Of a stretch of DNA of 64,000 bases, positions 1-64,000 are shown in pieces. The stretch covers positions 186,001 through 250,000 of the forward strand of contig JBEWZL010000011.1 in NCBI GenBank assembly GCA_045837725.1. Direction: 5' to 3'. Every line of letters begins with the position of its first letter. Positions within the stretch are counted from its first letter, which is position 1. The DNA is from Vermamoeba vermiformis. Lineage: Eukaryota. The notes beneath the pieces were generated by a model, which worked only from the letters and a program-made list of their open reading frames with translations, searched no databases and was not told the origin of the DNA. Both the position numbers and the translations under genes were made by a program.

Positions 1-58
1 ATAGTACCAAGAGACGCCGCGCCTTAACACAATATTATATTAATTAATTTGCATTTAG

Positions 59-1841
59 GCGATGCTGCAAGCGCATAAAAAGGAGATGCTGACGAAAGCT
101 CGATTAATAATCCCTGACATGCAATTGTGCACCGATCCCCATTGCAGATACTGCACTGTGGATTCATACCCTCCAATAGGTAATTATTTCAAATTAAATA
201 AGAATTTTTTTTTGAGGATTTGTCTTCATCCATTCTAACAACCGGTTGTTAGTGCCGTGCACCGTTTGCGAAGCCAAAAAAAGTTGCAAAATAGTAACGA
301 CAATTCATTCTGATCCCGAAACAAAGCTTATTCACGAGTACTACGCACCTGTTTGTGGATCCGCCTGTGCCGCTCAATTTTCTAAAGATGAAGAAGAGGA
401 ATTCGATCGAAAAATGACCGCCGTGTTGGAAAGCAGAGGGTACAAAACTCAACAAGATACAAATGGTTTCTGGACAATTTCAAATGTACGTGCTCGATTT
501 TCTAAAACCGATCGCTGACAACTTTAGAACGATCACCCAATGTTCGTAAATGTTAAAGAGACTTCAGCGGAGCCTAGCTTACTTTCCAAGGCCTGGAACA
601 GCAGGAATTCTTGTCAGTTGAACCTCACTTGCGTGGACATGCTGATCCACGACTCGCCAACCCTCACCGAACCAAGGTGCGTTACTTCTGATGCCGCGAT
701 ACGTGTTTACTAACAAATATCAATGCACAGCAAGGTGTTGTTCCACATGAGCGACGCCACACGCCTGTTCTTTGAAGAGATGAATCAGCATCCCATTCCT
801 TCGAACTGGAAGGTCGAGTACCCTGGTGTTGTGGCTACGGGCCATTACTTTATCTCAGGTGATTTCAAGCTTGAAGACGGCTCTGTTGAGCGCGTCGTGT
901 TGAAGCTGCCAGAGCACGAGGGCTGTAAGTCGCTTGATTCTCAGTGTCGGGTTAAGAATTAATTGTCGTTCAGTCACTGCTTGGTATGCTTACGACAAAA
1001 TTGCAAAGACGTATTGGCAGAAAGTCACTCGTCGACAAGAGAACCAAAATATTGTCGCGTTGCTGCTGCCTCTCGTCGCGTTGGGTGTTCATTACAAATT
1101 GCCCGAACTCATCTTCTTTGGCATGCTGGTACGTTCTAAACCGTTTATCTAAGTGCACATGTGAATTAATACACGTTAATCTAGCTCAAGAAGTACCTGC
1201 TGAAACAAAAGTACAAGAACTTCAAGCTGGCTGCAGCCTGTATCAAGCACTGTTTGCTTCTGATGAGCGCACACAAAAACATCGACCTTGACGTGGTATC
1301 GGGAGTACTTGGCGTTGTGCTTCAAATGGGCACTTTGTTGGGCTCGTGCAACGAATTCGAACTGTTGTGCGATGAGTACAGTGAGGCCATTGAGTGGGCT
1401 GAAGCTAACAACGGCACTGCCTCTGATCAATATGCTAGCGTGTTGAACAGCTTGGGTCTCGCATATAAGACTACGAGACAGTACGACAAAGCGAGGAAGA
1501 GTTACAACAAGGCGCTGTCTCTTACCACGGATCAACGAAAAATTGCCCTCATGCAAAGAAACATTCATTTACTTAACGACGCCGAAAAAACTTCAAAGTT
1601 GTTGATAAGAGAAGCCGAGGAGCACTTGCAAAAGGATCGCATCAAGCAAATCGAAGGACACCAACGAGATGCGGGTGTTTTGAAAAAAGAAATTAATGTT
1701 GATTCTTGTGCGGCTTGCCACAAGACAGGAAAAGACTTCAAGATTTGCGCTGGTTGCAAACGCGTGCATTACTGCGATAAAGAATGTCAAAAGGCACACT
1801 GGCCAGAACACAAATCCCTTTGTAAAATCGCCAAGAAATAA
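59..1841 (+). CDS. Multi-exon TPR + C-terminal MYND zinc-finger protein (5' end probably outside the window)
   Basis: ORF pieces at 246, 723, 934 and 1254 join through GT-AG introns. TPR-like segment ASVLNSLGLAYKTTRQYDKARKSYNKAL; MYND motif CAAC...CAGCKRVHYCDKECQKAHWPEHKSLC. Confidence 0.75.
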
Positions 1842-2417
1842 ATTCTCGTTTGGCATTATTTAAATATGACATATTGATTAAAATAGAAGTATGCCATCGA
1901 AAAATCACCCTAACGTTCGTCTAAAAGAAATAAAAAGCCCGAAAATTGTTCCAGAAATCTCTTTTTGTCATAATTCATCAGAACTGCTCGAGCAACACCA
2001 CAAATTGCATTTATACTGCTATTCTATGACTTGAATGTTGCAGAAACCCTTGTTTAACACCGATGGAACAACTTTTGATTGATGACGGGTGCGAGATCCC
2101 GGGAAGGAGCGGCATTACACAACTGAATGATTTTATTTAGAGGATAAGTTTTATCAAATTCAAGACCGATACCACACCACAACATTATTCACTTCAATTA
2201 AATTTTAAAACTCAAGGTAAGCGTGATAATAATTATTATTCTATTCTCCTTATTTACCGAAGCAACGAGCCGTTACTGGCTAAATTAAGACTATCTTTTA
2301 ATTAATAATAAGATTTATTTTGGTCCACTATGACTTAAGTTATTGTTTTGCATCTGAGCTGAACGTTGTTCTGGATGAGTCATTTGTCTAATTCTTTTAA
2401 AATTATAGGAAATAGCA

Positions 2418-3434
2418 ATGAATCGTGTGTGCTTGTTAGTCCTCTTTTCTATTGCAGTAGCGGTGCTTGCTCAAACCCCGAGCCCGTGTCCAACCTGCGC
2501 TTACCCACTTGCCCCGCCGGCTCAATACAACAATGGCACGGGTATCAACAAAGCTGGCCAAAAAGTGCTTGTCGTCGGTGCTTCTTCTCCGAAAGGCATT
2601 GGTCGTAATGTTGCACTCTTCTACGCTAGCCTCGGTGCTGAAGTGTACGCGTGCGCGAGAACTCCACGCAGCCAAGTGAAGAATTACCACGAATTTGTCG
2701 CTGCAGGCGTCACTTACCTTTATTGTGACGTCACCCAAGCTGCCACGTTGACCATTCTCGAGCGTCAGTTGAAGAATAGATACGGCGTTCATGCCTTGGA
2801 TCTGATTGCAGTCACTTCTGGCATTTTCTATTTTGGTGATTCAAACGAGATCTTGCCTCACCAAGCCAAGCAAGTCTTGGAGACCAACCAACTTGGCCCC
2901 TCCAATGTGTGGTACGCCTTGTCGGACATGTTGAAGCCCAACGCTAGCTTTGCCTTCGTTTCATCGTCTAACGCTCAAATCCCCTCGCCTTATGCCGCTG
3001 ACTACTCCGCCAGCAAAGTTGGTTTGCGTATGAAGATGCAAGTGCTCGCTTGGTCCAATCGCAATCGCATTGTTCCCGTCAAGTTCATCGACATCATGCC
3101 CAGTCAAGCCAATACCAACATCATGGAAAACGCTTTGCGCTCAGTTAACCCGAAGTGCCCTTCAGTGGATGCGGCTGCCTACAACGCCACAGCCAACATC
3201 TTGTTGACCCAAGGTCAATCTGGTTTGAACGTTGCCACTGCCTTCTTAGGAGCAGAGTTGATTGCCAAGCCTAACGAATACACCGTAGCTCACTCCGACG
3301 GCAGCAACCTCCTGTATCAACAATACGTCTATCTCGCTGGCCTCAACTTACGATTGTTGCCTCAAGAAGCCAATAACGCATACCAATTATTGTTCCAAGG
3401 TACTGCTAATGACCCCACAGTCTGCCCTCATTAA
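2418..3434 (+). CDS. Intronless short-chain dehydrogenase/reductase with N-terminal signal peptide
   Basis: 338-aa ORF with hydrophobic leader, Rossmann motif VLVVGASSPKGIG and catalytic YSASK. Confidence 0.85.
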   Translation: MNRVCLLVLFSIAVAVLAQTPSPCPTCAYPLAPPAQYNNGTGINKAGQKVLVVGASSPKGIGRNVALFYASLGAEVYACARTPRSQVKNYHEFVAAGVTYLYCDVTQAATLTILERQLKNRYGVHALDLIAVTSGIFYFGDSNEILPHQAKQVLETNQLGPSNVWYALSDMLKPNASFAFVSSSNAQIPSPYAADYSASKVGLRMKMQVLAWSNRNRIVPVKFIDIMPSQANTNIMENALRSVNPKCPSVDAAAYNATANILLTQGQSGLNVATAFLGAELIAKPNEYTVAHSDGSNLLYQQYVYLAGLNLRLLPQEANNAYQLLFQGTANDPTVCPH

Positions 3435-3562
3435 ATGATACCTTGTGAATTAGAATAAAATTGAATAAATTTCTTAGAGTTTCGACTTCTCCTTCCGGAA
3501 CATTCTACGCACCTTAAATTCTGTTGAGCCCTTGTATTACTTTTATACTAGCCTACTTAACA

Positions 3563-4993
3563 ATGAGCCACAAAAGCATGTCGAAGTTATCGCTAGAAGA
3601 TCGAACAGAAACTCGAAAAACCTTGCTGTCGTTGTTGAAGAGCAACAGAGACAATTTTCATATTGAATTTGAAGGCTTTTTTAGTAATCATTTGTCGCAC
3701 GCGCTGACTGCGTTGTATCATTTGGGGGGTGAGTTTTCTCGATCAGATGAGATCGTGCAACTAATCATGATTACCATTCTTTCATTAGCACCCGCAAGCA
3801 GACTGCACGAATTTTATGACAAGTATACGAAGAAGCTTGAACCAAAGCAGCCATCAAATAATTTAATTAACAAAAATAATTGGAACTTGTACACGGGACT
3901 TGATGCGTAAGACCGGTTCGTCATATATGACCCCATATATATTGACAATAATTTAGGCATTATTCGGATTATTTGGATTTCTTCTTAGATGAGATCAAGA
4001 ACAAAGGTCGCCAGTACTTAGTATGTTGTATCCATTTCCACTTTAGTATCTAACGCGTTATCAATAGATTAATGAATACTTCCCCGCGTTAAGCCACGGC
4101 CTGGCGGGAGGTGCTTTCCATGGTCTGATTACCCTTGGGTACGCACTCGAAGCGGACTGTGACGAGACTGTAGCGCAAGGAATGGCATATCTAGCAGTCG
4201 TTCACCTTCCTCTTGGTACCTTAGCTTCGCAGGTGTGTAGTAAACGATTAGTAATTGCAATGCAATAGTTAATGACACGTGTCACATAGGGAGTAAAGAA
4301 GGATCCGCTTCAAATCCTCAAGGAAGTCAAAGAGCGCCCAGAGTTGAGTTTATCGGCACTATTTGATGAATACCACAAAGAGCACAACAATCCACCGGGC
4401 TTTCAAACACGGATGAAGATTCTTCGCGACAAATACGGATCCTCTGTACTCAAAGAGTTTGACCTGTACTTGGACGAGAGTGGCAACGAAGAGTACGTGC
4501 AAGAACTACTTAAGACACTATCGCAAATCACGTGCGAAGGCTTTGCCAACAGTGGCTATCGAGACTTCTTCATGCTGCACGGAGTCACCAGCTATCGTTC
4601 GCTGAAGATGGTGTTGAACAACTTGAACAGAACGAGCGACAAGATCATCGCTCTGAAGCACTACTGGAGGTCAGTACAAGTTAGACATATGTTCGAGTCA
4701 ATTACTCACCCAGTGCTTTAAGAGCGTTCGTGTGCGCGTACGTGGCTCAAGGCAGCATTGACATCTTTATTCCCGAGAAGTTCTACAATCTGCCGCTGTC
4801 TTGGCCCAAGATCATCAAACCAGCTATCAAGAACGACGAAGAGCACCTGATTAAGATAGTGTACGTGTGCAAGCGAGAGGAAGAGGAGTACGGCAAGGTA
4901 CTCGATCGAGATCTGTACAGAGACGTCGCAGCGAAGGCGTTAGCGCTTGTAGAAATGTATGGCTTCGAATTTAATGCTTGGGGTGATGAATAA
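3563..4993 (+). CDS. Questin oxidase-like (DUF4243/HypA-type) oxidoreductase, multi-exon
   Basis: His-containing motifs across exons: FSNHLSHALTALYHLG, GGAFHGLITLGYALE, DFFMLHGVTS, DEEHLIKIVY. Confidence 0.8.
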
Positions 4994-5081
4994 AACAACG
5001 AGTTGAGCTTTTCACTTAATCTGCCACGTGTATTTTCTTACACTTTTGTGGCGCAGTAGTTCAATTAACAGAGCGGACACT

Positions 5082-5417
5082 ATGAGCACAAAAGCATCAA
5101 AGGTTGCCAACAAGGCAAATAATAATAAGAAGGAAACAAAGGCTACGGTAGAAAAACCTGTGACTAAATCTGAAACAGAAGATGACAGATCAAAGCAAAA
5201 GAAGGCAACAGAAAAATCAGATAATAATACCAAAAATGCTACGAACAAAAGTACGGATAATGAAGGCAATAACGATCAACAAACCGAGTCTGGAAGCATA
5301 TTCTCCCCTCGTGATCAAACAATTCTGCTGATAGTTTTCCTTGCCTTCACTTTGGTTGTATGGACCATTGCACCATTCCAAGCACAGAACAATCCAAACG
5401 ATGTAGCAGCGCAATAA
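5082..5417 (+). CDS. Small low-complexity protein with one C-terminal transmembrane helix
   Basis: ATG at 5082; K/N/T-rich body, then ILLIVFLAFTLVVWTIAPF. Confidence 0.55.
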   Translation: MSTKASKVANKANNNKKETKATVEKPVTKSETEDDRSKQKKATEKSDNNTKNATNKSTDNEGNNDQQTESGSIFSPRDQTILLIVFLAFTLVVWTIAPFQAQNNPNDVAAQ

Positions 5418-5715
5418 AGAGCCGTTCATGATTTAAGCGCAGATTTAGCTGACAACTCATCGATCGGCTTCAAGCACTGTGGCCTCCGCTTGCGCATCTA
5501 CAACACGAATCAACAAAACCAACAGAAGTCCATTGTTCAAGAAATAGACCAAATTTGCTCGAGTTGTCCAAAATCGCCAGATCTTTCATGAACGTTCTTT
5601 GAACTACCCGAATATTTCAGGGCTGTCCTCACCCATACAAAAGGGCGTCAACAAACATTTCAGTCAATTAAATTCAACAATCAACATAACAAACACAACA
5701 TACCAACAAAGATCA

Positions 5716-5928
5716 ATGGATACTCAAACTCCTTATCGCGAACAAACTTGTGATGCATGCTCTGGCCGTGGCTACTTGGCTTGTGCAATGTGCTGTGGCT
5801 CTGGCACCGTAACTGAATTCGTTGGCGACGACGCAGAGATTAGATCGTGTCCATCGTGCCATGGGGCATCAGAGCACTGGCAGACGTGCAGCAAATGCAC
5901 TGGCAAAGGAAAAGTCGAGCTTGACTAA
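5716..5928 (+). CDS. Stand-alone DnaJ-type CxxCxGxG zinc-finger microprotein (70 aa)
   Basis: Four repeats: CDACSGRG, CAMCCGSG, CPSCHGAS, CSKCTGKG. Confidence 0.75.
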   Translation: MDTQTPYREQTCDACSGRGYLACAMCCGSGTVTEFVGDDAEIRSCPSCHGASEHWQTCSKCTGKGKVELD

Positions 5929-6339
5929 CTAAAATAATCCTGACATTGGTAATTTTCGATTTTTTGCTAATTTGGCATGGCCCGAGGATCTTTGTCAACA
6001 TCTCCTTCGGGCGAAAATCGAAATTTATCTTGCTTTGTACATAATAATTTTGTTAATAAATCTTTTGTATTATTTAGCGCATACCAGTCACTTTATGTTG
6101 AATCCGCAGAATTCAGAGAAACTTGAGAGCTCCAAAATTAGCATCACTTGCCCGTTACAAAATTTTTGTTCAGCATTTATAACCAATACACGCTCGTATA
6201 ATAGCACTGTTCCCTACATCTGGTTCAGGCCTGCCGTTCGTACGCACCTGTGGATACGACCGTTACGATTTCAGAAATAGTTGCAGTACAATAGCGCTGC
6301 TTTCGAATATTATTGTTTAGTAATTAGTACGAACACGAT

Positions 6340-7792
6340 ATGAGTCAAGAAGATAGAAAAATAGAAGACGACGGTCCACGCGAAACAAAAGTTTCAGCAT
6401 CCGTTCGGTACTTTTCAGAGCTGGGCGATAAAAAGCGAAAGAAAATGAGATATATTAGTAAGTAATTGTTATAATTGCTTCAGTATACTTACGAAATATT
6501 TCAGTGGCATTGAATAGCGAAGAGGGACCGATCCACTTTTATTCGAAGGTAAAAATTGCACACAAATACATCTTATTTTAAAAGGCCTTTTGTTAACGGA
6601 TTTATTTAGTACATTAATCAGAGCGAAGGATTGAAGAAGGCTAAGCTTGAAAAAAGTCTTGTACGAATATCTCCAGACGGATTCTCCTGGGTCAAAGTCG
6701 GTGGAACTGACAAAAAGCGGTTAAAACAAGAAACTATCGAAGCTGCATTTAAGGTAAGTACAATTTCGCGGCAAATAGTCATATCTTCAAAAACTCGTAG
6801 TCATCTGTACCGGATTCGTACTGAGTATTCCCTCACTTTGCAGGAAGCTCCAGTGTTTGCATGGCAAACTATAATTACTTGGGACACGCACGCAAAATTG
6901 GAAGAATTTCGTATTATATTCAAGGTTAGTTGCAACTAACAAAATCTTATATGCAAACTAATTTTTTTCAACAGAATCTCAACGCTGATATAAAGAAAGA
7001 AGAAGAGGAGCGTAAAAAGAAAGAAGAGCAATTGAAGAAGCAACAATCGAAACTGAGGATAATGGAAAAAGTTCCGCCTGGATGCGTTATGTACCGTTTC
7101 AAGTCTTCTATGGTAAGTCGTGATAGCCATTACAACGCAATTCAATTATATGCCAATTAAATCGATTCTCTAGTTTAAAGAAATTTCAGACTGCGTTAAC
7201 GAGACGATCATGAACATTCAACGTACCAAGGGTCTCGCGCAGGTTGACCTTGATAAGAAAGAGGGTAAGAAATAGAACTATATTATAGTCCTAGTGTAGC
7301 GGGGCTCATATATTGTGCTCGTAGACTCTGAAGAGAAGAAAGATTTGCCGACTAATTTGCCACAATTGCAAGTCGATGAGAGTAACAGACGACGAAGAAA
7401 CAGATCCGCTTCGTTGGGAAGCAAAGACGACGGTGAGTACTACGCACTTCAAACATAGCATAGTTATAACGGGGTCTAATGTAACACTGCACAGACCGAC
7501 CAAACTCAGCTCGTTCGCACGGTTCTAGTCATGCAGGCCAAGCCGGACAAGCCAACCTTGGACTACCACCGAGAAAGTAAGTGATATATTGCAAATGATA
7601 GGACATTTTAAATATCCCTGGCCCTTACTAACGTGTTGCAGGCACGCTGGAAGTACCGAGCATCACCAACACAACAAGCGAAGAGAAGAAGATCGCGAGA
7701 ACATCTTCGTGGACGCTACGTACCACCCTTCAACTGGCAACGATATGATGTCGAGTTACATTCCTATGGCTGACACTTTCGGCGGTTTTTAA
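6340..7792 (+). CDS. Multi-exon hypothetical protein with a short coiled coil
   Basis: Short exons bounded by GT-AG; KKEEEERKKKEEQLKK segment; no recognisable domain; exon model uncertain. Confidence 0.45.
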
Positions 7793-8046
7793 TGGATGCA
7801 TTGCTCGTTGAATCCGCTCACAATTTCTTCGTTCAAAGCTGTTGAACGCCTACTTCTGTACACTAGTGATTTATTGATTAATATAAATAGAATTTGCGAT
7901 ACTCTTGCGTTACGTCCACGTGCACCGAGATTTCAATTTTATTTTTTGTGCAACGTCGTTATCGCAGTTTTCAATTAATAGATCATTGTGTCACTACGAA
8001 TGCCAACAGGCCGGTTATATTTTTGCAGCAGAAGGATTGAGCAACA

Positions 8047-9238
8047 ATGAGTACCGCAACAAACAAGACGTTTCCGAAAGTGATCGAGCTCAATGTTGGA
8101 GGACGGCACTTTAGCACTACAAAGAGCACACTATGTAAATATCCCGATTCAATGCTTGCTCGCATGTTTGAAGGTAACTTCGAGCTGGTTCAAGACGTAA
8201 GTTATCGCTGATCGACCAAAAAGAAATTAAATTTGCTTGATTTATACGTAAATGATTTAGAATTAATTCGCTATTACTATAACAAAACAACATGATTTTC
8301 AAGTTTTACTGTGGATTTGCTAAAAATAAAATAAATTATTTTCCGTTATTGATAAATCCTTAGAGTGCAGGTCGCTATTTCATAGATCGAGACGGAGAAC
8401 TATTTGGACATATTTTAAATTTCCTCAGAAACGATAGAATCTTGATCCCGGCATCAAAGCGAGATCTTGCCGAAGATTTACTTACTGAAGCAGATTTTTA
8501 CGGTATTGAGCCGCTAATTAATTACTTGAAAGAGGTAGTTGAGGAAATAGAGGCGGTAAGAATAAAATCTAGATCATTTTTCGTGATCTGACCTTTGCTT
8601 AATGAAGGAGCGCAACAGAATTTCCAATAGCAAAGTTTTTTACAACGAACTCAGACAAGCCTCGCTAAAGAAGTGGCAAGACTACGCTAATGTACGTTTA
8701 TTGCTCATATATTATTGCGATTGTTTTGACTTGATTAGTAGAACGTGTTCGACACGTGTTTTCCGGACATCAAAGAAAAGCTGATTAAAGCAGCCACCGA
8801 GAGTAATATTATGAACTGTCTTATTACTTTCCATCAAGGTACTGTCGGCTATTATGTTGTCTAGCGTTATTAATGTGCAATTCGTAGCTACAACCGATGA
8901 GAGCATCAACCAAGTGACTGTTGAGCGAAGTATCGGAAATTGTTGGAACAATCCTAATGTCGCTATTGGAGGCAGTATTAAGATTAATATTAAAGTCAGA
9001 TATGCACAGATTAGTATTCCCAATGGCTGTAAGTACCATGAATAACGCAACCAGTTCCAGATCTAAGATCCGCACGTTACCAGATTCGGCCATGCAAATG
9101 AACGCTGTCGCTGAGGTTTGGTGCGATAAATTAGAAAAATTAGGTTTTGAAGGAGTTAAATACAAAGCGCATCCGTTTGAAATTTACTTTAGGTGGAGCA
9201 AATACCTCACCGATAATTTTGTTCGTTTAATAAACTAG
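8047..9238 (+). CDS. KCTD-type BTB/POZ domain protein
   Basis: Spliced translation VIELNVGGRHFSTTKSTLCKYPDSMLARMF...YFIDRDGELFGHILNFLRN...EADFYGI. Confidence 0.85.
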
Positions 9239-9300
9239 GCTTTTCGATAATCGCATTCATTTTATTTACAAAATAAATAATATTAATATTCGTTGTTGAA

Positions 9301-12108
9301 CTACCTTTCGTTCAATGCCACTCCCGCAGTAGGTAAATTATTTACATCACTTTTTGGTGTAATGTCCCCTTGCGGGAAGTCATCCAGTTGCACTACGAAC
9401 TCGTCGTTGTATTTTTCATTATCGTAGTCAATAATCTCGTCCACTTTCTTCAAAAATCGTTCTGCGTATTGTTGTGGGGGTGTGACACTGATTCCTTTCT
9501 GTTACAAATAATTTTTGTCAGACATCGAAAATCGTAAGTACTGCAGTCACTTACCGAGTCTTGCAACACAATGTACACTTTGAAAAACCGTTCCAACTTC
9601 TTTTTGATGTTGTAAATGGTCAGCACGTCGATAATGCCAATAAAATACAGCTCTGTTTTGTCGTAACTCAGATACACGCCGTGTCTCTTCGTCCATTCAT
9701 CAATTTCTTCGGCCGTGGTGATATTGGGGTCGATTTTATGAATGCCCAATAATATGCTGTAGTCCATTGACTTGTGGAAGCACAAGAACTACATAGATTA
9801 GCCAGAATCAAGCTTGTCTTTTTGCGCTGGACTTACCGAGACGTCACGCTGCAGCACACCACGGATCTCCATTTTTTGATCTGGTGTCAAGTTCAGTTTT
9901 CGGTTGAAGTCCAAATCTTTCAACACGGACCTGAATATGCATTAGTAACGATAAGCATTGCCAGTGATTAACGTACGACTCTCTATTCGGCTTGTCCAGC
10001 TTAGTTCTTCGACCGACCCACGAGCCCTTCATGTCGTACCGTTCTTTCATTTTGAACTGTGGTGGGAACAAATTTTCCATGACGAGCACGTGCACGTTCT
10101 CCACATCGCCCACTTCTGACGACAATAGGCCGTAAAATCTTGTCAGCATTGAACGCGGTGTCGCTTGAAGGTGCTGTCGCAGAGCGTGAGCACAACGGAA
10201 TATTTAAATATGCACGTTTCGTACCTCGTAGTATTCGGGCAACATTTTGACCAGCGCATCGGCTTCCACTTGTGCTATGGTCTTAATAATGTACTTCTTG
10301 TCGGTCGTGAATAGCATAAAACTGTCGCTCTTTCCCTCGCTAAAACTCGACTCCAATGTTTGGTTCACCACACTCGCGTTAAATGAGTTCTAATAAGAGC
10401 GTTAGGTCTCTATTTCCTAATAAGGAAATGCCGTACCAAGTATTGTTCGGACGTCACGCCAGACAGAATTCTCAAGTTGTAAAACATGAGCGGCAAATAG
10501 TCGACGTTCTTGTACTGCAATAAGAGCGGTTGTTTGTCGCCTGAAGAATGGTTAGAATGAGCTACAAAAGAAGTTCCGTCGTGTTTAAAACATACCCGGA
10601 CGTTTGTATCCTTCGTGCAACATGCGCATGTCCTCGTCGTCCATGTCACTAGACAGACATTAACACGCTACAACAGACAGCGACATTCACAGTACTTACC
10701 CCGCATTGTCCAGCGTCATCGAGCCTTCTTGGACTCCATTGTGAGTGGCATTATTGGTACCGTTCTCGTTCACTAACTCGGACTGAATAAAGTGTTAGCG
10801 TGTAATATGGCCATGCGAATCGTGCGTTATTACCGTCTTTTGGATGCGCAGCATGATCTCTTGCAGAATTTTCTGTCGAATTCTCATCAACGTTTTCTTT
10901 TGTACGCCGTTCTCGCGCTTCAAATGCAGTTTGCCACAACAGCTCAAATTCTGCGACACGAAGGCGAAGCAAATAACGGCCTAAAGGTCGTTAGTGGTGA
11001 TAATTACAGTTACTGTTTATCAGTCTTACTTGAAACGAGTTGAACAACGCCAATGAAATGGTCGCGAGACGAAGGCTGGACGGTATAACACCGGCAATTC
11101 TGTGCGTTAGATCGTGTAAGACAACGGTCGTATTGTTGGGAATGCATCGTGCGTACCTGAACAAATCGATGGCGAAGGCGAACAAGGGCAAAATACCAGT
11201 GACGGCAAAGTTCAAGCACAACAGTCCGAAGAGATTGGTGATGGCATAGACCAGCAGTTGACGTCGCTTCAGGTACTTGACGGACACCGCAAATGCACCG
11301 AAGATGACGATGCACAGCGGCAGCACGTAGATGATCTTCATGAAGTGATTCGTCGTGCCCGAGAACCAGCACCTAGTGCACACAAAAATAGTTAATATTA
11401 ATAATGTCGCTATTATATTATAATATGACAAATATAGCTATCCATTCACTTACATGCCGTCGTAGTTTGAATGGCCGTATGAACCAGACCAAATCAAAAT
11501 TATTGCCGTTCCAAAAGATAATGACCAGGCCAATATATGATAATACTAACGTATTTATAATTAGATAACTCAATCTAAAAATAAGTCGCGCGCGTTACCT
11601 TTTCGTATTTTGATGTTTTATGGAAAGGCGTATTTAATAAATGCCAAACAGTCCAAATAATGCTGCCGCTCCAAACGATCGTATACGTGCCCCAAAATTG
11701 CGACCAGAACGCTATTAAATAACAAATTATTAATTAAATTAGTACGGTTGATTGATTGATCGGGATCTGTCACCGGAAATTTAAGAATATTTTGCTAATA
11801 TTACAACGAAAGAATACTATTAAAATTAATGATGACGCACCTTCAACGCCACATAATCCTCGCGACGATAATTCTAAGTTGTAGTTGGCCAAGTTGAACA
11901 GTCCAAAGTACTTCATTGAGAACAGCGCGTGTCCCGCCGAGTAATAAATGAGCAAGTTGAACGGGTGTCTGAAACCGACGGACCACCAAGTGACCAGGAT
12001 CGTGCTGAATGACAGCGGCAACGCGATCATGTACGAGATCAAAAACGTTGCACGAAAGCCCTGAGAAGAGAGCAAGTATATTAGATCATCTTCTATGGTC
12101 GAGTCCAT
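9301..12108 (-). CDS. Multi-pass GPCR-like membrane domain fused to a C-terminal phosphatidylinositol phosphate kinase (RpkA/GK-type architecture)
   Basis: Hydrophobic N-terminal exons (12108-11000); PIPK motifs SEGKSDSFMLFTTDKKYIIKT, LTRFYGL, YDMKGS, MDYSILLGIH, IGIIDVL, PPQQYAERF; TAG at 9301-9303. Confidence 0.85.
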
Positions 12109-12372
12109 TTTCAAATGGATGTAAGGCTGAAAATAAAAAGATGCAAGTAAAGATTAAATACCGAACGAAAATTCGGATTCGTGTTTTTCAAGAGAAGAAG
12201 ATTTAGTAAGCGTTAGTAAAAATACAAACTATAGCTAGTATATACTATAGCAATAAATAATCACGAAATTACTACGATTTCTACCCGTGCACAAAATCGC
12301 GGGAAGCACAAATTGGCGGTTTCAATTAATTAACATTAGTTTTATTTTCGGTAAGCTAATTTATTGTGCCTA

Positions 12373-12502
12373 CCGTAGTATATTATTGGAGATAGGGTAG
12401 CTACGATTGAGCATAGATTCGTGCGTGCTTACCGGTTCCAGCTCTGGTATCACGTCGGGTAGAAAAGAAATAGGCTGGTCTGTTTCCATAATATATTTAC
12501 GG
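12373..12502. mobile_element. Possible degenerate MITE
   Basis: Imperfect inverted ends (ta)CCGTAGTATATTATTGGA / TCCATAATATATTTACGG around ~130 bp of non-coding DNA. Confidence 0.3.
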
Positions 12503-13174
12503 TGACTGTATGTTTCGTTTTACTGCGAGATCGTGCGTTTTCAAAATCTGCAGATTACGGTGGCCGATCGCGTAATCTCCAGCGCCATACTTTCGAAAAA
12601 AATATACAAATAAATAGTTGTGGTGTTTCGGTGAAAGTTTAGCGAGCTGACAATTATTGTCGCTGTGAGTGTGTTTAGTGAGGAAAATCAAAGGAATAAT
12701 TTTTGCCCGTCAAAAATTTACGCTCGGCACGCTGTCGGAACCTTCTCTTGAACTTTTGTTGTGTTCGTTATTTTCTCTCTCTGTACGTTTAATTGTGGGG
12801 TTACTCATTGGTAGCATAAATTTCTCGGACCTACTTCCAAACTCGAATACACTGGATCTGCAGCTTGTTTTTGTGTGTTTTGCTCGTTTTTTCATTTGCT
12901 GCAGTTAGTTTGGAACTGGCTGAATTCATGTGCTGCTGCCAAGCTGAAGCCATGCTTGATGAGAAGCAGCTCTCTTCAAACAATTTATACCGCTGCTTAT
13001 TCAATGCAAACGGTTTCCAGTGAAAATAATAAATGGTCATTGTTACGTCGAAATATTGAAGTATCGAGTAAGTGAAATAATTTCAGCAATTCAATGACTA
13101 TTTAATACACTTAATTGTATAAGCGAAATAGTCGTGCTTCATATTATTTAATCAATTTGTTAAATTTAGGTGTA

Positions 13175-13770
13175 ATCTCCCAAGTCTCCACCTGCTCAAA
13201 CATTAACAACTGTTGGTCTGGCATGCATTTTTGCTTACCAGTGTAGTCACCAAAGGGAATAACAAGGCAGTAACCGTCTTTGTAGTCACCGCTGTCGATG
13301 TGGGCATGCCATCGATGTTGATCGCCATCACTTTGAACACCGTAGTTATAGCATTGGGATCTCCATTGACAGCGACATAGTCCCTGTACATTTGTGGGAA
13401 GTGATTCTTGACAAGGACGTCCACGGCATCAAGCAAACCAATCTCACGAAAGCTAGCCAACAGAGCTTCAATGCTGGGGACATTTTTATCTTTTGAGTGA
13501 GCTGTTGCAACGATATTCTTGCTTCCATGAGGAGACCACGCTCCAGCATGATATGACCAGGAGTTTATGCAGCCACGTCCATGCTTTCGTCATTTTCGCT
13601 ATAAGAACTTCAGCAAGGCCCCCCAAGCTCCTCGCCAAATCTTTTCAGGCACAGCCTGGGCAATGCTCTTTGCCAGTGTGTGGAATTGGCTCTTCATTCC
13701 CAGGCCGCAGCAGTTGTTTATCACCGGTGAACACTGTAAATTCATCTACTGGTTGTGTTATGACCCGTTC
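13175..13770 (-). pseudogene. TET/JBP-like 2OG-Fe(II) dioxygenase remnant
   Basis: Hand translation: RG...YHAGAW...FPQMY...VFKVMAINIDG / frameshift / HAHIDSGDYKDGYCLVIPFGDYT-intron-GGDL; in-frame TAG and TGA; cut at 13770 by the LTR element. Confidence 0.65.
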
Positions 13771-13841
13771 TGTGATAGTGTGAACGGTCGTTTATTTATA
13801 TAAAGTACACGAGATATACACGAGATATTTGTCTCATCACA
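13771..13841 (-). repeat. Candidate 3' LTR, 71 bp
   Basis: Starts immediately after the PPT; ends are inverted TGTGAT...ATCACA; contains AATAAA and a duplicated TACACGAGATA; the TET-like frame resumes right after it. Confidence 0.7.
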
Positions 13842-13853
13842 TTCCTCCCTTTC
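13842..13853 (-). promoter_or_regulatory. Polypurine tract
   Basis: GAAAGGGAGGAA on the minus strand, directly abutting the LTR TG. Confidence 0.8.
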
Positions 13854-14057
13854 AGACTCTTGACGGCCTCGGCAAGCGTTCTAAAATAGTCTTCTTCTCT
13901 TTGAATTGTGCTTCTCTTTGCCTTCATGACTGCGCTTCTTTTCACGTGAAATTTCTTGTTCGAAGATCTCGGCGAAGTTGGTAAGGCAAGTGCGTAAGAA
14001 TTCGAGCAACTCTTGATGTGATTTAATTGCATTAATTTGTTCTTTGAAACGTTTAAT

Positions 14058-17000
14058 TCACTTGTTGCTTGCAATATTATCGCCGGAGAGAGTCTGTTTT
14101 AATTCTTTCTTGATAGGCGCGAGAGGGGAGGAAGGATTATCGCGGTTTGCTAAATACAAACGTTTTAACGCATTGAATATAATCATACCGTATTTAGGTG
14201 TCTTCCATTCTGGCTCTACGTATGGCTCTGTTTGATCTGTCGTACTGACAGTCGGATTCGCAGCGATATTAGATTGATTATTATTATTATCACTAACGTT
14301 AGTATTGTTATTATTTGTATTATCATTAAAATCGTCTACTATTTCAGTGTCATCAACGGGTGTTTTGTCTTCAATTTGCTTCGTGTTAAATGACGCTTTT
14401 GTATAATCAAAATTGTCGTTTTTATGAACGGAAATAAATTCGGTAGGTGGTGTAACTGACGTGCATAATTTCAAACGATCAACGTTAATATAATGGTCGA
14501 GAATTTCTCCGTCTGGATTTGCAATTACGTATGTGAGCGGAGATCTTCGCGCGACAACGGTATAAGGACCTGACCAGGGTAAAGAGAATTTAGGAATTTG
14601 ACCTGGCACGCTTCGCGGCAGCCAATAAAACCAAACACGGTCGCCAATTTTAAATTGTGAGTCGCGACGATATTCATTATAATATTCTTTCATTCTATTT
14701 TGAGTCGCAACGATATTTTCGGTAATATATTTACGAGCAATATCTCTACCTTTAATAATTTCATCTAACACTTCATTATTGTTTAAATTTTCGTTTAAAT
14801 CTGGTGCGTCAGGAAAAATTCGGTCTATAATTTGATCAGAGTCATACCCGTATAAAGCAAAGAAAGGACTATAACCAATAGTTGGATGTTTTGCTTTGCG
14901 GTACGCGTTTTGAACGTATTTTAAATAAATATCCCACTCGCCTTGATTATCGTGGACGTATACTGATAAAAGCGTCGCGAGCGTATGATTAAATCTTTCA
15001 ACAAGTCCGTCTGTTTGTGGGTGATAAGTTGTTGTAAATGACGGTTTTGTTTTAAAATATTGTAAGATCTCTTCGCGAAATTTGTTTCTAAAACTCGATC
15101 CGCGATCCGAAAGAACTCTAAGCGGTGGATTATGCTCAATAACAACGTAATCTATATACGCTTTAGCTACTGATTTCGCACTAATGTCCTTTAACGGGAC
15201 ACAAATTGGAAATCGCGTTAAATAATCGCAAAATACGATAATATATCTATAACCACGTTTAGTTAACGGCAACGGACCAAGAATATCCATGCCGATCAAT
15301 TCCCACGGTTTTGAGACCTTAATTGGTTTTAAATAACCCGCTTTATAAACGCGAGGAGTCTTTCGTGCAATGCATTTAACACACGAGCGTTTAAATTTCT
15401 CTGGAATAGCGAGACATAATTTCGCGTGTGAAGGATTATGATCTTGATATTTTAATTTATATAATAGTCCGTTTTGCATATATAGATCCGAGCATTTACG
15501 TAAAAATTCAATCCCCGATCTGTGTGGTACGCAATCGCGTTCAAAGTAATCTATATATAATTTTAATTTAGGATCGTTTAATTGTTCTTGTCTGAATTTA
15601 TCCGGATTCGACGCAAAATTAAATTCGAGAGTAGATTCGATTGTCATCGAATTAATTGTGAAATTTGGAAGTCTAGATAGAGAATCTGCATTACCGTTTT
15701 TACGACCAGGTTTAGCACGAACTGTGAAGTTGTAATCCGCGAGAGCCATTTTCCAACGAGCAACCTTGCCGTTCATCGCTCTGAATGAGTCCATAAATTC
15801 GAGAGATTTATGATCTGTCTCTATTATAAAAGGTTGACCGTATAAATAAGATCTAAAATGTTTTATAGCTTCGACAGCTGCGAGGCATTCCCGTTCAGTC
15901 GCCGACGATTTAGCTTCACTATCCGTTAATTTGCGCGACCAATACGCAACAGGGTGGTCTTTGCCTTTCTCATCACATTGTGAGAGTACGGCACCGATTC
16001 CAAAAGCGGATGCGTCGACTTGAAGAATAAACGGTTTGTTAAAATCAGGATAATGCATAATTGGTTGACTTATTAAGCACGTTTTTAATCTATTGAATGC
16101 TGCAGAGCATTCTGTAGTCCATTCGAAAGTATTATTTTTCTTTAATAAATCCGTTAATGGGCGAGCTTTCTGCGCGAAATTACGAACGAATCTACGATAA
16201 TAATTACAAATACCCAAAAATGAGCGCACTTGAGTGACACTTTCTTTAATGCGGTCTTCATGCCAACTCGAAATTGCTCTAATTTTATCCGGGTCTGGTT
16301 TAATTCCTTTTTCGCTAATAATATGCCCGAGATAATTTGTTTCATAATAAGCGAATCTACATTTTGACGGTTTAACTTTTAGATTTGATCCACGGAGGCG
16401 ATCGAATACTTCGCGTAATCTACTCATGTGCTCGTCGAAAGTGCGCGAGAAAACTAATATATCATCTATGTAGACAAGACACGTTTTCCAATTTAATCCT
16501 GCTAGTGTCACGTTCATTAATCTTTGAAAAGTAGCAGGTGCGTTAGTCAAACCAAATGGCATGACGTTAAATTCGTATAAACCCGAATGTGTTGTAAAAG
16601 CAGTCTTTTCTTTGTCTTCTTCGCGAATTGGAATTTGATAATATCCAGAAATTAGATCTAACGTTGTAAAATATTTCATGTGCGACAAATGATTCAACGC
16701 GTCATCGATCCTCGGAAGAGGATATACATCCTTCTTTGTTACAGCATTTAATTTACGATAGTCAATGCAAAAACGTTTTGTTCCGTCTTTCTTTTTCACT
16801 AATAAGACAGGCGACGACCACGGAGAACTAGATGGTCGTATTTGTTGATTGTCTAACATGCGTTGGACAAATTCATCTATTTCTTTACGCTCTGACGGCG
16901 ATAATTTAGAGAATGGTCTAGACCTAACAGGGCCGTCTGTAACTTGAATTTCGTGTTTTACTTTATCCGTTGTAGTTTTTAATTCAGACGAGAATACGTC

Positions 17001-18010
17001 TTCGAATTCTTTAATGAATTCTTTTAGTGCCTCGATTTCGTTGCGACTTAATTTCGGATTAATTTGAGGGGACTGTGACGCAGGAAGGGAGACACGATCC
17101 TGTTGATGTACTTTTTCCATCGCGAGGATAACCTTAGTCCTTTCCGCATTCCCACGGAACATTGGATTCGAGAGACTTTGCGATGTTACGGGAGGGGTAT
17201 TAGCGGACGCATCATCATCTGAATCCGTTGTTCTAGTCCTATTCGTTCTATTCTCTGCCGAATTGTCGTCTAGAATAATTTCAAAACCATATTGATCTAG
17301 ACATACACTAAAGTTTCGCGTGGCTCGCGCTACTAGACTACTGTGCAAAACTAAAGTGTTTCGGTTCTCAGAGTTAGTCACGAACACATCGACAGTGTTG
17401 TTCGGACGTACAACCCCCATCTGTCTTCCAACAACTGCGCGATGCCGAGAATCAGACATCTCGATCAACAAATTGTCACCTACTTTCAAGTTGTTCTCCT
17501 TACTAAATTTACATCGAATAATAATTCCTGAGTGACTTGGCACTTTAATCGTACTACATGAATAGAGCGCAATTTCAAATTCTTTATCATTACTACAATC
17601 AATCATATTAATCTCGTTTGCTGTCCACGCAACTTTGTTCGCAATCATTAACTCAGCTTTAGCGGTAGTGAGCGTGTCCATTCCAAGTAATAAATCGAAT
17701 CTGAAATTCTCGATATATAATGCTGTAACAGGGATCGATACGTCATTGATCTCAATATTAAATTGTGCGTATTTGTTCGCATATATAATCTCAGAGTTTG
17801 CAACTCGTAATGTATATTGTCTCGTGTTGTATAATATGATATTGGGATACTTATTAATGAAATTGTTATTGATAACAGAGACTGATGCTCCAGTATCAAT
17901 TAATGCTTGAATATTAGTGTTATATAATTTGACCGTTACGAAAGGTAATTTCGTGGACTGAATTAAATTAACGAGCAGCTCAGAGTCCACGTCTAACTGC
18001 TCTGATTGCC
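14058..18010 (-). CDS. pol: Pol polyprotein (aspartic protease, RT, RNase H, integrase)
   Basis: LIDTGAS; RFCIDYRKLN; YIDD; QVDAS; integrase MDILG, SDRG, LVERFN; GPY module. Frame is open back to the slippery site. Confidence 0.95.
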
Positions 18011-18017
18011 ATTTCCC
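17952..18017 (-). promoter_or_regulatory. -1 programmed ribosomal frameshift signal (slippery heptamer + H-type pseudoknot)
   Basis: G GGA AAT at 18017-18011, 8-nt spacer, stem GAGCAG/CTGCTC, loop CGTGGAC complementary to downstream GTCCACG; pol is in the -1 frame. Confidence 0.85.
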
Positions 18018-19216
18018 TGCCTCTTTCCATTGTTGTTTTGTTGTTGATTTGGGTTACCGGTAAAGTTCGGCATCATGTTATTATTATACGTTTGGTTTGG
18101 ATTGCCGTTAAAGTTAGGATTCATGTTTGGTAACGCGTAAAATGGTTGAAACGGAAGGGCTTGAGGAAGTACGAAAGGGAGGTATTGATTTTGATTTTGA
18201 GGCATTTGTTGTTGTTGATTATTGTTATTGTTATATCGACGACGATTGAAAGAACCTCGTTGGTTACCACGGTTATCATTGTATTGTTGTGAATAATTTG
18301 GTTTCCCACGTTGAGGAAACGGTCTACCTCGGTTGGGGTTACCTCGAAAATTTGGCTTACCACGAGTAGAAATGAAATTTACGTCATCAATTGGATTGTT
18401 ATTATTTTGAGTAGTCTCGGTATCATTTACCTGAGTTACAGCATTCACAGTTCCAGTCGCGTTCGTTTTCGCAGCTTTCGGTTTGATGATAATACTCCAT
18501 GGCAAGTTGACCATTGCGCTTGAGAGTCGCGAGTAATCTGTCATCATCGAGACCATGTTCGTACGTACGTGCGTGCTCACGTGTTCTGGGAGGGCATCAA
18601 GCAAATACTTGATCTTGTCGGGATCTGACGATGGGTACGATGCAAAATGAGAGTTGAAGCGAGTGTAGAACTGATTAAAAGTCTCTTTTTCAGGGTCCCA
18701 TCTCTCGTTCGATATTTCGCTTTGCTTGACCATGTTGCTTTCAGGAGCGATGTAGTTTGTCGCAAGCCATTTAGCAGCTGATACCATGTCTTGTTTGAAC
18801 TCTTGTGATGCTCCATTCCATGCTTTCAAAGGGCCACCAGCCAATTTACGACCAAATATGAGCAACTGTTCCTTCGCTGATAACTTGTGAAATTGGACAA
18901 GGCTGTAGAACGATTCCAACCATGTGGTGCTATCCTTTTGTTTAACCATATCGAACGGTTTGCAATTGGTGTCTGCGATAGCGTCCTTCAATCGACGATT
19001 GCCAGCCAATTTATCGTTGAGCGTTTTGACTTCGGTTTTAAGTTGGTTGTTTTCGCTTTGGATGCGAGTAATATCGTTTCTTAATTGAGCATTTTCTTGA
19101 CGTACCAATTGGTGTAAATTATACAAGTCCATGTATTGTTTTCGATAATCTTCCAGATTTGATGCAGATGCGGGAGTACTTTCGCTGGCAATATCAATTT
19201 CTTCGTCTTCAGATAT
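17993..19216 (-). CDS. gag: Gag (N-terminus lost at the DNA-transposon junction)
   Basis: Coiled coil, retrotransposon capsid-like core (WLESF...LAGGPLKAW...ETFNQFYTRF), N/Q/R-rich tail ending QGNGNQSS*. Confidence 0.85.
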   Translation of the reverse strand: MSEDEEIDIASESTPASASNLEDYRKQYMDLYNLHQLVRQENAQLRNDITRIQSENNQLKTEVKTLNDKLAGNRRLKDAIADTNCKPFDMVKQKDSTTWLESFYSLVQFHKLSAKEQLLIFGRKLAGGPLKAWNGASQEFKQDMVSAAKWLATNYIAPESNMVKQSEISNERWDPEKETFNQFYTRFNSHFASYPSSDPDKIKYLLDALPEHVSTHVRTNMVSMMTDYSRLSSAMVNLPWSIIIKPKAAKTNATGTVNAVTQVNDTETTQNNNNPIDDVNFISTRGKPNFRGNPNRGRPFPQRGKPNYSQQYNDNRGNQRGSFNRRRYNNNNNQQQQMPQNQNQYLPFVLPQALPFQPFYALPNMNPNFNGNPNQTYNNNMMPNFTGNPNQQQNNNGKRQGNGNQSS

Positions 19217-19240
19217 GGCAAGGTCCGCGAGTCTCAGTCC
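19217..19240 (+). repeat. Left TIR
   Basis: GGCAAGGTCCGCGAGTCTCAGTCC preceded by ATAT (19213-19216). Confidence 0.9.
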
Positions 19241-19313
19241 AAATGATCGGAGAAATTGCATTTGGCAAATTGAATTTTTCATACCGTTTATTATAATTTG
19301 TAGTATGACATAA

Positions 19314-21368
19314 TTAAATATTTTGTTCTTCAAACTCTTCTACCAAATCATCACATTGCAAGTCTGATTCGGGAATCCACGAGTTAAATGAGTTGTCGTA
19401 ACCAGCCCATTTTACTTCGTACTGAACTTGGTTCTTAACTTTTCGTTTGCCAACAATGCATTCCACTTCAAATTCTTCACCTTCAGATCTTTCATCTTCG
19501 GTGGGAGCACTTGTTCCTTTTGGATGGTTGACTCCCACCACAGTTGTATGTCTTTCAATCCATTCTCCAACAGTATTCTGATTTGTGCACTTGTCAAATT
19601 GAAACTTTAAGCAGTGAGTACAGACGCAAGGCCATCTACGCATGTAAAGCTTGTTTGGTTGTCTTGAAAACACAAAGTCATAGCATGATTTAATGCCAGA
19701 AACAGTTGAAACATCTTCTTCAGTATCATTGTATTGAATATTTAGGACAGTTGAAGAACCTCCTTCAATTGTTGACCAATAAGCTGCTAAATCTTCTGGG
19801 GTGTCAATAAATCCATCTTCTTTCAGAACATGAATACGGGCTTTCTTTTTCAACAGTGCACCACGTCCATCACACTCTCCTTTTCCATGGTAAGCAGGGT
19901 CGATAATCCAGCGTAAATGAAGACCAAGAGTTGAGAAAACCTTGGTTCCCCAGTGCATTGAGCGACGATTCTTGAAGTGTTGCATTCCTCCATCAGTTAG
20001 TAGAATGCAGTGGCAAACATCATTGCCTAAATCTAACAGTGGAAGAAGTGCAGTAAATGCCTTTTGGAATACCACAGATGTGTGGTATAGGTAAGGTGAA
20101 ACAAACGCGTGGTACTTTTTGATGATGTCTGGCTGTTCTCTGGTACTTAATGCACTGTGGTACCAAATGGTTGCAATCAGGACAGTAGTTTGTCGCCTTC
20201 CATAAAATGCATTGCCAACTTCAATTGAACTAATGTGAGAGTAGTTCATTAGAAAGTCCCAGCGCATCATGACTGTATCCATTGGAAGCTGTGCTTTCAA
20301 TGTTTTGATTGTTGACTTCTGCCATTCAACATGAAGCTTGTGGTCTTTTGCTTTGGAGGTAGCCTCTTTGTAGCCCTGAAGGAATTGTTGCCTTGTACTG
20401 TTGTGCGAAACATGTACCATCTGATTGGGTGCATACTTGTCTCGATCATTAAGAAGTGCTTTTGAAGGAATAGGAACTATCCAGTTCTCAGCAGCTTGAG
20501 ATTGAAATTCAACTGGACAGTCATCAACAGAACAGGTGCAATCAGGTGTGCAGTCAGCACCATGATTACAAGCAGAACAGTAGAGACACAGGCACTGACA
20601 TCTATCATGCCACTGACGTCGTTTCTGCTGGAGCATCTTTGTCCAATGATGAGCAGAGGAGCAGGTTGGGCACAAACCAGAGTAGTAACGTTGCAAGTAA
20701 ACACACTTTGGAACTAAGGAGTAAAAGGTAGAACAGCCAACTCCATTTGGGCAATCAGTCTATTGACAATGTTAGTAAAAGTAGAAAATGGACGCGCGGC
20801 GCGTTGACGGAATGGGTACCTTGTACTGCTGAAAAAGTTCACCAATTGAGGAGTCACGATAATGCATAACTTGGAAGCCCCAAGAACCATTTGCTTCACG
20901 TTGGCGAACAACATTGGATGAATTGGCAGAGGCACGGCAGTGATCCAAAATCCAGTTTGTAACAAGAGAGGGTTCGACTGGGAGCCTGCTAGCTTTGTAT
21001 TGGGTCTTTGTAACAAACTTGTTGTGTTTGCCGGTTAATAAACTGTCACGAAGCTTTTCACGGGCATCCAATAGAGCTCTGGTAATGCTGCGTGTTGAAA
21101 TGCCAAGAACTTCTGCCTGAGCTTTGTCTGTTTCGTCTGACAACATGGTGCCCAAACTGCCACGAAAGAAGCCAGAAACTCGTTCTGATTTGGCGGCAAC
21201 GCGAAGAGCTTGTGAGTAATTGGAAAGCAAATTATGCTTTGTCGAAGAGCAACTGAGGACGTGCAAATGTGGTGCAATTCGTTGGTGCTTGAATACTTGA
21301 AGGAGCTCTGGTTCAATGCGCTCTGGCGGAATTTGAGAGAAAGTAGCAAGGAGTAGGTGTTGGTACAT
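19314..21368 (-). CDS. Sola2-like DDD transposase with Cys-rich region and C-terminal chromodomain
   Basis: Exons 21368-20820 and 20759-19314 (60-bp intron with TACTAAC); motifs WDFLMNY, LTDGGMQHFKN, YHGKGECDGRG; chromodomain EFEVECIVGKR...YEVKWAGYDNSFNSWIPESDL. An additional 5' exon is possible. Confidence 0.82.
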
Positions 21369-23670
21369 CTGTGTTATTGTTCGTGAAGGAGTACTTGAAA
21401 TAAATTAGTAAAGGGAGAGTGAACGCGCCGCGCGTTCATAGTTTTTATTAATTTTATTATGAAAAAAAAAATAAAAAGCAGTTGTTCTTTCATTATTTTC
21501 AATTTTTCAAACAGTGCACCACAAATGAAAAAATCTACTCCTACACCAGAGTCGAGCAAGGCTTTGCTCGATAAATGGCTCACAAACGAAGGCAATCCTA
21601 CTTCAGTCCCGTTGGCTCAAATGACTGTGCGAGGTAAAGAAAAATATTAATTTTAAAAATCACAAACGCGCTGCGCTTTCACGCCAAAGAGCTGATTATT
21701 ATTCACAAGTGTTGTAGTATTTTTAAGCAATATTGTTACCTTTTTTTGAACGCGCAGCGCGTCGATAAAAAATGCATAATTTTTGGACGCGCGGCGCGTT
21801 CATTGTTGTTCTCACTGCTCTAATAATTTTCAATAGGAACATACCGCACTGTTACTGAAGAAGGAAAAGCCACGATTAAGAACAACATTATTGCGCAAGG
21901 AGCTGGCGACTTCATGAATGGTTTAAATCGTACGGAGCCATTTCTTGTTCAACTGCTGCCGCCCGACGAAAAAACGAAGAAGAAAAGCAAGCAACCCGAG
22001 TACCGAATTCTTGGCGGCAACCATCGATACGAGATATTCAAGGAAATGTAAGTTAATAATGGTGTTGGTTTTTCACACAATACTAAAACAGCAATAGGGG
22101 TGTTACGGAATGGCCTTGCTACATTCTTGCTGCTACGGTTGACGATGTAAAAATGACAGAGTCGGAGACTGAGCAATTGGCTGGCATGGACAACGGCAAA
22201 TCCCAGTACGGAATCGCAAAGGCTGGCTGGTTTGAATAGTTCGAGAAGCTAAACCGCTATCTGCAATTTCCCGGCATCGTCGTCACTAAGGGAAAACGGA
22301 CAACTACGAACTGGGAGGCAATCTATGCGCTGTCTGGTAATCACGAAGGGCTATCCGTCAACACCGCGAAAAAGCTAGCAACTGCACGCACAAACACGGT
22401 GCAGGCAACTCAGGAGAAGAAGTTCGAAAAAAACCCTTTGTTCATTCGCATGCAAGCCCTACACGCCAAGTACGGGTACAATCTGCCAATCAAAATGAAG
22501 ATGTTCACCGAAGAGAAGAGGTTTTGGCAAATGGACACGTTTCAACAGGTGGAGGCAGTAAATCTGTTCATTGAATGCATCGAACAGAACAAGTGCAAAG
22601 GAACTGGAACTGGTAAGTCATTCAAAAATGTCTTTCTTTATGAACGCGCCGCGCGTCAACAAAAACTTTCTTTGTTTGAACAAAAAATTGTACTTTTTTC
22701 TGAACGCGCGGCGCGTTGACAACACTACATTGTTTATGAACGCGCGGCGCGTCGATAAAACTTAGCTTTTTATGAATAAAAAATTGGGAATTTTTCTGAA
22801 CGCGCGGCGCGTCGACAAATATTTGAATTTTTTGTACGAAAATTGCCTATCTTTATGAACGCGCCGCGCGTTGACAAAAACACTTTGTTTTTTTATAACA
22901 ATTCTCATTCACTTGTAGATTGGAGTTCAATGATTGACAGTGTTCTCCGACGTGCTAAAATCGTCGATTATATTGGCAAAGCACAACCTCAGGCTGATTT
23001 GCTTGAGGAGTATACTGAAGCTGTTGGTCGTGGCGAGTTTCCTTGGTTGGAAGAAGCGTGCACGGATGCACTAGATAACGCAGCAATGCAGCACCTTTTG
23101 AAATGCCTTGAGAAGGGCACCGCTGCTAAATCTGTAAAAGCACCTGTTCCTGTGTTAGATGGGCCGGTACGAATACGTTCACTCATACAACTTTACATTC
23201 TAACTTTTTTCACAGAAATCACCCTCTGCCAAGAAACCGCAGTCTTCCAAGAAGGACGAGCTTCTCAAGGAGAGAATCGATGCACATATCGATTCAGAAA
23301 ATGTTGAAGCCAGACCACCAGAAGAAGTTGATGCAAGCCAAAGTGAAGCTGAACCTGACGATCTTGCTGATAAGAGACCTTCGCGGCAAAAACATACAAC
23401 TAAGGCTGCTGACGAAAACACGGAGGCCGCAGAAGCCACTGTGGACAAGCCTGTTAAGGAGAAGAATTCTGCGGAGGCAGCTGGTGACAAGCCTGCTAAA
23501 GGCAAAGATGCAGCACAGGCTACTGGTGACAAATCTGCTGCTAATAAGCCTGCTAAAGGCAAGAATGCACAGGCAGCTGTCACTGATCAAGAACCAAGCG
23601 AAAAAGGATCTCCCAAGAATACACCTAAGAAAGGTGATTCCCCTCCTGTAAGCGTGAACGCGCCGCGCGT
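20792..23670. repeat. Dispersed palindrome ACGCGC-N-GCGCGT, 11 copies
   Basis: Cores start at 20792, 21423, 21666 (degenerate), 21750, 21787, 22644, 22704, 22740, 22800, 22859, 23658; all intronic or intergenic. Confidence 0.92.
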
Positions 23671-24729
23671 TTTGCCCTACGTATCTAATTTAATGTTTTA
23701 GGATGCCACACTGTGGAAAGTTTCTGCCACAGAGCAACTTACCACTCATTTCAATGCTCATTACAATGTTGTTCCTGAATTTGGCTTGCAGCTTCCAATT
23801 GTGACGAAGGCTGACTTGGTCTTTTATAACTGCACTGGAAGAATTTCTAACGCACATTGGAATGCAATGATGAAGTCCGTCCTCGAAAATGGCAGGGTTG
23901 TGATTATTGCTGAGCCAGCAGACTCCCCAACTATTTTCACTGGTCTTTCCGCCAAGGAAAATACTTTGGAGTTCGACTTCAAGTACACTGGCGTGATGTC
24001 ATATCCTCCTTCGCGGGTCCTTCAAAAAGACCGCCCTGCAGCAACTTGCTGGGACTTCTACTTTCTCAAGGTGAAAGGTGGCCAGCCACACTTTAATGAT
24101 GAAGATTTGGATGGGGCACGCCACAGAAGTCAATACTGGTCTCATGGTACCTTCAAAGCACCAACACAGGAAGAGCACTTGCACGCAAGAGCTTCCACTG
24201 CTGCACCTCCTATGTATCCAAGGCAGCCTCCAATTGAAATGTTTGAGTTTGTTATTCGGGTAAGTTTCTTTTTTTCACCACCTTTCCTTTGCTGACTAAT
24301 TGATAGGCCTTTGCTCCGCCTGCCCCTTTTGTCATTGTTTTCAACGAGTGCTCGGCAGCATCTTACATTGCCTGCGTCAATATGACAGCCACCTACCTTG
24401 GTTTCATGCTTACTGACAACAAGGAGGTTGCATGCCAACATGTTTCAAGGTTCATTTCCTCACGCTTGTCCAGCCAAGAAGATGCCACAGCCCTTCAAAA
24501 CACTTTGTTTGAGATTGTTACAAACAAAGTGCAAGAAGGTGATGAAGATGATGAGCCACTGGGACTGCCTGACACTCCTGCTAAGATGGCTGTGGATGAG
24601 GATTTGCCTGAGACCCCTTATGTGCCTGGCATCATGGATGAAACCCCAGCAGCTTCAAAGAAGCGCAAACGTGATGAACCTTCGTCACCTACAAACTTCA
24701 CCAAGAAGTCCAAATCTAATGCCAAGTAG
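21525..24729 (+). pseudogene. ParB/Srx-like N-terminal domain + low-complexity linker + degenerate DNA methyltransferase-like domain; one premature TAG
   Basis: Six exons; YRILGGNHRYEIF, EWPCYIL, EQLAGMDN; C-terminal ADLVFYN...VLENGRVVII...YPRQPPIEMFEFVIRAFAPPAPFVIVF...YLGF; TAG at 22237-22239 with the frame open on both sides. Confidence 0.65.
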
Positions 24730-24930
24730 GGCATTTGACTTGTAAAACTTTTTGCCTGTAGCAGGTTTTGTTTTACAATAAATATATCTTTTTCATACAA
24801 AATATTCTATTTCGTAAACTTTGTTTTTGCTCAAGTACGCTCTGTTTGTTTTTAACATACTATTTATTTAATTTAGTTGTATGAATTATTACAGTTTCGG
24901 AACATTTCTTCGAAAAATTGAATTTCTTCA

Positions 24931-24954
24931 GGACTGAGACTCGTGGACCTTGCC
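24931..24954 (-). repeat. Right TIR
   Basis: GGACTGAGACTCGTGGACCTTGCC followed by ATAT (24955-24958). Confidence 0.9.
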
Positions 24955-25302
24955 ATATTTTAATTTTTTTTGCACTTTGCCGAATCCTTTCCAAAATCAA
25001 TTTTTAAGCTTGTAACAGCATATTTACATGTATTAAAGCTATTATTTTATTATTCTGATCATCTTTTTCTACCAAAGCCTGTCATCAGCATTGTCATCAG
25101 CCCTCTCATCAGTTTTTGTCATCGGCACCCAAATTTTCGCAAAATTATTTCGGATTTACCTTGACTTTCTCATTGTTTTTGATCATTTGGGCATAATTAG
25201 CCTCCTCTGAAGTATATTTGGGCAAATTTTGAGACGCGCTGCCCTCGGCCTAGCGGCCTCGGACAGCGCCGAAGATCCCATTGTATAATCAATCACTAAT
25301 TA

Positions 25303-28300
25303 AAGCAAGTTGTATAGTGCAGCATTGGTGAAACAACTGGGAACCTTGACATTTTGCAACATCCATTGGCAAACGGGCTGTCCAATTGACTTGGAAATCA
25401 CCTGTCCGCCGTTTAGTGCTGGTAGTGCCATAGCTGGAGTGTAGTAAGTCTAGCTAATATATTTTACAATGTAAAATTTTGCTTACCAGCCTTCAGCTTT
25501 AATTCACGCCCATACTCGCCAGAACACACTGCACAGCTGGTGTTATCAATGAAGACTAAGCTTGCCTCAAAGATTTGTCTTCATGCCACATTAGTGAAAG
25601 CTACAGATGGTTCCCTTCAGTTTGGAATAACCGAAGGTCAGCATCGCCTTTCCACTCTTGCAACTCTCTATGCTAGCCACCCCCAAATTGCCAATTCCAC
25701 CTTGATTCTGCTTCAAGTTTGTCGAACAAAAGAGGTATATACATATCAATAGCATCCTTCTTATCCACCTGTGTTTATTAATTCATCACAGGACATCTTA
25801 GAGCTAACAAGCCAGCAAGGTGAAGCAGACTCAAATGCTTTAAGGGTGACTTGGGTGGATTCAGTATTCAATATTTGTCGGTTATTGCAAACCAACCCCA
25901 ATACTCACAACTGGACAACTACAGACTTCAGAGTTGCATTGGGAGCACCTTTTGAGAAGCAACAGGCCTACTGTAAGTGAAATGCATTCGGTTCACCAAC
26001 TATTTACTAACTGGAACAGTTAAATACTTGAAGATTGCAAAAGGCCTTGGAGAAGAAGCTTTCAGATATATTTTTAATTGTGTTCGAAAGCGTGCAATAG
26101 CCGAAATGAAGGGGTTACCAACAGAAGAGCCTTCATTCTCGTATAGCAAGCTAGAAACCCTCATCAAGCATTCACATGACACTCAGCTTAAATTAGTGCT
26201 TCAGAGTGAGTAGAATTGCTAATTACTATAATTACAGCTCTGTGATAACTGGTGCACTATTCAATACTGACTCTGACAGGAAATAATTTTGAACAAATTG
26301 GCCTATGGGAGAAACACGTTGCTGAAACACTCAAATCTGCCAAACAACACGAAAAACATGTGACAGTGTTCAAACAAGAAGTTGAGAGCTTAATGAAGGA
26401 GACAGATATCCAAAAACAATTAATACTCGAAATGGGTCTGCAATGGCTGACTGGTCCCAGTTTTAGTTCAGCTGAGCTTGATGACAAAGATATAACACGC
26501 AGGTTAAGTGTCATCAAGCAGATTGGCCAAATATTGAAGTTCACCGAGCATTCTGACTTCAGTGCAACAGACTTTCTACTGATTGACATCTGCTCTGGAG
26601 CTATTGATGATGAGGACCTTAGTAAACACATGAACAGAGCTGCTAGACTCGGTTGCTGGGGACTTTGTAAGCAGTGATTATTTATAACGACATGGTGCTA
26701 ACAAATGCAATAGGGATGCAAACAAAGGGCTTTGAGTTACCTAAGCTGGATGGTCTTATTCTTGTTCCTTTGTGCATTCTAGAAAACACTTTGTTTTCAC
26801 TATTTGCACCTCCAACAATAACAACAAGCTGTATCTTGAGCGTATTTGCTGCCCTCATGTACAAAGTAAGCTAATTCTATCTGCAAATCATTCTAACTGT
26901 TGCTTAGTTGACAGCTTCTGAGAGTTCTTTCAAAACAGCTGATCATGAAAGATTTATATTTAATGCAGCATTGGCATCATATATTTACTTCACAAAGCAA
27001 GGTACAGGTTTCTTTTTTTGCAATCACTGACTAATCACCTGTTCAGAATCAATTTGCGTATGGGATCTGTTTCCGGTCTCTTACCCAAGCTTGACTCGCT
27101 TCCGAACTGCCTACCAGGCGAATATCCAGTATAATGCACTTTGGAAATCCTCTGAACTTCAAATTGCTTTTGCCGCAAGCATTCAGGATGGATTCTCAAC
27201 ATTAGGGCCTCCACCTAAACGGTCCTTAGAAGTGCTGACTGCTGATGAGGTTAACAGGCTGGTAACAACAGTGCCTGCAGAGTCTGCTTTGCCAGAATCA
27301 GTTACTTCAGGAATTCCTCTGCACTACACCCAACCAACGAAGATAAAGTTACAACTAAAGCACAAATATGCACTCATGAATATTGAACATCAACTGCTCC
27401 CATATTTGAAGGATTTCAGCAAAGCAGACGCCATCTTTTCAGGGTTGCTTGAAAAGAGAAGCTTTAAACATAGTGTAGATGCAAGCAGCACACACCTTTA
27501 TTTTTTACCATACATCACCCTTGGTATGAATAGAATAATTACATGCCACTGTTACTCACCGTACAATTAAGAGCGCCAAAATATTGAAAGGAAGCTGCAA
27601 CATCATCTCGAATTGGCCTCCAAGTCATTATTTGAATGCACTCCGGAGGATTTTAAACTTTCGAACTGTTTGCTTAGAAATTTTCAGCACTGCCACAAAT
27701 GGGACAACATGTATATTTATCATGAAACAGTCTTTGGATCTTTGGGCTTTCATTTCGACTCCTTGGTAAGTTAAGTAAGGTTATGGAGCTAAGTATTAAC
27801 AAATTTCAAGGGTACTCCTGCAGTAAATATCTTGTTAGGACCTCCAGGATCAATGAAAATCTGGTACTTCATTGATGCAACACCTGAGAACTTGACTCGC
27901 TTTAGAAAATGTAAGTAGTATTTATCTTCTACTCTTTTCTAATGTTGGTCTGCATTCAGTGTGCGTACGGTCTTCTTCAAAAATTCAGGACATATGGATT
28001 ACACCTGAAACCCTAACCAAGAACGGAGTGACATTTCGTGTAGTGCATCAACAATGTGGAGACATGCTGATTGTTCCACCACTGCAATGGCATTGTGCTG
28101 TCTCAGCCCCCAATATCCCGGTAATTGTATTCATTAAACAAAAAAAAATAACTTACCACAGCACTAGGTTTCTCCAATTACTACAGGCATTGCATATACA
28201 ATCCTCCCCCTTCCTTGCTTACAACAAGCCATTGAGTTATACTTCAATTACACTACAACTCCAATCCCTTTGGAAATCATTTTGGGAGAGATGATTAACA

Positions 28301-29768
28301 AATCGTTCTTCAGCTCTTTATCACTTGAATATCAAAAAAGTTTAAAAGTTCAACTCACAAGAATAGTCAACAAATTCTCAAGCCTCAAAGATGCAAAGTT
28401 CAATACCCCACCATCGAGTAGACAATGTACAATCTGTGGTCGAGACCTTCCTTACTTCTTTGCAACGTGCAAGAAACTAGCTCTAAAATGCGACACAAGC
28501 AAGAAGCTGTTTTGCTGCTTTGTATGCTACCATCTTGATGTTTTTTCATCGTGTGGTCATGGGTTCACGTTATACAGATGTCACTATTCTGATACAATTT
28601 ACGAGCAACTAGAAAGGTATGTGTGTCCCAATATCAATCTCTATAATAATTTAATTTAGACTTATCGTGCAATTACACCCTGTAACTGAAGAAGGACAGT
28701 TATCATCAAATGACAATTCAGTTCTACCCAATGAAGCTGAGGCATTACAACATTCCATCATTGTACAAAACTCAGAGCTTGAAATCAATGAAACAAATGA
28801 ATTGCATCAATCTGTTTTCCCACAACTCGTTGCTGAAAATGAGGAACAAACTTCAAACACACTTGGCACTGTAAATGACCAATTCAAAAAGGTACAATTA
28901 ACTTACATAAAAATATCACTACTAATCATAATACAAGTACTGTCTCCACATTCTACAATGGACAAAGAGTTTATCTCCAGAATATTATCAGCTATTAGAT
29001 CTAGAACACCCTGTCATGCATCACTATGGAAACTTGGAGGCGTACTTGGTGTCAAACTTCAAATTACTCAGTGTTGGTTACAACAGTGCATCAACAGATA
29101 GCATTAAGCTTGACCAAACATACAAAACAATCACACAGCAGTTTTTTTCGTATGTTTACAAAAACAATAATGTATCATTTTAACATATCTAGCAGTGATA
29201 AGCCTTCAGATATTTTGCTGAAGAAGATGCAAATCATTAACGACACCTACTTCAAGGTGAAAAACCCTCATCAATACTTTGAGAACATTGAACTATTCGC
29301 CCAAAAGTTTAATTCCAGCTTTTTTGGATCACCAATGGATAATCAGGCCTTACACATTGATAGTGCCTGCTTTTTAGCAACAAAAAAAGCATTTGGACGA
29401 CTCAACAACACCCAAAAACAATATTTCATTCAACAGTAAGTACTTCTGGACTTGAAGTCAAAATTTCCTCTAATTGTTTATTTAGAGCTGCCCCAATGTT
29501 TGCTATGAGAGCAAAAAGTCTTGCACCACACCTGATTTTTATTCATGCAGCTCTTAATGTAGCTAACGTGCTATTGCCTTCCACCACCTTTGAAGAATTC
29601 ATGGTGTTTACCAAGAAGAAGAACACATACACTGTTTTTCATGCTGCTTGGGAAGGAGCTCAAGTTTTTGTGTTGCCACCAATGCAAAATTCCTTTGGGG
29701 GCCTTTCTTCTGCTGATGTCATTAGCTTAGCAGACAAATGTCTATCAGACTTCTTTAAAGATATTTAA
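25303..29768 (+). CDS. Large multi-exon ParB-like + JmjC (KDM4/5/6-like) + Cys/His zinc-finger protein, 5' end apparently missing
   Basis: NSRPYSPEHTAQLVLSM...ITEGQHRL; JmjC YIYHETVFGSLGFHFDSLGTPAVNILLG..MKIWYFI...HQQCGDMLIVPPLQWHCAVS; then CTICGRD...CKK...CCFVCYH...CGH. Confidence 0.72.
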
Positions 29769-29921
29769 CATAGCATATACTTCTTAACAAGCTTTATTAT
29801 ATATAATAAATACTTTTAGCAAAAACAACATCTTTGTTTACCTTTTGATCTTTGCTAAAAATTTACCACATTTTTATCAAAGACAATTTGTCTAAGCATT
29901 GAGAAATCCTTGTGGCCCTAG

Positions 29922-30223
29922 CAGAGTTAATAAATCTTTCAAACTCCATTATAGGGCAATTCACGACAGATGGAGGGCCAATCAAACATTGTTCCAAAGC
30001 CCAACCAAACAATTAGTGGTAAATTGGATTGTTGTGGCATGGAATCGAGTCGAACAGAATATAGTTAAAAAGAGCTTTAAGGTCTGTGGTATATCAAACG
30101 ACCTCAACGGAAGCGAAGAAAGTGAAGTGGCTGTCAAATTTCATCGCATGTTGTCATAAATTGTACAATAAATCCAGATTTTTCCAAACTGTTTATTTTT
30201 CCGACTTATTCGGCAGTTTACAG
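29922..30223 (+). mobile_element. 3' remnant of a pogo/Tigger-type (DDE_1) transposon
   Basis: VNKSFK...VVNWIVVAWNRV..NIVKKSFKVCGISNDLNGSEE, then a TIR-like end CCGACTTATTCGGCAGTTTACAG followed by TA. Confidence 0.7.
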
Positions 30224-30621
30224 TAAAGCAGAGTTTTCCTTGATACTATTATTGCCTCCTTCTAGGGCTCCTGAAAAACAAAAATAATCTAACAAAATTT
30301 CTAATAAGCAATAAGAATCCAGTTCTAGAGCTAGGCAACTCTACCTTTCTATTGCTATGCTCTTAGGCCATTCTCTTACGCTTTAAAATTTATCATTACC
30401 ATAAAAGGAAAAAAGGTCAAAAGCGTCCCCACCCAGGGGATGGTTTTCTTGTCCTCCTTTTTGTTTTGTTATTTTCACAATGTAGGGTTTTTCCATTGTG
30501 GTGTTTTTTTTTGTTGGTTAGGCCTGTGTGAATCTTTTGTAAGGAATTTCGCACAAAAGATCACAAATTTAATTCGTTATAACGTCGTATTGACTGCGCC
30601 CTTAATTAACAATATTGGAAA

Positions 30622-32548
30622 CTATTTACTAAATCTAGACACGTCAAACAAACTGTTGGTAAGGACCTTTTTCAAACTCTCTACAATGTGAAGCATTGGC
30701 TCATGATTTGTATTTGTTGATTGGAGCCACTCGTGATTTAATGCTTCTTTAAGAGAAAGTCGATCTGCAGCCTGAGTTGCTAATAATTTTGATATAAAGT
30801 CACGTGCTAGTGGAGTAACGTGATTGTCTGCAGGATCTGAAAATTTGAACGGCTCCTTCAGGTAACGATGTGTATGTACCATCAGTGCAAAATCATATTG
30901 TATATACTTGGCGTTAATTAAATCGTTCATAAATGGAAGACGGCCAGTCATTAACATGTGTGCTATCCAACCTAATTAACAATACATTTTTTAACAAAAT
31001 CAGTTCAGTAGCATGAATTTTGGATCTGACGAATACTACATAAAATTGATGCAGATATTGCATGAAGATAATAAGATAATAGTGCGTACTTACCGACTAC
31101 AAACGAATAAGTCTTTTCAGTGCACTTATCACCGGTGAACATTTCAAGCGTGGGGAGGAAAGATATAAAGTTGCCATTAAGTTCCGAAAAATGAAGCAAG
31201 GCCGGCAATAATTTAACCTCAATCTGGTGATAAGAAAAAAGAATTATTAACGCACATTTAAGGTATTTAAGTTATAATATTATTAGATCGCTATTATGCA
31301 TATTTAATAATTTAAAACGTACTTTATCGTTTGGCAGCAGATTCGCAGCCAGTAATCCGTGATTGAACTGGTACGAAAATATTTGATGGTCACAAAGCCA
31401 CTCAGCGAGCACCAATATTTGTCTCGTTATGTCTTGCACCTGCATTAATATACGAAACATTAAATAAGCAGAATTCCTAAACTTGAAACCGGATCGGACA
31501 TCAAACTTACGTTGGCTTCAGTGATAAGTTCAGGCCGTTTTAATAGTAATTCGAATAAGGATCCATCTGTTATTTCGCTAAATAATATGATACGGTGTGG
31601 CTTTCCGTTGTAGAAGAGATTTTGTACGGCCAGATTCGGATGTCGTTGATCTTTGAATTGAAGTTCGAAGTCGATCAAAAGGGGTTCAATGTCCTCTGGT
31701 TTGATGTCCATCTTAAAAGTAAATAAATGTTGTCCTATAGCAACGGGTGGGCTCCCAGGAATATTCTAAAAAGGAAAAATTAATTTCGGAATCGCTGTGC
31801 GGGTCCAACTTGCCTAAAAAGACTATAATTCAATCGGTATCGTTACATCAAATTAAATAACGCGATATGCTATTATTGCTTTTGTTTGACTTACGGCCAG
31901 TTGGATTCGCTGGATCGTACTTTGGTCAGACAGCGTTTTGATTTGTTTTTCGAAGCGGGAAATATTCTTTTCGTCAATAAAACAAGCAGTTAAACGTGAC
32001 AAGAATAACGAGAAATAATCTAGGAGCGTTATTAAATTCTAACGGATTTAAAGCCAAGTGCCACTTACCTGTATCTTCTTTGAAATATATCGACGAGATA
32101 TAATACTGCTTGCACATAAGCCTCCAAAAATCATTACTCTTAAAGACACCGTTCCAGTACTTGCTGAGCAGTTGAAGCCTGAATTATCAATTTAGCAAAT
32201 TCTTCTTTCGGTTTTATCAAATCGAGTCTTCGTAAAAATAATATAACAACAGTTTAATTAAATGATGCATCAAAATACCTTATAATGACCAATGGAGGTA
32301 GCGCAGCGTATTTTAAAATCTCGAATAATATTTCTTGTGGTAGTCGCGCGAGCCACTCTTCTTCCCAATGAACAAGCCTACTATTGCTAATCGTTAAATT
32401 ATTTTAAACGGAATATCCAAATTTTATAGTTTAGCAAACCGGATTTACGTAAAGACTTGTCATCTTACCCGTCATCGTTCGCGGATTCCTTTTCCTGGTG
32501 AGTGAATTTCTTTTTGTTGGTACGTTGACCTTTAGTAGTGTTTCCCAT
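30622..32548 (-). CDS. F-box + CAMK-like pseudokinase protein, possibly myristoylated (3' end uncertain)
   Basis: MGNTTK start; F-box LARLPQEILFEILKY...SKYWNGVFKSNDFWRLMC; kinase C-lobe MLMTGRLPF, ARDFISKLL, RLSLKEALNHEWL; no HRD or DFG seen. Confidence 0.65.
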
Positions 32549-32943
32549 ATTCGAACTGAGGTGCTGCAGTCGTTTTTCTAATTGAATTAAATTTTGTAGG
32601 GGCAAATTAAAACCTCTCATTATAACAAACAAAGAGATAATAGAAAGGTCGGTTATATAAGCGGATTATTGATGGCTGCAGAGAGTTGAGTGAGCTGATA
32701 CGACATTACTCGGATATTTATGCAAATCCACCAGCAAAGCGCCTGATTTGTAGACTAACGGTGGTTTGGAGGAAATATTATTGTTAACAAAACGCAAAAA
32801 ATCTTGAGCGGAATTACGCGTTGTGAACTACGGGGAAAGAAAAGTTCCGGCGTGCTGTTTCATACCTGTCAAGTTGTTAGTAATTTAATATTGATTTCCA
32901 ACTATCAACCGACTACCACAACTACAAAGTTATATATTTTCTA

Positions 32944-34112
32944 ATGTTGGGCGTTGTTGTCGCTGTTATCGTCGTGTTGGGCATCGCTTTCGTAGCTTCT
33001 TCCTTCTTGGGGAAGAAAAAGCTCACTCCTCAACAAGTGAAGGAGTTATTAAACCGTAAGTAATAACTTTAAAACGATAGTTTACGCTCATTAAGGAAAC
33101 ACTCGATCGCGATCAATTTTTAATTTTTTATTTTTCTTTCGCCACAGAAAAAGTCGTTATTGTTACTGGGGCCGCCCGAGGTCTTGGTAAAGCTCTTGCC
33201 GAAGAATTCGTTAGAAATGGATCCAAGTACGCGTTATTCCGCCAATTTAGATCGAGATCTTTTGCTAATTTATTATTCAAGGGTCGTCATCGTTGATCTG
33301 AAAGAAGACTTGTTAGAACAGGCTAAGAAAGAGTTGATTGAAATCTCTTCACCTGAATCCGTCGTAGCCTTGGCCGGAGATCTTTCCAAAAAAGAGTTTA
33401 GCAAGTGAGTGCAGCAGTATATTTATTGCTTTACTAATAAAATCATAGGGAAGTCATTGAAGCCACCGTGTCCAAGTTTGGCAAGATTGATATTTTGTTC
33501 GGCAATCACGGAATCTTCCCCGTAAAGCCGATCGAGGACTTCTCAGTCGAAGATATCGAAAAAGTCTTGCAAGTCAACTTCCTCGGCGCAGTATACTTGG
33601 CTAAGTATGCCATGGATCACATTAAAAAGACGAAGGGCAGCATTGCGGTTACATCTAGCATGTCAGGTTTGTGACGGATCTGAAATATTGCACAACAATA
33701 CGTTAAATTAACCAAAAAATTAGGAAAACTTGCCATTCGAAATTCCGCTTCTTACTGCGCTTCAAAACACGCTTTACTAGGTAAGTAGACAAATTGTGAA
33801 TCTTTTTGGATGCGATCTAACTTTTGGCAAGGTTTCTTTGACACCGTCCGTGTTGAACTTGCGGCCCATGGAGTTCAAGTAACCATCGTGTGCCCTGGTG
33901 GAATGCGCACTGAAATGATCAAGGAAGCTTACGGCACTTACACGCCCAACGAAAAAGTCAAGTTTTACACTCCCGAAGAACTCGCTCCTGGAATTATTGA
34001 AGCCGTCGCTGCACGCAAGCGAGAACATTACACTGAAGGATTTTTGCGTGTTTTGGGATTGACTAGAGCTTTGTTCCCTCAAACAATCGACAACTTCCTC
34101 GATAAATATTAG
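32944..34112 (+). CDS. Membrane-anchored short-chain dehydrogenase/reductase (DHRS7-like)
   Basis: N-terminal TM helix; IVTGAARGLG, GKIDILFGNHG, SSMSG, YCASKHAL, VCPG across exons. Confidence 0.88.
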
Positions 34113-34268
34113 ATGCCAGCCAAGTGGCTTAATTAGCGGTCTACTAATGCGTTATTTGCTATTTCGACGATTTGATGCTTCGAAGATTTATTACGACAAA
34201 AATTATTACAAGGTCTAAACGGGTAAAAATTAATTACAAGTGACGTGTGGGACAAGTGCCCTGGTGAT

Positions 34269-36625
34269 TTAGATTAAAATCGACAAGATAATGAAGACTA
34301 GCAGAATAATAGCTAATGTATACTGCTCTTCTTCGGGTGTCAGCGGAGATTTCAACGCAGATTGAATGAGCTCTTTTCGTCGTGTTCTCAAGCTCACGTT
34401 GTTAATGTTGTTGTTATTAGCTGCCGCAGTCAACGACGTCTCTTGCAAGGACTTGATCTGCTTGTCCTTGAGCTCCAATTGTTGCTTCGATTGAGCGAGC
34501 AAACTGAGCGTGTTCTCGGAGTCCTTTTGCAAGGCAGTAACACTCGCGGTCAATCGCGCAATCTCCGTGGCGTGAATTTGATTTTGATTGGCCAACGTCT
34601 CCGTGAGCTCTTTGACTTTCTTTTGCAACTTTTCCGTCTCCTCTTTGTTATCCGTGAGGGTGGTTTCAGGAGGCGAGGGCGTGCTAGGTGTTGCACCAGT
34701 TGAGGCAGCGCCACCCTTGTTCTTGTCGCGCAACTGTTGCTTCATCTTGCTCAGCGCTTCTTTCAACTGCTTGATCTCGTCTTTGGCCATCTCCACTTCT
34801 TTTTTCATCTTTTCATTGGCTTCGCGAAGAGTCATCACTTCAGTGTTGTTGATATTGACGTTGTTCGACGGTGGGGGCGGATCTGTCGCAGTGTTTTTAA
34901 TGAAATAGTCGACAATAAGGTTTGAATCTCTGGATACGTACCAGCAGGATTGTAATTTTCAATCAACAAAATGGAAGGCTCCTTCAGCATAGCTCTGCCG
35001 CTGTCAGCTTTAGTAACCTCACCTTCCCTCGCTTTAAGACGAACATAATTAGCCAATGCAAATAGTTAGATACGATGAATAGTGCATACGTGAAACAGGT
35101 GGGACAATGATCTTCGTGTCGGCAAATTGAACACTGTTGCGCGAGTCACGTTTAACAGGAGTCGCTACATTGCTGTTAGTCTTCGATTCTGCTGAACTAA
35201 CTGACCGCGAGCGTTCACGACGCCCTGGGGAAAGACTTGAACCTGAATCATTTCGACGCGGAGATTTGCCTTCGCGAGGAGATCTGGCGTGATTTACCGT
35301 TAGTTTTGAGGTTATTATAGGACCACTAATAAAGAGTAATACGTACTTGTTGGTGGAATCAATAGCAATTGGTGCGACTAGTGTGGGCTGATCATCCGAG
35401 AACTCGTCATTTTCTGTCATCGACTCTTCTATGCTCTGCAACACGACATCACAGTTAATGGAAATGAAACTACCACGGTATTTCTATTGAGACTTACGCC
35501 CTCAGTGTCGTGCGTGAACTCGCTGTTGTTAGCCTCTGATGTGTCTTCGTTGGTCTCGACGACAAACTGCTCAGTACCAACAGTGATAATATGACCGTCG
35601 ACGTCGCTGTGAGCGGAATTGACCGAGTCTTCGCGACCCAAAACACGCTTCGATTTGACGCGTTTAATAACCTTGCCGTCAATCTTTTGGTAATTGCTCT
35701 TGACTTGTAACTAAAATCGATTTAAAGTGTCAGTGTGCATCGTGCGGATAATTATCCTATGGTCTTAATTACCGTTAATATAGTCTTCGTAGTCTTATCT
35801 TTGTGTTTGCCAGTCAATTCGAAGCTCTTGACGTCGATAAAAGTGCTTGAAGGAGCAAATGTCGTGATATCTAAGGGTAAACTACCGACTTTGTAATCTT
35901 TCTTGAGTCCTGCGCTCTTATATCGTTTCTAAATAATATTGAAAATATTAATACGCGTCGTATCATCTTTTGTTGCAGAATTAAATAATTGTGACTTTGA
36001 AATATTCCGGAGATCTCGTAAAGGGTGAATTTAAATAAACGAGTAAAAGCATTGTAAATAGCTGGTTAATTAATTCAAAATAACAATTACAGAATTGCTC
36101 TAAATTTTTCGGATTTGCAACTTTAAAAAAGATCCAAAGAACAAATTTAAATACGATTTAATATTTAAAATATTGCTACAATATTAATTAAAGCGATAAT
36201 TTACGAATACGGTATTTGTCTAAAATCTTGGGAATAAAAAATTTTCCTCCATCTTATTCAATCTACGTCGCAAGGAGTGGAAATCGATATAAATGATTCC
36301 TTCGAATTATACTTACAAATTTAAGGCTGAATATAACAATTTTTTTATCGAAGGTACCCGTGGAGAGGTCCTTAGTGAGATTGACAGTAAAACTAAGATC
36401 TGCATTCAAAGTCATTTGCTTCGAGCCCGTTGGTTTGAACATCTTCGTAGTTCCTTTGTTCTTGCTACCACTCCCCTTCTTATATTCAATAAACAGTTCT
36501 CCTTTCTTGCCATCTGAGTACTTGGATGGCAATTCATCTATGTTCCGCACGACGATGTCGAACTGTACTTTAATTCGCTGCTTCTTTCTAGCTTCGGGCG
36601 TAATACCTGCAAGCTTCGATGACAT
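34269..36625 (-). CDS. NT-C2 (EEIG1/EHBP1-type) domain, coiled-coil, tail-anchored protein
   Basis: N-terminal KVQFDIVVRNI...LFIEYKKG...FDKKIVIFSLK, S-rich middle, coiled coil, C-terminal hydrophobic helix. Confidence 0.7.
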
Positions 36626-36866
36626 TGTGCGTTCTGTTTGAAATAAATACAAAAAATGATCCGCAGACCTGTGTTTACAATTTTGTTGCTTGCGTAACAC
36701 GTGGCGAGAAAGTCACAAAAAATGGTATGCCAATGTTTATTAAAAAGGGAGCCATTGCTACAATGAGACAGGCAACATTTTTGTCAGATCTTGCGTGACA
36801 GAGTAAGATCCGTCTGCAGACGAAAAATTTTTATTTCGATTACAACGAAGTACATAGGAAAGAGTC

Positions 36867-39800
36867 TTATTGGGGATTTGCGGAGCTGCCACCAACGAAC
36901 TTTGAAAATATTCCTTCTATTTCGTTCATTTTCGCCTCAGCAGCGATCAGTGCTTCTTCCGCCTTTGACGACGTTTTGTTAGCCCGTCTTTAACAATATT
37001 GTTGTACGTACCTTTAATCGTCGATCTTGCTCTTGATGATAGGCGTCTGAGAGCTCAAGTAACTCTTTCTTCAGCTCTTGGATCTCTTGTTGTAACTCGC
37101 GCACCATCTCTTCGTTGACGACTTGCAACTGAGCAGCTGCCTGTGACCACTGTTGCACTTCATCATTTAGTTGTTGGACCTCAAGTTGTTTCTGCAGCAG
37201 CTCTTGTTCCAATGCCGCAAGGTTGCTATCGGCCTGTCCGTGCGTTCCATTAGGATGTTGCAACCGGCTCTGGTCGTGTGCGAATTGTAACTCCGCGTGA
37301 CTTGCTTGCAGCTTGTTCAATGTAATTTCGAGCTCCTGATATTCGTTTTGCAACGAGATCATTTGCGATGTTAACTGCGAGTTCTCAGCGAGCAACCGAA
37401 CGACCTCACTATTGGAGTTGGCACGTTCCATTGACTCCCGCAACTCTTCGACCTCGCTCAAGAGTTGTCGCTTCATCTTGCTCTGTTGTTGCAACTCCGT
37501 CTGTAGCACTTCGTTTTCAGTCTTCAACTCGGCCAGCTGTTTGGATGTAGCAGCACTAATGTTGTTCGTGTTCTCGCTCAACTTTCTGACTTCCGTCAAA
37601 GCATTAGCAAGCTGAGCACGAAGAGTTTGTTCTTGTGACGAGCTCTCCGCTGTCAGTTTCTTCAGGCTTTCTACGTCTCTTCGCAAGTGCGAGATTTCTT
37701 TATCTTTTTGTTCGATAGTTGCCTTCGCTTGATTTAACTCGTCCTCGAGCGCCTTATTGGCATTATTATTGCTGTTCGATGAATCTCCTTGGAACGCAGA
37801 GCTGTTCGCCAATCGAAGCTGCGCTTTAAGGGACGTGTTTTCGAACTTCAAAGTGTTGACTTGTGCGTTCAAAGAAATTAATTCAAGCTCTGCGTCTGTA
37901 CTTTGTGAACTTGAAGCCGATTTGGTAGCGACTAGTTCTCGTTCCAGAGCTCGTACTCTGTCTGCTAAAGCAGCTGCTTCTTGCCTTGAAGCAGATAGCT
38001 CTCTTTCTAGCGTCGCGTTTGTGCTATTTATCTCGGCTTGGAGCTGGGTCTGCTCGGCACGCAGACGCCAAACTTTTGCATTCTCAGCTTCTTTTTCGAG
38101 CTGCTGTTTCAGCCGTTCGTTCTCTTGCCTTAATTGATCGCTCTGAGGCTTGTCCTTTGATTCTTCATTGGTGTTATTGTTTGACACGAGCACAATGTTG
38201 CTTGATGACCCGCTTGAACTTTTTTGCGCTGTAATGAACGTTAGCCATTGGGCAATGCAAGATTAACAATGCGTACGTGAGGAACTGCTCTTTGATGACC
38301 CGCCAAAAGACATCCGAGTACCCGATATCGAAGCCCTAGAAGAACCAACTTTGGCTGCGTTCGGTGACGGATGATGTGGCACTTTGGGTGACATTCCAAA
38401 TCCCGCAGTAGCGTTCGTAACTGTAGTCGGTGAGGCTCGTGAAGTCACACTACGACGCGTAGCAACCTTTGGTGAGGAGGCCGTTGCTGAAGTGCCTGAT
38501 GTTGCAACTGCGGCAGGAACACTTGGTGAGCTCGGTGGGGTCAACATCTGACCAGGGTCAGGTGCCAAACTGAACTTTGACAGCGGTGAAGCCGACGGAG
38601 CGTTGGTGTTTGGTGAGGACTTGAACGACCCTGGATGAGGCACCCGCGCTATTGCTGGCGAGTCTGAGGTATCGCTGTAATCCGGCACGTTCGTGTTATT
38701 ATTATTGTTGTTAGCCGCATTTGTCGCTGGTGTAAAAGTCTTCAACGGAACTGCTTCGTAGGACACGGCATTTTTCACTGAGCTACCAGCCGTAACATTA
38801 GTATTGCTCGACACAGGCGTTAAAGGTGCGTTAGTGTTGCTTGGTACACTGTTTGTATTGTTACTAGTGGTGATTTTAACGGTTGGCGTCGCTTTTGGTT
38901 TGTCTGCTTGTGTCACTAATGCCGGTGTGACACGTGCCCTCGATGAGGCTCGTGGTTTGGTTAAAGTCGCTGTACCCGATAATGGCTCCCACTCTACCTT
39001 ATCTGTGACAATCGCGAGTTAGAATGACACGGTTATTTTATGCCGCGGACATACCCAACTGCAAGACATGCACCTCGCTCGACGATGTATCACCACCCAT
39101 CAAATAGACTTGCTTGTTCAACATGGTCATTGCGTGGCCGTGACGAGGTCCTAAGAATACGTTAGTACTGGTCAATCCTTCGATTCGTGCCATACCAGGA
39201 GCTGAAGCATTGGTGTTCGTGCACGAGTACCACGTGTGTTCGTTAGTATCGAACATGAGTAAATCATTCAAATCTCGACCATCTGCACCGACTCCTCCGT
39301 ACACTGCAATTCTTCCACTATCAAGCACTTCGCAAGCGTGATCATATCGTGGCAAGAAATTTCCTTTGAAGTGGATTCTACGACACGTGACTTCAGTGCT
39401 CGCCGTCGGTACTTGATCCGACGGCAATTCAATCTCCCATACGTCGTTGAACACTTCGTCTTTGCTGCCTTTTCCGCCAATGACAAACAAACTCGCACTA
39501 TTTTCTTTTTGGACGACGGCAGCAGTATGAAATGCTCGTGCAGGCAGTTCAGTTACGGTTGAATCGTCGCATATAATCTTAAACTTGTCGAGTTTGGTCA
39601 TTGAGATATTTCCCTTCGTGAAATGCACGCAGATTAATTCGTTCAAAACCTTCGTCAGATATTTGCCTGATGTCGACTTGATTAGCCACCGGTGTCATAA
39701 ATATGCTAGTTTATCAAGTACCTCCAAATATCCATCCCAATAACACATTGTTGACAGTTGAAAGATTCTGGGAATGACCGCAGCGAGGCATGGGAAGAGC

Positions 39801-40539
39801 ACCCTAAGTTACTTACGTGAGCGTCACTGTCTGGTAAGTACGAGCATGCAATGAGTCTTACCTGTATGCGGACACAAGCCCAAGTCATAGTGCGAGTATT
39901 GAGCGTGAAAGCATCGTTGAAATACTTGCTCTCGTCCTCAGTGCAGCCGCCGAACAGGAACACATACTCGTCCGCTGCAGCAAATAGTTAGTATTCATAC
40001 CCATCGAGCGGCATCATGATCACGTACTGGAGCTGAGAGGTACCGTCATGCAGCGATGTAATATGCGTGGAACAGGTCCTACTCCGGTCGCCTTCACATC
40101 CGTCCAGGCACGCAGACCAGCAGCATTCAGAATACGAAGTTTTTGACCTTGTGACGGTCCACCTTTGTTTGTTGTCAGTAAATTTCACATATTACTTACT
40201 TAGCAATCAACAATTAAATCATGATTACCTAATATTACAATCTTGCGACCAGTGATTGTCGTGGCCGAATGATGGATCAAGGGCAGAGGACTGAAAAATA
40301 TTACAAAATCGAGTTATAAAAAACGTCAAATAATTATACCAAAACAAACTAAGACGAAAATTTTTTCAGATCGGATCTTAAAATTTTCATAAATGGCTAT
40401 ATTTGTTTCTAATATTATATGCTGATGGCTCATATTAATATTTGCGTTCTCATACAATTTTAAAAAGACTTTTGAATTTTCTAAGTCAAATTTCATACCT
40501 CGGTCCTGCAATTTTGCTGCTTAGCCAAACACTCTCCAT
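36867..40539 (-). CDS. Kelch-repeat protein with S/T/P-rich linker and long C-terminal coiled coil
   Basis: Kelch motifs PARAFHTA, PRYDHAC..VYGG, PRHGHAM..YLMGG, FLFGG; 404-aa heptad-rich ORF at 36979-38193. Confidence 0.82.
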
Positions 40540-41234
40540 CAAACTAATCGATTGCGGCCACTCTTGAATATTTTAAAATACAAACAAGCAAAAGCGTCAT
40601 TAGCGTGTCAGACAGGCGATATTTTCCTTAGATTTCTCGTCAATCTTTTTGTGCATCCGATCGGCATAAACACGCAAGATAGGATTGAAGTATTTAATTT
40701 CATATACTTGTGGTACGTATCATAATTTTTATGGGCAAAATTTTCTCCGTCAGGCAAATCGCAATTTGCGCCAAAACATTACAATGAAATTATACCTACC
40801 TCGCTTCATAATATATATTAAATTCAAAAAGTAATGGAGCTTCACAAAAAGGAAACAGTTAGCGCATCAGATTGCGTTGGTACCGATCTCTTTTTTAGTT
40901 AATTAGCCGCTTGCTCCTAAAAGCTTATTATTCCCAGCGAACTGATTTCGCGAAGTCTATAAATACAAAATGAACCAAAAAAATAGAGGCAAAGTTTGAC
41001 GGATACGGCCTCCCGCGCCAGCACAAACTTTTAGAACTACGAAATCGAAACATGATCCTCCTATATACTTATATTACTACTAGTAGGTGCTATTTTAACA
41101 CTATCGGCCGTTCGGTGTTTCACCGCTCGTATTTAAAACTTTTCCGGTCCAAACGCGTACATTTTCTATTTTTGTAATCAACCTGAAATTCAGTTTCGTG
41201 TAGCGGTTTTGTTCATTCTGTAAATACTTTTATC

Positions 41235-42344
41235 ATGAGCACTACACCGGAGGGTCCGAGCCCGTCTGTACCACGAAAGAAAAGCAATGCATCTCTGCGG
41301 CGATCGACCCAGTCAACTTCAGACCAAGACGGAGATAAGAGCCCCGTACCGTTCAATCATTTTCCTAAGCCAGAGATTATCAGAGATATCAAAGAATTAA
41401 TCAATTCATCGGATCTGTCTCAAAAAAGAATGGCGCAAGATCTCAACATTAGGTACGTTCATTGCGGTTATTTTACTTCACTTATAAACGCTATTTTACA
41501 TCGAATAATGAATATGTATCAACTTTATGCTAATCTTTACGTTCGTAGCCAAACGAAAGTTAGCCAATTCCTAAATAACGTCCCCAGAACAAAAGGCTGG
41601 GGGTCATTTGAAGATAAAGTGACGATATGGCTCAAAGAACAACGCATTAAACTCGGGAGAGTAAAAGAAGATGCCGAAGAGAATCCGGATCAGTACGATA
41701 TAGAATTGAACCCGCTCTCTTTCTCCGGTGACTCGACTCCGGTATCGGAAGCATCGAATGATAATATGGTCATACATTCACCTAGCCCTATATTTGTCGT
41801 TCCTCTTTCATCTGCAATGCAACCAGCAAATGGATTTCAACTTTGGATTCCGAATCCGTATCAAGTTACACCGCAGGTACCTGACCTTATTAATCAACGC
41901 TAAAAGATTGAATTTAAAGACGAAATTTACATATATTATAAGCCTATCGGTCCTTAACATTTTGATTTATCCTTTCTAAATATAGTAATATCAAAACTGA
42001 ACATTTACCAGTTCGTCTTAAAGATATCTAATCGCCGTAGAAACGATCTAATATAGTACTAGGTTATGTCAAATGGAATGCCCGCGCTCACAAAAAGTTT
42101 CTCTTGGCCGCAACCGCGGAGAGCGCATCCGTACGAAGGCTATTATACGACCGATTCAAAGAGTGAATACACCCCTACACCTAGAGATATCGAGTGGATT
42201 GCATCATCGCAACATAAAATGATGTACTCGACGAACTTGTACGGAACCAGCGCACGGATGGATGTGGAGCCTACCTCCGTCCAAGAAAATGATTGGTCGA
42301 CATTCTCTTTAAATGAAGTATTTGAAAAGAAACCAAATTCGTAG
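41235..42344 (+). CDS. Putative transcription factor with a lambda-repressor/HNF1-POU-like HTH
   Basis: After splicing 41453-41548: DIKELINSSDLSQKRMAQDLNISQTKVSQFLN..KGW; a second intron joins the 42066 ORF in frame. Confidence 0.6.
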
Positions 42345-42570
42345 GAACAGCGCCCCATTTGGTGTCATTTCGTATTACGAAAGACAGCACGTGGCGTCAT
42401 CATCACGCCACCACACGCTTGTATAAATTAATAGAACTCTACCTTGTACATAAATACCTTTAGGCAGGCTATAGTACCTGCCTAGAGATTGCGAAGACTT
42501 CAAGAGGAATTGCACTCCGCCAGCAGATTCGGAAATTACTTAACGAAATATTTATAGCCCAAACGGCTTT

Positions 42571-45040
42571 TTATAGTCGGGCGTTAGACGCTTTCTGTTT
42601 CCTACGGGGATACATGATTACGTCGTCGTCCTGCAAAGTAGTTTCTAGCTCGCTCTGGCCGCTCTCATCCTCGCTAGTTTCGGATGGGGTAATCGGCGAA
42701 TCGATTTCAACGGAAGTCGCTGTGCGTACCGATGCAGAATCGATTTCGCTATGAAAATGACCTTCTTCAACGTCTTTTTCCTCGGGTATCTCCACTAACC
42801 GAACAATGACTTGCTTAGCCTAAAAAAGGATATCAATAACTGCAATCATTGCTCGGGCGAATCAGGTTCGTTTCAAGAAGCAAATCATGGCGTGTCTATA
42901 ACGTACCTTTCTATTATATACATATTCCGTTATCGAAAATAAGACTAAGCTGCATAAAACAGCAGATGCGGCCAAAGTAAATAAAACGTAAGGACCCCAT
43001 TTGCCGTAAATATAACCTCCTAACATCGATCCAATGCTCACACCAAGACCGCTAAATGTTCCGAAAAAGATTCCCTAAGTACGTAAATTAGACTTCAACT
43101 TTGCGACAATTTTTTTAGGTTAATTAATTCAGCTCAGAGGTATACCAATAATTCCTTTGATTAAATTACGTACCTGTGACGTCGCTGTTAATCCTTCCGG
43201 TGCCATTTCATTCATATGTACAACTCCGGCGGTCTATATAATAGTGTTGGTAAGGTAAAAAGCTGCTAGGTGCGCGAATCTGAAACCTACCCAAAAACAT
43301 CCAAAGAAAATTCCGTGCAACATCTCGACTGGAAGTATCATCCATGCATCAGTAATGATGAGGTACAATATGCACCTAAAAATAGCTGTTAATTCATGCA
43401 ATTTTAAAGATGGTGTACCGGATGTACCGCAAAATGTAGACGCAGTGCGAAGCAATGATCATTTTTACGAATCCAATGCGCTGCACTAGCTGCTTAGAGA
43501 AGTAAAATACTGGCACTTCGACTACGACCATGGAAATCTGTGATTTTCCAAATCAGGCAATGTTAGATCTTGGGGAATGTTGTTACGCGTAAAAACGTAC
43601 CATTCTAAAGCCATAAAGCGTTTCACTCGCGTTAAGGTATTTAACCATAAATAAAAAGATGAAGTTAGAGATAACTGCGGCTGCTGCGCCCATAATCAAC
43701 GTCGTTCCCATGAACAAGCTCATCTGCAAGTTAATAATCTTCTTGGCGGAGATAAAGAAGAAGAAAGCTATATATTTGTTGTTACTAACGCTGCTAGCGT
43801 TATCGCAATATATTCATCCACTTACGACTCTTTCGGGCTGTAAATCAAACAATTAGATCGGCATCAAAACCTCTGTCTGTGCAAGTTATTCTTACCTTCG
43901 TCTGGTTTCTCCTTAGGTGGGACTTCTTTAACGAATAGCACTACGATAATAACAAACAAGCACGACCAGAGACCAAAACTGAAGAAAAACGCTCGGATGG
44001 TCGTGTAATCCATAATAATGCTCACAACCAGCGAGGTTAAGCCCCATCCAATCGAACCTGTATTATTATATTAATATCTCAATAATAATGGCAAATATTA
44101 AATCTATGGTCAGCAGGTCTCAATCTCAAAAAGAGAGATGCACAGAATCCAAAACTGGCTCCGATTAATTTTACAACAGCCATTATTGTTCTTGTAATAT
44201 AGCGATCACAATATCAATGCTATTGTTTGATGCTTACCCCATAATCTCTGTTTGCCGTACAACTCTCGCTGTCCAGCCAACATGTGCAGCACTAGAGAAT
44301 CGATCAATGCAGTGATAGGAAGCAAAAAGAATGAGTAGCAAGCCACAATCGGTGCCTATAATTGCAAAAATTGATACTACGGCTAAAATAAGCGATAGAA
44401 GGAAGATTGTGTTCGGTTGATCTCGCGTGTCACGCGTGGATGTTGCACATACCAAAATGAACAGCGAGTTGTAAGGGAAGTCAAAGTATAGCATTGATAC
44501 GAAGAACAGTGCTGCGACTGTGCACACGATTAAAAGCTTCTTTGTTTTGCCTGTGCGATCGGCTTGTGACGCCCAGAACATTGATCCGAAAAAGTTCATC
44601 AATGGGGGAATCGCTAACATTAAGCCAATTTGAGAGCCTAGTAGTGGTATATAATGAGTTAAATGCGCGCATTGTTGGATAATAACATTAATTAAGAACC
44701 GAGGTTCCGCTCCGATCGGATGAATTTGTGCGATCTGAAATTACGAGCGAGATTTTAGCGTTGAAAGTATAGTAGTAGCCATTGTATATTATTTCGCTAT
44801 TGAAGACGTGAAAACTCAATAAAATTACAATTTTAACCAAAATTAACGAATGAAATCGTTAGGAAAATACTAGTATTAAAATGCTAGCGGTAATAAGATC
44901 GCCAAAATACTAATTATTGCATATAAATAATTACCTGTGAGACTACGTTCGCTGTAATACAGTGATAAGAACGGATTTATCGACGCGAGGGTGGCATTGA
45001 AGAGGTATTGCAAGCCCTTCGGAATGAGATACCACGACAT
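42571..45040 (-). CDS. MFS transporter, MFSD6-like
   Basis: INPFLSLYY, FWASQADRTGK, YGKQRLWG, VEMLHGIFFGCFW; many hydrophobic exons and an acidic C-tail. Confidence 0.85.
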
Positions 45041-45371
45041 CTGGTGTTATATTTAATATATACAAAATAAATAAATAAAATATTAATGTACAAAAACCAG
45101 ACTTGTGGACGTCAGATTCGGGCTGGTTGTGATCTGAAGGACATTCGTGTTGCGACAACAAAAATTTTCAAAAAGTAGAATCAACCAGAAGACTTTGACA
45201 ACAAATTACGACAATTAAAGAGCAGATAGAGATATCGAGAGGTCCGAGAGAGCCCGGATTTGGATCTTGACTTCATCAGGTGGAATGAAGTCATAACAAT
45301 AAACTAACAAATGGTCAAGTACCAGTACTATGTAACGGATACGGGGAATGGTTGAGTTTATCCATTATATT

Positions 45372-47823
45372 TTACATTTGTACAGATAGCAATAGCCATT
45401 GATTACCGCGCAACACTTCGCTCAGTTGTTTGGAGCGAGGGATCTCGTCGTGACTAGCTTCGTTCACAATGAGAACTTCAGGGTCCACGCGTGTAGCTAA
45501 CTGCTGTTTTGACACCTCAATGCCCGATCTGATCTCAATCTGTCTTTGCAAATCTTCAAGACGGTCAGCGCCTGAGATATCAATCTCGACTGTCATAGGT
45601 TTAAGCTTGGGCATGTACATCCAGTTCTTGACGCGTGCTTTGAATGACTCGATAGTCTCTTCAACGATCACCGTGGAACTCTTCGCTAGGAGGTACCTGG
45701 CGGTCTTAGAACAGTTCTGGGCGTTGATCTTCTCTTCATTTTGAGCAACGGCATCCACTGAAGTGTCGACTTCTTCAAGGTGAATGATATCTCCGGTGAC
45801 TAGTTGATATTCAGAGAGCATCATATTGTCGTTAAGTAACGCGTTCAATTTGAAGCTAGTTTCTTCTTCGATCAACAGCAACTTTCCGACAGGCACGTTT
45901 CGCACGCCAAACTCATTTGATGAGACCAATTGTTGTTTCAATTGTCTTAAATTGATAGAAGAAGGGAAGCTGTAGTCGCCAAGATCAATCGGTTTCTGTT
46001 GGATGGGATCCCATCGCTTCAAAGTCAACACGACGAAGTTCTCGTCGTACTTGACAGTTCGCTTAGCTTGTTGCAGATAAAGGTGGTTCTTGCGTTGGCC
46101 AATGATTTCGACGATCATAGTATCGCGTTTGATGCCTTGGATCATGCGGGCAGGTCTTTTGGTGCCGTTGTTACGGTATGAAACCGCTTGAATGGATAAC
46201 TCTCCACAAGTCCAACGAACCTTTGTGGATTTGGCTTCCTCTTCTTGATTCACGATGGGCTCTAGTCGCTTCAAAATACTATCAATAGAAGTAAATCTAT
46301 CGACGCTCATGACGATCGGTTCGAGGGCAGAATTGTTTCGCAGGAACTGAAATTAAATAATTAGTAACTAATTCGAGAAATCATGACGCGATTCCTGAAC
46401 GGTTGTCGAAATTGAATTTGAACAATTTGGGCGTTTGGATTAAGTTGCCTTTTTTGGTTAAGTTTTAAAGTTCAGTCGCATGACCTAACACGTTACACGG
46501 GTGGGTTTCACGAATAAAGAGTTTGACTCCGAACTTACCGTAACGTCAACTTGACCTCCAATAATCTCGAGACTAGATCCTAGATGCGTTGCCATTTCAG
46601 CCAACAATGAGATGTGTCTAATATCCAACTGCTTATTTCCAATCAGCTCCACTTTTCTTAAGCGAGTAGAACGGCCGAGTCGAACATTTACGTTAATCCA
46701 AGTCATGAAGAATTTGATGATGTCGTTTGTCAAGGCTGGCAAATTCGAAATTGCCAACGACTCCAATCGTTTGCTGTATTTGAGAATAGTTTGGACGTCT
46801 TCGTTTTGTAACTGTTTGCATTCGTTCAACACGACGGTGCGCATATATTGACACTTGCGCACCAGTTTGCGCACGGCTACTGGAGATATGCCAACGCATG
46901 CCGACAAGTTGATGTACTCCAAAGATGTGGCAACGGGAGATTGCACGAGATAATCGACAAAACTGCCATTTAAGGAAGTGCAGCCGTCTAAATTTAGGCT
47001 CTGTAGGTGCAGTAACTTCGCTAGGTGAGCAAGACCTTCGTCAGTAATGCCATTGCAATTGCGGATGTCGATATGAGAGAGGTTTGGACAAAGCTCCGAA
47101 AGCTCGGCCAATGTTCGGTCGGTAAGATCGAAGCAAGCCGAGAGGTTGATCCCTTCGAGGGTGGGGTTGTTCTTCGCCAATAAGCATACTGACTCATCGC
47201 TGATCATTAGGCCACTTAAGTTGGCCCAGCGCAACTAAAAGAAAGTCCAGTTAATACAAATTTGAATATCCGTGTTTGGTTCGTGAAACGGATGCGGTAT
47301 TTTTGGGTTTGTCTCCGTTTTCAAACACTTTGACAAGGTAAAAACGAGATAAAATTTTGCTTGCTGTGTACTGTATCACAATATCTTTAGTCAATGCGAA
47401 ATCAAGTGAGATCGCGGGTAGCGCGACTCGCAAAAAATAATTTTACACCCACTGAGTGGAAAATCGGAGTACATGAACGATTACTTACCGAATTCTGCGA
47501 TAAATGAGCAAATCTTTGCAAGCCAATGTCGGTAATGAAATTGTTGGATAGATCGAGGTTCTGGATACGTCCAAAATAATGAATATTGCCGTCATTAAGC
47601 TTCTTTAGCTCTCGCATTTTCGCAATAATATTTTCCAACAGCTCAATCGGCAAATTTTGCTTCTCCAGCTCGTGCAAGTTATTAAGGACAATTTCCCCAA
47701 TACAAGCGTCCTGTATTTATGATTAGTGACCTTCATAACAATCACATTTAATATTCCAAAGTCAACTGTAATCATAGGAGACAGATCATCGTCGCTCGTA
47801 CATACTTTTAATGATCTAGACAT
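45372..47823 (-). CDS. Cys-containing LRR protein (AMN1/FBXL-like) with C-terminal ubiquitin-like folds
   Basis: LEGINLSACFDLTD, LSHIDIRNCNGITDEGL, LQSLNLDGCTSL; C-terminal LEDLQRQIEIRSGIEVSKQQL. Confidence 0.75.
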
Positions 47824-48334
47824 CGTCGATTTTTGCTCTGTTGCGTGGTGCTCCGCTTGTTGTTCTTCTAAAAGAAACACAATAGTTGGGAAAAACAAGA
47901 CGCACATGCGATGGAACAAAAATCCAGCCAATTTCCTTTTTTGGAAAATTTAATCTCGCGTTGCATAACATGACGTGCGTGTTACGTACTTAACTTGAAT
48001 AAGAAAGTATTGCTAAACGTTACTAAGTCATTTTATGCCCATCGAACCGGAGTGCCTGGTCAAGATTTCATAAAACCTGAAATTTTGTTGCAGGATCATA
48101 ACTGTCGGCAGGATTGACCTCCTATCAATACGGAGATTTACCGCCTGTGATGCCGCATGACTTAGAGAGAGCCGAGGTCGGAGTTGTGTGGCACCGATTA
48201 AAGTTGCAAATTCTGGATTCGTTCGTTAATAAACAATTTCTAATTTATAGAAACAAAGCAAAAGGGTAATAACAAACTACTCATTTGATGACATTATACA
48301 TTACTGCAATACAGGCAGGATAGCACTTCTAACA

Positions 48335-51322
48335 TTAATTGATCACTTTCTTAATGGTGCTAGTGATGTTGTTGTTGTAGGCTGCGGACAATTCATCCAA
48401 TTCGCCAGCTTCAGCCATACTTAAGTAACCTCCGATTTCCTTCTTGTCCTCTTTCTTGGCGAACAACGCTACGTGGACATGTTAGTCCGATATTAAGTGA
48501 AACAAAAGGAACATAGTTCGTGTGATCCGCAAAGTTACACGCTAAACAGATGTGTTGGCAAGCAATACTTACGATCGTATATTCTCGGAGATACCGGTGT
48601 ATTCAAGTGGTGTTGCTTCGAGAACACTTTAACGAACTTCTGCAAGTCGTACTTCTGGTTATCAGGGATACGATAGTGCAAGATCTTCTTTTTCTTGTCG
48701 ATAAAGGTGATCGAGTAACCGCCCTGTGAGCTAAATCGAATCAAGTAGGCGCCGCGCTTGCCAGAAACAATCTTGGCCTCGGCCTCTTTAGCATTCAATT
48801 CGCCGTGGAACCATTTTTCTTCAAGTAATGACTTGATCTGGTCCAAGATCTCAGGTCCTTGCACGGGTCCAAACCACTTCAAGAACTTCTCAAAAGCATC
48901 CAATGTAACCATTCGCTGCGGGTGCTATAATTGGGGGCGGTAAATTTAGACAAAAAAGTAGAAACAAATCAACGGCTCTCGTTCAATGAATTTACCTTGT
49001 CAACATCCAAGACAGCTGCAAGGCACTGTGCGCGAATATCGTCTGCGCTCACGTTTTTAGCCTTGATGAGCTTCAAGAAAGCTTGGAGGAATGTGTCCCA
49101 AGCAACTTCCTTCTTTTTCTGTGTTAAACGTGATCAGATTTTAGATCCAGATGACGAATCAAGAAACAAATCATGATTGCTTACGGGACCGAAGTTCTTC
49201 CACATTTGTTGGCAAGCCTCGTTGCCTTGAGTAACGGCTTCGAGAATAATGTCGTCGAAAACTTTTGATTCTAAGATCTCTTGGAAGCTCGGTCGTTGCT
49301 TGGGGTCCTTGTGCCAGCAACGCTCCATGAGCTGTCGGAGCTTCTTAGGGCAGCTCTCAGGAATCTCGGGTCGCTCGTTTCGGTTCGAAACTGCATCGAT
49401 CAATTGATGGATGCTGCCGTATTTGCCTTCGTACGGCCTCTTCTCAGTAAACAATTCCCAAAGAACTGAAGATATGATAGGTTAGCCTATGATATTTACG
49501 CAATATACGGTAGTAAGCGGTATGAAGCGGTATATCGAAAATTAACCGTCAGGAATTCCGCATCTTGTTTTGTGATCGATCACGAGATAGACTTACTGAT
49601 ACCAAAAGCGTAAACGTCGCACTTCTCGGTGGTTTCGGGCTTAAGTTGGAACATCTCAGGAGGCATGTACAAAGGAGTGCCACCAGTGTTCATCTTGTCT
49701 TTCTCGCTCATTTTGTCGTCTTTCAGTCGTGACAAACCAAAATCGGCAATTTTGACTTTGAAGTCGCTCGTCAGCTGTTAATATTGACACAGTTAGACGA
49801 GGGCACGCACAGTATATTAATAGAGTTGTGACGTACCAGTAAGTTAGCAGTTTTGAGATCCAGATGCAACAAAGGGCTGGGCTTCATGCAGTGCAGCCAG
49901 TTCATACCAGCAGCTGTCTCACGAGCGATCTTCATCTTGCGGTGGAAACTGACTTTGATTGATTTATCTTTCAACACATCTTCAACGCTACCATTGGCTG
50001 CAAGTTCGGTAACTGCGCACAAAGAAAACTCGTTAATACTCCATATGTTAATAATATCAACGCAATCGTAACGATCGTGCAGCAACCGCTGTAGTAATTC
50101 TTAAAATAGATTGACGGATCTCTATCTGTGTAGTCTTTTGACTCGTGCGCTGAGAAACGATGACTTACCAATCTTTAACTTTCCAGGCTGTGTGCAAGCA
50201 CCCATAAAGAGCAGCAAGTTAGGATGCTTAAGGGCGCTAGAATAGATTTGCGTTAGTGATCGGTTAGCGCGTGGATTGACTCCTGGATGATCATAGGTTC
50301 GAGCAACTAAATTTACCTCATAGTTTGACACTCGCGCTTGAATTCTTTGGCACTCGACTCGTCCAATGTAGTAGTGCGCAATACCTTCACGGCAACTTCT
50401 TTGCCACGGCACATGCCTCTGTACACGGTACCGAATGAACCTGATCCGAGCTTTGCTTTCTCGACTGGAACTGTATCGGTACCCACTAAAATTGCGTAAT
50501 TATTAGTACCGTAACTGATATAAATGGATAATTGTCGAAAGAGCTGGAATTTCCGAAATAATTAAAAATAAGATCCTATCGCGACAGGAAAAATTGAAAA
50601 TATGGAATTCTTACACTTGATTTCGCTGTCTTCAATTTCCCAACCACCGAATCCGGCTAAGTGAGCGGTATCATCTTCGTCGTCTTCCAAATCCAAAGAG
50701 GGATCGGTTGTTGTCTCTTGCAAGAGAGTGCTATGTGTAACTGAAACGTATTGAGAGGAAGCTGAAGGGTCTGATCCTGCTTTCTTTCCCTATATTGCAA
50801 ATTTATTAAAATAAGAGCAAGATATTGTGGGCCGCTATGATTTTCGCGACGGATTAACCAAAATATAATCAATTTTCTCAACAAGAATCTACTTGTGCAA
50901 AATAAAAAGCAGATTAAGAATAAATTTATAACAATGGAAGTCCGTTAATTGCAGGATTAATAACATCAAATAATTACAATAATGTAATAATTTTTTATGG
51001 GTCTTGATCTTCGTTACTTTAATTTGTATATTGTCCTTACCTTCGATTCTGCTTCTAAAATATTAGCGAGCGTAACTCTCCATTTATGTTTGGCTTGAAA
51101 TAAATTTTTTCTCAAATCTAAGTATTGAGATTCGAGCGCGTTCTCCTGCACCTCTAAATCATCAATTTCCTGTCTCTTTGATTTTTTGTACTCTGTTTGT
51201 AGACCAGCTAATATTTTGTTGATGCTAACGTTGATATTTTCAATCTGCTGAGACAAACTGCCCAGCATCTTGGTCGAAGCTGTAATCTCAGCTTCGAGAT
51301 CCTTCAACGCTTTGTCGGCCAT
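48335..51322 (-). CDS. TKL-family protein kinase with C-terminal SH2 domain (SHK-like) and N-terminal coiled coil
   Basis: LGSGSFGTVY, VAVK, HLDLKTANLL, DFGLS, GTPLYMPPE, DVYAFG; SH2 WFHGELNAKEAE...GAYLIRFSS. Confidence 0.9.
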
Positions 51323-51636
51323 ATTTGCGATACTGCCTTATAGTCAACGCTGCTGTTCTTCGAGGCCTAGAGGTAACACAAAATGAAAAAGGATTTTTTT
51401 TTTGTTTTTTTTTTGGTTGTGGGATGGCGAAAAAAAATTGCTTCTCCACGACACAAACCAATAATTCGGCCAGAACGGTAGACCAACCGTATGAAATAGA
51501 CTTCAGAAATCGTTTATTAATGTGTTTAGCGGTTTTGACAAGTACCCGCCAAAAAATAAATTCACCAGAGTTAGCCGTTGCAAATTGTTTAAACCAATAT
51601 TACTATTCCAGGCCCAAGTCCTAACATTACAACACA

Positions 51637-53582
51637 ATGCAAGCAGAACCTGTAACTTTTGAGTGGGAGTATTCCAAGGAGAATGTACAACCGCTTCGTG
51701 GGGGTCGAAAAGTCGATGCGATCAAAAAAGGATTAGCCAAGCCACAAAGCAAAGGACTCCAAATCAACGCAAGTTTCGACGACTTAAAAAGGCACGTGTT
51801 TCATATCGTGCACGAGTATCATAAGGCTAACTACTCAAATACAGGCAGGAATACGAAAATCAAATTAAAAATTATAAAGGAGAGGACCCCTTATCGTTAT
51901 GGATCGAGTAAGTGCCCTATATAAAGATTATTTTAGCTAATTATGATATAGATACATTCGCTGGGTGGAGCAGACTTTCCCATCTGGCGGAATCCAATCC
52001 GAGGCCTTGACACTTTATGAAAAATGCACTCTTGCGTTTAAAGACAATGAAAAGTACAAAAATGACGAGCGATACGTTGGTATTTGGCTCAAATACGTAA
52101 GCACTATGTCTCTATGTCGACTGGTCGATCTTTCATACTTAACGTTACTAGGCCGACATGTGCACTGATCCAGCTGATATCTTCACATTCCTCGATGTAA
52201 ATAACATCGGAACTAAGCATGTGGCGTTTTATCATCACTGGGCTCTTTACTACGAATACAGGTACGCGAAGATCCCGTGCGCACACGTGTAATGACGACT
52301 TTTTTAGAGGCTTGCTGGACAAATCTAGTAAAATATACGAACTTGGTATTCAAAGGTACGGCACTTACAGCCAATATTCAATACGTGCGTTGTTAATAGT
52401 ACTTCCAGAGGTGCTGAGCCGATCGAGAAAATGAAGAAGAAGCAACGCGCTTTTCAAGCCCGATTTATGGAGCACATGAAGAAGAAGATGGAGGAAATGA
52501 AGTTCGAAGATAACAACAAGTCGTTGAATCTCAATGGCGGTTCTACGGTTGCGGGGGCCAATCCTGAAGACGAGAACAGAACTCCGTTGGGTGCTCTTCG
52601 ACCGGCCACATCCGCTCCTCAGGCAACAACCGTCACGCAACCCCGCCCAACCGCTACCGCTTCTACAGTTAGTAAGTACTGTCTTCACCACGAAGCCTAT
52701 CCTATTGAGAGGCTCGTGCTAATAGATTCTTCGTCAGGGCTTCCTCAATCTCAAGGTTTGGCTGCGCGCGCCAAGGCGACAACAGTGACTCCTGTGAACA
52801 TCTTAAAACCTGCCAACAACGGTAGCCGCTCGTTCAATGTGTTTGTGGACGACGAGTTCTCAGAGAAGAAACCTCAAACTACAGGCGCTGCTTTGAAGAT
52901 CCCCTCAATGCCTGGGTCCTCATCGTCAACCTTTGCGATTCCCTCACTTCCAGCTTCTAAGCCATCCAATCCTGCTTTAGCTATGCCACCGGGTTTGGGC
53001 TTGGGCTCCAATACTAACACGAGCACATCCGCGCCGAAACCTCTCTCTGTTCCACAACGTTAGTAGAGCTACTGTTGCTAACTAAAACATTAGTATTAAT
53101 ATTATTTTAATAGCTATGTTCAAGAATCTTGCACCAGAACGCGAGAAGCAGAAAGAAAATACGGATTTGCCAAGCAAGTGGACTGACGCAAAGGCAAGTC
53201 GGACAAGAATATCTTCATTGTTTAAAATAGCTAACTTACGCTTATTAAGATGGTGCAATCCGATGCTAAACCACAACTTCCAAAGATCAAGAACAAAAAT
53301 GAAACTGACTTTGAAGTGTTTGTTGACGAAGAGCTCGCTAACCAGTACGTACTTGGGGCGATGATAATACTTTGTGCTAAACTGACTTGATTTATAGACC
53401 AAAACCTCAGATTTCAACTGATCTCAACATCCGTTTGCGCTTAGAAGGCGGCGAAAGGACCAGGTAAGACTAAAAGATATATTAAGTAATATTTTCTATA
53501 TTTTCTTACTGTTCTTTCACTCAGTGCTAGTCAACAAATGGAAGATCTAAAAAACAATCCGTTGAAGAACTTCACCAAGTAA
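51637..53582 (+). CDS. MAD3: Spindle-checkpoint protein, Mad3/BubR1-like (no kinase domain)
   Basis: WEYSKENVQPLRGGR KEN box, GEDPLSLW, YKNDERYVGIWLKY TPR region, ABBA-like FNVFVDDE and FEVFVDEE, second KEN. Confidence 0.85.
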
Positions 53583-53840
53583 AACACTCAAGCCGATGCG
53601 AGACGAACTTAATTGTAGATCTCCTTTGTAATATGTTACCTGTAGATAGAATAAATCGGTTAACCGAAAACGCGTATCCGTGCGGCTAAACGTAAGGAAC
53701 TAGAATAACTTTGACTACGAATAAATGCTAGGCGAATTTATATTATAATAGTATTTGTACAAGGTAGTGAAGCCTACATAAACGCTAAACCGAGTTATCC
53801 GCAAATTACCGAAGCAGTGCAACTCGATCTAATTAATAAA

Positions 53841-55069
53841 TTAAAAGACACCTGCCATCTCCGCTGATTTCTTGAAGACGAACTCGGTTACTGAGTCGAA
53901 CACTACTTTAACTTGCTCGGTGTCGAGGGCACAAGTAATGTGGGTGTAGACGTCGTTCGGACTTCGGTTTTTGACCTGAGCGAGGTACAAGCCTTTGATG
54001 AACTCGACGCCCTGATCGTAGTTTGAGCCACCCTTGTATTCGGGGAAGGTCTTCGAGAGATCGGTCGATTTAATTTTGTCCTGGAAGATGTCCTTCTTGT
54101 TCAAGAAGAGAATCCAAGGCGAGTTGGCAAAAAGCTCGTGGTTAACCATGCTTTCAAACACTTCCAAGCTCTCTTGGAGTCTAAAATAATATATTAGCGA
54201 TTATTGGAATTTTTTGAAGCGATTTTGAATTTTTTTTGCGGTACAAAAAATTTAAATCTGGCCTACCTCGTCTTTTTGGGATCTTCCGGCAAAATTACGT
54301 CCCACTCGTCCAAAGCGGCGATGAAAATCATACCGACGATGCCTTGGAAGAAGTGAGGCCATTTTCTTCGTTCAGCGCGTTGACCTCCAGGATCGACCAA
54401 GTTCCAAGTGTACTTGCCCACTTGAAATTCGTTCTCAGTAATACCTGTAGTACGTTGGCGAGCGCGCAAGATGTCGTCCTTAGAAATTTGGAACTCGGGG
54501 TTGGCCAAATTGTCGATCATATTCACGCAGTACTCGGTGTTGGAAGGGATGTCGAACTCGTTACGTCTGCCGTACACTTCCTTAATGCCTTCAGAAAAAT
54601 TCCAATTAATACGCATAGCATTATATTTACAGCATTAGTAATTACCAGCGTCTCCCCAAAGGGCTTTGATGTGGTTGACGAGTTCTGGGGTCAAGGCGGA
54701 GCTGAACGGATCGGTCGTTGTAAGAACTTGGCCAGCTTCTTCGTGTTCAATAGCTACGCCCATCTTCTTGGATTGGTTAACGAGTTCTTTGAACGCGACG
54801 AGAACGTTTGAAATGAGAATCTTTTTGTAGTTTTCTTTTTCCTCATCGGTGAAGCCATTGCAATGTAAAATGCGCATCTGCTTGGCAACGGTCGTCTTGC
54901 CGCAAGAGCTGGTACCAATCATGCCGAGCTTCATCAGGTATTTGGCTTTAACGGGTTTGTTTTTGGGTTGCTCAGCCTGTTTTCCTCCATCTGTTTTAGG
55001 TTCGGTTGCGTTGGCTTGAGCCTTTGGCTTGTTTTCTTTCTTCTCGCCTCCTGAACATAAAGCGCCCAT
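53841..55069 (-). CDS. Heterotrimeric G-protein alpha subunit
   Basis: MGALCS; GTSSCGKTT; RQRTTGI; DPGGQRAERRKW; FLNKKD; TCALD; three exons. Confidence 0.95.
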
Positions 55070-55337
55070 GTCGAATACTGCTCGATTGTGGTGTTATTTG
55101 AACGAAAAATAGCGTACTAAAATTTTTTGTACTGTAGGCTGGTTTTTTTTGTATGAGATTTTTTGCGAGCTCAAAAAAGCCAAAATTGGAGTCGGTTAAA
55201 AGAGATAATAATTTCGGGTGGGGAGGACATATGTTTCGGTAGATAAAATATGTTTAAATAGTATGACAATTTCAAATTTCAAGATCGCTTTGCTCCGGAT
55301 TTAAAATCGAAATTGATCTCGGAGCCAGCGCATTGAT

Positions 55338-57452
55338 TTATTTCAAAATATAATGCTCATAATTGCATACTTGACCGCAGACTGTTTTGTGCTTATAATA
55401 CCCTAGATAGGGGCATTTGTCGAAAGCGTGATCTTCTGCGTTGCAAGCTTGGCACGGTGTCTTCGGTTGACTCATGAAACCAGAGGTGTTTCGGAATTCT
55501 TTGGCTAATACAAGTCCAGGAGGTATAATTGGCGTAAGTCTATTAACTGGGGTGTAGCCTTCGGGACTAAGCAAGTCGATCGACGGAACCAGTTGTAAAG
55601 GAGCTTCTAGCGGCTGAGGTGTAGGCTGGTCCAACGGTTTTTTCAATCTGTAGCCAGAATAGTCGCAAGCTTGGCCCATAATGTGATTTGTTTCATAGTA
55701 ACCGAGGTAAGGGCAGCCACCCAGCTCGTGTGTCTTGGATCCGCAAGCTTGACAGTCAATATGCTCCCACTGAACGTTGGACTGTGACTTCATGACGTTG
55801 TCTCGGTTATTGAAGTTATTGGCCAGTGTGATGCCTTGAGGAATAGGAACCAAGGGCTTGTTGATGGGTTTGTAGTCCTTCATATTACTAAATATATCGC
55901 TCAAGTCCATAGTAGCAAGTGAAGGTGCTGCTTGTGTTTCGATTAACTCGTATTGGCTGTAGTCGCACGATTGCCCACTGATTCTCTTGTATCTGTAGTG
56001 ACCGAGGTAAGGGCACTTGTCGTACTCGTGTTCTTTGCTAGTACAAGCCTGGCATGGGACTTTGGTACCCTCGCCGAAGAACCGGCCTTCGTTATCTCTT
56101 GTATCAAATGACTTCGCTAAAACAATGCCTGGAGGAACGGGTACGGGTGCTACATTAGTGCTGCGGAATTTGTCGTATGCGTCTAGTCCAAAATCTGTCT
56201 CGTTGACGATTTCCATAAAATCTTCGTTTAGGTTAACTGCGGGTTGGTTCCACCAGAAGTTAACTGAGGCACAGGTGTCTATCGAATACACCGCGTGAAT
56301 CCAGCCTTCGGGCATGTATCTGAACGGTGTTAGTTATGAGTACGGGCGCACGTGACTCGTTGCTTACAGTACGTCGCCTGGGTTCAGAATGCAGTGATAA
56401 GCAGAGGCTTTGAGGAAGTTGGAGTGTGCTTCAACAGACTTTTGGTCACGCATATTGATCGTTGTTTGACGGTCTTGATCGGCTGTTTCGGATTGAAGTG
56501 ACAGATAAGGCAGCTGTGAAGGGTCCCAGATCAAGAACGACTTTCGTCCTATTTCAAAAGAGTTAGGACTTATAGCCGAATGTGCCATACTATACGTGCC
56601 TTGTAGTTGCAATAACAAATTGTCTGCTTTATCGTAGTGAGCCGGGGTCAACGAATCCACCGCGGAGATCCACACGTTTGTAAACACATCCGGTTCGGGA
56701 ACCAAGGATGCGGGCGAATCTATTTCTCAGTTAGTATTGCTTCAGTAATAGATTGCAAAAGGTCTTACTGGGTATTTGGTTTATGAGAGGTGCGAAGGGC
56801 TTGGAGTCGTACTGGTAGATGTAGTACCTCTCACCAGATGCGAGCACGGGTTGATGATTGCCAACGTGTTGGATTCGTTCAAGAGCCTCTCTCGCCTTCA
56901 TAACAACTTTCTTGCGCTCTTTGTTGTCGTAGATGGATCCATGGCCACCAGGGAAGTTACCTAAAAAGTTCCATTGTTAATTAATTTCTACTTCTATTTT
57001 AGGGATTGGACACGTGATCGCGACAACCAATCAAGGCTATGACGTCAGTTCTTATAATTTTGGTGGCTGTCACAATCAGGAATTGCCAATTTTCGAAATA
57101 AATTCAAGTAAACGGGTACTTTAGAAAGTGAATTTGCTTCCGTTGCATATTTGATTAAATGAAATATTAACTGTAGGATTCAATTGTACAAAGAATCACG
57201 CTTACCAGAGGTTGAAACATAAACTTCAACAGATGCGTCGCCCAGAACTTTAGCTAAACCTTCTAGACTCCATTTATCGAGAGTATTGGCATCGACAAAT
57301 GATTTAAAAATTTGTGGAGTGCGATCTGCTCGTTTAAGATTGTTATGGAAGTCAGATTTGACGACAGCTTTGCCATCGACCGTTGAAACTCCCTCTGATT
57401 TGACTTTAATCCAAGAAGGAGGCCAGTTTTGTGTCGAAGATTGATTTCCCAT
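55338..57452 (-). CDS. Cupin-8/FIH-type JmjC hydroxylase with three C-terminal CCHC zinc-knuckle repeats
   Basis: MGNQSS start; TPAHYDKADNLLLQLQGRK, LNPGDVLYMPEGWIHAV, SVNFWW; three repeats of CQAC-x4-H-x4-CPYLG. Confidence 0.85.
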
Positions 57453-57814
57453 TGGGTCAGGCGTGTTCTACAGTTGGAATTTTGCGTTACAATGAAAAAA
57501 GGTGCGATTTTAGCTCTGAGTTAACCAAAAACGGGACCGTGCACAAGCGTCCTTAGGAGGAAGTGATTCACCATGATGCCGGTCCCAATAGCGTCAATAC
57601 GGCTAAATATTTTTGGTCTTGGCAAATAGATGCACGTGCAAGCTCCGGTAACAAAAACTTAATTGCATCCCAAAGGGGCCCTGAGCGATTTTGATTTTTG
57701 AGTTCAGAATTTGATTCAAATTTCTATCGTGTTAATTGTTAAAGTAGCGTCCGTAGTACGGCTTCACCATTGACGCAGTTCGCTGAAATTGCAATTGCCA
57801 ACGTCAGCAGTTAG

Positions 57815-60800
57815 ATGGAGAAAGGCAAGTTCCAAATTTGAAGCATGTTAGATATTGCTATCAACAATAATATGGATACTTATGAGTATAATTTTAACGC
57901 TATTAAACGGAATAGATAATATCGAATACGTTAGAAAATCGTTTGATAACGGTCAGTCTTACTCGGGAGAATGGAAAAATGGTAATTATTATTGACAATA
58001 TATATCGTCTAGTATCACATTTAAAGAAAACGCTAGCTAATTTTTTGGCTCGCGATTACGTAAACGGACGTTGATCAACGTCAAAAATTCAAACTGCTGA
58101 ATTATCTCGAGACAATTAACTTAATTTTAATTTTATTATTAATATTCGAATATAATAATATTAATTTACTTACGTCTTCAGGAAAGGCCCACGGATTTGG
58201 CACCTGGATCTACAAGGACAAATCATCCTTCCAGGTTCGTTTAATGCATTGCAATCAGACAAATATTCACAAATATATAGGGCAATTTTGAGAATGGCCT
58301 AGAGAATGGCGCGGGTGTTTACATTACGCCCAGCGGTGTCAAAATGAACGCCAACTGGAAACTCGGCGTTTTACAGGTAAATCGATATTATTCTAATATA
58401 TGGTGCCATATTATTAACATTATTAGTCTATCGCGCCTGCGGAGGTTGTTGAAGTTGACCAATCCAGCTCAAGCGAGGAAGAGATCAAGCGCGAGGAATA
58501 TTCTGAAGGCAAGATTGTTAAGGCTTGGTGCAGCGTATGTATCAATTATTATGATAGTGGTATATTAATAGAATGATGTTCACGTTATTTTCTTCAATTT
58601 GCAGTGGTGTTTCAAGAACAGTTTCCACGGATGCACTTCCATGTTCGGTCGATGGACGTACAAGTGCATTGACTGCCACAAGTTATCTTCACTGTGCATT
58701 CAATCTGGATGCCCGGCTATGGCACGAAGAACCGAAGATTGGCAACAATCGTATTGTATGAAGCACCGTGGCGCGATCAAGAAATGGTCCTCTGCAGCAC
58801 AAGTACGTCCCGCGCACACCCTTCAAGAGCCCTCTACTAACTCCCTATAAAGGATTTGTATTGCACCTCGCCGGCGTGGTGTTCATGGTGCTTTGAGTTT
58901 GGCCCTCACGTGCTCATCCGCTCCAAGCGAGTTGGTCGCGATGAATACCAATGCAACACTTGCGGCGGCGCTACAGTCAAGTGCAGGGGCTGCGAGACTG
59001 CCTTCTGCCGCATGGGCAAGTACATTAACGACCTCTACTGTTCCAAGTAAGTCTTGTCGATTCTACCAAAGTCCGAGTCTAACGCTCGCAGGTGCCGAGG
59101 CAAAATCGATCGCTGGGAAGATATGGACAAAAACAAGCAAAAATATCAACATAGTAAGTTAGTAATAGGATCTATTTACTCGTATCTAACGTGTTGTTTA
59201 ACCTTAGAAATTCCACGCAAGAACAATCCCAACCGCGCTTACGCCCCGATCCGTACCAAGATTAACGCGCAGTGGTACGTCGATGGCCGTGACGTGTACA
59301 AGTAAGCGTTGTTTGTCCTACCTTTGTTAACGTGGCTCACGACTAACTCGCATTCAGAGCGATGATTGAGCGCATCCAAGAGGCCACACATCACGTGTAC
59401 ATGTCATTCTGGATCATGGTGCCGACCATCTACGTGTTCCGCGACGGCGAGCACCGTAACAAGGAAGACAGACTCGACTACATTCTAAAGAAGAAAGCTG
59501 ACGAAGGCGTCAAGTTCTATTTCTTGTTGTGGGACGAGACCAACTTGTTGATGAACAACATGAGCAAGATGAACAAGCAGTTCTTGGAGGGATTGAGTCC
59601 AAACATTAAGTACGTGGATATAAGGGTGTCTTAGTAGCAGTGTTAATTGGTTCATAGGGTCATGAGACACCCGCAGTTCAAGCCCTTGCAATGGAGTCAC
59701 CATCAAAAGTTCGTTGTGATCGATGACAAGCACGCTTTTGCTGGTGGTGTAGACTTCTCTACTGGTCGATTTGACTGGCACGAGCATCACGTTGTTGATC
59801 CCGATGCCAAGTACTGGTGGGGCATTGTAAGTGCATTCGTCGCCGTGCCAGTAATGGGCCGTACTAATAGCCTAAACAGGACTTCTATGCGCCACAAGTC
59901 AAGAAGACTGATCAGACTACGGACCCTGACCAAGTGGTTGTGGACCAATCTAACATCACGCGTATGCCGTGGCACGATATTCAGATCTATGTCGACGGCC
60001 TCGCTGCGAGAGATTTGGCCTGGAACTTCGTGCAGCGCTGGAACCATCACAAGAAGACTACTCCCAAGTACGCTGAGAAGGAGAAGTATCCTATCTTGAG
60101 CGTGCCCGATGAAGAGTTCTACATTGCTTACGACCAAGGTACGTTTCACTATGATTCACTCGTGCGAATGTAAAGCTAAGGTACGGTAGGTTTGGCTGAG
60201 CCCGAGACTGAAGAAGAAGAAGAGAGCACCGTTCAGTCATCAAAAGACACTTCGTCTTCTTCCTCCTCTTCTAAGCACCGTCACGGCAACAAAGAGAGCA
60301 AGAACAAGAACGTCGTGTTTGCGGAAGACAGCGAGGTCGAGTTGAGAGAACGATTGCAAGTCGATGAGCCCACCACTCACGAGCACAAGCGCAAGAACAG
60401 CGGGTCTAACAGCAGTGGAAAGCTCCTTACGAAGAAGTGGGACAAAAATCACGGCTCAGTCACCGTGCAGTGCGTCAGATCCATGTGCGAATGGAGCGGA
60501 GGTACGAAGCACGACAACTACTAGAACGTTTTGCTTATAATGTTTATACAGCTACTAGACTCGAGTCTTCCTTGCTCGGTGCCTATGTTGATGCCATTAA
60601 GAACGCTCAGTACTTCGTTTACATCGAGAATCAGGTGAGTGCGGATCGGATCTGTTGCAAAGCTTACACGTACTTACGCATCATATTTTAGTTCTTAGTA
60701 TCATCACCCGCTGGAGGAGGTGTCGAGAATGATATTTGCCAGGCTATTGTAAGGACTTCTAGTGCTGCGTATGAGAGCTTTCAACTAATGTTGACACCTC

Positions 60801-61867
60801 GCAGATTGATCGCATTAGCAAGGCCATTGAACGAAGAGAAACTTTCCGCTGTATCATTTTGTTGACACAGCCCGAGGACTTGTCTCATCGTGTCGTGCCT
60901 CTCGTTCAATACGAGTATTACACTATTAACAGAGGCGAGACTTCGATGATCAGTCAACTCAAGTCGCGGTAAGAAAACTCATCGGATCTTCTCGTGCAAT
61001 TCTAACTAATGAACTATTCATAGTCACCCTAATGCACGCATCGAAGACTACTTGAGTTTCTATCAATTGCGTAATTACGGATTCATTAATGATGTGCCAT
61101 TGACGGATCAGATCTTCGTGCACAGCAAGATTATGATTGGTAAGTTACCAAGCCCACATCTATATATCTTGCCAATAACTAATAATGTTATAATAGTCGA
61201 CGACCGCATTTCGATTATTGCGTCTGCAAACATTAACGATCGCAGCTTTGTTGGCTACAGAGACTCCGAGATCGGTAAGCACATCCACAATTTTTTTTGA
61301 ATTTCAAGAACGAAACTAATTATATAGGTGTCGTTGTGCTCGATGACGACCACGAAGTCGAGTCTACAATGGACGGCAAGCCATTCGCTGCAACCAACTT
61401 CAGCCACAGTTTCAGAACGAATCTGTTTATGGAACACTTGGGCCTTGATTTTAACAATCCCGAGCATCAAGAATTGGTCGCCGATCCAATCAAATCGTCA
61501 TTCTTCCACGATGTTTGGGACAAAATGTAAGTTTAAGTGTATTTCAAGATAGACTAGATCCGCTAACTTGTCTTACTTTCAGTGCCGAGGATAATACTAG
61601 AATATTCGAGAGCGTGTTCCCTAATATTCCGCAAGACTCTATCAAGCTTTACGACGACTTTGAGGCCTTGAAGACCGCTAAGCCTAATTTGGAGAATGCG
61701 CACAAGTTGAAGGAAGTCAAGGTACGGATCTTTTTTTAACGTTCTTTTTGTTTCTCATATTAACGGTCTATTGCTAGGGTCATTTGATGAGATTCCCTTT
61801 GGGCTTCCTTTCTGGCGAGACTACGAAGTTCTGGGAGACCTTTATCGAAAGCGCCATTTTCCAATAA
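57815..61867 (+). CDS. Phospholipase D (PLD1-like) with N-terminal MORN repeats and two Cys-rich repeats
   Basis: MORN YSGEWKNGKAHGFG; HKD motifs SHHQKFVVID and FVHSKIMIVDD; RMPWHD, YIENQF, SANINDRS, RDSEIG. Confidence 0.9.
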
Positions 61868-61926
61868 TAACTAGGGCACTGGTAAACGCATACTCTTTAT
61901 TAAAAGTTAAATTTGCACTCTTTGAA

Positions 61927-64000
61927 TTACAAAAGCCATTTTGTTGCTGAAATCTCTCTGAACGTGTGAACGAACCAAGGCGACAACCAACCATCGCCAT
62001 TATGAACGGCAATGTTCCCATTCTCTTCCCACTTCTCCAATTCTAACTTGATGGCACTGTTATGTTTGGCTGTTCTTGTGGACAGTCGGGCAGATGGAAT
62101 ATTTGGACTAAGAACCACAACCAGGTCAGAGCTAAATTGTTTGATAAGACCCTTCAGTTCTTTGTGCAAGCCTGAGGGAGAGATCTGCAAAGGTCATGTC
62201 AACAAATGCTGTAGGTAAAACTTGAGTGTACCTTTGTTTGGCCTGCAACAACGTTACGGCATTGAACAAGCAAGAACTTTTGGAATACTTTTCCTTTGTA
62301 GAGGGGAATGATAACGTTGGTAAAGTTTGATTTTGCTTCATTAATGACAATCAAGTGGTTTTGCTTGATAATGTCCAAGGTTGAGTTAAAGTTGTCAGCG
62401 GTAGGTTCTAACTTGCCAATTAATTTGATGACTCCTTTCCAGCAAGCCTAAAATCAGAGTAAGTAGTCTATAAGATAATGAAATGCATACATCTAATCCA
62501 GCAGTGCCATCAAGTGGTATAAGCTGGCTAAGTGGTACTGCAGGGGATTCTGAAGCTCCAGCAATTAACTTGTACCTCAGCCACAAAGTAACAGCAGCAG
62601 CATCTTCAAGTAAGTCTCCTTTGAATGGCAAATTTGTTGCAGCTCTACTGGAGGTGTGGAATGATTGAACAACAGTTTGAAGTGTTATTGGCACTGGTTC
62701 AAAACTGATACCCAGATTTTGAGGGATGCTGAATTGACTGAAGGAATCAAGTGGTTTCTTTAATCTCTCTGGGTAATAGAAAAATGGCATTGTGTAGTTT
62801 CGAATCAGTGAGACTGGGACTTCAGTTGTTCTTTGCTCAGTGACTGGAATTGAGTATGGAATCAAGGCTCCAGTAGCTTCCAATGTCTCGGATGTGATAG
62901 TTGGTGAGTAGATTTGTGCAATGGATAATTTGGGAAGACACAGTGCTGCTTCAACTTGCAATTTTTCAACATCCTTAATGTCAAACAGTGCTCCAAGACT
63001 AGAGACATTTGGCAATGCTTTCTCAATATCAGCCTTTCTCAAGAACTTCTGTTCGTCTCCTAAACCAACACTAGCATATGCATTTGCTAATCCTGTAGCA
63101 AAATATTCAATGGTTCTTGGCACTCCACAGCAATAAATCCAACGTTTGTAAAGTTGTGCTGAAAGGTCAAAGGACAGTAAATTGTCTGTTGTAGGTTGAT
63201 TTGGTGCATGGGCTAGTTGCTGATTTAACACAAACTGACAGACTTCATTCAAATAGTGGTGACTGAGTAATGGATCCATTGGCATTGAGTAAAGAAGGTT
63301 GTAGGCTGCAGGGTCATTTGCAAGATACAAGCCACCTAATTTGGTGCCTCCCTGCTTGATGGTTAGCATTCACATTACAAGGGAATAAACCTTACCATTG
63401 TCACAAGAAACTTCTTGTTGAGGGTTCTTGCAAAATAGGCAATGTCTCTAAACACCTTATGTGCATTGTTGTTGGTTGTGTATTCATTGGAGTCAGGAAG
63501 AAGGGTCTAGAAAAAAGATCAGGACAATTGTACTAGGAGTTATTGCTTACATGACATTCATCAATGATCAGCAAAGTCAAGTAGTCTTTAGTGTCATAGC
63601 AATCAACATGCACCAAGGGATGATATGGAGGAGAATTTGCATCAACACAACGGTCAAATATTTTGATCAATTCAGGCACAGTTTAAGTCCTTCAAATCTT
63701 TGCAGATTTTGCAGCAGGAAATACTTCAATGCTGAAGACAAACTTCTGTCAGAAAAGAAGTCAATGCAGAGATTTGTACTTACAAGGTTCGCCTGTTGGT
63801 GCTAGCTGAATTGATGCAATGCCATACATCACTCGTTGTTGCATTAGTGTTTGATGGAGTCTCACCAAAAACCGAACTTTAGCTTGAGAAGTCACCTTAG
63901 CTTGTTCCAATTGGCTAATTACTGGTTGTGTTATACGTAGATCGACTGTGAGTTTGTCGTTGAGGAATGAGTGAATGATGGCTGGAGATTGTAAGGCACG
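61927..64000 (-). pseudogene. Crinkler/CR-effector-like NTPase + restriction-endonuclease-fold gene, apparently frameshifted, running off the window
   Basis: Walker B-like LLIIDECH, GVPRTIE, GDLLE, LLQAK; frame breaks around 63680-63900; strong CpG depletion. Confidence 0.55.

Follow-up and report, generated by a model that had tools for sequence, protein, structure and literature searches.

For the TET-carrying DNA transposons of fungi, Kojima (2025) cites Iyer et al. (2014). Fungal TET+ DNA transposons are distributed over 11 carrier lineages (Kojima 2025, PMC12730594). In Chlamydomonas, CMD1-like TETs were described on a cut-and-paste transposon, on Helitrons and on a punuivirus, with 10 of the 11 TET genes being transposon cargo for which a role against 5mC was proposed (bioRxiv 10.64898/2026.10.09.758095). 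NgTet1 and TET2 bind Fe(II) and 2-oxoglutarate, flip the methylated base and oxidise its methyl group (PMC11804724). Residue H297 of NgTet1 contacts the 5mC. 5mC was reported on the transposons of Acanthamoeba and Naegleria (PMC12344493, PMC12695648), and Naegleria, although it has NgTet1, gave no sign of 5hmC (PMC12344493). The available part of bioRxiv 10.64898/2026.05.21.726589 adds nothing on TET.

The window is a stretch of 64,000 nucleotides (C11:186001-250000) of a 43-Mb eukaryotic assembly in 309 contigs. Its minus strand holds, from 13755 to 13178, a broken copy of a TET/JBP gene that is truncated at both the 5' and the 3' end, as aligned with the intact paralogs L002 (C11:769k) and L003 (C110), which served as references for the lesion calls (Table 1). 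A hidden TET/JBP-like pseudogene had been proposed for this place in an earlier note, and it is real: all of the motifs named there are present on the minus strand, and the copy is recovered by paralog alignment and by profile. The remnant is 75% identical to an intact paralog at the nucleotide level over 516 bp (E 7e-100), 87% identical in amino acids to its closest intact paralog, L002, over 97 residues, and matches a profile of 10 paralogs from outside the window's clade with an E value of 4e-19; the resemblance is therefore not due to chance. On the minus strand the His codon of YHAGAW is at 13550-13548, FKVMAINIDG ends at 13308, and HxDxxD is followed by GYCLVIPFGDYT. The last of the frame joins made in the earlier note, the step from GDYT to GGDL, is a GT-AG intron shared with the intact paralogs and not a frameshift. 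Besides this intron, the earlier note had missed the 5' cut at 13756 and the absence of all sequence downstream of GGDL. When compared with the iron and 2-oxoglutarate residues of a working enzyme, HxD is there but out of frame, and the distal His and the Arg are gone; no match to the part of exon 2 with these two residues was found in C11:176001-250000, nor near the remnant in the genome search. The copy in the window is a dead pseudogene, and it would be dead even if single indels were assembly errors, because both truncations would kill the gene. Its designation as a TET/JBP pseudogene is held with very high confidence.

Table 1. Positions of the TET/JBP remnant, its lesions and the neighbouring elements in the window
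Feature	Position	Strand	Remarks
TET/JBP exon 1 remnant	13239..13755	-	first ~33 codons absent; contains YHAGAW, MAINIDG, HxDxxD, CLVIPFG
Frameshift 1	13689..13690 (about 13689)	-	2-nt deletion relative to intact paralogs
In-frame TAG	13599..13601	-	codon GAG in L002, CAG in L003
In-frame TGA	13590..13592	-	AGA in L002 and L003
Frameshift 2	13305..13306	-	7-nt deletion directly 5' of HxD motif
HxDxxD	13285..13302	-	H 13302-13300, D 13296-13294, D 13287-13285; Fe-binding His and Asp, and Asp aligned to NgTet1 D234
Phase-1 intron (GT-AG), predicted	13192..13238	-	47 nt; same position in L002, L003, L005 and metagenome contigs L121/L122
Exon 2 start codons (GGDL)	13178..13191	-	no homology beyond about 13178; codons for 2OG-binding Arg and distal His gone
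3' LTR of Ty3/gypsy	13756..13841	-	86 bp, TG..CA; abuts TET 5' break; polypurine tract 13842-13853
Ty3/gypsy body	13842..19216	-	pol 14058-18053 (protease, RT, RNase H, integrase); gag cut at 19216
Nested DNA transposon	19217..24957		TIRs, ATAT on both sides; DDE-like chromodomain-fused transposase (-) and ParB-like/methyltransferase-like gene (+)
Third multicopy element, end piece	24955..25287		333 bp
ParB-like, JmjC and zinc-finger gene	25426..28656	+	spliced; head-to-head with TET remnant, three inserts discounted

The family comprises 23 loci with the remnant included, as the union of three genome searches; this count is a lower bound, and some pairs may be alleles. The intact family that the earlier note expected elsewhere in the genome was found in the form of the 22 further loci, mostly with whole active sites. 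L002 and L003 may be alleles of one fixed locus because both lie in blocks (9 kb and 8.7 kb) shared at 94-97.5%; these blocks include host-like genes, and dN/dS is about 0.2 on few changes. Matches to Tet_JBP occur in none of 14 control genomes. Of 11 single paralog pieces, 9 have Tet_JBP as their best-scoring Pfam family, and in 2 the generic family 2OG-FeII_Oxy_3 scores above it. Two other pieces, L018 and L013, are over the 2OG-FeII_Oxy_3 cut-off and below the Tet_JBP cut-off (34.9 bits), which is passed by the clade relative P0009 (44.1) and by paralog L023 (41.3). In an alignment of 102 rows (94 database proteins and 8 genome pieces), 92 rows are matched by Tet_JBP and 18 by 2OG-FeII_Oxy_3. 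The profile of this alignment places NgTet1 (1e-15), CcTet (3e-14) and human TET2 (0.03) at the head of the PDB matches, with PKHD hydroxylase at 0.037, prolyl hydroxylases at 0.16 or above, and no AlkB among the 20 chains listed. A prolyl hydroxylase or AlkB as best match had been named in advance as the result that would speak against TET/JBP; at the level of the family, P4H/PKHD chains stand at E values of at least 0.037 against 1e-15 for NgTet1. A profile of only the genome's own copies gives NgTet1 at 2e-6, CcTet at 1e-4 and other oxygenases at 0.4 or above; a search of 1.84 billion proteins with it gave 3266 at E ≤ 0.001. A narrow profile built from 10 rows of the window's clade, and weak over exon 2, found no TET structure, and neither the remnant piece 13206-13589 (without HxD) nor exon 1 of L002 matched a Pfam family alone. 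The membership of the remnant in TET/JBP follows from its links by amino acid identity to L002 and by E value to the paralog profile.

In a quick tree of 77 rows the remnant joins L002 (SH-aLRT 100) within a clade that includes L004, L005 and four database proteins (99); the tree gives no placement among known clades because it holds no NgTet1, CcTet or JBP rows. Tet_JBP clusters came first for L030 in the Atlas, and one of the top three clusters is 88% viral. The search of the whole database with exon 1 of L002 returned solely a near-identical protein. No relative of the family was found in two scans of viral contigs, and none in metagenomes with L005 alone as the query. With the clade alignment the metagenomes yielded three loci, two of them 3-kb contigs (L121/L122) with the same gene and intron and too short for neighbours, the third an 18-residue match. 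Raw reads from three RNA runs labelled as this species gave, on C11:766000-775999, no real coverage of the TET gene, the JmjC-like gene or the host-like genes beside them, and those that mapped were poly-A artefacts at one spot; the stretch contains no positive control, and the reads are uninformative on expression or splicing.

Fourteen non-redundant paralogs were rebuilt by script with predicted gene starts and splicing, L009 (5' broken) being left out. Thirteen of the 14 have the full set of HxDxxD, distal His and Arg, and L004 is without exon 2. Each position of the HxD...H triad and the 2OG-binding Arg is kept in 96-99 of the 102 rows, and the equivalent of NgTet1 D234 in 15 of 15 rows, the window copy included. 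The position of NgTet1 H297 is occupied in the 13 whole paralogs by H (5), D (7) or K (1, L002); L005, P0009 and L121 have His. An F/H pair at +6 and +8 after the Arg occurs in many members.

Over 171 codons the remnant and L002 differ with a pN of 0.10 and a pS of 0.77. From the low pN together with the saturated pS it follows that the remnant was long a separate gene under selection, and thus is an old paralog that died late. It contains 18 CpG, where shuffled sequences lead one to expect 30 (p 0.001), a level reached by only 7 of 167 host tiles, and L002 shows no depletion (37 against 34 expected). CpG transitions between the remnant and L002 are in slight excess (12/60 at CpG against 23/190 elsewhere); RIP-like mutation was dropped as an explanation with an excess this weak. 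The derivation of the two stops from CAG and CGA by C-to-T change, as put forward in the earlier note, is compatible with the data and unproven, given the paralog codons at the two positions (Table 1). The true ancestral codons are hidden by the synonymous saturation; CGA to TGA stays plausible because the remnant is CpG-depleted. The CpG observed/expected ratio is 0.38 in the ParB-JmjC gene, 0.53 in the chromodomain transposase, 0.47 in the C260 block (see below) and 0.65-0.71 in the DUF7869-TET elements, against about 1.1 in host DNA. No depletion was seen in the Ty3 pol that adjoins the remnant (1.70) or in the two measured RAG1-like/TET loci (0.93 and 1.18).

The remnant is surrounded by nested inserts. 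Pieces of the Ty3/gypsy element are found on C77 and C182 (97-98% identical). The LTR of this family is very short, with further LTRs at C182:55366-55452 and C139:4040-4127, and its pol is CpG-rich against CpG-poor neighbouring DNA elements. The TET gene as cargo of Ty3/gypsy is ruled out, as it lies outside the 3' LTR and the flank at the same end of the C77 copy is unrelated. Cargo of the chromodomain transposon is likewise ruled out, as the TET gene lies outside the TIRs, no TET is found inside the 19217-24957 element, and none occurs in 6 loci with related copies. The labels DDE, ParB and methyltransferase for the genes of this element are putative and follow from motif resemblance. The element has CG-rich repeat arrays at 21420-22900, its relatives at C233, C188, C270 and C53 retain both genes, and it is possible that it constitutes a second transposon with epigenetic cargo. 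The 333-bp repeat was considered as the end of a TET element and rejected, being the end of another element. C72:10575-20000 matches the window from 3535 to 12982 at 95% identity, as an allele or a duplication; C72 is without the TET remnant and runs on into other transposon remnants. The window also holds a DDE_1 remnant of the pogo type (29896-30156) and a short multicopy element (30226-30449).

The JmjC domain of the gene facing the remnant is supported by E values of 8e-4 for the window copy and 2e-4 for the copy on C260. Its ParB-like N-terminus is a weak match (PHROG ParB, E 0.0027 for the C260 copy; Atlas ParB_N at 11% of one cluster, DUF6551), and Pfam gave no ParB match for the gene. 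In the genome search (43 Mb) the C-terminal part occurs in two copies only, in the window and at C260:24.5k. The two genes align exon by exon, and both face a TET gene of the window's clade head-to-head, the partner on C260 being L005. These two loci suggest, by their gene order, that the window's TET clade may have moved together with a JmjC partner. Downstream of L002, at 1 kb, is a JmjC-like gene other than this one, seen at motif level only (E 0.11), and upstream of L002 lies a CXC tail; no ParB-like gene was recognised adjoining L002. C260:5500-35300 (L075, L076, L045) is an AT-rich and CpG-poor block of about 27-30 kb with unannotated genes, containing the TET gene L005, the ParB-JmjC gene, a second JmjC-like ORF (14273-14806) and a 668-aa ORF. 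Weak relatives of the latter lie near TETs at C209:636k and C302; outside this genome, the JmjC C-terminus and the 668-aa ORF as queries returned no relatives.

A match to a DDE transposase is found no more than 5 kb away from 10 of the 23 TET loci, compared with about 0.4 expected; the estimate is crude, since the transposase counts are lower bounds, and the enrichment is inflated because TE-rich regions cluster. The transposases near TETs are of the DUF7869, RAG1-like and piggyBac types. C56, C121 and C292 hold bounded 5.3-kb elements, each consisting of a TET gene and a DUF7869 transposase. The element at C56:337504-342785 is 97.8% identical to that of C121, with breakpoints at 26-bp TIRs, and C292 has a related element with 27-bp TIRs. 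TIRs are thus present in all three, and a 4-bp TSD was found at C56 and C292 and none at C121. At C152/C301 a DUF7869 gene is located 4.7 kb from the TET gene. DUF7869 matches adjoin a TET gene in 5 of 32 cases, and most elements of these types are without TET. RAG1-like transposases adjoin TET genes at C77, C294, C140 and C30, i.e. at 4 of the 7 RAG1-like loci found. On C30 the TET gene and the RAG1-like transposase are flanked by 9-bp TIRs without a TSD, and C227 holds a deleted copy of this unit. On C215 a TET gene and a 510-aa piggyBac-type transposase (DDE_Tnp_1_7) lie between repeats that are inverted and only subterminal. Long open RAG1-like ORFs (507-590 aa) are present at L055:7454-8974, L066:142-1911 and L088:476-2173; RAG1-like ORFs in a probable amoebozoan bear on the evolution of RAG and Transib. 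Two multicopy TET-bearing units, C73/C289/C137 and C124/C257, have sharp shared ends at TA-rich flanks. Neither has a transposase within 5 kb, and repeats of C124/C257 recur in the C215 element of piggyBac type. Around the members of the window's clade (L002, L003, L004, L005 and the window, where the locus is scrambled by nested inserts) neither a transposase nor a TIR was found, and the carrier of this clade is for that reason putative.

The host genome has DNA_methylase matches at four places. By their motifs these four genes appear to resemble DNMT1, a chromodomain-bearing DNMT, DNMT2 and DNMT3. At C11:561-562k (L050, L052) lies a cytosine methyltransferase gene with chromodomain-like stretches, presumably similar to enzymes of the CMT type. 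Two MT-A70 genes were found, with motifs apparently like those of AMT1 in one and of AMT6/7 in the other. The 18S rRNA gene (L119:1501-3810, 2310 nt) appears similar to that of a Vermamoeba-like, free-living amoebozoan and is apparently lengthened by an insertion resembling a group I intron.

The preferred reading, at a probability of roughly 0.6, is that the stretch in the window is a dead, truncated gene of the 23-locus TET/JBP family, whose members are in many cases located inside or next to DNA transposons, and that the intact members likely oxidise 5mC on DNA, by which they would help the elements escape silencing by host methylation. The chemistry expected of intact members is that of NgTet1 and TET2, with Fe(II) and 2-oxoglutarate bound, the methylated base flipped and its methyl group oxidised; the probable substrate is 5mC, and live copies are predicted to lift in this way the host silencing of the elements that carry them. 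The window copy may once have shared an element with the neighbouring ParB-like/JmjC gene; nested insertions and deletions would then have killed it, and decay under methylation would have followed. Three observations favour oxidation of 5mC and a role against silencing: the host has methyltransferases, CpG has been lost, and transposons unrelated to each other have captured TET genes repeatedly. Against the 5mC reading stand the Lys of L002 and the Asp of 7 of the 13 whole paralogs at the H297 position, the CpG-rich Ty3 pol, the RAG1-like/TET loci without depletion, and the failure to detect 5hmC in Naegleria (PMC12344493). A bolder proposal, made tentatively and rather doubtful, is that the window's clade rides large mobile elements as a two-layer anti-silencing cassette, in which a DNA-base oxidase faces the ParB-like/JmjC/zinc-finger gene; the product of the latter would strip histone methylation or, as in phages, activate the oxidase via its ParB-like domain. 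Should the JmjC link hold, the unit would be mobile and would target marks on DNA as well as on histones.

It is unlikely that the window's clade is instead a hmU-making thymine hydroxylase, JBP-like or phage-like, perhaps with the ParB-like domain encoded opposite it as its activator. The Asp of HxDxxD is common to NgTet1 and JBP1, NgTet1 oxidises T about 32-fold more weakly (PMC11804724), phage T-dioxygenases require a ParB-like partner (PMC13229309) of the sort suggested by the N-terminus of the facing gene, and L002 has Lys at the H297 position; however, His is kept there in L005, P0009 and L121, and the ParB match is weak, with none by Pfam and no ParB-like gene recognised by L002. That the intact members are mainly 6mA demethylases is very unlikely. 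CcTet, the second-best structure match, acts on 6mA (PMC12730594), and the genome has its two MT-A70 genes, but in amoebae and other protists 6mA is on expressed genes and 5mC on transposons, so that removal of 6mA would be of no obvious help to a transposon (PMC12695648).

A third proposal, quite unlikely as well, regards the window's clade as an immobile TET domesticated by the host, and the window copy as an ordinary dead duplicate in a transposon graveyard. The L002/L003 blocks with host-like genes, possibly allelic and with a low dN/dS on few changes, the absence of CpG depletion in L002 and the lack of any transposase or TIR found around the clade agree with this. It is opposed by four non-allelic members with unrelated flanks and TE-like neighbours (JmjC-like genes, the CXC tail, nested elements and shared CG-rich repeats) and by the AT-rich, CpG-poor stretch on C260. 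An origin of the family from giant-virus or Polinton-like insertions, rather than as transposon cargo, is highly improbable: two scans of viral contigs gave no relative, no viral hallmark family was present among 127 flanking ORFs scanned in Pfam, and the genes have spliceosomal introns, several of them lying inside DDE elements. Such an origin would fit the Tet-like genes common in Polinton-like viruses (bioRxiv 10.64898/2026.06.19.733378), the TET of an integrated giant virus (bioRxiv 10.64898/2026.10.09.758095), the single mostly viral cluster among the top three of the Atlas, and the run of about 27 kb of unannotated genes on C260.

The pseudogene itself is inert and serves as a signpost to a TET/JBP expansion in a probable amoebozoan, on three transposase types including the RAG1-like one. 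The strategy by which transposons carry their own demethylase would thus extend past fungi and green algae. The family offers about a dozen divergent small TET enzymes with H, D or K as base-reading residue, which are assayable, and the host is culturable. As judged from titles and the starts of abstracts in a limited set of journals, the literature searched contains no paper that describes TET+ transposons in an amoebozoan or TET and JmjC together as cargo.

NgTet1 of Naegleria gruberi (PDB 4lt5, 5cg8; Pfam PF12851) is the best structure match, over about 250 profile positions, and shares with the family the small stand-alone catalytic domain, HxDxxD, the distal His and the Arg, and often the F/H pair; the family is distant from it in sequence, has introns and has Lys (L002) or Asp (7 of 13) at the H297 position, and the window copy is dead. 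The ParB-dependent phage T-dioxygenases (PMC13229309) resemble the locus in that a TET/JBP enzyme adjoins a ParB-like domain, whereas here a spliced eukaryotic gene joins that domain to JmjC and a zinc finger, and the putative link is seen at two loci. Chlamydomonas is alike in its non-fungal TET cargo, for which the appendices of the source may list more carriers; its host group and carriers are other ones, and CMD1 is not among the PDB matches listed for the family here. With the fungal TET+ transposons the genome shares an expanded TET/JBP family on several unrelated DDE lineages in one genome with cytosine methyltransferases. The host here is probably not a fungus, given the DNMT3-like gene and the apparently amoebozoan 18S gene. 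The available text of PMC12730594 mentions no JmjC partner and does not name DUF7869/Sola, Transib/RAG1-like or piggyBac among the 11 fungal carriers, and its supplements may list more. The principle of transposons carrying TET is already known from fungi and Chlamydomonas; what is new is the group to which the host belongs, the types of carrier and the possible link to JmjC.

Follow-up and report, generated by a model that had tools for sequence, protein, structure and literature searches.

The 64,000-base stretch of DNA analysed here (the window) contains a 5,738-bp element at positions 19217-24954, which has 24-bp inverted ends and two divergent genes, one for a transposase and the other for an accessory protein. 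The best explanation is a compact cut-and-paste DNA transposon from a microbial eukaryote, present in multiple copies, of which this is one. Its non-coding DNA carries 11 short palindromes, and we give an even chance to the whole reading in which these are candidate sites of the accessory protein in a two-gene transposon, serving the control of promoter or chromatin. Accessory proteins by which transposons recognise and act on their own DNA are rare.

The element and its two genes

The left terminal inverted repeat (19217-19240, forward strand) is complementary at 23 of 24 bases to the right one (24931-24954, reverse strand); the two ends thus differ at a single base. No further copies of these repeats were found in the window outside both ends. 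ATAT stands at 19213-19216 and again at 24955-24958 and may represent a target-site duplication of 2-4 bp, the length of which is ambiguous because ATAT is itself palindromic. A 4-bp target duplication is typical of the Sola superfamily, with which the ATAT flanks, compatible with 2-4 bp, are compared by flank length only. In contigs of the DNA run X1 the right end is joined to at least two other flanks, and therefore other insertions exist; ATAT follows the repeat at two other right-end junctions in these contigs as well. The initial annotation had described a transposon with terminal inverted repeats whose accessory gene diverges from that of the transposase, and the inverted ends and the two gene models bear this out.

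The transposase gene lies on the reverse strand and is intact (664 amino acids). Exon 1 (20820-21368, 183 codons) is separated by a 60-nt GT-AG intron (20760-20819) with one palindrome inside it from exon 2 (19314-20759, 481 codons and the stop), an open frame with a Cys-rich region, a presumed catalytic core and a C-terminal chromodomain. The chromodomain (19326-19472; residues 430-478 of the exon frame) matches Pfam PF00385 with an E-value of 1.5e-14 and 54 bits, against a curated cut-off of 25.1, and precomputed annotation places it on five of the six transposase homologues. These six close homologues are 51-100% identical to exon 2. Pfam gave no match for the catalytic part, in which D/D/E-type blocks are conserved across seven aligned transposase sequences; the Atlas lead for the transposase was DUF7869 at 0.85, which is present in 38% of that cluster's members.

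The accessory gene (21525-24729, forward strand) comprises 831 codons in seven exons (21525-21633, 21837-22047, 22098-22612, 22919-23166, 23216-23647, 23702-24259 and 24307-24729), the frames of which join over six GT-AG introns. Relatives P0011, P0012 and L002 cover exons 2-3, and the homologue P0008 is continuous across the junction of exons 6 and 7. Both start codons are separated by a gap of 156 bp (21369-21524), which is presumed to be a bidirectional promoter; one palindrome lies in it, at 21423. Database searches for accessory homologues returned close kin only (two at E ≤ 0.01, four at E ≤ 0.001, none among longer proteins).

Codon 154 of the accessory gene is an in-frame TAG (22237-22239, forward strand), at which P0011, P0012 and L002 have a tyrosine. 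The same TAG is found in the main contig of run X1, where contig record 4 spans the site without differing from the window. Three RNA-seq runs with the same species label, of each of which about 46-48% was read, revealed no real expression of the element: there were 12, 10 and 1 partial reads, all of them on an A/T run at 21442-21477, and the remaining 29 of 30 bins were empty. Because of the stop in codon 154 and the lack of real RNA reads in the three runs, this copy probably does not produce a full-length accessory protein. Both the TAG shared with the main contig of X1 and the absence of real RNA reads had been missed in the initial annotation.

Both genes are under purifying selection. 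The window differs from the X1 contigs at 40 positions, 28 of which lie in exons; 23 of these are synonymous and 5 non-synonymous (9:2 in the transposase, 14:3 in the accessory gene). The same divergent gene pair occurs in the relatives L002 and L005, in which the transposase is about 64% identical and accessory exons 2-3 about 33-50%.

Domains of the accessory protein

Along the accessory protein we find a core resembling ParB/Srx, a stretch that looks like a helix-turn-helix, a linker rich in Lys, Ala and Glu, and a C-terminal domain resembling DNA methyltransferases. The support for a ParB-like N-domain is modest and concerns its core, encoded at 21986-22155 (forward strand) around the motif GGNHR and interrupted by intron 2 (22048-22097). 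A home-built HMM of 74 bacterial ParB_N domains as defined by Pfam (PF02195) scored 15.8 bits (E 6.7e-7 in a single comparison) on residues 87-126 of the spliced window protein, while 1000 shuffles reached a maximum of 4.0 bits; the spliced proteins of L002 and P0011 scored 9.4 and 5.7 bits. A profile-profile comparison by hhalign gave 72.5% (P 3.3e-5) over 27 columns, with at most 0.7% in 100 column shuffles. The similarity spans 27-40 residues, that is, only the core strand, the GxxR helix and the following strand. The GGNHR of the window and of P0011 aligns with the GhrR of the ParB_N profile, so that the arginine of GxxR is present. L002 and L005 read GGSHQ at this place, and the arginine is therefore not universal among the relatives.

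The ParB domain claimed in the initial annotation has modest support as far as its GxxR core is concerned, but it is not recovered by the standard collections. Pfam showed no ParB in the separate exons, in P0011, in P0012 or in the continuous frame of L002 (with the in-frame intron included), NCBIfam, PHROGs and PADLOC gave no ParB match, and profile searches of the PDB gave no match at all. A check by structure or profile had been suggested together with the claim. The hhalign core match speaks for the domain, but two AlphaFold models were unusable, with mean pLDDT values of 38.1 and 37.9. The latter model was made with AlphaFold2 on L002:1949-2440 with an alignment of seven rows, the domain in the window being split by an intron. 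When this N-domain model of L002 was compared with the PDB by Foldseek, no match at E ≤ 0.001 was obtained, and the matches returned were noise.

By its alignments, the C-terminal half is DNA-methyltransferase-like, and it appears to lack the SAM-binding glycines and a conserved DPPY-type motif. The corresponding block in the window lies at approximately 24209-24441 (forward strand), was located via the homologue P0008, has a degenerate motif I and is split by intron 6 (24260-24306). Residues ~170-244 of P0008 match PHROG 18293, ‘methyltransferase’ (E 9.8e-5), the PADLOC model MTase_II (E 2.5e-3) and, at E 0.12, NCBIfam PRK13699. A tblastn search against phages yielded 60 weak matches (best E 0.04), and DNA methylases made up most of the annotated ones among the 25 listed. 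Comparison with 29 methylases by hhalign gave 56% (P 1.1e-4) over 95 columns, with at most 1.5% in 60 shuffles. The domain can be aligned with two phage N6_N4 methylases, and the matches are of the N6_N4/M.RsrI type. Pfam, including PF01555, found nothing on either P0008 or the exons of the window, and our own methyltransferase HMM scored -2.3 bits on the C-domain of the window, where shuffles reached up to 6.5. This half of the protein had been overlooked in the initial annotation.

In DNA methyltransferases, motif I (FxGxG) forms the glycine-rich loop that binds SAM, and motif IV, (D/N/S)PP(Y/F/W), is catalytic. The glycine loop reads DPFMGSGST (L009) and DNCMGSGTT in the phage sequences of alignment A5, VNELTGAS in P0008 and FNECSAAS, with no glycine, in the window. 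A conserved (D/N/S)PP(Y/F/W) was not found among the window, P0007, P0008 and P0009, in a part of the comparison that is not backed by a profile match. The candidate positions for motif IV read YNCTG, YQCMG, YTCTG and WVLDS, and DTPPW of P0008 corresponds to DATLW in the window.

The palindrome array and its possible binders

A search of the window with ACGCGCNGCGCGT (ACGCGC-N-GCGCGT) returned 10 exact matches, all between 20792 and 23670, compared to 0.00 expected from 100 dinucleotide-preserving shuffles. Allowing up to two mismatches raised the number to 12 (expected 1.23): the exact ones, a copy with one mismatch at 21666 inside the element, and a match with two mismatches at 48747 outside it. 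The 11 copies counted in the initial annotation are therefore 10 exact palindromes and one near copy, and its statement that there are none elsewhere in the window holds at 0-1 mismatch but not at two. The conserved site extends past 13 bp to roughly TGAACGCGC-S-GCGCGTYSA.

As had been claimed, the copies are placed solely in introns and intergenic DNA according to our gene models (11 of 11 non-coding). One is in the transposase intron (20792-20804, exact) and one between the start codons (21423-21435, exact). Accessory intron 1 holds three (21666, with its one mismatch, 21750 and 21787; together 21666-21799), intron 3 holds five (22644, 22704, 22740, 22800 and 22859; 22644-22871), and the last, an exact match, is in the 54-nt intron 5 (23658-23670). 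Non-coding DNA makes up 1,247 of the 5,738 nt of the element, and therefore the chance that all 11 copies fall there is P ~5e-8. The introns that bear the motif are 54, 60, 203 and 306 nt long, those free of it 47, 49 and 50 nt. Recognition of the ends and of the palindromes look like separate matters, since no ACGCGC or GCGCGT half-site occurs in the terminal repeats.

The diverged relative L002 has kept the gene pair and the positions of the motif, the latter in altered form: none of the eight related loci compared contains the exact palindrome. With a pattern that allows for CpG decay, AAYRYRYNRYRYRTT at up to one mismatch, L002/L005 gave 6 matches compared to 0.95 expected, a number reached in none of 200 shuffles. 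Five of these six repeat the layout of the window, with three in accessory intron 1, one beside the transposase start and one in the transposase intron. L004, a 48% relative, has no significant motif (2 matches, 0.91 expected, reached in 43 of 200 shuffles). P0012, which is 66% identical, continues into the intron that follows, where it reads ...DAPRV..., the peptide encoded by the palindrome in one frame. The transposon family is CpG-depleted. The motifs hold 52 of the 207 CpGs of the element, and the observed/expected ratio of CpG in the rest of the element is 0.63, compared to ~1.1 for the window.

The palindromic parS is the site of ParB, and the 13-bp OB operators are the sites of KorB. 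Most likely, the 11 palindromes are likewise sites of the element itself, at which a dimer of the accessory protein is predicted to bind. Loading at these sites could establish a nucleoprotein domain across the central 2.9 kb, and such a domain would then control the divergent promoter, the state of chromatin and methylation across the element, or both. We infer the accessory protein to be the binder; it would bind as a dimer, might spread and use CTP, and might have an effect on silencing. A far-reaching version, a chromatin-level counterpart of parS/ParB in a eukaryote, appears rather improbable to us. In this version, the 11 CpG-rich sites would be where the protein loads before it spreads across the centre and shields promoter and sites from host CpG methylation, with the dead methylase domain acting as a CG reader or blocker. 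If such sequence-specific, clamp-based anti-silencing were true, the protection would have left its footprint in the motif CpGs, which are intact although the element is CpG-poor.

Two other readings assign the sites to a different binder, and both are unlikely in our view, that of a host factor slightly more so. Many transposases bind repeated sites within their own elements, and the palindromes might be internal sites of this transposase, recognised through its N-terminal exon for autoregulation or for assembly of the transposition complex, in which case the accessory protein would have another role. Exon 1 does match helix-turn-helix models (DUF134, E 0.0048; an Xre-like HTH, E 0.058) and is conserved in L002, L005 and L004, and one palindrome is in the transposase intron and another just upstream of its start. 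However, these Pfam matches are weak and remain under every curated cut-off, 9 of the 11 palindromes are inside the accessory gene, and the ~1.3-1.6 kb adjoining each end contain no palindrome or half-site, just like the terminal repeats, which is unusual for transposase-binding repeats. The half-site ACGCGC is also similar to sites of host factors, CGCG boxes among them, and a transcription factor of the CGCG-box or MluI-box kind, or a CpG-binding protein, could use the palindromes as promoter or enhancer modules for both genes; one site is in the gap between the start codons and the others are at most 1.4 kb to either side. Against this, the other 58 kb of the window, with several host genes and their promoters, contain no copy with 0-1 mismatch, and 10 copies of a perfect dyad of 13-17 bp are seen more typically with a dimeric protein dedicated to them. 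Should the transposase or a host factor bind the sites, the element would be an ordinary transposon with unusual regulatory repeats.

We regard it as improbable that the palindromes are targets of modification, instead of or besides being landing sites. Versions of the protein with an intact methylase would methylate them (N4-cytosine/N6-adenine class) and so mark the element or block host CpG methylation. The relationship of the C-domain to N6_N4-type DNA methylases and the intact motif CpGs would agree with this, as would the Sola1-1_Ec32 protein, which the accessible text of PMC12477816 describes as combining ParB with an N4C/N6A methylase and as a possible modifier of its own transposon. 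However, the SAM loop is degenerate in the window and in P0008 and motif IV is not conserved, as set out above, and the motif CpGs of L002, an old copy, have decayed like its remaining CpGs. Least probable is an array without function, i.e. a palindromic minisatellite that spread inside the element through tandem duplication and gene conversion. In intron 3, the five copies do sit on a tandem unit of ~60 bp (start-to-start spacing 60, 36, 60 and 59; units 63-78% identical), and the lack of transcription in the RNA runs would fit such a view. Yet the flanks within these units have diverged around a perfect palindrome, the copies occupy five separate non-coding intervals including introns of just 54 and 60 nt, and L002, at about 50-64% protein identity, has them in matching places.

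Comparison with known systems

In ParB-parS and KorB-OB, a gene of the ParB family lies beside several short palindromes that are bound by protein dimers. The KorB operator is 13 bp long with a central G/C and occurs in about a dozen copies on RK2, and this array is formally very like the one described here. The bacterial ParB and KorB proteins belong to partition and regulation systems of plasmids or chromosomes, have ParA or a repressor as partner, and are proven to clamp DNA in a CTP-dependent manner. Our element, by contrast, has no ParA and sits in eukaryotic chromatin, and the detectable similarity is confined to the GxxR core. In VANDAL transposons of Arabidopsis, the accessory protein VANC acts on short motifs in the non-coding DNA of the element, and its anti-silencing effect has been shown experimentally. 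The element shares with VANDAL a transposon-encoded accessory protein and short motifs in its own non-coding DNA, the action of the one on the other being putative here. However, VANC is not ParB-like, and the family studied here is depleted of CpG and was silent in the three RNA runs.

ParB and DNA-methylase genes of prokaryotes and phages, and fusions of ParB-HTH with Dam in chlorophytes and chytrids, have been reported by Iyer et al. (2016, PMC4738411). According to the available part of that paper, these proteins likewise pair a ParB-type domain with an amino-methyltransferase, but their methylases keep the catalytic motifs, and the eukaryotic ones are of the Dam type (group 2), in contrast to the N6_N4/M.RsrI-type matches obtained here. 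As with these proteins, the ParB and methylase module is likely of phage or prokaryotic origin.

Closer counterparts are found in algal transposons. The transposon Sola1-1_Ec32 of the brown alga Ectocarpus encodes a ParB and methylase protein and its transposase on opposite strands (Dinatale et al. 2025, PMC12477816), and our element is likewise a DNA transposon with an accessory gene in this orientation. It is smaller (5.7 kb and 831 amino acids, compared to 21.5 kb and 1,104 amino acids), its methylase-like domain has lost the glycine loop, and it has a site array, of which the accessible text of PMC12477816 makes no mention for Sola1-1_Ec32; the two are likened by description, not by sequence. 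PAG3, from Plavaka elements of red algae, has a weak N-terminal ParB-like domain (best HHpred e-value 0.29), and inverted repeats that lie in arrays next to it were proposed as its binding sites by the authors, who draw the comparison with VANDAL (Petroll et al. 2025, bioRxiv 10.1101/2025.02.11.637652). A weakly detectable ParB-like N-domain and inverted-repeat sites are common to both proteins, again by description and not by sequence. From what is given in the available part of that preprint, PAG3 differs in having a 2OG-oxygenase domain where we find a methylase-like one, in being hosted by giant EnSpm/Plavaka, Zisupton and Fanzor-type elements and not by one of 5.7 kb, and in having its repeats in adjacent tandem arrays, whereas here they are distributed over the promoter gap and four introns across both genes.

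The initial annotation had proposed a candidate new system. This is not borne out, because ParB-like accessory proteins, ParB and methylase fusions and inverted-repeat arrays were already published for algal transposons in 2025 (PMC12477816; bioRxiv 10.1101/2025.02.11.637652, as far as their accessible text goes). The element is a further example of the transposons with ParB-like accessory proteins, not a new kind. It has the accessory gene beside the transposase gene, a ParB-like N-domain (on modest evidence) and a C-domain of a nucleic-acid-modifying type; as to the array ascribed to the same class (Plavaka PAG3, Sola1-1_Ec32), there are 11 palindromes, nine of which are in accessory introns. 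It also raises the question of what a methylase-like domain without its SAM loop would do at CG-rich sites if the surrounding genome, as here, depletes its transposons of CpG. This class was proposed, in the parts of these sources available, from giant algal elements and on weak domain evidence, with no experiment described. Our element is apparently a small and cleanly defined example, with two genes in 5.7 kb and a precise dyad of 13-17 bp in 11 copies. Due to this compactness, to the conserved gene pair and motif positions, and to the purifying selection on both genes, the claim that the protein binds the element’s own sites is directly testable.

Ends, gene models and surroundings of the element

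The stretch is eukaryotic, with spliced genes present, and the two-gene TIR element with divergent transposase and accessory gene that the initial annotation had described is confirmed by its ends and gene models. The element (19217-24954, 5,738 bp) is bounded by 24-bp inverted repeats, which differ from each other at one position and have no further copy within the window. Both ends are flanked by ATAT; because this sequence is palindromic, a target duplication of 2 to 4 bp is possible. No usable TSD or terminus data were found in the Sola literature.

The transposase is encoded on the minus strand by two exons (21368-20820 and 20759-19314), which are joined over a 60-nt GT-AG intron to give an intact frame of 664 aa. 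It carries a chromodomain at its C-terminus (Pfam PF00385, E 1.5e-14), and its catalytic part is covered by no Pfam family. Only six close relatives were found among 5.8 billion clustered proteins. The ESM Atlas returned DUF7869 at 0.85, which is below 0.9 and thus a lead only, and we found no mention of DUF7869 in the literature searched. The accessory gene, on the plus strand, consists of seven exons over six GT-AG introns with an 831-codon frame; in support of this exon model, the homologue P0008 crosses the last junction without interruption.

Each of the 30 bins of the stretch is covered by contigs from X1, a DNA sequencing run of organism A, which differ from the stretch at many single bases. 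In these contigs the right end of the element is joined to at least two other flanks; the element family thus comprises several copies and has been mobile. In one X1 contig the telomere-like sequence AACCCTAAA immediately precedes the right terminal repeat (window 24930), which points to truncation of that copy or to its insertion beside telomeric repeats.

To the left, the element is abutted by a Ty3/gypsy-type gag-pol on the minus strand (14058-19339), and the whole window proved free of long terminal repeats, sought as direct repeats of at least 40 nt. On its right side, the element is not followed by the sequence that continues an uninterrupted copy in an X1 contig, and the local arrangement is thus more complex than a simple insertion. 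From 25426 onwards, this right-hand region has no similarity to the proteins of the element. The 6 kb at 24001-30000 are strongly CpG-depleted (o/e 0.31-0.46 vs about 1.1 elsewhere) and hold a multi-exon-looking plus-strand gene, with a first ORF at 25426-25752 followed by further plus-strand ORFs. This gene has no match in Pfam or PADLOC; its first ORF contains a stretch ...ITEGQHRLSTL..., which we take to recall the DGQHR/DGQQR motifs of the ParB/DUF262 superfamily. A second patch of strong CpG depletion (62001-64000, o/e 0.22) lies over a 324-aa ORF on the minus strand (62395-63369) and may be another methylated repeat.

The palindrome array and its relatives

The initial annotation had counted 11 copies of the palindrome ACGCGCNGCGCGT. 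Ten of them are exact, against 0.00 expected in the window, but the eleventh, at 21666, has one mismatch. The claim that none occurs outside the element stands, as no copy closer than two mismatches was found elsewhere in the 64 kb. So does the restriction to introns and intergenic DNA: with the gene models of this analysis, placement is non-coding for 11 of 11 copies (P about 5e-8). One copy lies in the transposase intron (60 nt), one in the 156-bp gap between the two start codons, and the others in accessory introns 1 (three copies in 203 nt), 3 (five in 306 nt) and 5 (one in 54 nt). Motif-free introns measure 47, 49 and 50 nt; the introns of the element are minimal unless they host sites. 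The copies in intron 3 are part of a repeated unit some 60 bp long, in which the palindrome is perfect and the flanks have diverged to 63-78% identity. No half-site of the palindrome is present in the terminal repeats. The 11 motifs contain 52 of the 207 CpGs of the element, and CpG o/e is 1.08 for the window, 0.63 for the element minus motifs and 0.58 for its exons.

Seven loci were recovered when metagenomes were scanned with the transposase alignment. Two of them, L002 and L005, are one element, whose transposase is about 64% identical to that of the window; for L003 and L004 the figure is 48%. The divergent gene pair recurs in L002, where accessory exons 2-3 are about 33-50% identical, and in L003 the upstream region is missing. 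None of the eight loci compared contains the exact palindrome. L002-L005 are strongly CpG-depleted (o/e 0.16-0.30, TG/CA 1.44-1.51), and the transition-decayed motif AAYRYRYNRYRYRTT, searched with up to one mismatch, has 6 matches in L002 against 0.95 expected, a number reached in 0 of 200 shuffles. Five of these six lie in accessory intron 1 (three), beside the transposase start (one) and in the transposase intron (one), a layout that matches that of the window. L004 has no significant motif. At L004 456-1700, the accessory gene ends after exon 1, and pieces of a reverse transcriptase and protease of gypsy type come next; this is another nested transposon arrangement.

As a post-hoc observation, the accessory homologue P0012 (a 66% relative) continues past exon 3 into the following intron as ...DAPRV..., the peptide that the palindrome encodes in one frame. 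A word-based search turned up no relatives of exon 3 of greater length, and an exhaustive search by phmmer, with exon 6 as query, gave four close kin only. The remaining loci, L006-L008, were dropped as relatives: they are bacterial IS66-type elements sharing with the transposase only the 8-residue word RWDFLMNY and a few following residues, which was treated as chance or convergence.

The accessory protein and its reading frame

The proposed ParB-like N-domain received modest support for its core, but Pfam and the other libraries, PDB and AlphaFold were blank. A ParB family was not found by Pfam, NCBIfam, PHROGs or PADLOC with exon pieces and homologues, and sequence and profile searches of PDB (exon 2, exon 3, alignments A3 and A4) gave nothing relevant. 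Likewise, tblastn against phages with the homologue P0011, the L002 N-domain and exon 2 of the window as queries returned no ParB. A PF02195 search of phage P1 yielded neither a match nor control loci. AlphaFold2 models were unusable (pLDDT 38.1 for P0008 with a 6-row alignment, 37.9 for the L002 N-domain with 7 rows), and a Foldseek search of PDB with the latter produced noise only, including a meaningless ParB entry at rank 15 (E 1.6). ESM Atlas leads for P0011 were all below 0.9: DUF3723 (0.89), DUF6551 and ParB_N (18% of one cluster, at 0.86). The blank standard searches are partly due to the splitting of the candidate domain by intron 2. We therefore used a home-built profile of 74 bacterial ParB_N domains, Pfam-defined in whole genomes, which was scored against locally spliced proteins. 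It gave 15.8 bits for the window (E 6.7e-7, one comparison), 9.4 for L002 and 5.7 for P0011, against a maximum of 4.0 in 1000 shuffles and -0.4 for unspliced L002. In hhalign, the N-domain matched ParB_N at 72.5% (P 3.3e-5, 27 columns), with a maximum of 0.7% in 100 column shuffles. The match comprises the strand/GxxR-helix/strand core (GGNHR, with GGSHQ at this position in L002); the remainder of the domain is without detectable similarity.

For the C-domain, methyltransferase models in three libraries hit one stretch of P0008 (PHROGs 9.8e-5, PADLOC 2.5e-3, NCBIfam 0.12), and its weak phage BLAST matches are mostly annotated as DNA methylases, among the matches listed. P0008 can be aligned to two bona fide N6_N4 methylases across the block from TQKP to motif I, and hhalign of the C-domain against methylases gave P 1.1e-4 over 95 columns. 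A home-built methylase HMM gave a negative result for the C-domain of the window. Its SAM loop is without glycines in the N6_N4 methylase alignment and no DPPY-type motif is conserved in the C-domain alignment, from which we infer that the domain is probably inactive. Between the domains, the linker exon (23438-23569) contains three imperfect 33-nt repeats encoding Lys/Ala-rich units of the KPAKGK type; these could form a disordered spacer or one that binds DNA non-specifically.

The sole in-frame stop of the accessory gene is a TAG at codon 154 (22237-22239), where P0011, P0012 and L002 have Tyr. X1 contig record 4 (21875-22316) has five listed differences from the window and none at the TAG; the stop is therefore common to the main X1 variant. 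Of the 97 differences between window and X1 contigs, 40 were listed, and the selection counts rest on those 40. Among them, 28 fall in modelled exons (23 synonymous, 5 non-synonymous): 9 synonymous and 2 non-synonymous in the transposase, and 14 and 3 in the accessory gene, where 11 and 3 lie downstream of the stop. This synonymous excess in both genes indicates that both have been under purifying selection. Read-through, a recent spread of the stop and gene conversion are possible explanations for the TAG shared with the main X1 variant despite the constraint downstream of it. In three RNA-seq runs with the same species label, of which about 46-48% each was read, 29 of 30 bins stayed empty; the runs gave 12, 10 and 1 partial reads, all on one A/T run. 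None of the sequencing runs listed as containing the stretch is recorded as RNA.

Proposed binding of the palindromes and comparison with known systems

The palindromes are best read as putative sites bound by the accessory protein, a reading to which we give an even chance. Its rivals assign the same sites to the transposase or to a host factor. That the system of palindromes and accessory protein acts in anti-silencing is speculative.

The initial annotation had put the element forward as a candidate new system. This does not hold, as ParB-like accessory genes and repeat arrays were already published in 2025, according to excerpts of two accounts from algae. In Ectocarpus, the accessory gene of Sola1-1_Ec32 runs in the opposite direction to the transposase gene and encodes a ParB-like domain and an N4C/N6A-methylase; its product is put forward as a possible binder and epigenetic modifier of its own transposon (Dinatale et al. 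2025, PMC12477816). In red-algal Plavaka elements, PAG3 combines a ParB-like N-domain (HHpred e-value 0.29) with a 2OG oxygenase; tandem inverted-repeat arrays adjoin it and are proposed as PAG3 binding sites, and its authors liken PAG3 to VANDAL (Petroll et al. 2025, bioRxiv 10.1101/2025.02.11.637652). Fusions of ParB-HTH with Dam are described for chlorophytes and chytrids in the relevant section of Iyer et al. 2016 (PMC4738411). Given the Sola1-1_Ec32 and PAG3 accounts, the idea of the initial annotation is thus already in print. Three features of the element in the window are unmentioned in the excerpts of the 2025 accounts: both genes carry sites within their introns, the methylase-like domain is degenerate, and the transposase has a chromodomain. 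The element is a further, compact member of this recently described kind.

Follow-up and report, generated by a model that had tools for sequence, protein, structure and literature searches.

In maize, Spm/En encodes a protein, TnpA, whose binding to motif repeats favours demethylation of the element promoter, and methylation of a GC-rich control region decides whether the element is active. The element described here belongs to a different family; its likeness to Spm/En lies in the repeated motifs near its promoter and would extend to a DNA-binding protein of its own and a control region switched by methylation. For VANDAL21/VANC21 of Arabidopsis, anti-silencing is sequence-specific, with binding and methylation loss both measured (Hosaka et al. 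2017, PMC5735166), and the motif of VANC21, as given in the part of that study drawn on here, is YAGTATTAY in one orientation. As in VANDAL21, a short motif is dense in non-coding parts of our transposon-like element, namely its own introns and upstream regions. The VANDAL21 motif multiplies by forming tandem repeats (PMC5735166), and in our element one intron is filled with five tandem units. According to the same part of that report, the effect of VANDAL21 on CG methylation is local to motif-bearing regions, a likeness which in our case goes by CpG content as a proxy only. Unlike the VANC21 motif, ours is a CpG-rich palindrome, the host is not a plant, and Pfam finds no Mutator or other transposase family for the transposase-like gene; no VANC-like protein was recognised. 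Membership in VANDAL (Mutator-like, with VANA/VANB/VANC) was thus rejected, Pfam recognising a chromodomain only; at most, the two work alike.

Other points of reference come from genome-wide patterns of 5mC. Going by the consulted portion of one survey, several unicellular eukaryotes, among them Acanthamoeba, Naegleria and Spizellomyces, carry 5mC on their transposons only, and block-wise marking of mobile elements of this kind would give the mosaic CpG profile that we find (PMC12695648). Vertebrate-type CpG islands and the CpG-rich 5' regions of young retrotransposons, as treated in the part of You et al. 2025 (PMC12582260) used here, share with our locus a CpG-normal promoter in decayed surroundings and, probably, 5mC-to-T decay. 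Unlike vertebrate islands, ours lies inside a mobile element, has a GC content of 0.435 and is set in a CpG-normal background (observed/expected ratio, o/e, ~1.18) with decay confined to repeat-like blocks.

The window, i.e. the whole 64-kb stretch of Vermamoeba vermiformis DNA analysed, contains a transposon-like element of 5,756 bp (19208..24963) with two divergent genes and a 33-nt inverted repeat at both ends (19208..19240 on the left, 24931..24963 on the right, 30/33 bases complementary). In relatives L001 and L003 this end sequence is found again ~80 nt past the stop codon, which makes it conserved in both of the independent relatives, and the inverted-repeat relics there (L001 5176-5200, L003 1332-1358) carry CpG-to-TpG changes. 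No target-site duplication was recognised by eye at the element ends. In DNA run X1, contigs over 17.5-25.28 kb are short and variant, at least two versions of the element are present, and indels of the centre stand at about half the local depth, with depths in this run being uneven sums that are not usable as copy number.

The minus-strand gene starts with an exon of 183 codons (20820..21368, open frame from the ATG at 21368), continues in frame across a 60-nt intron (20760..20819; GT..AG, TACTAAC) that contains a palindrome (20792-20804), and ends in exon 2 (19317..20759, 481 open codons), which makes up the CpG-poor left arm and encodes a putative RNase-H-like core followed by a C-terminal HP1-type chromodomain (Pfam Chromo, E = 1.5e-14; PDB HP1/CBX5, E = 2e-15). 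Chromodomains are known to target proteins to heterochromatin. Pfam searches with six family members returned the chromodomain alone, in five of them, and no MULE or other transposase family. Core residues D127, D215, E254 and D256 are invariant in 6/6 sequences, and the order of strands and helices fits an RNase-H fold in a weak model (pLDDT 53.8), whose fold matches (RNase H, PIWI, endonuclease V) reach a TM of only 0.15-0.19. A protein-cluster atlas lead for the core (score <0.9) points to animal hypothetical proteins, including one cluster with DUF7869 on 38% of its members; the literature searched holds no mention of 'DUF7869'. Exon 1 gives a weak helix-turn-helix signal (Pfam DUF134, E = 0.004; Xre-like HTH, E = 0.068; both below cut-off), and its profile brought up nothing useful in PDB.

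Between the two start codons lies the shared divergent promoter region (21369..21524) with a palindrome at 21423-21435, embedded in a 19-nt stretch from 21420 that is perfectly palindromic. Gene A runs from there on the plus strand (21525..24729) and has at least six exons by our exon/intron reading. It carries an in-frame TAG (22237-22239) at a column where relatives P0007, P0008 and P0009 have a sense residue, so the present copy cannot supply the gene A product. No Pfam family matched gene A, and among the annotated long proteins searched none covers it. RNA runs X15 and X17 have reads only on A/T runs (21442-21477) and none on a neighbouring kinase gene, and are uninformative on expression.

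The first-pass annotation of this DNA had proposed that CpG is preserved around the palindromes and depleted in the arms, on hand counts of 43 CpG in 21841-22620, 21 in 19381-20700 and 21 in 23701-24720, which we reproduced exactly. They correspond to 55/kb (o/e 1.05, GC 0.46) in the central interval, which is without a motif, as opposed to 16/kb (o/e 0.36, GC 0.42) and 21/kb (o/e 0.38, GC 0.46) in the arms (43/780 vs 42/2340, Fisher p = 3e-7). Since GC is alike in the three intervals, and 0.41-0.47 across arms and centre, the contrast is not a GC effect. With the ten palindromes masked beforehand, 500-bp intervals have a CpG o/e of 0.25-0.56 in the left arm (19251-20750), 0.84-1.17 in the centre (21001-22751) and 0.35-0.52 in the right arm (23251-24501), so that, as had been expected, the profile is not flat after GC correction. 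The anticipated excess of TpG/CpA was found as well, the mean o/e of these dinucleotides, again with motifs masked, being 1.43-1.60 and 1.28-1.46 over the same left and right intervals vs 1.06-1.18 in the centre. The shift occurs within the same genes, as claimed: o/e is an intermediate 0.71 in exon 1 of the minus gene vs 0.27-0.49 in exon 2, and in gene A it is 1.40, 0.93 and 0.79 for exons 2-4 vs 0.47 for exon 5 and 0.38 from exon 6 on.

A two-change-point likelihood fit, likewise on masked sequence, places the edges of the CpG-normal domain at 20899 (2-lnL support 20617-21181) and 23430 (23069-23530), with 2*delta lnL = 38.6 and a P(G|C) that goes from 0.080 through 0.212 to 0.090 across the fitted segments (centre 99/468 vs arms 63/740, Fisher p = 7e-10). 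Classical criteria, which were made for vertebrate genomes, define a CpG island as unmethylated DNA longer than 200-500 bp with o/e >0.6 and a GC content of at least 0.5. The domain at 20899..23430 exceeds the first two values with 2,531 bp and an o/e of 1.15 including motifs (0.84-1.17 masked), and its GC content falls short of 0.5; we nonetheless refer to it as an island.

In the rest of the window CpG o/e is ~1.18, which means that depletion is targeted to particular blocks. The element is surrounded by other repeats and CpG-poor blocks, of which one runs past the element to ~30.1 kb and a third begins at ~62 kb; the latter (62-64 kb) has no relation to the element. The neighbouring plus-strand block outside the element (25282..30086, o/e 0.35) is covered by one clean 4,805-bp contig in run X1, has almost no cover in metagenome run X3 and contains decayed JmjC-like reading frames (overlapping frames; weak JmjC match, E = 8e-4, below cut-off), for which a search for an annotated long protein found none. 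Self-comparison of the window revealed no long repeat and no LTR for gypsy-like genes. That the element had interrupted a gag frame was considered and rejected, no open frame continuing on the far side.

What has been lost from the arms looks like CpG-to-TpG/CpA decay, as by 5mC deamination, under purifying selection rather than an effect of composition or coding. Among codons ending in a pyrimidine before G, C/T counts are 26/168 in the arms and 32/48 in the centre (p = 3e-6), and before any other base arms and centre do not differ (p = 0.36); put differently, the share of C before G vs otherwise is 40% vs 53% in the centre and 13% vs 49% in the arms. Arginine codons (CGN/AGR 22/17 in the arms, 23/4 in the centre) and NCG/NCH codons (15/265 and 17/99) were counted too. 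As CpG loss is seen at silent sites, it is a matter of mutation rather than of amino-acid content. Of the 40 differences between the window and DNA-run contigs that were listed (205 more lie beyond these), 20 make or destroy a CpG, as compared with 21% expected for random transitions (p = 5e-5), and by this comparison CpG sites at the locus are hypermutable. Neurospora-type RIP has thresholds of TpA/ApT >0.89 and (CpA+TpG)/(ApC+GpT) <1.03, and with 0.64-0.72 and 1.42-1.55 both indices are negative for the arms, so RIP of this type was rejected. Moreover, the minus gene has kept an open frame of 664 codons, indicating that decay ran under purifying selection and not as a burst.

All ten copies of the 13-bp palindrome ACGCGCNGCGCGT (ACGCG-NNN-CGCGT, i.e. 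two inverted ACGCG cores) lie in non-coding DNA, in the promoter and four introns, and within the 64 kb the full 13-mer is confined to 20792-23670, with 0.04 copies expected. Apart from those in the minus gene intron and the promoter, two are in gene A intron 1 (21750..21799 within 21636-21836, with a degenerate further copy at ~21667), five tandem units at spacings of 60, 36, 60 and 59 fill intron 3 (22644..22871 within 22614-22918) and an isolated one is in intron 5 (23658..23670). From the promoter the island reaches ~0.5 kb to the left, where there is one motif, and ~1.9 kb to the right, where there are eight up to 22871; its extent tracks the motifs and not a fixed distance from the promoter. 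With at least four CpGs each, motifs would survive in any unmethylated domain, so that intact motifs together with a preserved centre are expected under any cause of hypomethylation. The motif at the island edge (20792; masked o/e around it 0.37-0.71) and the one just outside the CpG-normal domain (23658; 0.41-0.48) are intact all the same, a hint that the motif itself is under selection or protected. Its letters had no match in the literature searched, 120 stretches of viral contigs gave single chance matches and no arrays, and scanning viral contigs at the protein level was likewise negative.

Relatives with DNA that are independent of each other number two, L001 (identical to L002) and L003 (identical to L004), both dead copies with stops and frameshifts; L005-L007, with 30% matches over 120 residues only, were left out of all comparisons. 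In the two dead copies CpG o/e is 0.16-0.30 from one contig end to the other, with no exception for the counterparts of promoter and first exon, and an 818-nt flank of L003 is likewise CpG-poor, which means that neither is a clean motif-free control. Both contain CpG-decayed motif relics at places homologous to the motifs in the window, and across six relics in L001, 5/24 core CpGs are left compared with 40/40 in the window. One relic, at 3614, is in a 59-nt gap between the two matches of L001, which matches the minus gene intron. At 8 of the 20 aligned CpG sites of exon 1, L001 has TG or CA (background 17.6%, p = 0.016). Identity to L001 is 52% for exon 1, with 56-65% for exon 2.

Our data suggest that the 2.5-kb centre escapes DNA methylation, and the reading which we favour, as one that is somewhat more probable than all others taken together, is of a methylation-worn element whose island (~20.9-23.4 kb) stayed unmethylated and whose motifs most likely bind a dimeric factor. 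Here, methylation, motif binding and the direction of cause are what we infer from an observed pattern, its mutational signature, the anatomy of the element and the decay of island and motifs in dead relatives. A DNA-transposon-like element with inverted repeats would sit in a eukaryote without CpG depletion in its ordinary DNA, and the bodies of the element's two divergent genes would have a long history of CpG methylation. With methylated C deaminating to T and selection removing protein-altering changes, ~60-70% of CpGs would have been lost, the majority of them at silent codon junctions. If unmethylated in the propagating lineage, a stretch of some 2.5 kb around the shared promoter would keep CpG at the normal genome level and so become the element's own CpG island. 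What binds the palindromes is probably a sequence-specific dimer, serving either to drive transcription or to exclude methylation, and chromodomain and CpG-poor repeat surroundings would fit an element whose habitat is silent chromatin and whose promoter has to be insulated from it. The first-pass view that arms were methylated and deaminated under protection of the centre holds as far as the arms bear the decay signature (TpG/CpA, silent junctions, negative RIP indices and differences at CpG). It is weakened by the motif-free junction at 24731-25430, where o/e rises to 0.83 (19 CpG), pointing to some 5' or intergenic relief without motifs. The same junction is a partial counter-example to the claim that motif-free elements are without such a 5' pattern, the unit it leads into (25.3-30.1 kb) being in line with that claim for want of a comparable island.

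An ordinary promoter island is a strong rival, which we hold to be unlikely overall though well worth reckoning with. An ordinary bidirectional promoter that keeps the first kb or so past each start unmethylated, with palindromes as host transcription-factor sites, would need no dedicated anti-silencing, and two inverted ACGCG cores resemble the fungal MluI cell-cycle box. In position the island matches the divergent promoter plus 5' exons exactly, the motif-free junction also rises, and ACGCG cores occur elsewhere too (80/102 are outside the centre, and at 35658 and 45487-45839 they form small clusters). In some unicellular eukaryotes, moreover, 5mC rises only past the 5' end of gene bodies, judging by the portion of that survey used here (PMC12695648). 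What such a promoter would not lead one to expect is an island that is lopsided in step with the motif distribution, a full 13-mer found nowhere else in the 64 kb and motifs that fill introns as tandem units, which is unusual for a simple promoter. Were the centre methylated like the arms, with only those copies propagating that have a CpG-rich promoter and intact motifs, lineage selection could mimic an island. In young mammalian L1 elements the CpG-rich 5' UTR is commonly explained in this way. Dead relatives without centre CpGs and motifs are consistent with such selection, as is the intactness of the motifs on or past the limits of the island. However, silent junctions in the centre are near neutral in their C content, unlike those in the arms, and as selection on each silent CpG is unlikely, we regard lineage selection without hypomethylation as improbable.

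Arms that are duplicated might also have undergone repeat-directed, RIP-like CpG hypermutation, from which the centre was spared as too divergent between copies. Introns are fungal-looking with TACTAAC branch sites, run X3 covers both arms and has no contig over 21703-22636, and by sequence alone this process is indistinguishable from 5mC deamination. We nevertheless consider it very improbable: Neurospora-type indices are negative, an open minus gene with mostly silent losses indicates slow decay under selection, and the single-version block at 25282-30086 is equally CpG-poor. Hardly credible to our minds is a mosaic origin, in which recombination or gene conversion recently replaced the centre from a source unexposed to methylation. 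Its edges are fairly sharp and run X1 holds at least two versions of it, yet the same two genes extend into the centre, where their identity to relatives is in line with the arms, and motif relics at the same places in relatives imply that the arrangement is old.

Returning to the island that stayed unmethylated, a dedicated anti-silencing system is plausible. In its most specific form, which we put forward tentatively and with considerable doubt, the palindrome array would be the cis part of an element-encoded system: a dimeric product binds ACGCG-NNN-CGCGT and keeps ~2.5 kb free of 5mC, the rest remaining in methylated, HP1-marked chromatin that is sought by the chromodomain of the same protein. 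The binder might be the chromodomain transposase-like protein, through its putative helix-turn-helix end, or else the product of gene A. A GGNHR-like stretch in gene A is reminiscent of ParB/KorB-like proteins with parS-like palindromes, and one weak atlas lead has ParB_N on 18% of one cluster (score 0.86). A ParB/KorB-like reading of gene A lacks support, with no Pfam match, no PDB sequence match and a useless model (pLDDT 46).

How mobile elements stay expressed in silencing chromatin is largely unknown beyond a few plant cases, and this element offers a compact testable example. Even if it reflects a promoter effect only, the locus would still be a clean natural record of 5mC mutagenesis under purifying selection. 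Should methylation maps confirm the island and the motif prove necessary, a microbial eukaryote would have evolved sequence-specific protection from DNA methylation on its own, and the motif would offer a compact, portable candidate for shielding transgenes from methylation. If the system is in addition element-encoded, it would be an independent non-plant counterpart of VANC and would show a mobile element that builds a CpG island for itself.

CpG is preserved in the centre of the transposon-like element and depleted in its arms, a contrast that our analysis confirmed as real and as no effect of GC content. Hand counts in the first-pass annotation (43 CpG in 21841-22620, 21 in 19381-20700 and 21 in 23701-24720) proved exact on recount, and they translate into CpG observed/expected ratios (o/e) of 1.05, 0.36 and 0.38 at GC contents of 0.46, 0.42 and 0.46, respectively. 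The sliding-window profile it had proposed shows CpG dipping and TpG/CpA high in the arms, with the opposite in the centre: in 500-bp windows with the ten motifs masked, CpG o/e is 0.25-0.56 in the left arm (19251-20750), 0.84-1.17 in the centre (21001-22751) and 0.35-0.52 in the right arm (23251-24501), and mean TpG/CpA o/e is 1.43-1.60, 1.06-1.18 and 1.28-1.46 in the same order. The base next to C is G at 99 of 468 C sites in the centre vs 63 of 740 in the arms (Fisher p = 7e-10), and a two-change-point fit (2*delta lnL = 38.6) places the left edge of the island at 20899 (support 20617-21181) and the right one at 23430 (support 23069-23530).

We take the element to extend over 19208-24963, the span bounded by a 33-nt inverted repeat (19208-19240 and 24931-24963; 30/33 complementary). 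Its end sequence is found again ~80 nt past the stop codon in both of two independent relatives, with relics that carry CpG-to-TpG changes on metagenome contigs L001 (5176-5200) and L003 (1332-1358). The minus-strand gene starts at 21368, ends at 19317 and is open over 183 + 481 codons around a single 60-nt intron (20760-20819, minus strand; GT..AG with TACTAAC). Its exon 1 gives a helix-turn-helix signal at sub-threshold level only (DUF134, E = 0.004). In the core, D127, D215 and E254/D256 are invariant in 6/6 family members and the order of strands and helices is compatible with an RNase-H fold; the structural model is poor (pLDDT 53.8) and resembles the folds of RNase H, PIWI and endonuclease V only weakly. 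The product ends in an HP1-type chromodomain (Pfam E = 1.5e-14; PDB CBX5 E = 2e-15) and belongs to a rare family, with 6 members among 5.8 billion proteins. Divergent gene A (21525 to ~24729, plus strand) has at least six exons and matched no Pfam family. An in-frame TAG at 22237-22239 falls in a column with a sense residue in three protein relatives (Tyr in P0007 and P0008, Asn in P0009); it is either a nonsense change of this copy or an assembly error and, as a single case, no evidence of a variant genetic code.

CpG loss in the arms is mutational, not compositional. Codons ending in a pyrimidine before G split into 26 C and 168 T in the arms vs 32 C and 48 T in the centre (p = 3e-6), whereas before non-G bases the C/T split is the same in both (p = 0.36); Arg CGN/AGR and NCG/NCH choices shift in the same direction. 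Each arm shows TpG excess on its coding strand, as expected from silent C-to-T changes at codon junctions, which argues for decay with the proteins under selection. Among 40 differences listed (of 245) between the window and contigs from DNA runs X1 and X3 (the latter a metagenome), 20 create or destroy a CpG; random transitions would be expected to do so in 21% of cases (p = 5e-5). Neurospora-type RIP indices were negative. Several unicellular eukaryotes are reported to carry 5mC in transposons alone (PMC12695648), and the arm decay would fit 5mC deamination. Hence the earlier proposal that the arms were methylated and deaminated over time gains indirect support, through silent C-to-T bias, TpG excess and CpG-touching variants.

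Low CpG is otherwise uncommon here: o/e is 1.08 for the whole window and ~1.18 for ordinary gene-bearing parts, and CpG-poor DNA occurs only in blocks, namely the element arms, 25282-30086 and ~62 kb to the window end. The block at 25282-30086, next to the element (plus strand; o/e 0.35), contains shifted, overlapping reading frames and may represent the worn remains of an insertion that only some strains carry; it gives a sub-threshold JmjC match (27896-28291, E = 8e-4) and is represented by one clean X1 contig, with X3 leaving it nearly without cover though covering both flanks. The third block (~62000-64000; o/e 0.22, TG/CA index 1.5) begins directly after a phospholipase-D-like gene and is unrelated to the element by tblastx; its 324-codon minus-strand frame (62395-63369) matched no Pfam family and showed no similarity to the element. 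Immediately left of the element lies a CpG-rich gypsy-type gag-pol (14058-19339, minus strand; open frames of 1,331 and 448 codons), with o/e 1.59 over the part outside the element (14058-19207) and no LTR detectable within the 64-kb window. Its gag frame extends ~130 nt into the left end of the element, and within 17.5-19.2 kb 8 of the 11 differences listed against run contigs touch CpG. To the right, the short motif-free stretch 24972-25280 is probably a high-copy repeat, given its very high summed contig depth (X1 3737, X3 19.9).

The palindrome array noted from sequence inspection is real. Ten copies of ACGCGCSGCGCGT were found at up to 1 mismatch (0.04 expected), all within 20792-23670 and 10/10 non-coding: one lies in the 156-bp promoter, one in the minus-gene intron, and the others in gene A introns 1 (two), 3 (five tandem units, which fill it) and 5 (one). 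In P0007, a 63%-identical relative, the predicted protein stops in D-A-P-R-V just past the exon-3 homology, and D-A-P-R-V is the translation of the palindrome in one frame; this points to read-through of the intron and to an intact palindrome in the corresponding place of that intron in P0007. The two inverted ACGCG cores presumably resemble a fungal cell-cycle promoter box, a likeness that would make a host factor as good a candidate binder as an element product. Outside the element, small ACGCGT/ACGCG core clusters (45487-45839 and 35658) may represent host sites for a like factor; they include three ACGCGT in a 350-bp stretch of a USP7-like reading frame.

Four contigs in the metagenome scan are true relatives and reduce to two elements, as L002 matches L001 at 99.98% identity and L004 matches L003 at 100% where the two overlap; marginal contigs L005-L007 were left out of comparisons. 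Judged by their reading frames, both independent relatives are dead: in-frame stops interrupt exons 1 and 2 of L001, which also carries a frame change, L003 and L004 have a frame change in common, and L004 has two early stops. Both retain the divergent-gene layout, are CpG-poor from one end of the contig to the other (o/e 0.16-0.30), which takes in the homologous promoter and exon 1, and keep motif relics at homologous places, so the array is an old family feature. L001 holds six relics (2207-3626), one in the matching intron, which were chosen for their shared flanks, and for turning up in an independent repeat search, out of 13 loose matches (shuffle mean 7.9). The relics are consistent with ACGCGT-N-ACGCGT worn at CpG, with 5/24 core CpGs remaining in L001 vs 40/40 in the window. 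Of the 20 exon 1 CpG sites of the window that could be aligned, 8 read TG or CA in L001 (background 17.6%, p = 0.016) and 6 in L004 (not significant). Judged from these CpG-poor dead copies with worn motifs, the island is a trait of living copies, and dead ones have lost both it and the motifs. In L003, the 818 nt past the relic end sequence (1359-2176) are almost without CpG (o/e 0-0.1), so that either the DNA of its host or a repeat that encloses it is CpG-poor as well.

To our minds, the best account of this pattern would be a transposon-owned CpG island, carried by the element itself and hypomethylated in the propagating lineage, with hypomethylation starting from the palindrome cluster or its vicinity. 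The island is asymmetric about the promoter (~0.5 kb leftward, 1.9 kb rightward), which matches the spread of the motifs (one to the left, eight to the right as far as 22871) and speaks for a motif-island link, as do motifs 20792 and 23658, both intact at or outside the island edges in CpG-poor surroundings (masked o/e 0.37-0.71 and 0.41-0.48). Several points either count against such a link or do not decide it: the motif-free junction 24731-25430 also reaches o/e 0.83, minus-gene exon 1 is only intermediate at 0.71, each motif contains at least four CpGs, so that any unmethylated domain would preserve it, and the relatives serve as dead copies rather than motif-free controls. The hypomethylation could stem either from a dedicated element-encoded system or from an ordinary promoter effect. 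Also in favour of a motif-island link, the arrangement in our element matches that of Arabidopsis VANC targets, in which introns and upstream regions are densely packed with motifs that spread through tandem repeats (PMC5735166). The first-pass view that anti-silencing protects the motif-bearing centre is plausible. Both the HP1-type chromodomain and the abundance of repeats nearby hint at an element that resides in silent chromatin, where an insulated promoter would be useful to it.

Follow-up and report, generated by a model that had tools for sequence, protein, structure and literature searches.

We found that a stretch of DNA flagged in a first-pass annotation as a degenerate DNA amino-methyltransferase consists of the last two exons of a seven-exon gene (21525-24729, + strand), whose C-terminal domain is very probably derived from a DNA methylase and catalytically dead. 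All positions refer to the window, the whole 64-kb stretch of DNA that was analyzed. The gene is eukaryotic, nuclear and intron-containing, and joining all seven exons yields one 831-codon frame that is intact but for one TAG. On balance, we favor an account in which a descendant of a phage-type ParB-methylase fusion became a spliced eukaryotic gene that retains its methylase domain in inactive form.

A spliced seven-exon gene

The introns of the gene are bounded by GT..AG and range from 47 to 306 nt (Table 1). Exons 2, 3 and 4 are linked by two joints in the spliced contigs of a relative (run X6), and exons 4 to 7 by frame logic; one X6 contig terminates at 24260, at the end of exon 6. The splice between exons 6 and 7 is further supported because the 336-aa homologue P0002 carries the corresponding sequence uninterrupted. 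The 48-residue peptide on which the original observation was based is encoded on the + strand, but it is not contiguous: it spans a 47-nt GT..AG intron (24260-24306), with YPRQPPIEMFEFVIR at the end of exon 6 (24259) and AFAPPAPFVIVFNECSAASYIACVNMTATYLGF at the start of exon 7 (24307). The first methionine of exon 6 falls after the motif IV position, and therefore the methylase-like domain has to be joined by splicing to exons upstream of it. An unspliced, bacterial-style reading of the region was considered and dropped, as both the open frames and the X6 joints show splicing.

Table 1. Exons of the gene and the associated palindromes, in window positions
Feature	Position	Strand	Description
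Exon 1	21525..21633	+	ATG at 21525, phase 1 end, donor GTAAAG; predicted from sequence and ORF frames
Exon 2	21837..22047	+	ParB/Srx-like core carrying EYRILGGNHRYEIFKEM; 22047>22098 GT..AG joint in X6 contig
Exon 3	22098..22612	+	End of ParB-like domain and region without family match; both flanking junctions in X6 contigs
Exon 4	22919..23166	+	No family assigned; X6 joint 22611/12>22918/19 and open frame
Exon 5	23216..23647	+	Charged, alanine-rich linker with KPAKGK-type repeats; junctions inferred from frame and GT..AG only
Exon 6	23702..24259	+	Methylase-like beta4-beta7, short TRD-position segment, start of motif X helix (YPRQPP)
Exon 7	24307..24729	+	Degenerate motif I (VFNECSAAS), beta2, helices, acidic tail, KKRKR, stop TAG
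Palindrome core ACGCGCSGCGCGT (full 19-bp form TGAACGCGCSGCGCGTTCA)	20792..23670	.	Eleven cores

The middle of the protein has little resemblance to known families. Exon 3, read through with X for the stop, had no match in the Pfam, NCBIfam or PADLOC libraries, and exon 4 had none under E 0.07 in Pfam, PHROG, NCBIfam or PADLOC. Exon 5 lacks methionine, is rich in charged residues and alanine (K+R 0.19, D+E 0.20, A 0.17) and contains the DNA repeat family D6. The basic KKRKR stretch lies near the C-terminus. No paralogues of the gene were found in the 64-kb window.

Relationship of the C-terminal domain to DNA methylases

The domain had been proposed to follow the register of beta-class N6A/N4C methylases. 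This holds for the half containing motif X and motif I, by both hhalign and BLASTP, but the N-terminal half is not significant by itself. Comparison of the domain with beta-class methylases by hhalign gave 82.9% / 9.2e-6 with a score of 45.0 (51% / 1.5e-4 and 79.7% / 1.5e-5 in other runs), a significance that comes from about 55 columns only. The score exceeds those of 60 column shuffles (13.1±2.4, maximum 19.3) by about 13 standard deviations, and the reversed alignment scored 12.3. By BLASTP, P0002 aligned at 29% across 90 residues with a PF01555 methylase from a Staphylococcus phage (pairwise E 5e-9), placing YPRQPP on HPTQKP and NE(C/L)(S/T)(A/G)AS on the GSGTT loop. A second alignment, to a Clostridium phage Mod-like methylase, extended over 183 residues (22%, pairwise E 4e-8) and was colinear from residue 66.

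Library searches pointed to the same family: phrog_18293 'methyltransferase' matched at E 9.8e-5, and PADLOC MTase_II (E 0.0025) and NCBIfam PRK13699 (E 0.12) were each the sole match in their library. A phage tblastn search matched 60 records at E 0.04-10, and 12 of the 15 listed carry a methylase annotation. The language-model neighbors include some that carry PF01555, at 0.91 and 0.89. The methylases 9c3u and 8urk were matched among PDB sequences at E 0.4-0.5; the best single PDB sequence match of P0002, which outranked them, was YjoB, an unrelated ATPase (E 0.013 over residues 48-95), and the family profile had no matches among PDB sequences. The Pfam model PF01555 did not match exon 6, exon 7 or any of the homologues P0001-P0004 even at E 10, while recovering two positive controls at 8.8e-31 (L001) and 2.2e-14 (L002).

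An unguided MAFFT alignment of five family rows with 30 methylases was colinear across the whole domain, matching W54, NG64-65, P73, FK94-95, P113 and F120 to invariant methylase columns. The order seen in the alignments is permuted, with the half containing motifs IV-VIII followed by the TRD and then by motif X and the half containing motifs I-III, an order for which statistical support is confined to the motif X / motif I half. Alone, the N-terminal half scored 14.7 against methylases by hhalign, compared to 13.7±2.9 for shuffles (14.2 in a second run), and its best match, itself insignificant, fell on motif I and not on motif IV. A tblastn search of phages with this half returned three matches, none of them a methylase.

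Structure prediction from the family sequences alone gave no confident AlphaFold2 model (pLDDT 38.1). With the 30 methylases in the alignment, pLDDT rose to 72.7, Foldseek matched the model to M.BceJIV at E 7e-10, and VIA aligned 187 residues to M1.HpyAVI (Z 15.3, rmsd 3.9). We regard this confident methylase-like model as circular, because its alignment was already dominated by real methylases.

Some of these results could be expected if the domain were not derived from a methylase at all and the similarity reflected convergence, or a chance match to a short helix-strand-helix in some other alpha/beta protein. The small number of columns behind the hhalign significance, the silence of Pfam, the insignificant N-terminal half and the failed family-only model all fit such a coincidence. 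It would have to account, however, for four independent libraries that give methylases as the sole match or the sole consistent family, all at residues ~170-245, as well as for the margin over the shuffles, the 183-residue colinear pairwise alignment and the unguided agreement with invariant columns, and we consider it highly improbable. It is well supported that the C-terminal half goes back to a beta-class N6A/N4C DNA methylase whose catalytic and SAM-binding motifs have been lost, and the remaining part of the domain is consistent with the same descent.

Loss of catalytic and cofactor-binding residues

The alignment with the 30 methylases bore out the suggestion that both DPPY and FxGxG have been lost. 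The motif IV columns D-L-P-Y-G-x-T, conserved in 80-100% of the methylases, are gaps in the window copy, P0002 and P0003, and the family instead reads (L/V)F-Y-(N/T)-C-T-G at this position. Relatives that retain DPPY had been proposed as a check, and none exist among the three family rows that cover the motif. The peptide ADLVFYN (encoded at ~23810-23830, + strand) had been assigned to the site where D-L-I-x-T-DPPY is expected; two unguided or greedy alignments do put ADLVF on the beta-4 strand preceding DPPY, but in the half of the domain that is not significant alone.

In motif I, GSGTT is replaced by LTGAS in P0002 and by CSAAS in the window copy, and the acidic residue of VLD has become A or V (VLA or VIV). 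The acidic residue after beta2, the E of FIGIE, is M in both the window copy and P0002, such that neither of the two SAM-binding acidic residues survives in any family member covering them. Motif X has changed from HPTQKP to YPRQPP, keeping P, Q and P and losing H, T and K (NTQQVP in P0004). Judged from the loss of motif IV, motif I, the acidic residues and half of motif X, the domain is very probably unable to bind SAM or to transfer methyl groups. Other positions of the methylase core have been kept (W54, N64, G65, P73, F94, K95, P113, F120, P156, Q177, P179, A210, C211, G220 and R236), and a segment at the position of the TRD, W-x-H-G-x-F-(K/R)-x-P-T-x-(E/D)-E, is conserved.

Beta-class methylases work as dimers, and dead methylase domains are known as targeting or partner subunits in the MT-A70 and DNMT3 lineages. 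The retention of core positions alongside the loss of catalytic and cofactor positions might be read as the mark of a partner subunit, with the dead domain pairing with an active amino-methyltransferase encoded elsewhere and supplying DNA or chromatin targeting, as the inactive partners of MT-A70 enzymes do. Matches of the circular model to METTL3-METTL14 and MTA1c chains at Z ~11 point in this direction, and inactive partners of the METTL14 type are described in the available text of PMC4738411. Against this, a Pfam search of 42 ORF pieces found no active methylase in the 64-kb window, and we consider the pairing distinctly unlikely.

The ParB-like N-terminus

The first-pass annotation described the methylase-like domain as fused to ParB. 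The gene model does link the exons concerned, but the ParB identity of the N-terminus comes from a GGNHR motif, language-model neighbors and weak matches. Intron 2 divides the ParB-like domain between exons 2 and 3. The phosphate-binding motif of ParB/Srx proteins is G-x-x-R / (D/G)-G-x-H-R, with a helix and then a strand after it. Exon 2 has DUF6551 and ParB_N clusters as its language-model neighbors (0.92, with 131-141 shared features only), and phrog_723 'ParB-like partition protein' is a weak match at E 0.26. Smith-Waterman alignment to the ParB_N domain of P0222, a phage-type ParB-methylase fusion, scored 38 compared to 27±4.6 for shuffles and aligned ILGGNHRYEIFKEMGVTEWPCYIL with VVSGHRRLQAAKEVKLKTVPAYIV, a score reached by 12 of 500 shuffles.

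Searches for ParB in Pfam, NCBIfam, PADLOC and PDB sequences and by phage or plasmid tblastn gave no match. Phmmer with the P0222 ParB_N domain found nothing among 1940 ORFs from 80 viral methylase loci, a motif scan of the same ORFs gave one match (L074:654-1859) without a Pfam family, and PF02195 was absent from the five viral records examined. We consider the ParB part of the protein suggestive on sequence grounds, and lean toward a ParB fold for the N-terminus.

An in-frame TAG and the evidence for selection

The single interruption of the reading frame is a TAG at 22237-22239 in exon 3, codon 154 of 831, which cuts off the ParB-like part from the remainder of the protein. No in-frame mini-intron (of length divisible by three) that would remove it was found, and none of the X6 contigs spans its position. 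Translation of TAG as a sense codon was not supported: TAG does not occur inside any of the eight long ORFs checked, two of which terminate, as would be expected, at TAG or TGA-type stops, and the gene's own stop is TAG. With this premature stop lying beyond the ParB-like domain, the window copy may itself be non-functional.

The family is small, with four homologues among 1.84 billion representatives. One of 311 longer candidate proteins was a relative, no full-length relative was found, and a metagenome scan with alignment A4 gave 223 pattern matches and no relatives. The family frames are 111-336 residues long. Conserved blocks persist even in P0003 and P0004, which are ~30% identical, and the tail motifs PETP(Y/F)VPG, KKRKRD and PSSPT are conserved with P0002. 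Over 874 coding nt compared with the X6 contigs, seven of the nine differences listed are synonymous and eight are at third codon positions.

The TAG, the transposon-rich surroundings and the scarcity of relatives could indicate a decaying relic, in which a once-active ParB-methylase gene, horizontally acquired or carried by a transposon, is degenerating neutrally and its motif losses are simply decay. Neutral decay is hard to reconcile with members 57-69% and ~30% identical that share the same motif losses while keeping conserved blocks and open frames, with the mostly synonymous differences from the X6 contigs, and with a frame otherwise intact beyond the single TAG. If X6 is RNA, which is a guess, its spliced contigs would also imply transcription in a close relative. 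We consider decay unlikely, and the family looks to be under selection from these patterns of substitution.

A palindrome array within the gene

Eleven palindrome cores, ten exact and one with a single mismatch, lie within 20792-23670, against an expected 1.23±1.05. Three are in intron 1, five in intron 3 and one in intron 5; another lies some 90 nt upstream of the ATG, and the remaining one is at 20792. Elsewhere in the 64 kb the sole match, at 48747, has two mismatches. The palindromes may functionally belong to the gene. A search of metagenomes for the paired-palindrome pattern found 40 loci, all with GC content of 0.54-0.75 and none encoding a relative; the single palindrome had four isolated matches in viral contigs.

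The gene's setting is transposon-rich, with a Ty3/gypsy pol, a chromodomain ORF and a DDE_1 fragment. The neighboring chromodomain ORF (19317-20696, minus strand) has no methylase match. No LTRs of at least 60 nt were found in 9-32 kb, and Rfam and tRNA scans of the window returned nothing.

Proposed origin and role

We propose that the C-terminal domain encoded by exons 6 and 7 would have come from a PF01555-type DNA methyltransferase, permuted and of the beta class (N6-adenine/N4-cytosine), and that splicing would join this dead domain to a charged linker, a region without known family and a putative ParB/sulfiredoxin-like NTP-binding N-terminus carrying GGNHR. The predicted domain order, which equals that of phage ParB-methylase fusions, suggests that the gene was captured from a phage or from a bacterial mobile element; the captured gene would then have gained introns and the basic KKRKR stretch, which could act as a nuclear localization signal. 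Eukaryotes have captured bacterial DNA methylases repeatedly.

As its catalytic residues are lost, the domain probably now binds only DNA or partner proteins. In the nucleus, the protein might have a non-catalytic DNA-binding or scaffolding role, with the dead domain and the conserved segment at the TRD position forming a surface for DNA recognition or partner binding. We put forward a non-catalytic DNA-binding role tentatively, as a possibility that falls somewhat short of an even bet. The first-pass annotation had raised a repurposed DNA-binding or base-reading module as a conjecture, and we retain it as such. The gene-confined palindrome array provides a concrete candidate ligand. A more specific version, in which an NTP-gated, sequence-specific DNA-binding protein recognizes the palindrome TGAACGCGCSGCGCGTTCA through its dead methylase or ParB-like part, is a long shot; if true, the array would be a cluster of parS-like sites, serving as an autoregulatory or silencing nucleation center inside a spliced nuclear gene.

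If functional, the gene would represent a new and very narrowly distributed chromatin- or DNA-binding family of phage origin, invisible to standard annotation since no Pfam model matches it, and a natural experiment on the methylase scaffold without SAM. If the copy is merely a pseudogene in a transposon-rich region, it would be a modest footnote on horizontal transfer.

Comparison with known systems

Full-text literature searches, and the available portions of PMC4738411, PMC12704722 and PMC8885841, report no reuse of a dead PF01555-lineage methylase and no ParB-linked eukaryotic one. The first-pass annotation had stated that ParB-methylase fusions are known from phages and mobile elements, and this is documented in the accessible text of PMC12704722, where ParB-N6_N4 methylase fusions are enriched in prophages; P0222 is an example. 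The phage and plasmid ParB_N - N6_N4_Mtase fusions (PF02195 and PF01555) share the order predicted here, with a ParB-like domain at the N-terminus and a permuted amino-methylase at the C-terminus. In contrast to them, the present gene is eukaryotic and has seven exons, a linker that is long and charged, and a basic KKRKR near the C-terminus; it has lost the DPPY loop, the glycine loop and the acidic SAM ligands, and is matched by neither Pfam model.

The bdelloid rotifer N4CMT, as described in the available text of PMC8885841, is an intron-containing eukaryotic gene combining a bacterial PF01555 methylase with a chromodomain, and it resembles the present gene in its permuted beta-type N6_N4 methylase domain, bacterial or phage origin and introns. 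The N4CMT structures 8s9n and 8s9o match our circular model (Foldseek E 3e-8, VIA Z 13.2-13.4). N4CMT is active and recognized by Pfam, whereas the domain here is unrecognized and lacks the catalytic loop, and the fusion partner is a C-terminal chromodomain in N4CMT but a ParB-like N-terminus here.

Disrupted motifs on a retained fold are described, in the portions of PMC4738411 available, for the METTL14/Kar4 type and for the inactive second MTase domain in clade 4 of the basal-fungal DpnA-like group. By lineage these cases are MT-A70 or unpermuted DpnA, and an active enzyme accompanies or contains them, whereas no active partner is known here. The same text describes 'Dam' methylases of chlorophytes and chytrids that carry a ParB-type HTH at the N-terminus and have phage ParB-Tls ancestry; they unite a ParB-derived module and a DNA adenine methylase in one eukaryotic protein, much as is proposed for the present gene. 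The 'Dam' proteins are group-2 (Dam/DpnM-like) methylases fused to a ParB HTH, and loss of activity is not described for them in that text; the gene here instead combines a dead PF01555-type methylase with a ParB-like piece that would be an N-terminal domain of the NTP-binding type.

Gene structure

The window is eukaryotic in character, with short ORFs chained through GT..AG introns, and the gene under study consists of seven exons on the plus strand (21525-24729; see table) that join into one 831-codon frame with a single internal stop. Introns 1-6 measure 203, 50, 306, 49, 54 and 47 nt. Contigs of X6, a sequencing run under another organism label whose identification as RNA is a tool's guess only, are 95-99% identical to the window and omit 22048-22097 and 22612/13-22917/18, both with GT..AG ends; a third contig stops at the exon 6 boundary. 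The 336-aa relative P0002 carries the exon 6-7 sequence without interruption. Exon 5 lacks methionine and exon 6 has its first one downstream of the motif IV position, so the methylase-like domain is translatable only within a longer spliced protein. Three RNA runs under the species label of the window yielded no aligned reads, an outcome that counts neither for nor against the gene model. The first-pass annotation had flagged 23702, the exact first base of exon 6, as the start of this domain; the 48-residue peptide it reported is real but not contiguous, being spliced over intron 6.

Features of the gene and its surroundings (window coordinates)
Feature	Position	Strand	Remarks
Ty3/gypsy polyprotein	within 14058-19333	minus	protease, RT, RNase H, integrase; 1310 aa open
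460-aa ORF	within 19317-21368	minus	terminal chromodomain (Pfam 1.4e-14)
198-aa ORF	within 19317-21368, upstream of chromodomain ORF	minus	weak HTH-like match (DUF134 0.0044)
Exon 1	21525-21633	+	sequence and ORF frames
Exon 2	21837-22047	+	sequence and ORF frames; 3' junction in X6 contigs
Exon 3	22098-22612	+	sequence and ORF frames; both junctions in X6 contigs
Exon 4	22919-23166	+	sequence and ORF frames; 5' junction in X6 contigs
Exon 5	23216-23647	+	sequence and ORF frames
Exon 6	23702-24259	+	sequence and ORF frames; X6 contig ends at boundary
Exon 7	24307-24729	+	sequence and ORF frames; exon 6-7 unbroken in P0002
JmjC-like exons	27571-28294	+	Pfam JmjC 8e-4, one piece; H-x-D and downstream H by eye
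DDE_1 transposase fragment	29896-30156	+	E 0.018
Palindrome, 3 copies	intron 1
Palindrome, 5 copies	intron 3		tandem units of ~60 nt, one palindrome centred in each; nearly whole intron
Palindrome, 1 copy	intron 5
Palindrome, 1 copy	~90 nt upstream of ATG		in 157-nt spacer to divergent ORF
Palindrome, 1 copy	3' end of divergent neighbour ORF

Probable methylase ancestry of the C-terminal domain

Pfam had no match for the exons or for the homologues of the exon 6-7 domain (P0001-P0004), and the family profile had none among PDB sequences. In a phage collection, P0002 found 60 weak records (E 0.04-10); of the 15 of these listed, 12 are annotated as DNA methylases, two are unannotated and one is hypothetical. 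BLASTP aligned LYPRQPPVKVFQFLIQAYAPSEAVVLAVNELTGASYIAC to a 39-letter segment of a Staphylococcus phage PF01555 enzyme (29% over 90 residues), and a Clostridium phage Mod-like enzyme was colinear over 183 residues. The profile comparison with methylases that the first-pass annotation had asked for gave 51% (E 1.5e-4) with raw alignments, 82.9% (E 9.2e-6) when the family alignment, cleaned and reduced to five rows, was set against eight methylases (filtered to <60% identity out of 127 full-domain sequences) and 79.7% (1.5e-5) against a second set of 13. The real score was 45.0, versus 13.1±2.4 (maximum 19.3) for 60 column shuffles and 12.3 for the reversed alignment. Residues ~170-245 matched a methyltransferase in PHROGs (9.8e-5), MTase_II in PADLOC (0.0025) and a DNA methyltransferase in NCBIfam (0.12), and PF01555 clusters were among the language-model neighbours (0.91 and 0.89). 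The beta-class register proposed earlier agrees with the BLASTP, profile-profile and PHROGs results, which at the level of sequence show methylase ancestry for the C-terminal half of the domain.

Significance is confined to ~55 columns spanning the motif X helix, beta1, helix A and beta2. Upstream of YPRQPP the score was 14.7 against 13.7±2.9 for shuffles, with a best, insignificant match to motif I rather than motif IV, and the three tblastn matches of this region in phages include no methylase. The best single PDB sequence match of P0002 is the unrelated ATPase YjoB (E 0.013), with two methylases behind (0.4-0.5). The N-terminal half is assigned through colinearity, in a greedy hhalign extension and in an unguided MAFFT alignment of five family rows and 30 methylases. 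Both place KADLVF on the beta4 strand (SVDMIL), HWNAMMKSVLENGRVVII on LWEQYERVIKDNGAIVL, FDFKYT on FKHEWIW and WDFYFLKV on the HENILVF strand.

Run on the family rows alone, AlphaFold2 gave no usable model (pLDDT 38.1); the secondary structure it assigned (strands at 41-45 and 67-71, helices at 51-64 and 73-78) agrees with the later model, an agreement of little weight at that pLDDT. With A3, an alignment of 35 rows, pLDDT was 72.7 and pTM 0.68, and the elements ran beta4, alphaD, beta5, alphaE, beta6, beta7, a disordered stretch (136-168), helix X, beta1, alphaA and beta2. This model matches M.BceJIV, M1.HpyAVI, rotifer N4CMT, CcrM, RsrI, PvuII and MboIIA (best Foldseek E 7e-10; for VIA, Z 15.3 and rmsd 3.9 over 187 residues). 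With methylases making up 30 of the 35 rows, it counts as a homology model and gives no independent test of the fold.

Loss of catalytic and SAM-binding residues

We compared the columns with at least 80% agreement among the 30 methylases. As the first-pass annotation had claimed, both DPPY and FxGxG are lost: the D-L-P-Y-G-x-T columns are gapped in all three family rows covering them, and GSGTT reads LTGAS or CSAAS. HPTQKP has become YPRQPP, A or V stands in place of the D that closes beta1, M replaces the E of FIGIE, and WIWEK and HE have changed as well. The core residues W54, N64, G65, P73, F94, K95, P113, F120, P156, Q177, P179, A210, C211, G220 and R236 are retained. Motifs I and IV have established roles in SAM binding and catalysis by amino-methyltransferases, so their loss, as read from the alignment, is predicted to exclude both activities for the exon 6-7 domain. 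Lacking the HMM match, motif IV and motif I of a PF01555 enzyme, the domain is therefore classed as a putative methylase-derived pseudoenzyme domain.

A possible ParB-like N-terminus

For exon 2, which encodes EYRILGGNHRYEIFKEM, the language model gives DUF6551 and ParB_N clusters as neighbours (0.92, with just 131-141 shared features), and the sole PHROG match is 'ParB-like partition protein' (E 0.26). Its alignment to P0222, a phage-type ParB_N and PF01555 fusion with a bona fide ParB_N (Pfam 2.5e-8), is in register over the GHRR helix and the strand after it, at a score reached in 12 of 500 shuffles. Exon 2 had no match in Pfam, NCBIfam, PADLOC or PDB sequences, nor by tblastn against phages and plasmids. 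The ParB-like domain is interrupted by intron 2. We take these weak signals seriously mainly because the domain order of phage ParB-methylase fusions, documented in PMC12704722 as the first-pass annotation had stated, recurs here, and we think it reasonably likely that the N-terminal domain is ParB-like.

Two other ORFs drew our attention. A 402-aa viral ORF (L074:654-1859) beside a PF01555 methylase, with no Pfam family, has ILDGNHRYDA, close to ILGGNHRYE of the window gene, and may be an unrecognised ParB-like protein in a phage methylase locus. The next gene has an exon-like ORF at 25426-25752 (+) whose product, LQFGITEGQHRLSTLATLYA, looks to the eye like a DGQHR/ParB-type motif; it had no library match and no tblastn similarity to the gene at 21525-24729.

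Premature stop and selection

The in-frame TAG (22237-22239; codon 154 of 831) lies in exon 3, between the ParB-like domain and the remaining protein, where no X6 spliced contig covers it. A pseudogene lesion, a polymorphism or an assembly error could account for it, and the window copy may be a dead allele or dead copy. The family is small (four matches at E <=0.001 among 1,835,955,588 representatives, one longer relative among 311 candidates, none in the metagenome contigs searched), and its family-specific blocks, as aligned, show strong conservation down to 30% identity. Over 874 coding nt, the window and X6 contigs differ at 14 letters; seven of the nine listed differences are synonymous and eight of the nine fall in third codon positions, the other five being unclassified. 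Together, the conserved blocks and synonymous differences argue for purifying selection on the family.

Palindrome array and neighbourhood

The palindrome ACGCGCSGCGCGT (13-bp core; 19-bp full form TGAACGCGCSGCGCGTTCA) occurs in 11 copies within 20792-23670 and essentially nowhere else in the 64 kb. Its natural ligand would be a dimeric DNA-binding protein; that this is the gene's own product is speculation that we consider improbable. The metagenome loci with paired palindromes are all GC-rich and unrelated in context. Eleven of the 40 such loci (L092, L098-L101, L103, L104, L106, L115, L121, L123), all from one metagenome, have a longer palindrome of another kind, TGTCACGCGCSGCGCGTGACA, arranged as pairs ~33 nt apart at GC 0.58-0.67, which is an unrelated dispersed repeat of another organism.

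Nearby genes or pieces include a Ty3/gypsy polyprotein, preceded by a 446-aa coiled-coil ORF, and MYND/TPR, G-alpha, Kelch, USP7-like and JmjC-like sequences. No LTR of at least 60 nt was found between kb 9 and kb 32 of the window. The 198-aa HTH-like ORF is divergent from the ParB-like gene, and neither it nor the chromodomain ORF has a methylase match. The stretch with the JmjC-like exons and the DDE_1 fragment is rich in transposon remains.

Proposed role and relation to known systems

The gene may have arrived horizontally from a phage-type ParB-methylase. Its protein would reach the nucleus through a basic KKRKR stretch, presumably of the nuclear localisation motif class, and could serve as a non-catalytic DNA-binding protein, reader or partner. 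Nucleic-acid recognition is favoured because the family-specific segment with the strongest conservation, (F/Y/H)W(S/L)HG-x-F(K/R)-x-(P/T)T-x-(E/D)E, occupies the position of the methylase target-recognition region. Of the earlier suggestion of a repurposed methylase, ancestry of the C-terminal half and motif loss hold, but ParB identity is unproven and the binding or reader role is a proposal. The premature stop in the window copy, that unproven identity and a fold model that leans on methylase rows all weaken the case. We would describe the gene as a rare, annotation-invisible, probably phage-derived pseudo-methylase in a eukaryote, with a private palindrome array.

No account of a protein of this kind turned up in full-text literature searches; supplements of the cited papers could list such architectures. 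Among the closest systems, in PMC4738411, are chlorophyte and chytrid ParB-HTH-Dam fusions and inactive MTase domains or partners. Rotifer N4CMT, as described in PMC8885841, is a eukaryotic protein of the same methylase class but is active and chromodomain-fused. Phage ParB-methylase fusions share the architecture proposed here and are active enzymes.

What the first reader, a model, noticed from the sequence alone, without database searches (positions are those of the whole stretch)
25303..29768. ParB-like domain fused to an apparently active JmjC demethylase and zinc finger
Metal ligands H-F-D (27751-27759) and distal H (28091-28093) plus the 2OG-binding K of KIWY are present, followed by a C5HC2-like finger, with a ParB-like EGQHR domain at the N-terminus. 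I know of no host KDM with this architecture. It is CpG-poor and abuts a truncated pogo, suggesting mobile cargo. It is the second ParB-effector fusion within a few kb, hinting at a family of ParB-delivered chromatin modifiers.
Basis: partly seen in the sequence, partly recalled or inferred. Interest (0 to 1): 0.82.

Follow-up and report, generated by a model that had tools for sequence, protein, structure and literature searches.

The report
Orphan JmjC gene with ParB-like motif
A 15-exon eukaryotic gene encodes a lone, apparently active JmjC oxygenase whose front end carries a weakly supported ParB/DndB-type motif; it has no detectable relatives and lies beside, not inside, a DNA transposon.

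Summary
The gene is real. Fifteen + strand exons (25490-29768) are joined by 14 GT-AG introns of 42-74 bp and give 1197 open codons. The JmjC core is confirmed. Exon 10 hits Pfam JmjC (E 1.7e-4) and KDM4 structures. The spliced core aligns over its whole length to a bacterial JmjC profile, with H-F-D, the K of KIWY and the distal H in register (13.9 bits; 0 of 1000 shuffles reach it).

The ParB-like claim is only weakly supported. Pfam, NCBIfam, PHROGs, PADLOC, PDB sequences and 1.84 billion representatives give nothing. Home-made DndB and GmrSD_N profiles score exon 1 above nearly all motif-preserving shuffles (5 and 8 of 2000). Language-model neighbours are DUF6551/ParB_N clusters.

The first in-frame ATG (25549) lies after the would-be first strand and helix of the domain. 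No relatives were found anywhere. CpG depletion is real (0.35 against 1.08). The gene lies outside the inverted repeats of the neighbouring 5.75 kb transposon. Copy number and expression could not be tested.

Verdict: a lineage-restricted JmjC gene with a possible DGQHR-type N-terminus.

The parts
25490..29768 (+). Gene model with 15 exons: 25490-25734, 25792-25972, 26020-26205, 26280-26666, 26714-26865, 26908-27001, 27047-27523, 27572-27765, 27811-27910, 27960-28120, 28168-28616, 28660-28891, 28938-29149, 29193-29435, 29486-29768. The 5' limit of exon 1 is not established.
   Evidence: AG stands before every exon and GT after every exon but the last. There are 1197 open codons, and the only stop is the terminal TAA. 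Introns are 42-74 bp.
25549..25551 (+). First in-frame ATG. It gives a product of 1178 residues.
   Evidence: the ATGs in 24730-25560 are at 24881, 25028, 25469 and 25549 only.
25303..25418 (+). Coding status is unsupported.
   Evidence: translations of the three frames; sequence.
25492..25734 (+). Exon 1 peptide (81 aa) with a possible DGQHR-type ParB/Srx-like segment. The locally aligned part is residues 39-71.
   Evidence: local profiles; Atlas neighbours DUF6551/ParB_N. No hit.
25633..25647 (+). EGQHR motif.
   Evidence: It aligns to DGQHR of DndB and DGQQR of GmrSD_N.
27751..27759 (+). H-F-D, the proximal metal ligands of the JmjC core (exon 8).
   Evidence: aligned to HyD of the JmjC profile.
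27826..27828 (+). Asn ten residues after the first His. A 2OG-contacting Asn sits at this position in KDM4A (recalled, not tested).
   Evidence: Sequence. The role is inferred from recalled KDM4A numbering.
27856..27858 (+). Lys of KIWY, the candidate 2-oxoglutarate-binding Lys (exon 9).
   Evidence: aligned to the K of 'GkKri' in the JmjC profile.
27962..28120 (+). Exon 10 peptide, the C-terminal half of the JmjC barrel, with the distal His at 28091-28093.
   Evidence: PF02373, E 1.7e-4; KDM4D/C/A aligned at the distal His.
28426..28584 (+). Cys/His-rich module (C-x2-C-x10-C-x6-C-x7-CC-x2-C-x-H-x6-C-x-H-x6-CH), presumably zinc-binding.
   Evidence: pattern. No Pfam hit. The fold attempt had pLDDT 40.5.
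29805..29810 (+). AATAAA, 37 bp after the stop codon (29766-29768).
19213..24958 (.). Context: the neighbouring 5.75 kb element, bounded by 28-nt inverted repeats (19213-19240 and 24931-24958). It does not include the JmjC gene.
   Evidence: (I4), 63 and 79: 2 matches in the window against 0 expected.
29896..30159 (+). Context: a weak pogo-type DDE_1 C-terminal fragment.
   Evidence: PF03184, E 0.018, 15 bits.

Best explanation
This is one intron-rich, lineage-restricted eukaryotic gene. Its splice signals look fungal: short introns with CTAAC/CTAAT-like motifs near the 3' ends. It encodes a protein of about 1180 residues.

Its centre is a JmjC Fe(II)/2-oxoglutarate oxygenase domain with the H-x-D...H metal triad and the 2OG-binding Lys intact, followed by a Cys/His-rich, probably zinc-binding module. 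About 570 N-terminal and 320 C-terminal residues have no known family.

The first coding exon carries a DGQHR-type motif with its flanking strand and helix, as in the DndB/GmrS branch of the ParB/Srx superfamily. I rate this as more likely real than chance (about 0.6). As annotated from the first ATG, the domain would lack its first strand and helix.

Inferred mechanism, not shown: the N-terminal module binds nucleic acid or a nucleotide and brings the oxygenase to chromatin or DNA. There the JmjC core hydroxylates or demethylates a protein substrate, most likely methyl-lysine, given the KDM4-like local similarity.

The gene sits in a CpG-depleted block of transposon-related DNA, but outside the inverted repeats of the adjacent transposon.
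For: Gene model: 15 exons, 14 GT-AG introns of 42-74 bp and 1197 open codons.

JmjC core:
- Pfam JmjC on exon 10 alone, E 1.7e-4.
- 46 PDB sequences at E<=10. The best is a 2-oxoglutarate oxygenase (E 0.016), followed by KDM4D, KDM4C and KDM4A. They align at 'GDMLIVPPLQWH'.
- A profile of 7 bacterial JmjC domains aligns residues 62-164 of the spliced core with HFD, K and the distal H in register. The score is 13.9 bits; 0 of 1000 shuffles reach it, and the best shuffle scores 4.3.

DGQHR-type segment:
- Exon 1 scores 11.6 bits against a profile of 22 DndB N-termini. 0 of 1000 full shuffles and 5 of 2000 motif-preserving shuffles reach it.
- It scores 9.2 bits against 29 GmrSD_N N-termini. 0 of 1000 and 8 of 2000 shuffles reach it.
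- hhalign probabilities are 57.9% (DndB) and 35.7% (GmrSD_N).
- Of 30 Atlas neighbours, 11 are DUF6551 clusters and 2 are clusters in which 11% of members carry ParB_N. The score is 0.93.

Lineage restriction: no relative.

CpG observed/expected is 0.35 with TpG and CpA at 1.37.
Against: ParB-like part:
- No ParB_N, DndB, GmrSD_N or DUF6551 hit at E<=10 in Pfam, and none in NCBIfam, PHROGs or PADLOC.
- phmmer over 1.84 billion representatives gave one hit, to a repetitive 421-aa protein. I judge it spurious.
- I tried five profiles, so the shuffle counts need a correction of about five-fold.
- Against ParB_N itself, exon 1 scores 1.0 bit (55 of 2000 motif-preserving shuffles reach it) and hhalign gives 1%.
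- Atlas shared features number 146-149 of 256, below the 170 typical of true family members.
- The single-sequence fold was all-helical at pLDDT 53.6 and is uninformative.

Gene start and function:
- There is no ATG upstream of 25549, so the conserved-Arg segment (FNSRP) may not be translated.
- No transcript evidence exists for the model.
- The JmjC Pfam score on one exon (22.5 bits) is under the gathering cut-off of 24.
- No JmjN, ARID, PHD, Tudor or zf-C5HC2 domain was found.
Confidence: 0.55

Rival explanations
1. It is an orphan JmjC gene without any ParB/Srx domain. EGQHR and its flanks are a chance resemblance in a unique N-terminal region.
For: - Four HMM libraries, PDB sequences and 1.84 billion representatives give no ParB-superfamily hit.
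- A loose G-x-[HR]-R pattern occurs 5 times in the six frames of the window against 1.1 in shuffles. One copy lies in a phospholipase D gene, so the motif alone is cheap.
- hhalign against ParB_N gives 1%.
- The would-be first strand and helix lie before the first ATG.
Against: - Motif-preserving shuffles rarely reach the real score against DndB (5 of 2000) or GmrSD_N (8 of 2000), so the flanks add signal.
- The language-model neighbours fall in the ParB clan.
- The ParB_N alignment, though not significant, places Arg 6 and EGQHR in the expected register.
Confidence: 0.35
2. It is a silenced, decaying passenger of a transposon nest. On this reading it is a formerly mobile or captured gene that is no longer expressed and has lost its 5' end.
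For: - The CpG-depleted block runs from about 19.5 to 30.0 kb, with TpG/CpA excess. It is shared with the adjacent transposon and differs from the flanking kinase gene and the gypsy element.
- There is no ATG for the 5' open frame.
- A pogo-like fragment lies just downstream.
- No relatives were found anywhere.
Against: - 1197 codons over 15 exons are free of stops, and all 14 introns keep GT-AG.
- The catalytic residues are intact.
- The gene lies outside the only clear inverted repeats, and none flank it.
- Copy number was not testable because no genome is held.
Confidence: 0.25
3. It is a conserved single-copy host KDM4/KDM5-type demethylase that was simply mis-read.
For: Exon 10 is closest to KDM4 structures. 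A Cys/His-rich module follows the JmjC core, as in KDM5-type proteins (recalled).
Against: - No homologue at all for exons 1, 7 or 11.
- No JmjN, ARID, PHD, Tudor or zf-C5HC2 hit.
- The triad is H-x-D, not the H-x-E of KDM4-6 (recalled).
- The CpG profile is unlike that of the host genes in the window.
Confidence: 0.03
4. There are two adjacent genes: the EGQHR exons and the JmjC exons lie on separate transcripts.
For: No RNA evidence ties them together.
Against: The largest gap between consecutive exons is 74 bp, every gap has GT-AG ends, and the frame is kept across all 14 junctions. That leaves no room for a terminator and a promoter.
Confidence: 0.05

Closest known systems
KDM4 (JMJD2) and KDM5 (JARID1) JmjC histone demethylases
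   Same: Double-stranded beta-helix core with two His, an acidic ligand and a 2OG-binding Lys. Exon 10 aligns best to KDM4D/C/A at the distal His. A Cys/His-rich module follows the core, as the C5HC2 finger does in KDM5 (recalled).
   Different: The triad is H-x-D rather than H-x-E (recalled). No JmjN, ARID, PHD, Tudor or zf-C5HC2 hit. The N- and C-terminal regions are unique, and no orthologues were found.
DndB and GmrS/GmrSD_N (DUF262), the DGQHR/DGQQR branch of the ParB/Srx superfamily in bacteria
   Same: The motif, its preceding strand and its following helix: 'DGSLQFGITEGQHRLSTLATL' against 'dgeasllviDGQhRlagik' and 'fevIDGQQRLTTL'.
   Different: Only about 33 residues align. There is no library-level hit. 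The host is eukaryotic and the gene has introns. The segment is fused to a JmjC oxygenase rather than to HNH/DUF1524 or placed in a dnd operon.
Phage ParB-dependent 5-methylpyrimidine (TET/JBP) dioxygenases (PMC13229309, abstract read)
   Same: A ParB-family module is coupled functionally to an Fe(II)/2OG dioxygenase.
   Different: There the two are separate proteins of phages, and the enzyme is a TET/JBP DNA-base oxidase. Here it is one eukaryotic polypeptide with a JmjC core, and the coupling is untested.
Fungal DNA transposons that carry TET/JBP dioxygenase genes (PMC12730594; search listing and a word search of the text)
   Same: An Fe/2OG dioxygenase gene lies next to a DNA-transposase gene in a genome with fungus-like introns.
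   Different: The paper's text has none of the words JmjC, ParB or chromodomain. Here the gene lies outside the transposon's inverted repeats.
ParB-type HTH fused to Dam-like adenine methyltransferases in chlorophytes and chytrids (PMC4738411, passages read)
   Same: It is a precedent for a ParB-derived module fused to a nucleic-acid or chromatin modifier in microbial eukaryotes.
   Different: That fusion uses the HTH part of ParB and a methyltransferase. Here the candidate is the N-terminal ParB/Srx-type domain, and the enzyme is a JmjC oxygenase.

Membership tests
JmjC domain (Pfam PF02373) | H-x-D/E ... H metal triad at the profile's ligand positions | tested here: met
   HFD aligns to HyD and the distal H to 'wwHev' over profile positions 27-127. 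Searches agree for the distal His.
JmjC domain (Pfam PF02373) | 2-oxoglutarate-binding Lys about 18-20 residues after the first His | tested here: met
   the K of 'GSMKIW' aligns to the K of 'GkKri'. The spacing is +20, by counting the residues. The role of this Lys is recalled from KDM4A.
JmjC domain (Pfam PF02373) | Score above Pfam's gathering cut-off (24 bits) | tested here: inconclusive
   Exon 10 alone reaches 22.5 bits, E 1.7e-4. The domain is split over exons 8-11, and the spliced protein could not be handed to the library search.
KDM5/JARID1 or KDM4/JMJD2 subfamily | JmjN domain upstream of JmjC, plus ARID/PHD/zf-C5HC2 (KDM5) or PHD/Tudor (KDM4) | tested here: not met
   None of these families appears at E<=1 to 10 on any exon.
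ParB/Srx superfamily (ParB_N, DndB, GmrSD_N, DUF6551) | Library HMM match | tested here: not met
   No hit at E<=10 in Pfam or NCBIfam, none to a ParB-superfamily model in PHROGs, and none in PADLOC. None in PDB sequences.
ParB/Srx superfamily (DGQHR/DGQQR branch) | [DE]GQ[HQ]R motif after a beta-strand and before a helix, scoring above chance against family profiles | tested here: inconclusive
   DndB profile: 11.6 bits, reached by 5 of 2000 motif-preserving shuffles. GmrSD_N profile: 9.2 bits, reached by 8 of 2000. hhalign gives 57.9% and 35.7%. Only about 33 columns align, and five profiles were tried.
ParB/Srx superfamily | ParB/Srx fold of the N-terminal domain | not testable with these tools
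   The single-sequence AlphaFold2 model of exon 1 had pLDDT 53.6. There are no homologues for an alignment, and the spliced protein cannot be submitted.
Cargo of the adjacent TIR-bounded DNA transposon | Position between the element's terminal inverted repeats | tested here: not met
   The repeats lie at 19213-19240 and 24931-24958 only. The gene starts at 25490 or later, and no inverted repeats flank it.
Multi-copy mobile element | Several copies in the genome | not testable with these tools
   No genome is held. There is no second copy in the 64 kb window.

The most novel reading that the evidence does not exclude
A eukaryotic transposon-associated system in which DGQHR/ParB-type DNA-targeting modules are joined to chromatin enzymes.

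In this reading the JmjC protein is brought by its N-terminal module to specific DNA. One candidate target is the ten CpG-rich palindromes ACGCGCSGCGCGT, which survive inside the otherwise CpG-depleted neighbouring element. There the protein removes repressive histone methylation, acting as an anti-silencing factor for the element. That would be a parS/ParB-like logic reused in eukaryotic chromatin.
Probability: 0.12. Interest if true: 0.85.

Novelty: new variant of a known kind. Interest (0 to 1): 0.5.

Why it matters
JmjC oxygenases are normally aimed at chromatin by reader domains such as PHD, Tudor and ARID. A JmjC enzyme aimed by a ParB/DndB-type module would be a new targeting logic. It would also parallel the ParB-activated TET/JBP dioxygenases recently shown in phages.

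Its position in a methylation-scarred transposon nest raises a further question: do mobile elements in this lineage carry or recruit enzymes that erase silencing marks?

Even on the conservative reading, this is an intact, intron-rich JmjC gene with no detectable relative in billions of proteins. That makes it a clean case for studying how new chromatin enzymes arise.

Tried and rejected
Expression:
- No RNA holder was listed for the stretch.
- Three RNA runs under the same species label were laid on 19000-32000. They gave 1, 3 and 3 reads. None fell in the bins from 22038 to 29849, and almost none fell on the neighbouring kinase gene. This gives no evidence either way.

Tools not available:
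- Whole genome not held.

Relatives:
- Exon 7, longer proteins: 415 candidates, none at E<=0.001.
- Exon 11, longer proteins: 133 candidates, none.
- Exon 11, similar length: 12 candidates, none.
- Exon 1 against 1,835,955,588 representatives: one hit, P0001, an internally repetitive 421-aa protein matched in 5 stretches. I judged it spurious.
- Exon 11 in metagenome contigs (333 pattern matches, none confirmed) and in viral contigs (8, none confirmed).
- Exon 1 by tblastn on phages: two E=4 hits under a capsid gene.

Folds: exon 1 had pLDDT 53.6 and exon 11 had pLDDT 40.5. Both are too poor for a fold search, so none was run.

Other steps that led nowhere:
- DUF6551 is too rare for a good profile: 4 of 401 genomes, 2 over the cut-off. 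The 4-sequence profile gave 1.9 bits, reached by 157 of 2000 motif-preserving shuffles.
- Searching a phage record for DUF6551 or ParB_N gave no usable loci.

Considered and rejected:
- An upstream coding exon. The ATG at 24881 opens only 18 codons, and the one at 25028 is followed at once by a stop (read by eye).
- Gypsy LTR sequence upstream of the gene. Self-BLAST of the window finds no LTR pair.
- Homology between the two genes with G-x-HR motifs.

Literature:
- ParB + JmjC + 'domain architecture' gave 2 papers with incidental co-occurrence.
- DUF7869 gave 0 papers.
- DGQHR gave 8 papers, all prokaryotic by title.
- Supplements were not consulted.
Full report
THE GENE

The + strand between 25490 and 29768 holds 15 exons. 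Every exon is preceded by AG, and every exon but the last is followed by GT. The 14 introns are 42-74 bp. The joined frame has 1197 codons with a single, terminal stop (sequence). An AATAAA follows at 29805.

Most introns carry CTAAC/CTAAT-like motifs shortly before the 3' AG (read by eye). Together with their size, this looks fungal. That is an inference from general knowledge, not a test.

No gap between exons could hold a terminator and a promoter. At the level of the gene model, the EGQHR exon and the JmjC exons therefore belong together. There is no transcript evidence. No RNA holder was listed, and three RNA runs under the same species label put almost no reads on the whole 13 kb, including the neighbouring kinase gene.

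THE 5' END

The only ATGs between 24730 and 25560 are at 24881, 25028, 25469 and 25549. The first two open 18 codons and 2 codons (read). The third lies in the putative first intron.

The first in-frame ATG is 25549, which gives 1178 residues. The segment that would supply the first strand, the conserved Arg and the first helix of a ParB/Srx domain (FNSRP...LVLS) lies before that ATG. Either an upstream exon or start was missed, or the domain is N-terminally incomplete.

THE JmjC CORE

- Exon 10 alone hits Pfam JmjC (E 1.7e-4, 22.5 bits against a cut-off of 24).
- Exon 10 also hits 46 PDB sequences at E<=10. The best is a 2-oxoglutarate oxygenase (E 0.016), followed by KDM4D (0.022-0.031), KDM4C and KDM4A. 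All align at the distal His.
- Exons 8 and 9 are too short to score alone.

The spliced protein could not be handed to the library tools. I therefore built a profile from 7 bacterial JmjC domains and scored the spliced residues 561-780 in a script. The 7 came from 22 places; I took 9 with near-full coverage and dropped 2 for a stop. An unpublished genome was left out.

The score was 13.9 bits. None of 1000 shuffles reached it, and the best shuffle scored 4.3. The alignment runs over profile positions 27-127, with HFD on HyD, the K of KIWY on the profile's Lys, and GDMLIVPPLQWH on GdllfiPagwwH.

The core looks catalytically competent. Its substrate is not shown.

THE CYS/HIS-RICH MODULE

Residues encoded at 28426-28584 hold 9 Cys and 3 His in 53 positions. 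No zf-C5HC2 or other finger family matches, and the fold attempt failed (pLDDT 40.5). 'C5HC2-like' remains a resemblance of pattern, recalled from KDM5.

THE ParB-LIKE CLAIM

Negative results:
- No ParB_N, DndB, GmrSD_N or DUF6551 hit at E<=10 in Pfam or NCBIfam.
- Nothing relevant in PHROGs or PADLOC, nor in PDB sequences.
- phmmer over 1.84 billion representatives returned one repetitive protein, which I judge spurious.
- The single-sequence fold was unusable (pLDDT 53.6).

Positive but weak results:
- The 30 nearest language-model clusters include 11 DUF6551 clusters and 2 in which 11% of members carry ParB_N. The score is 0.93, with only 146-149 of 256 shared features.
- I built profiles from family members fetched from bacterial genomes and scored exon 1 without filters.

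Profile | Score (bits) | Full shuffles reaching it | Motif-preserving shuffles reaching it
DndB N-termini (22 sequences) | 11.6 | 0 of 1000 | 5 of 2000
GmrSD_N (29 sequences) | 9.2 | 0 of 1000 | 8 of 2000
ParB_N (30 sequences) | 1.0 | 22 of 1000 | 55 of 2000
DUF6551 (4 sequences) | 1.9 | 10 of 1000 | 157 of 2000
All pooled | 6.5 | 0 of 1000 | 62 of 2000

The alignments cover 'DGSLQFGITEGQHRLSTLATL...', set against 'dgeasllviDGQhRlagik' and 'fevIDGQQRLTTL'. hhalign gives 57.9% for DndB, 35.7% for GmrSD_N and 1% for ParB_N. The ParB_N alignment nevertheless puts Arg 6 and EGQHR in the expected register.

Three caveats apply. The region was chosen for its motif. Five profiles were tried. Only about 33 columns align.

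I conclude that a DGQHR-type ParB/Srx-like segment is more likely than not (about 0.6), but it is unproven. The resemblance is to the DndB/GmrS branch, not to partition ParB.

THE 'SECOND FUSION'

The neighbour's GGNHR exon (21827-22051) gets only PHROG 'ParB-like partition protein' at E 0.28. It scores 2.0 bits against ParB_N, which 24 of 2000 motif-preserving shuffles reach. It shows no BLASTP similarity to exon 1. The two genes share nothing by tblastn. A 'family' is not shown.

SURROUNDINGS AND MOBILITY

CpG observed/expected is 0.35 in the gene. The window as a whole is 1.08, the gypsy element 1.58 and the kinase gene 1.12. TpG and CpA are raised to 1.37.

The depleted block runs from about 19.5 to 30.0 kb. 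It is interrupted only where CpG-rich palindromes sit. This fits long-term cytosine methylation, which is an inference.

A 28-nt inverted repeat occurs only at 19213-19240 and 24931-24958. It bounds a 5.75 kb element with two outward-reading genes:
- A minus-strand ORF with a chromodomain (E 1.5e-14). Its Atlas neighbours are eukaryotic DUF7869 clusters (17 of 30).
- The GGNHR gene.

The JmjC gene lies outside this element, 532 bp to its right. No inverted repeats flank the gene, and the window holds no second copy. The downstream 'pogo' is a DDE_1 tail at E 0.018.

The gene is therefore in a transposon nest and shares its compositional history. 'Cargo' is not shown, and copy number could not be tested.

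RELATIVES AND LITERATURE

No relative of exons 1, 7 or 11 was found in any collection. It is not a conserved KDM orthologue.

I found no paper describing a ParB-JmjC architecture. The nearest precedents are:
- ParB-activated TET/JBP dioxygenases of phages (PMC13229309, abstract).
- ParB-HTH fused to Dam-like methyltransferases in chlorophytes and chytrids (PMC4738411, passages).
- Fungal DNA transposons carrying TET/JBP genes (PMC12730594; listing and a word search that found none of JmjC, ParB or chromodomain).

Supplements were closed and may hold architectures that I could not see.

VERDICT

This is a real, intact, lineage-restricted JmjC gene with an unusual and possibly ParB/DndB-type N-terminus, in a CpG-depleted transposon nest. 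The ParB assignment is plausible but weak. The claims of mobile cargo and of a family are not supported by what could be tested.

Noticed in passing
window 19213-24958: A compact DNA-transposon-like element. It is bounded by 28-nt inverted repeats (one mismatch) that sit just beyond the 3' ends of two outward-reading genes. One is a minus-strand ORF (19314-21404) with a C-terminal chromodomain and DUF7869-like Atlas neighbours. The other is a + strand gene (about 21600-24729) with a GGNHR motif and a basic tail. ATAT stands at both outer edges.
   Followed up: partly
window 20792-23670: The CpG-rich palindrome ACGCGCSGCGCGT occurs 10 times (0.04 expected), and only inside that element. Five copies lie in tandem units of about 60 nt at 22624-22901. 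All appear to fall between open frames, in introns or intergenic DNA, and they persist in an otherwise CpG-depleted block. They could be protein-binding sites or small palindromic inserts.
   Followed up: partly
window 14058-19339 (- strand): A Ty3/gypsy-type gag and pol (ORFs of 1331 and 448 aa) with CpG observed/expected of 1.58, opposite to the adjacent block. Self-BLAST of the window finds no LTR pair. The open frame of gag runs through the transposon's left inverted repeat, so the element seems cut at its 5' end.
   Followed up: partly
window 62000-64000: A second CpG-depleted stretch (observed/expected 0.22; TpG 1.38, CpA 1.57) holds a 324-aa minus-strand ORF (62395-63369) with no Pfam family. 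It shows no similarity to the JmjC gene by tblastn.
   Followed up: no
window 30622-31765 (- strand): A protein kinase gene (Pkinase, E 5.4e-8 on one exon) with normal CpG content starts about 850 bp after the JmjC stop codon. It marks the right edge of the depleted block.
   Followed up: no
window 1185-3434, 45372-47234 and 59347-61700: Ordinary host-type genes surround the nest: TPR plus MYND finger, a short-chain dehydrogenase, a USP7-like protein, an LRR protein, and a phospholipase D-like gene (the last named by eye only). The transposon nest at 14-30 kb therefore sits in gene-rich DNA.
   Followed up: no
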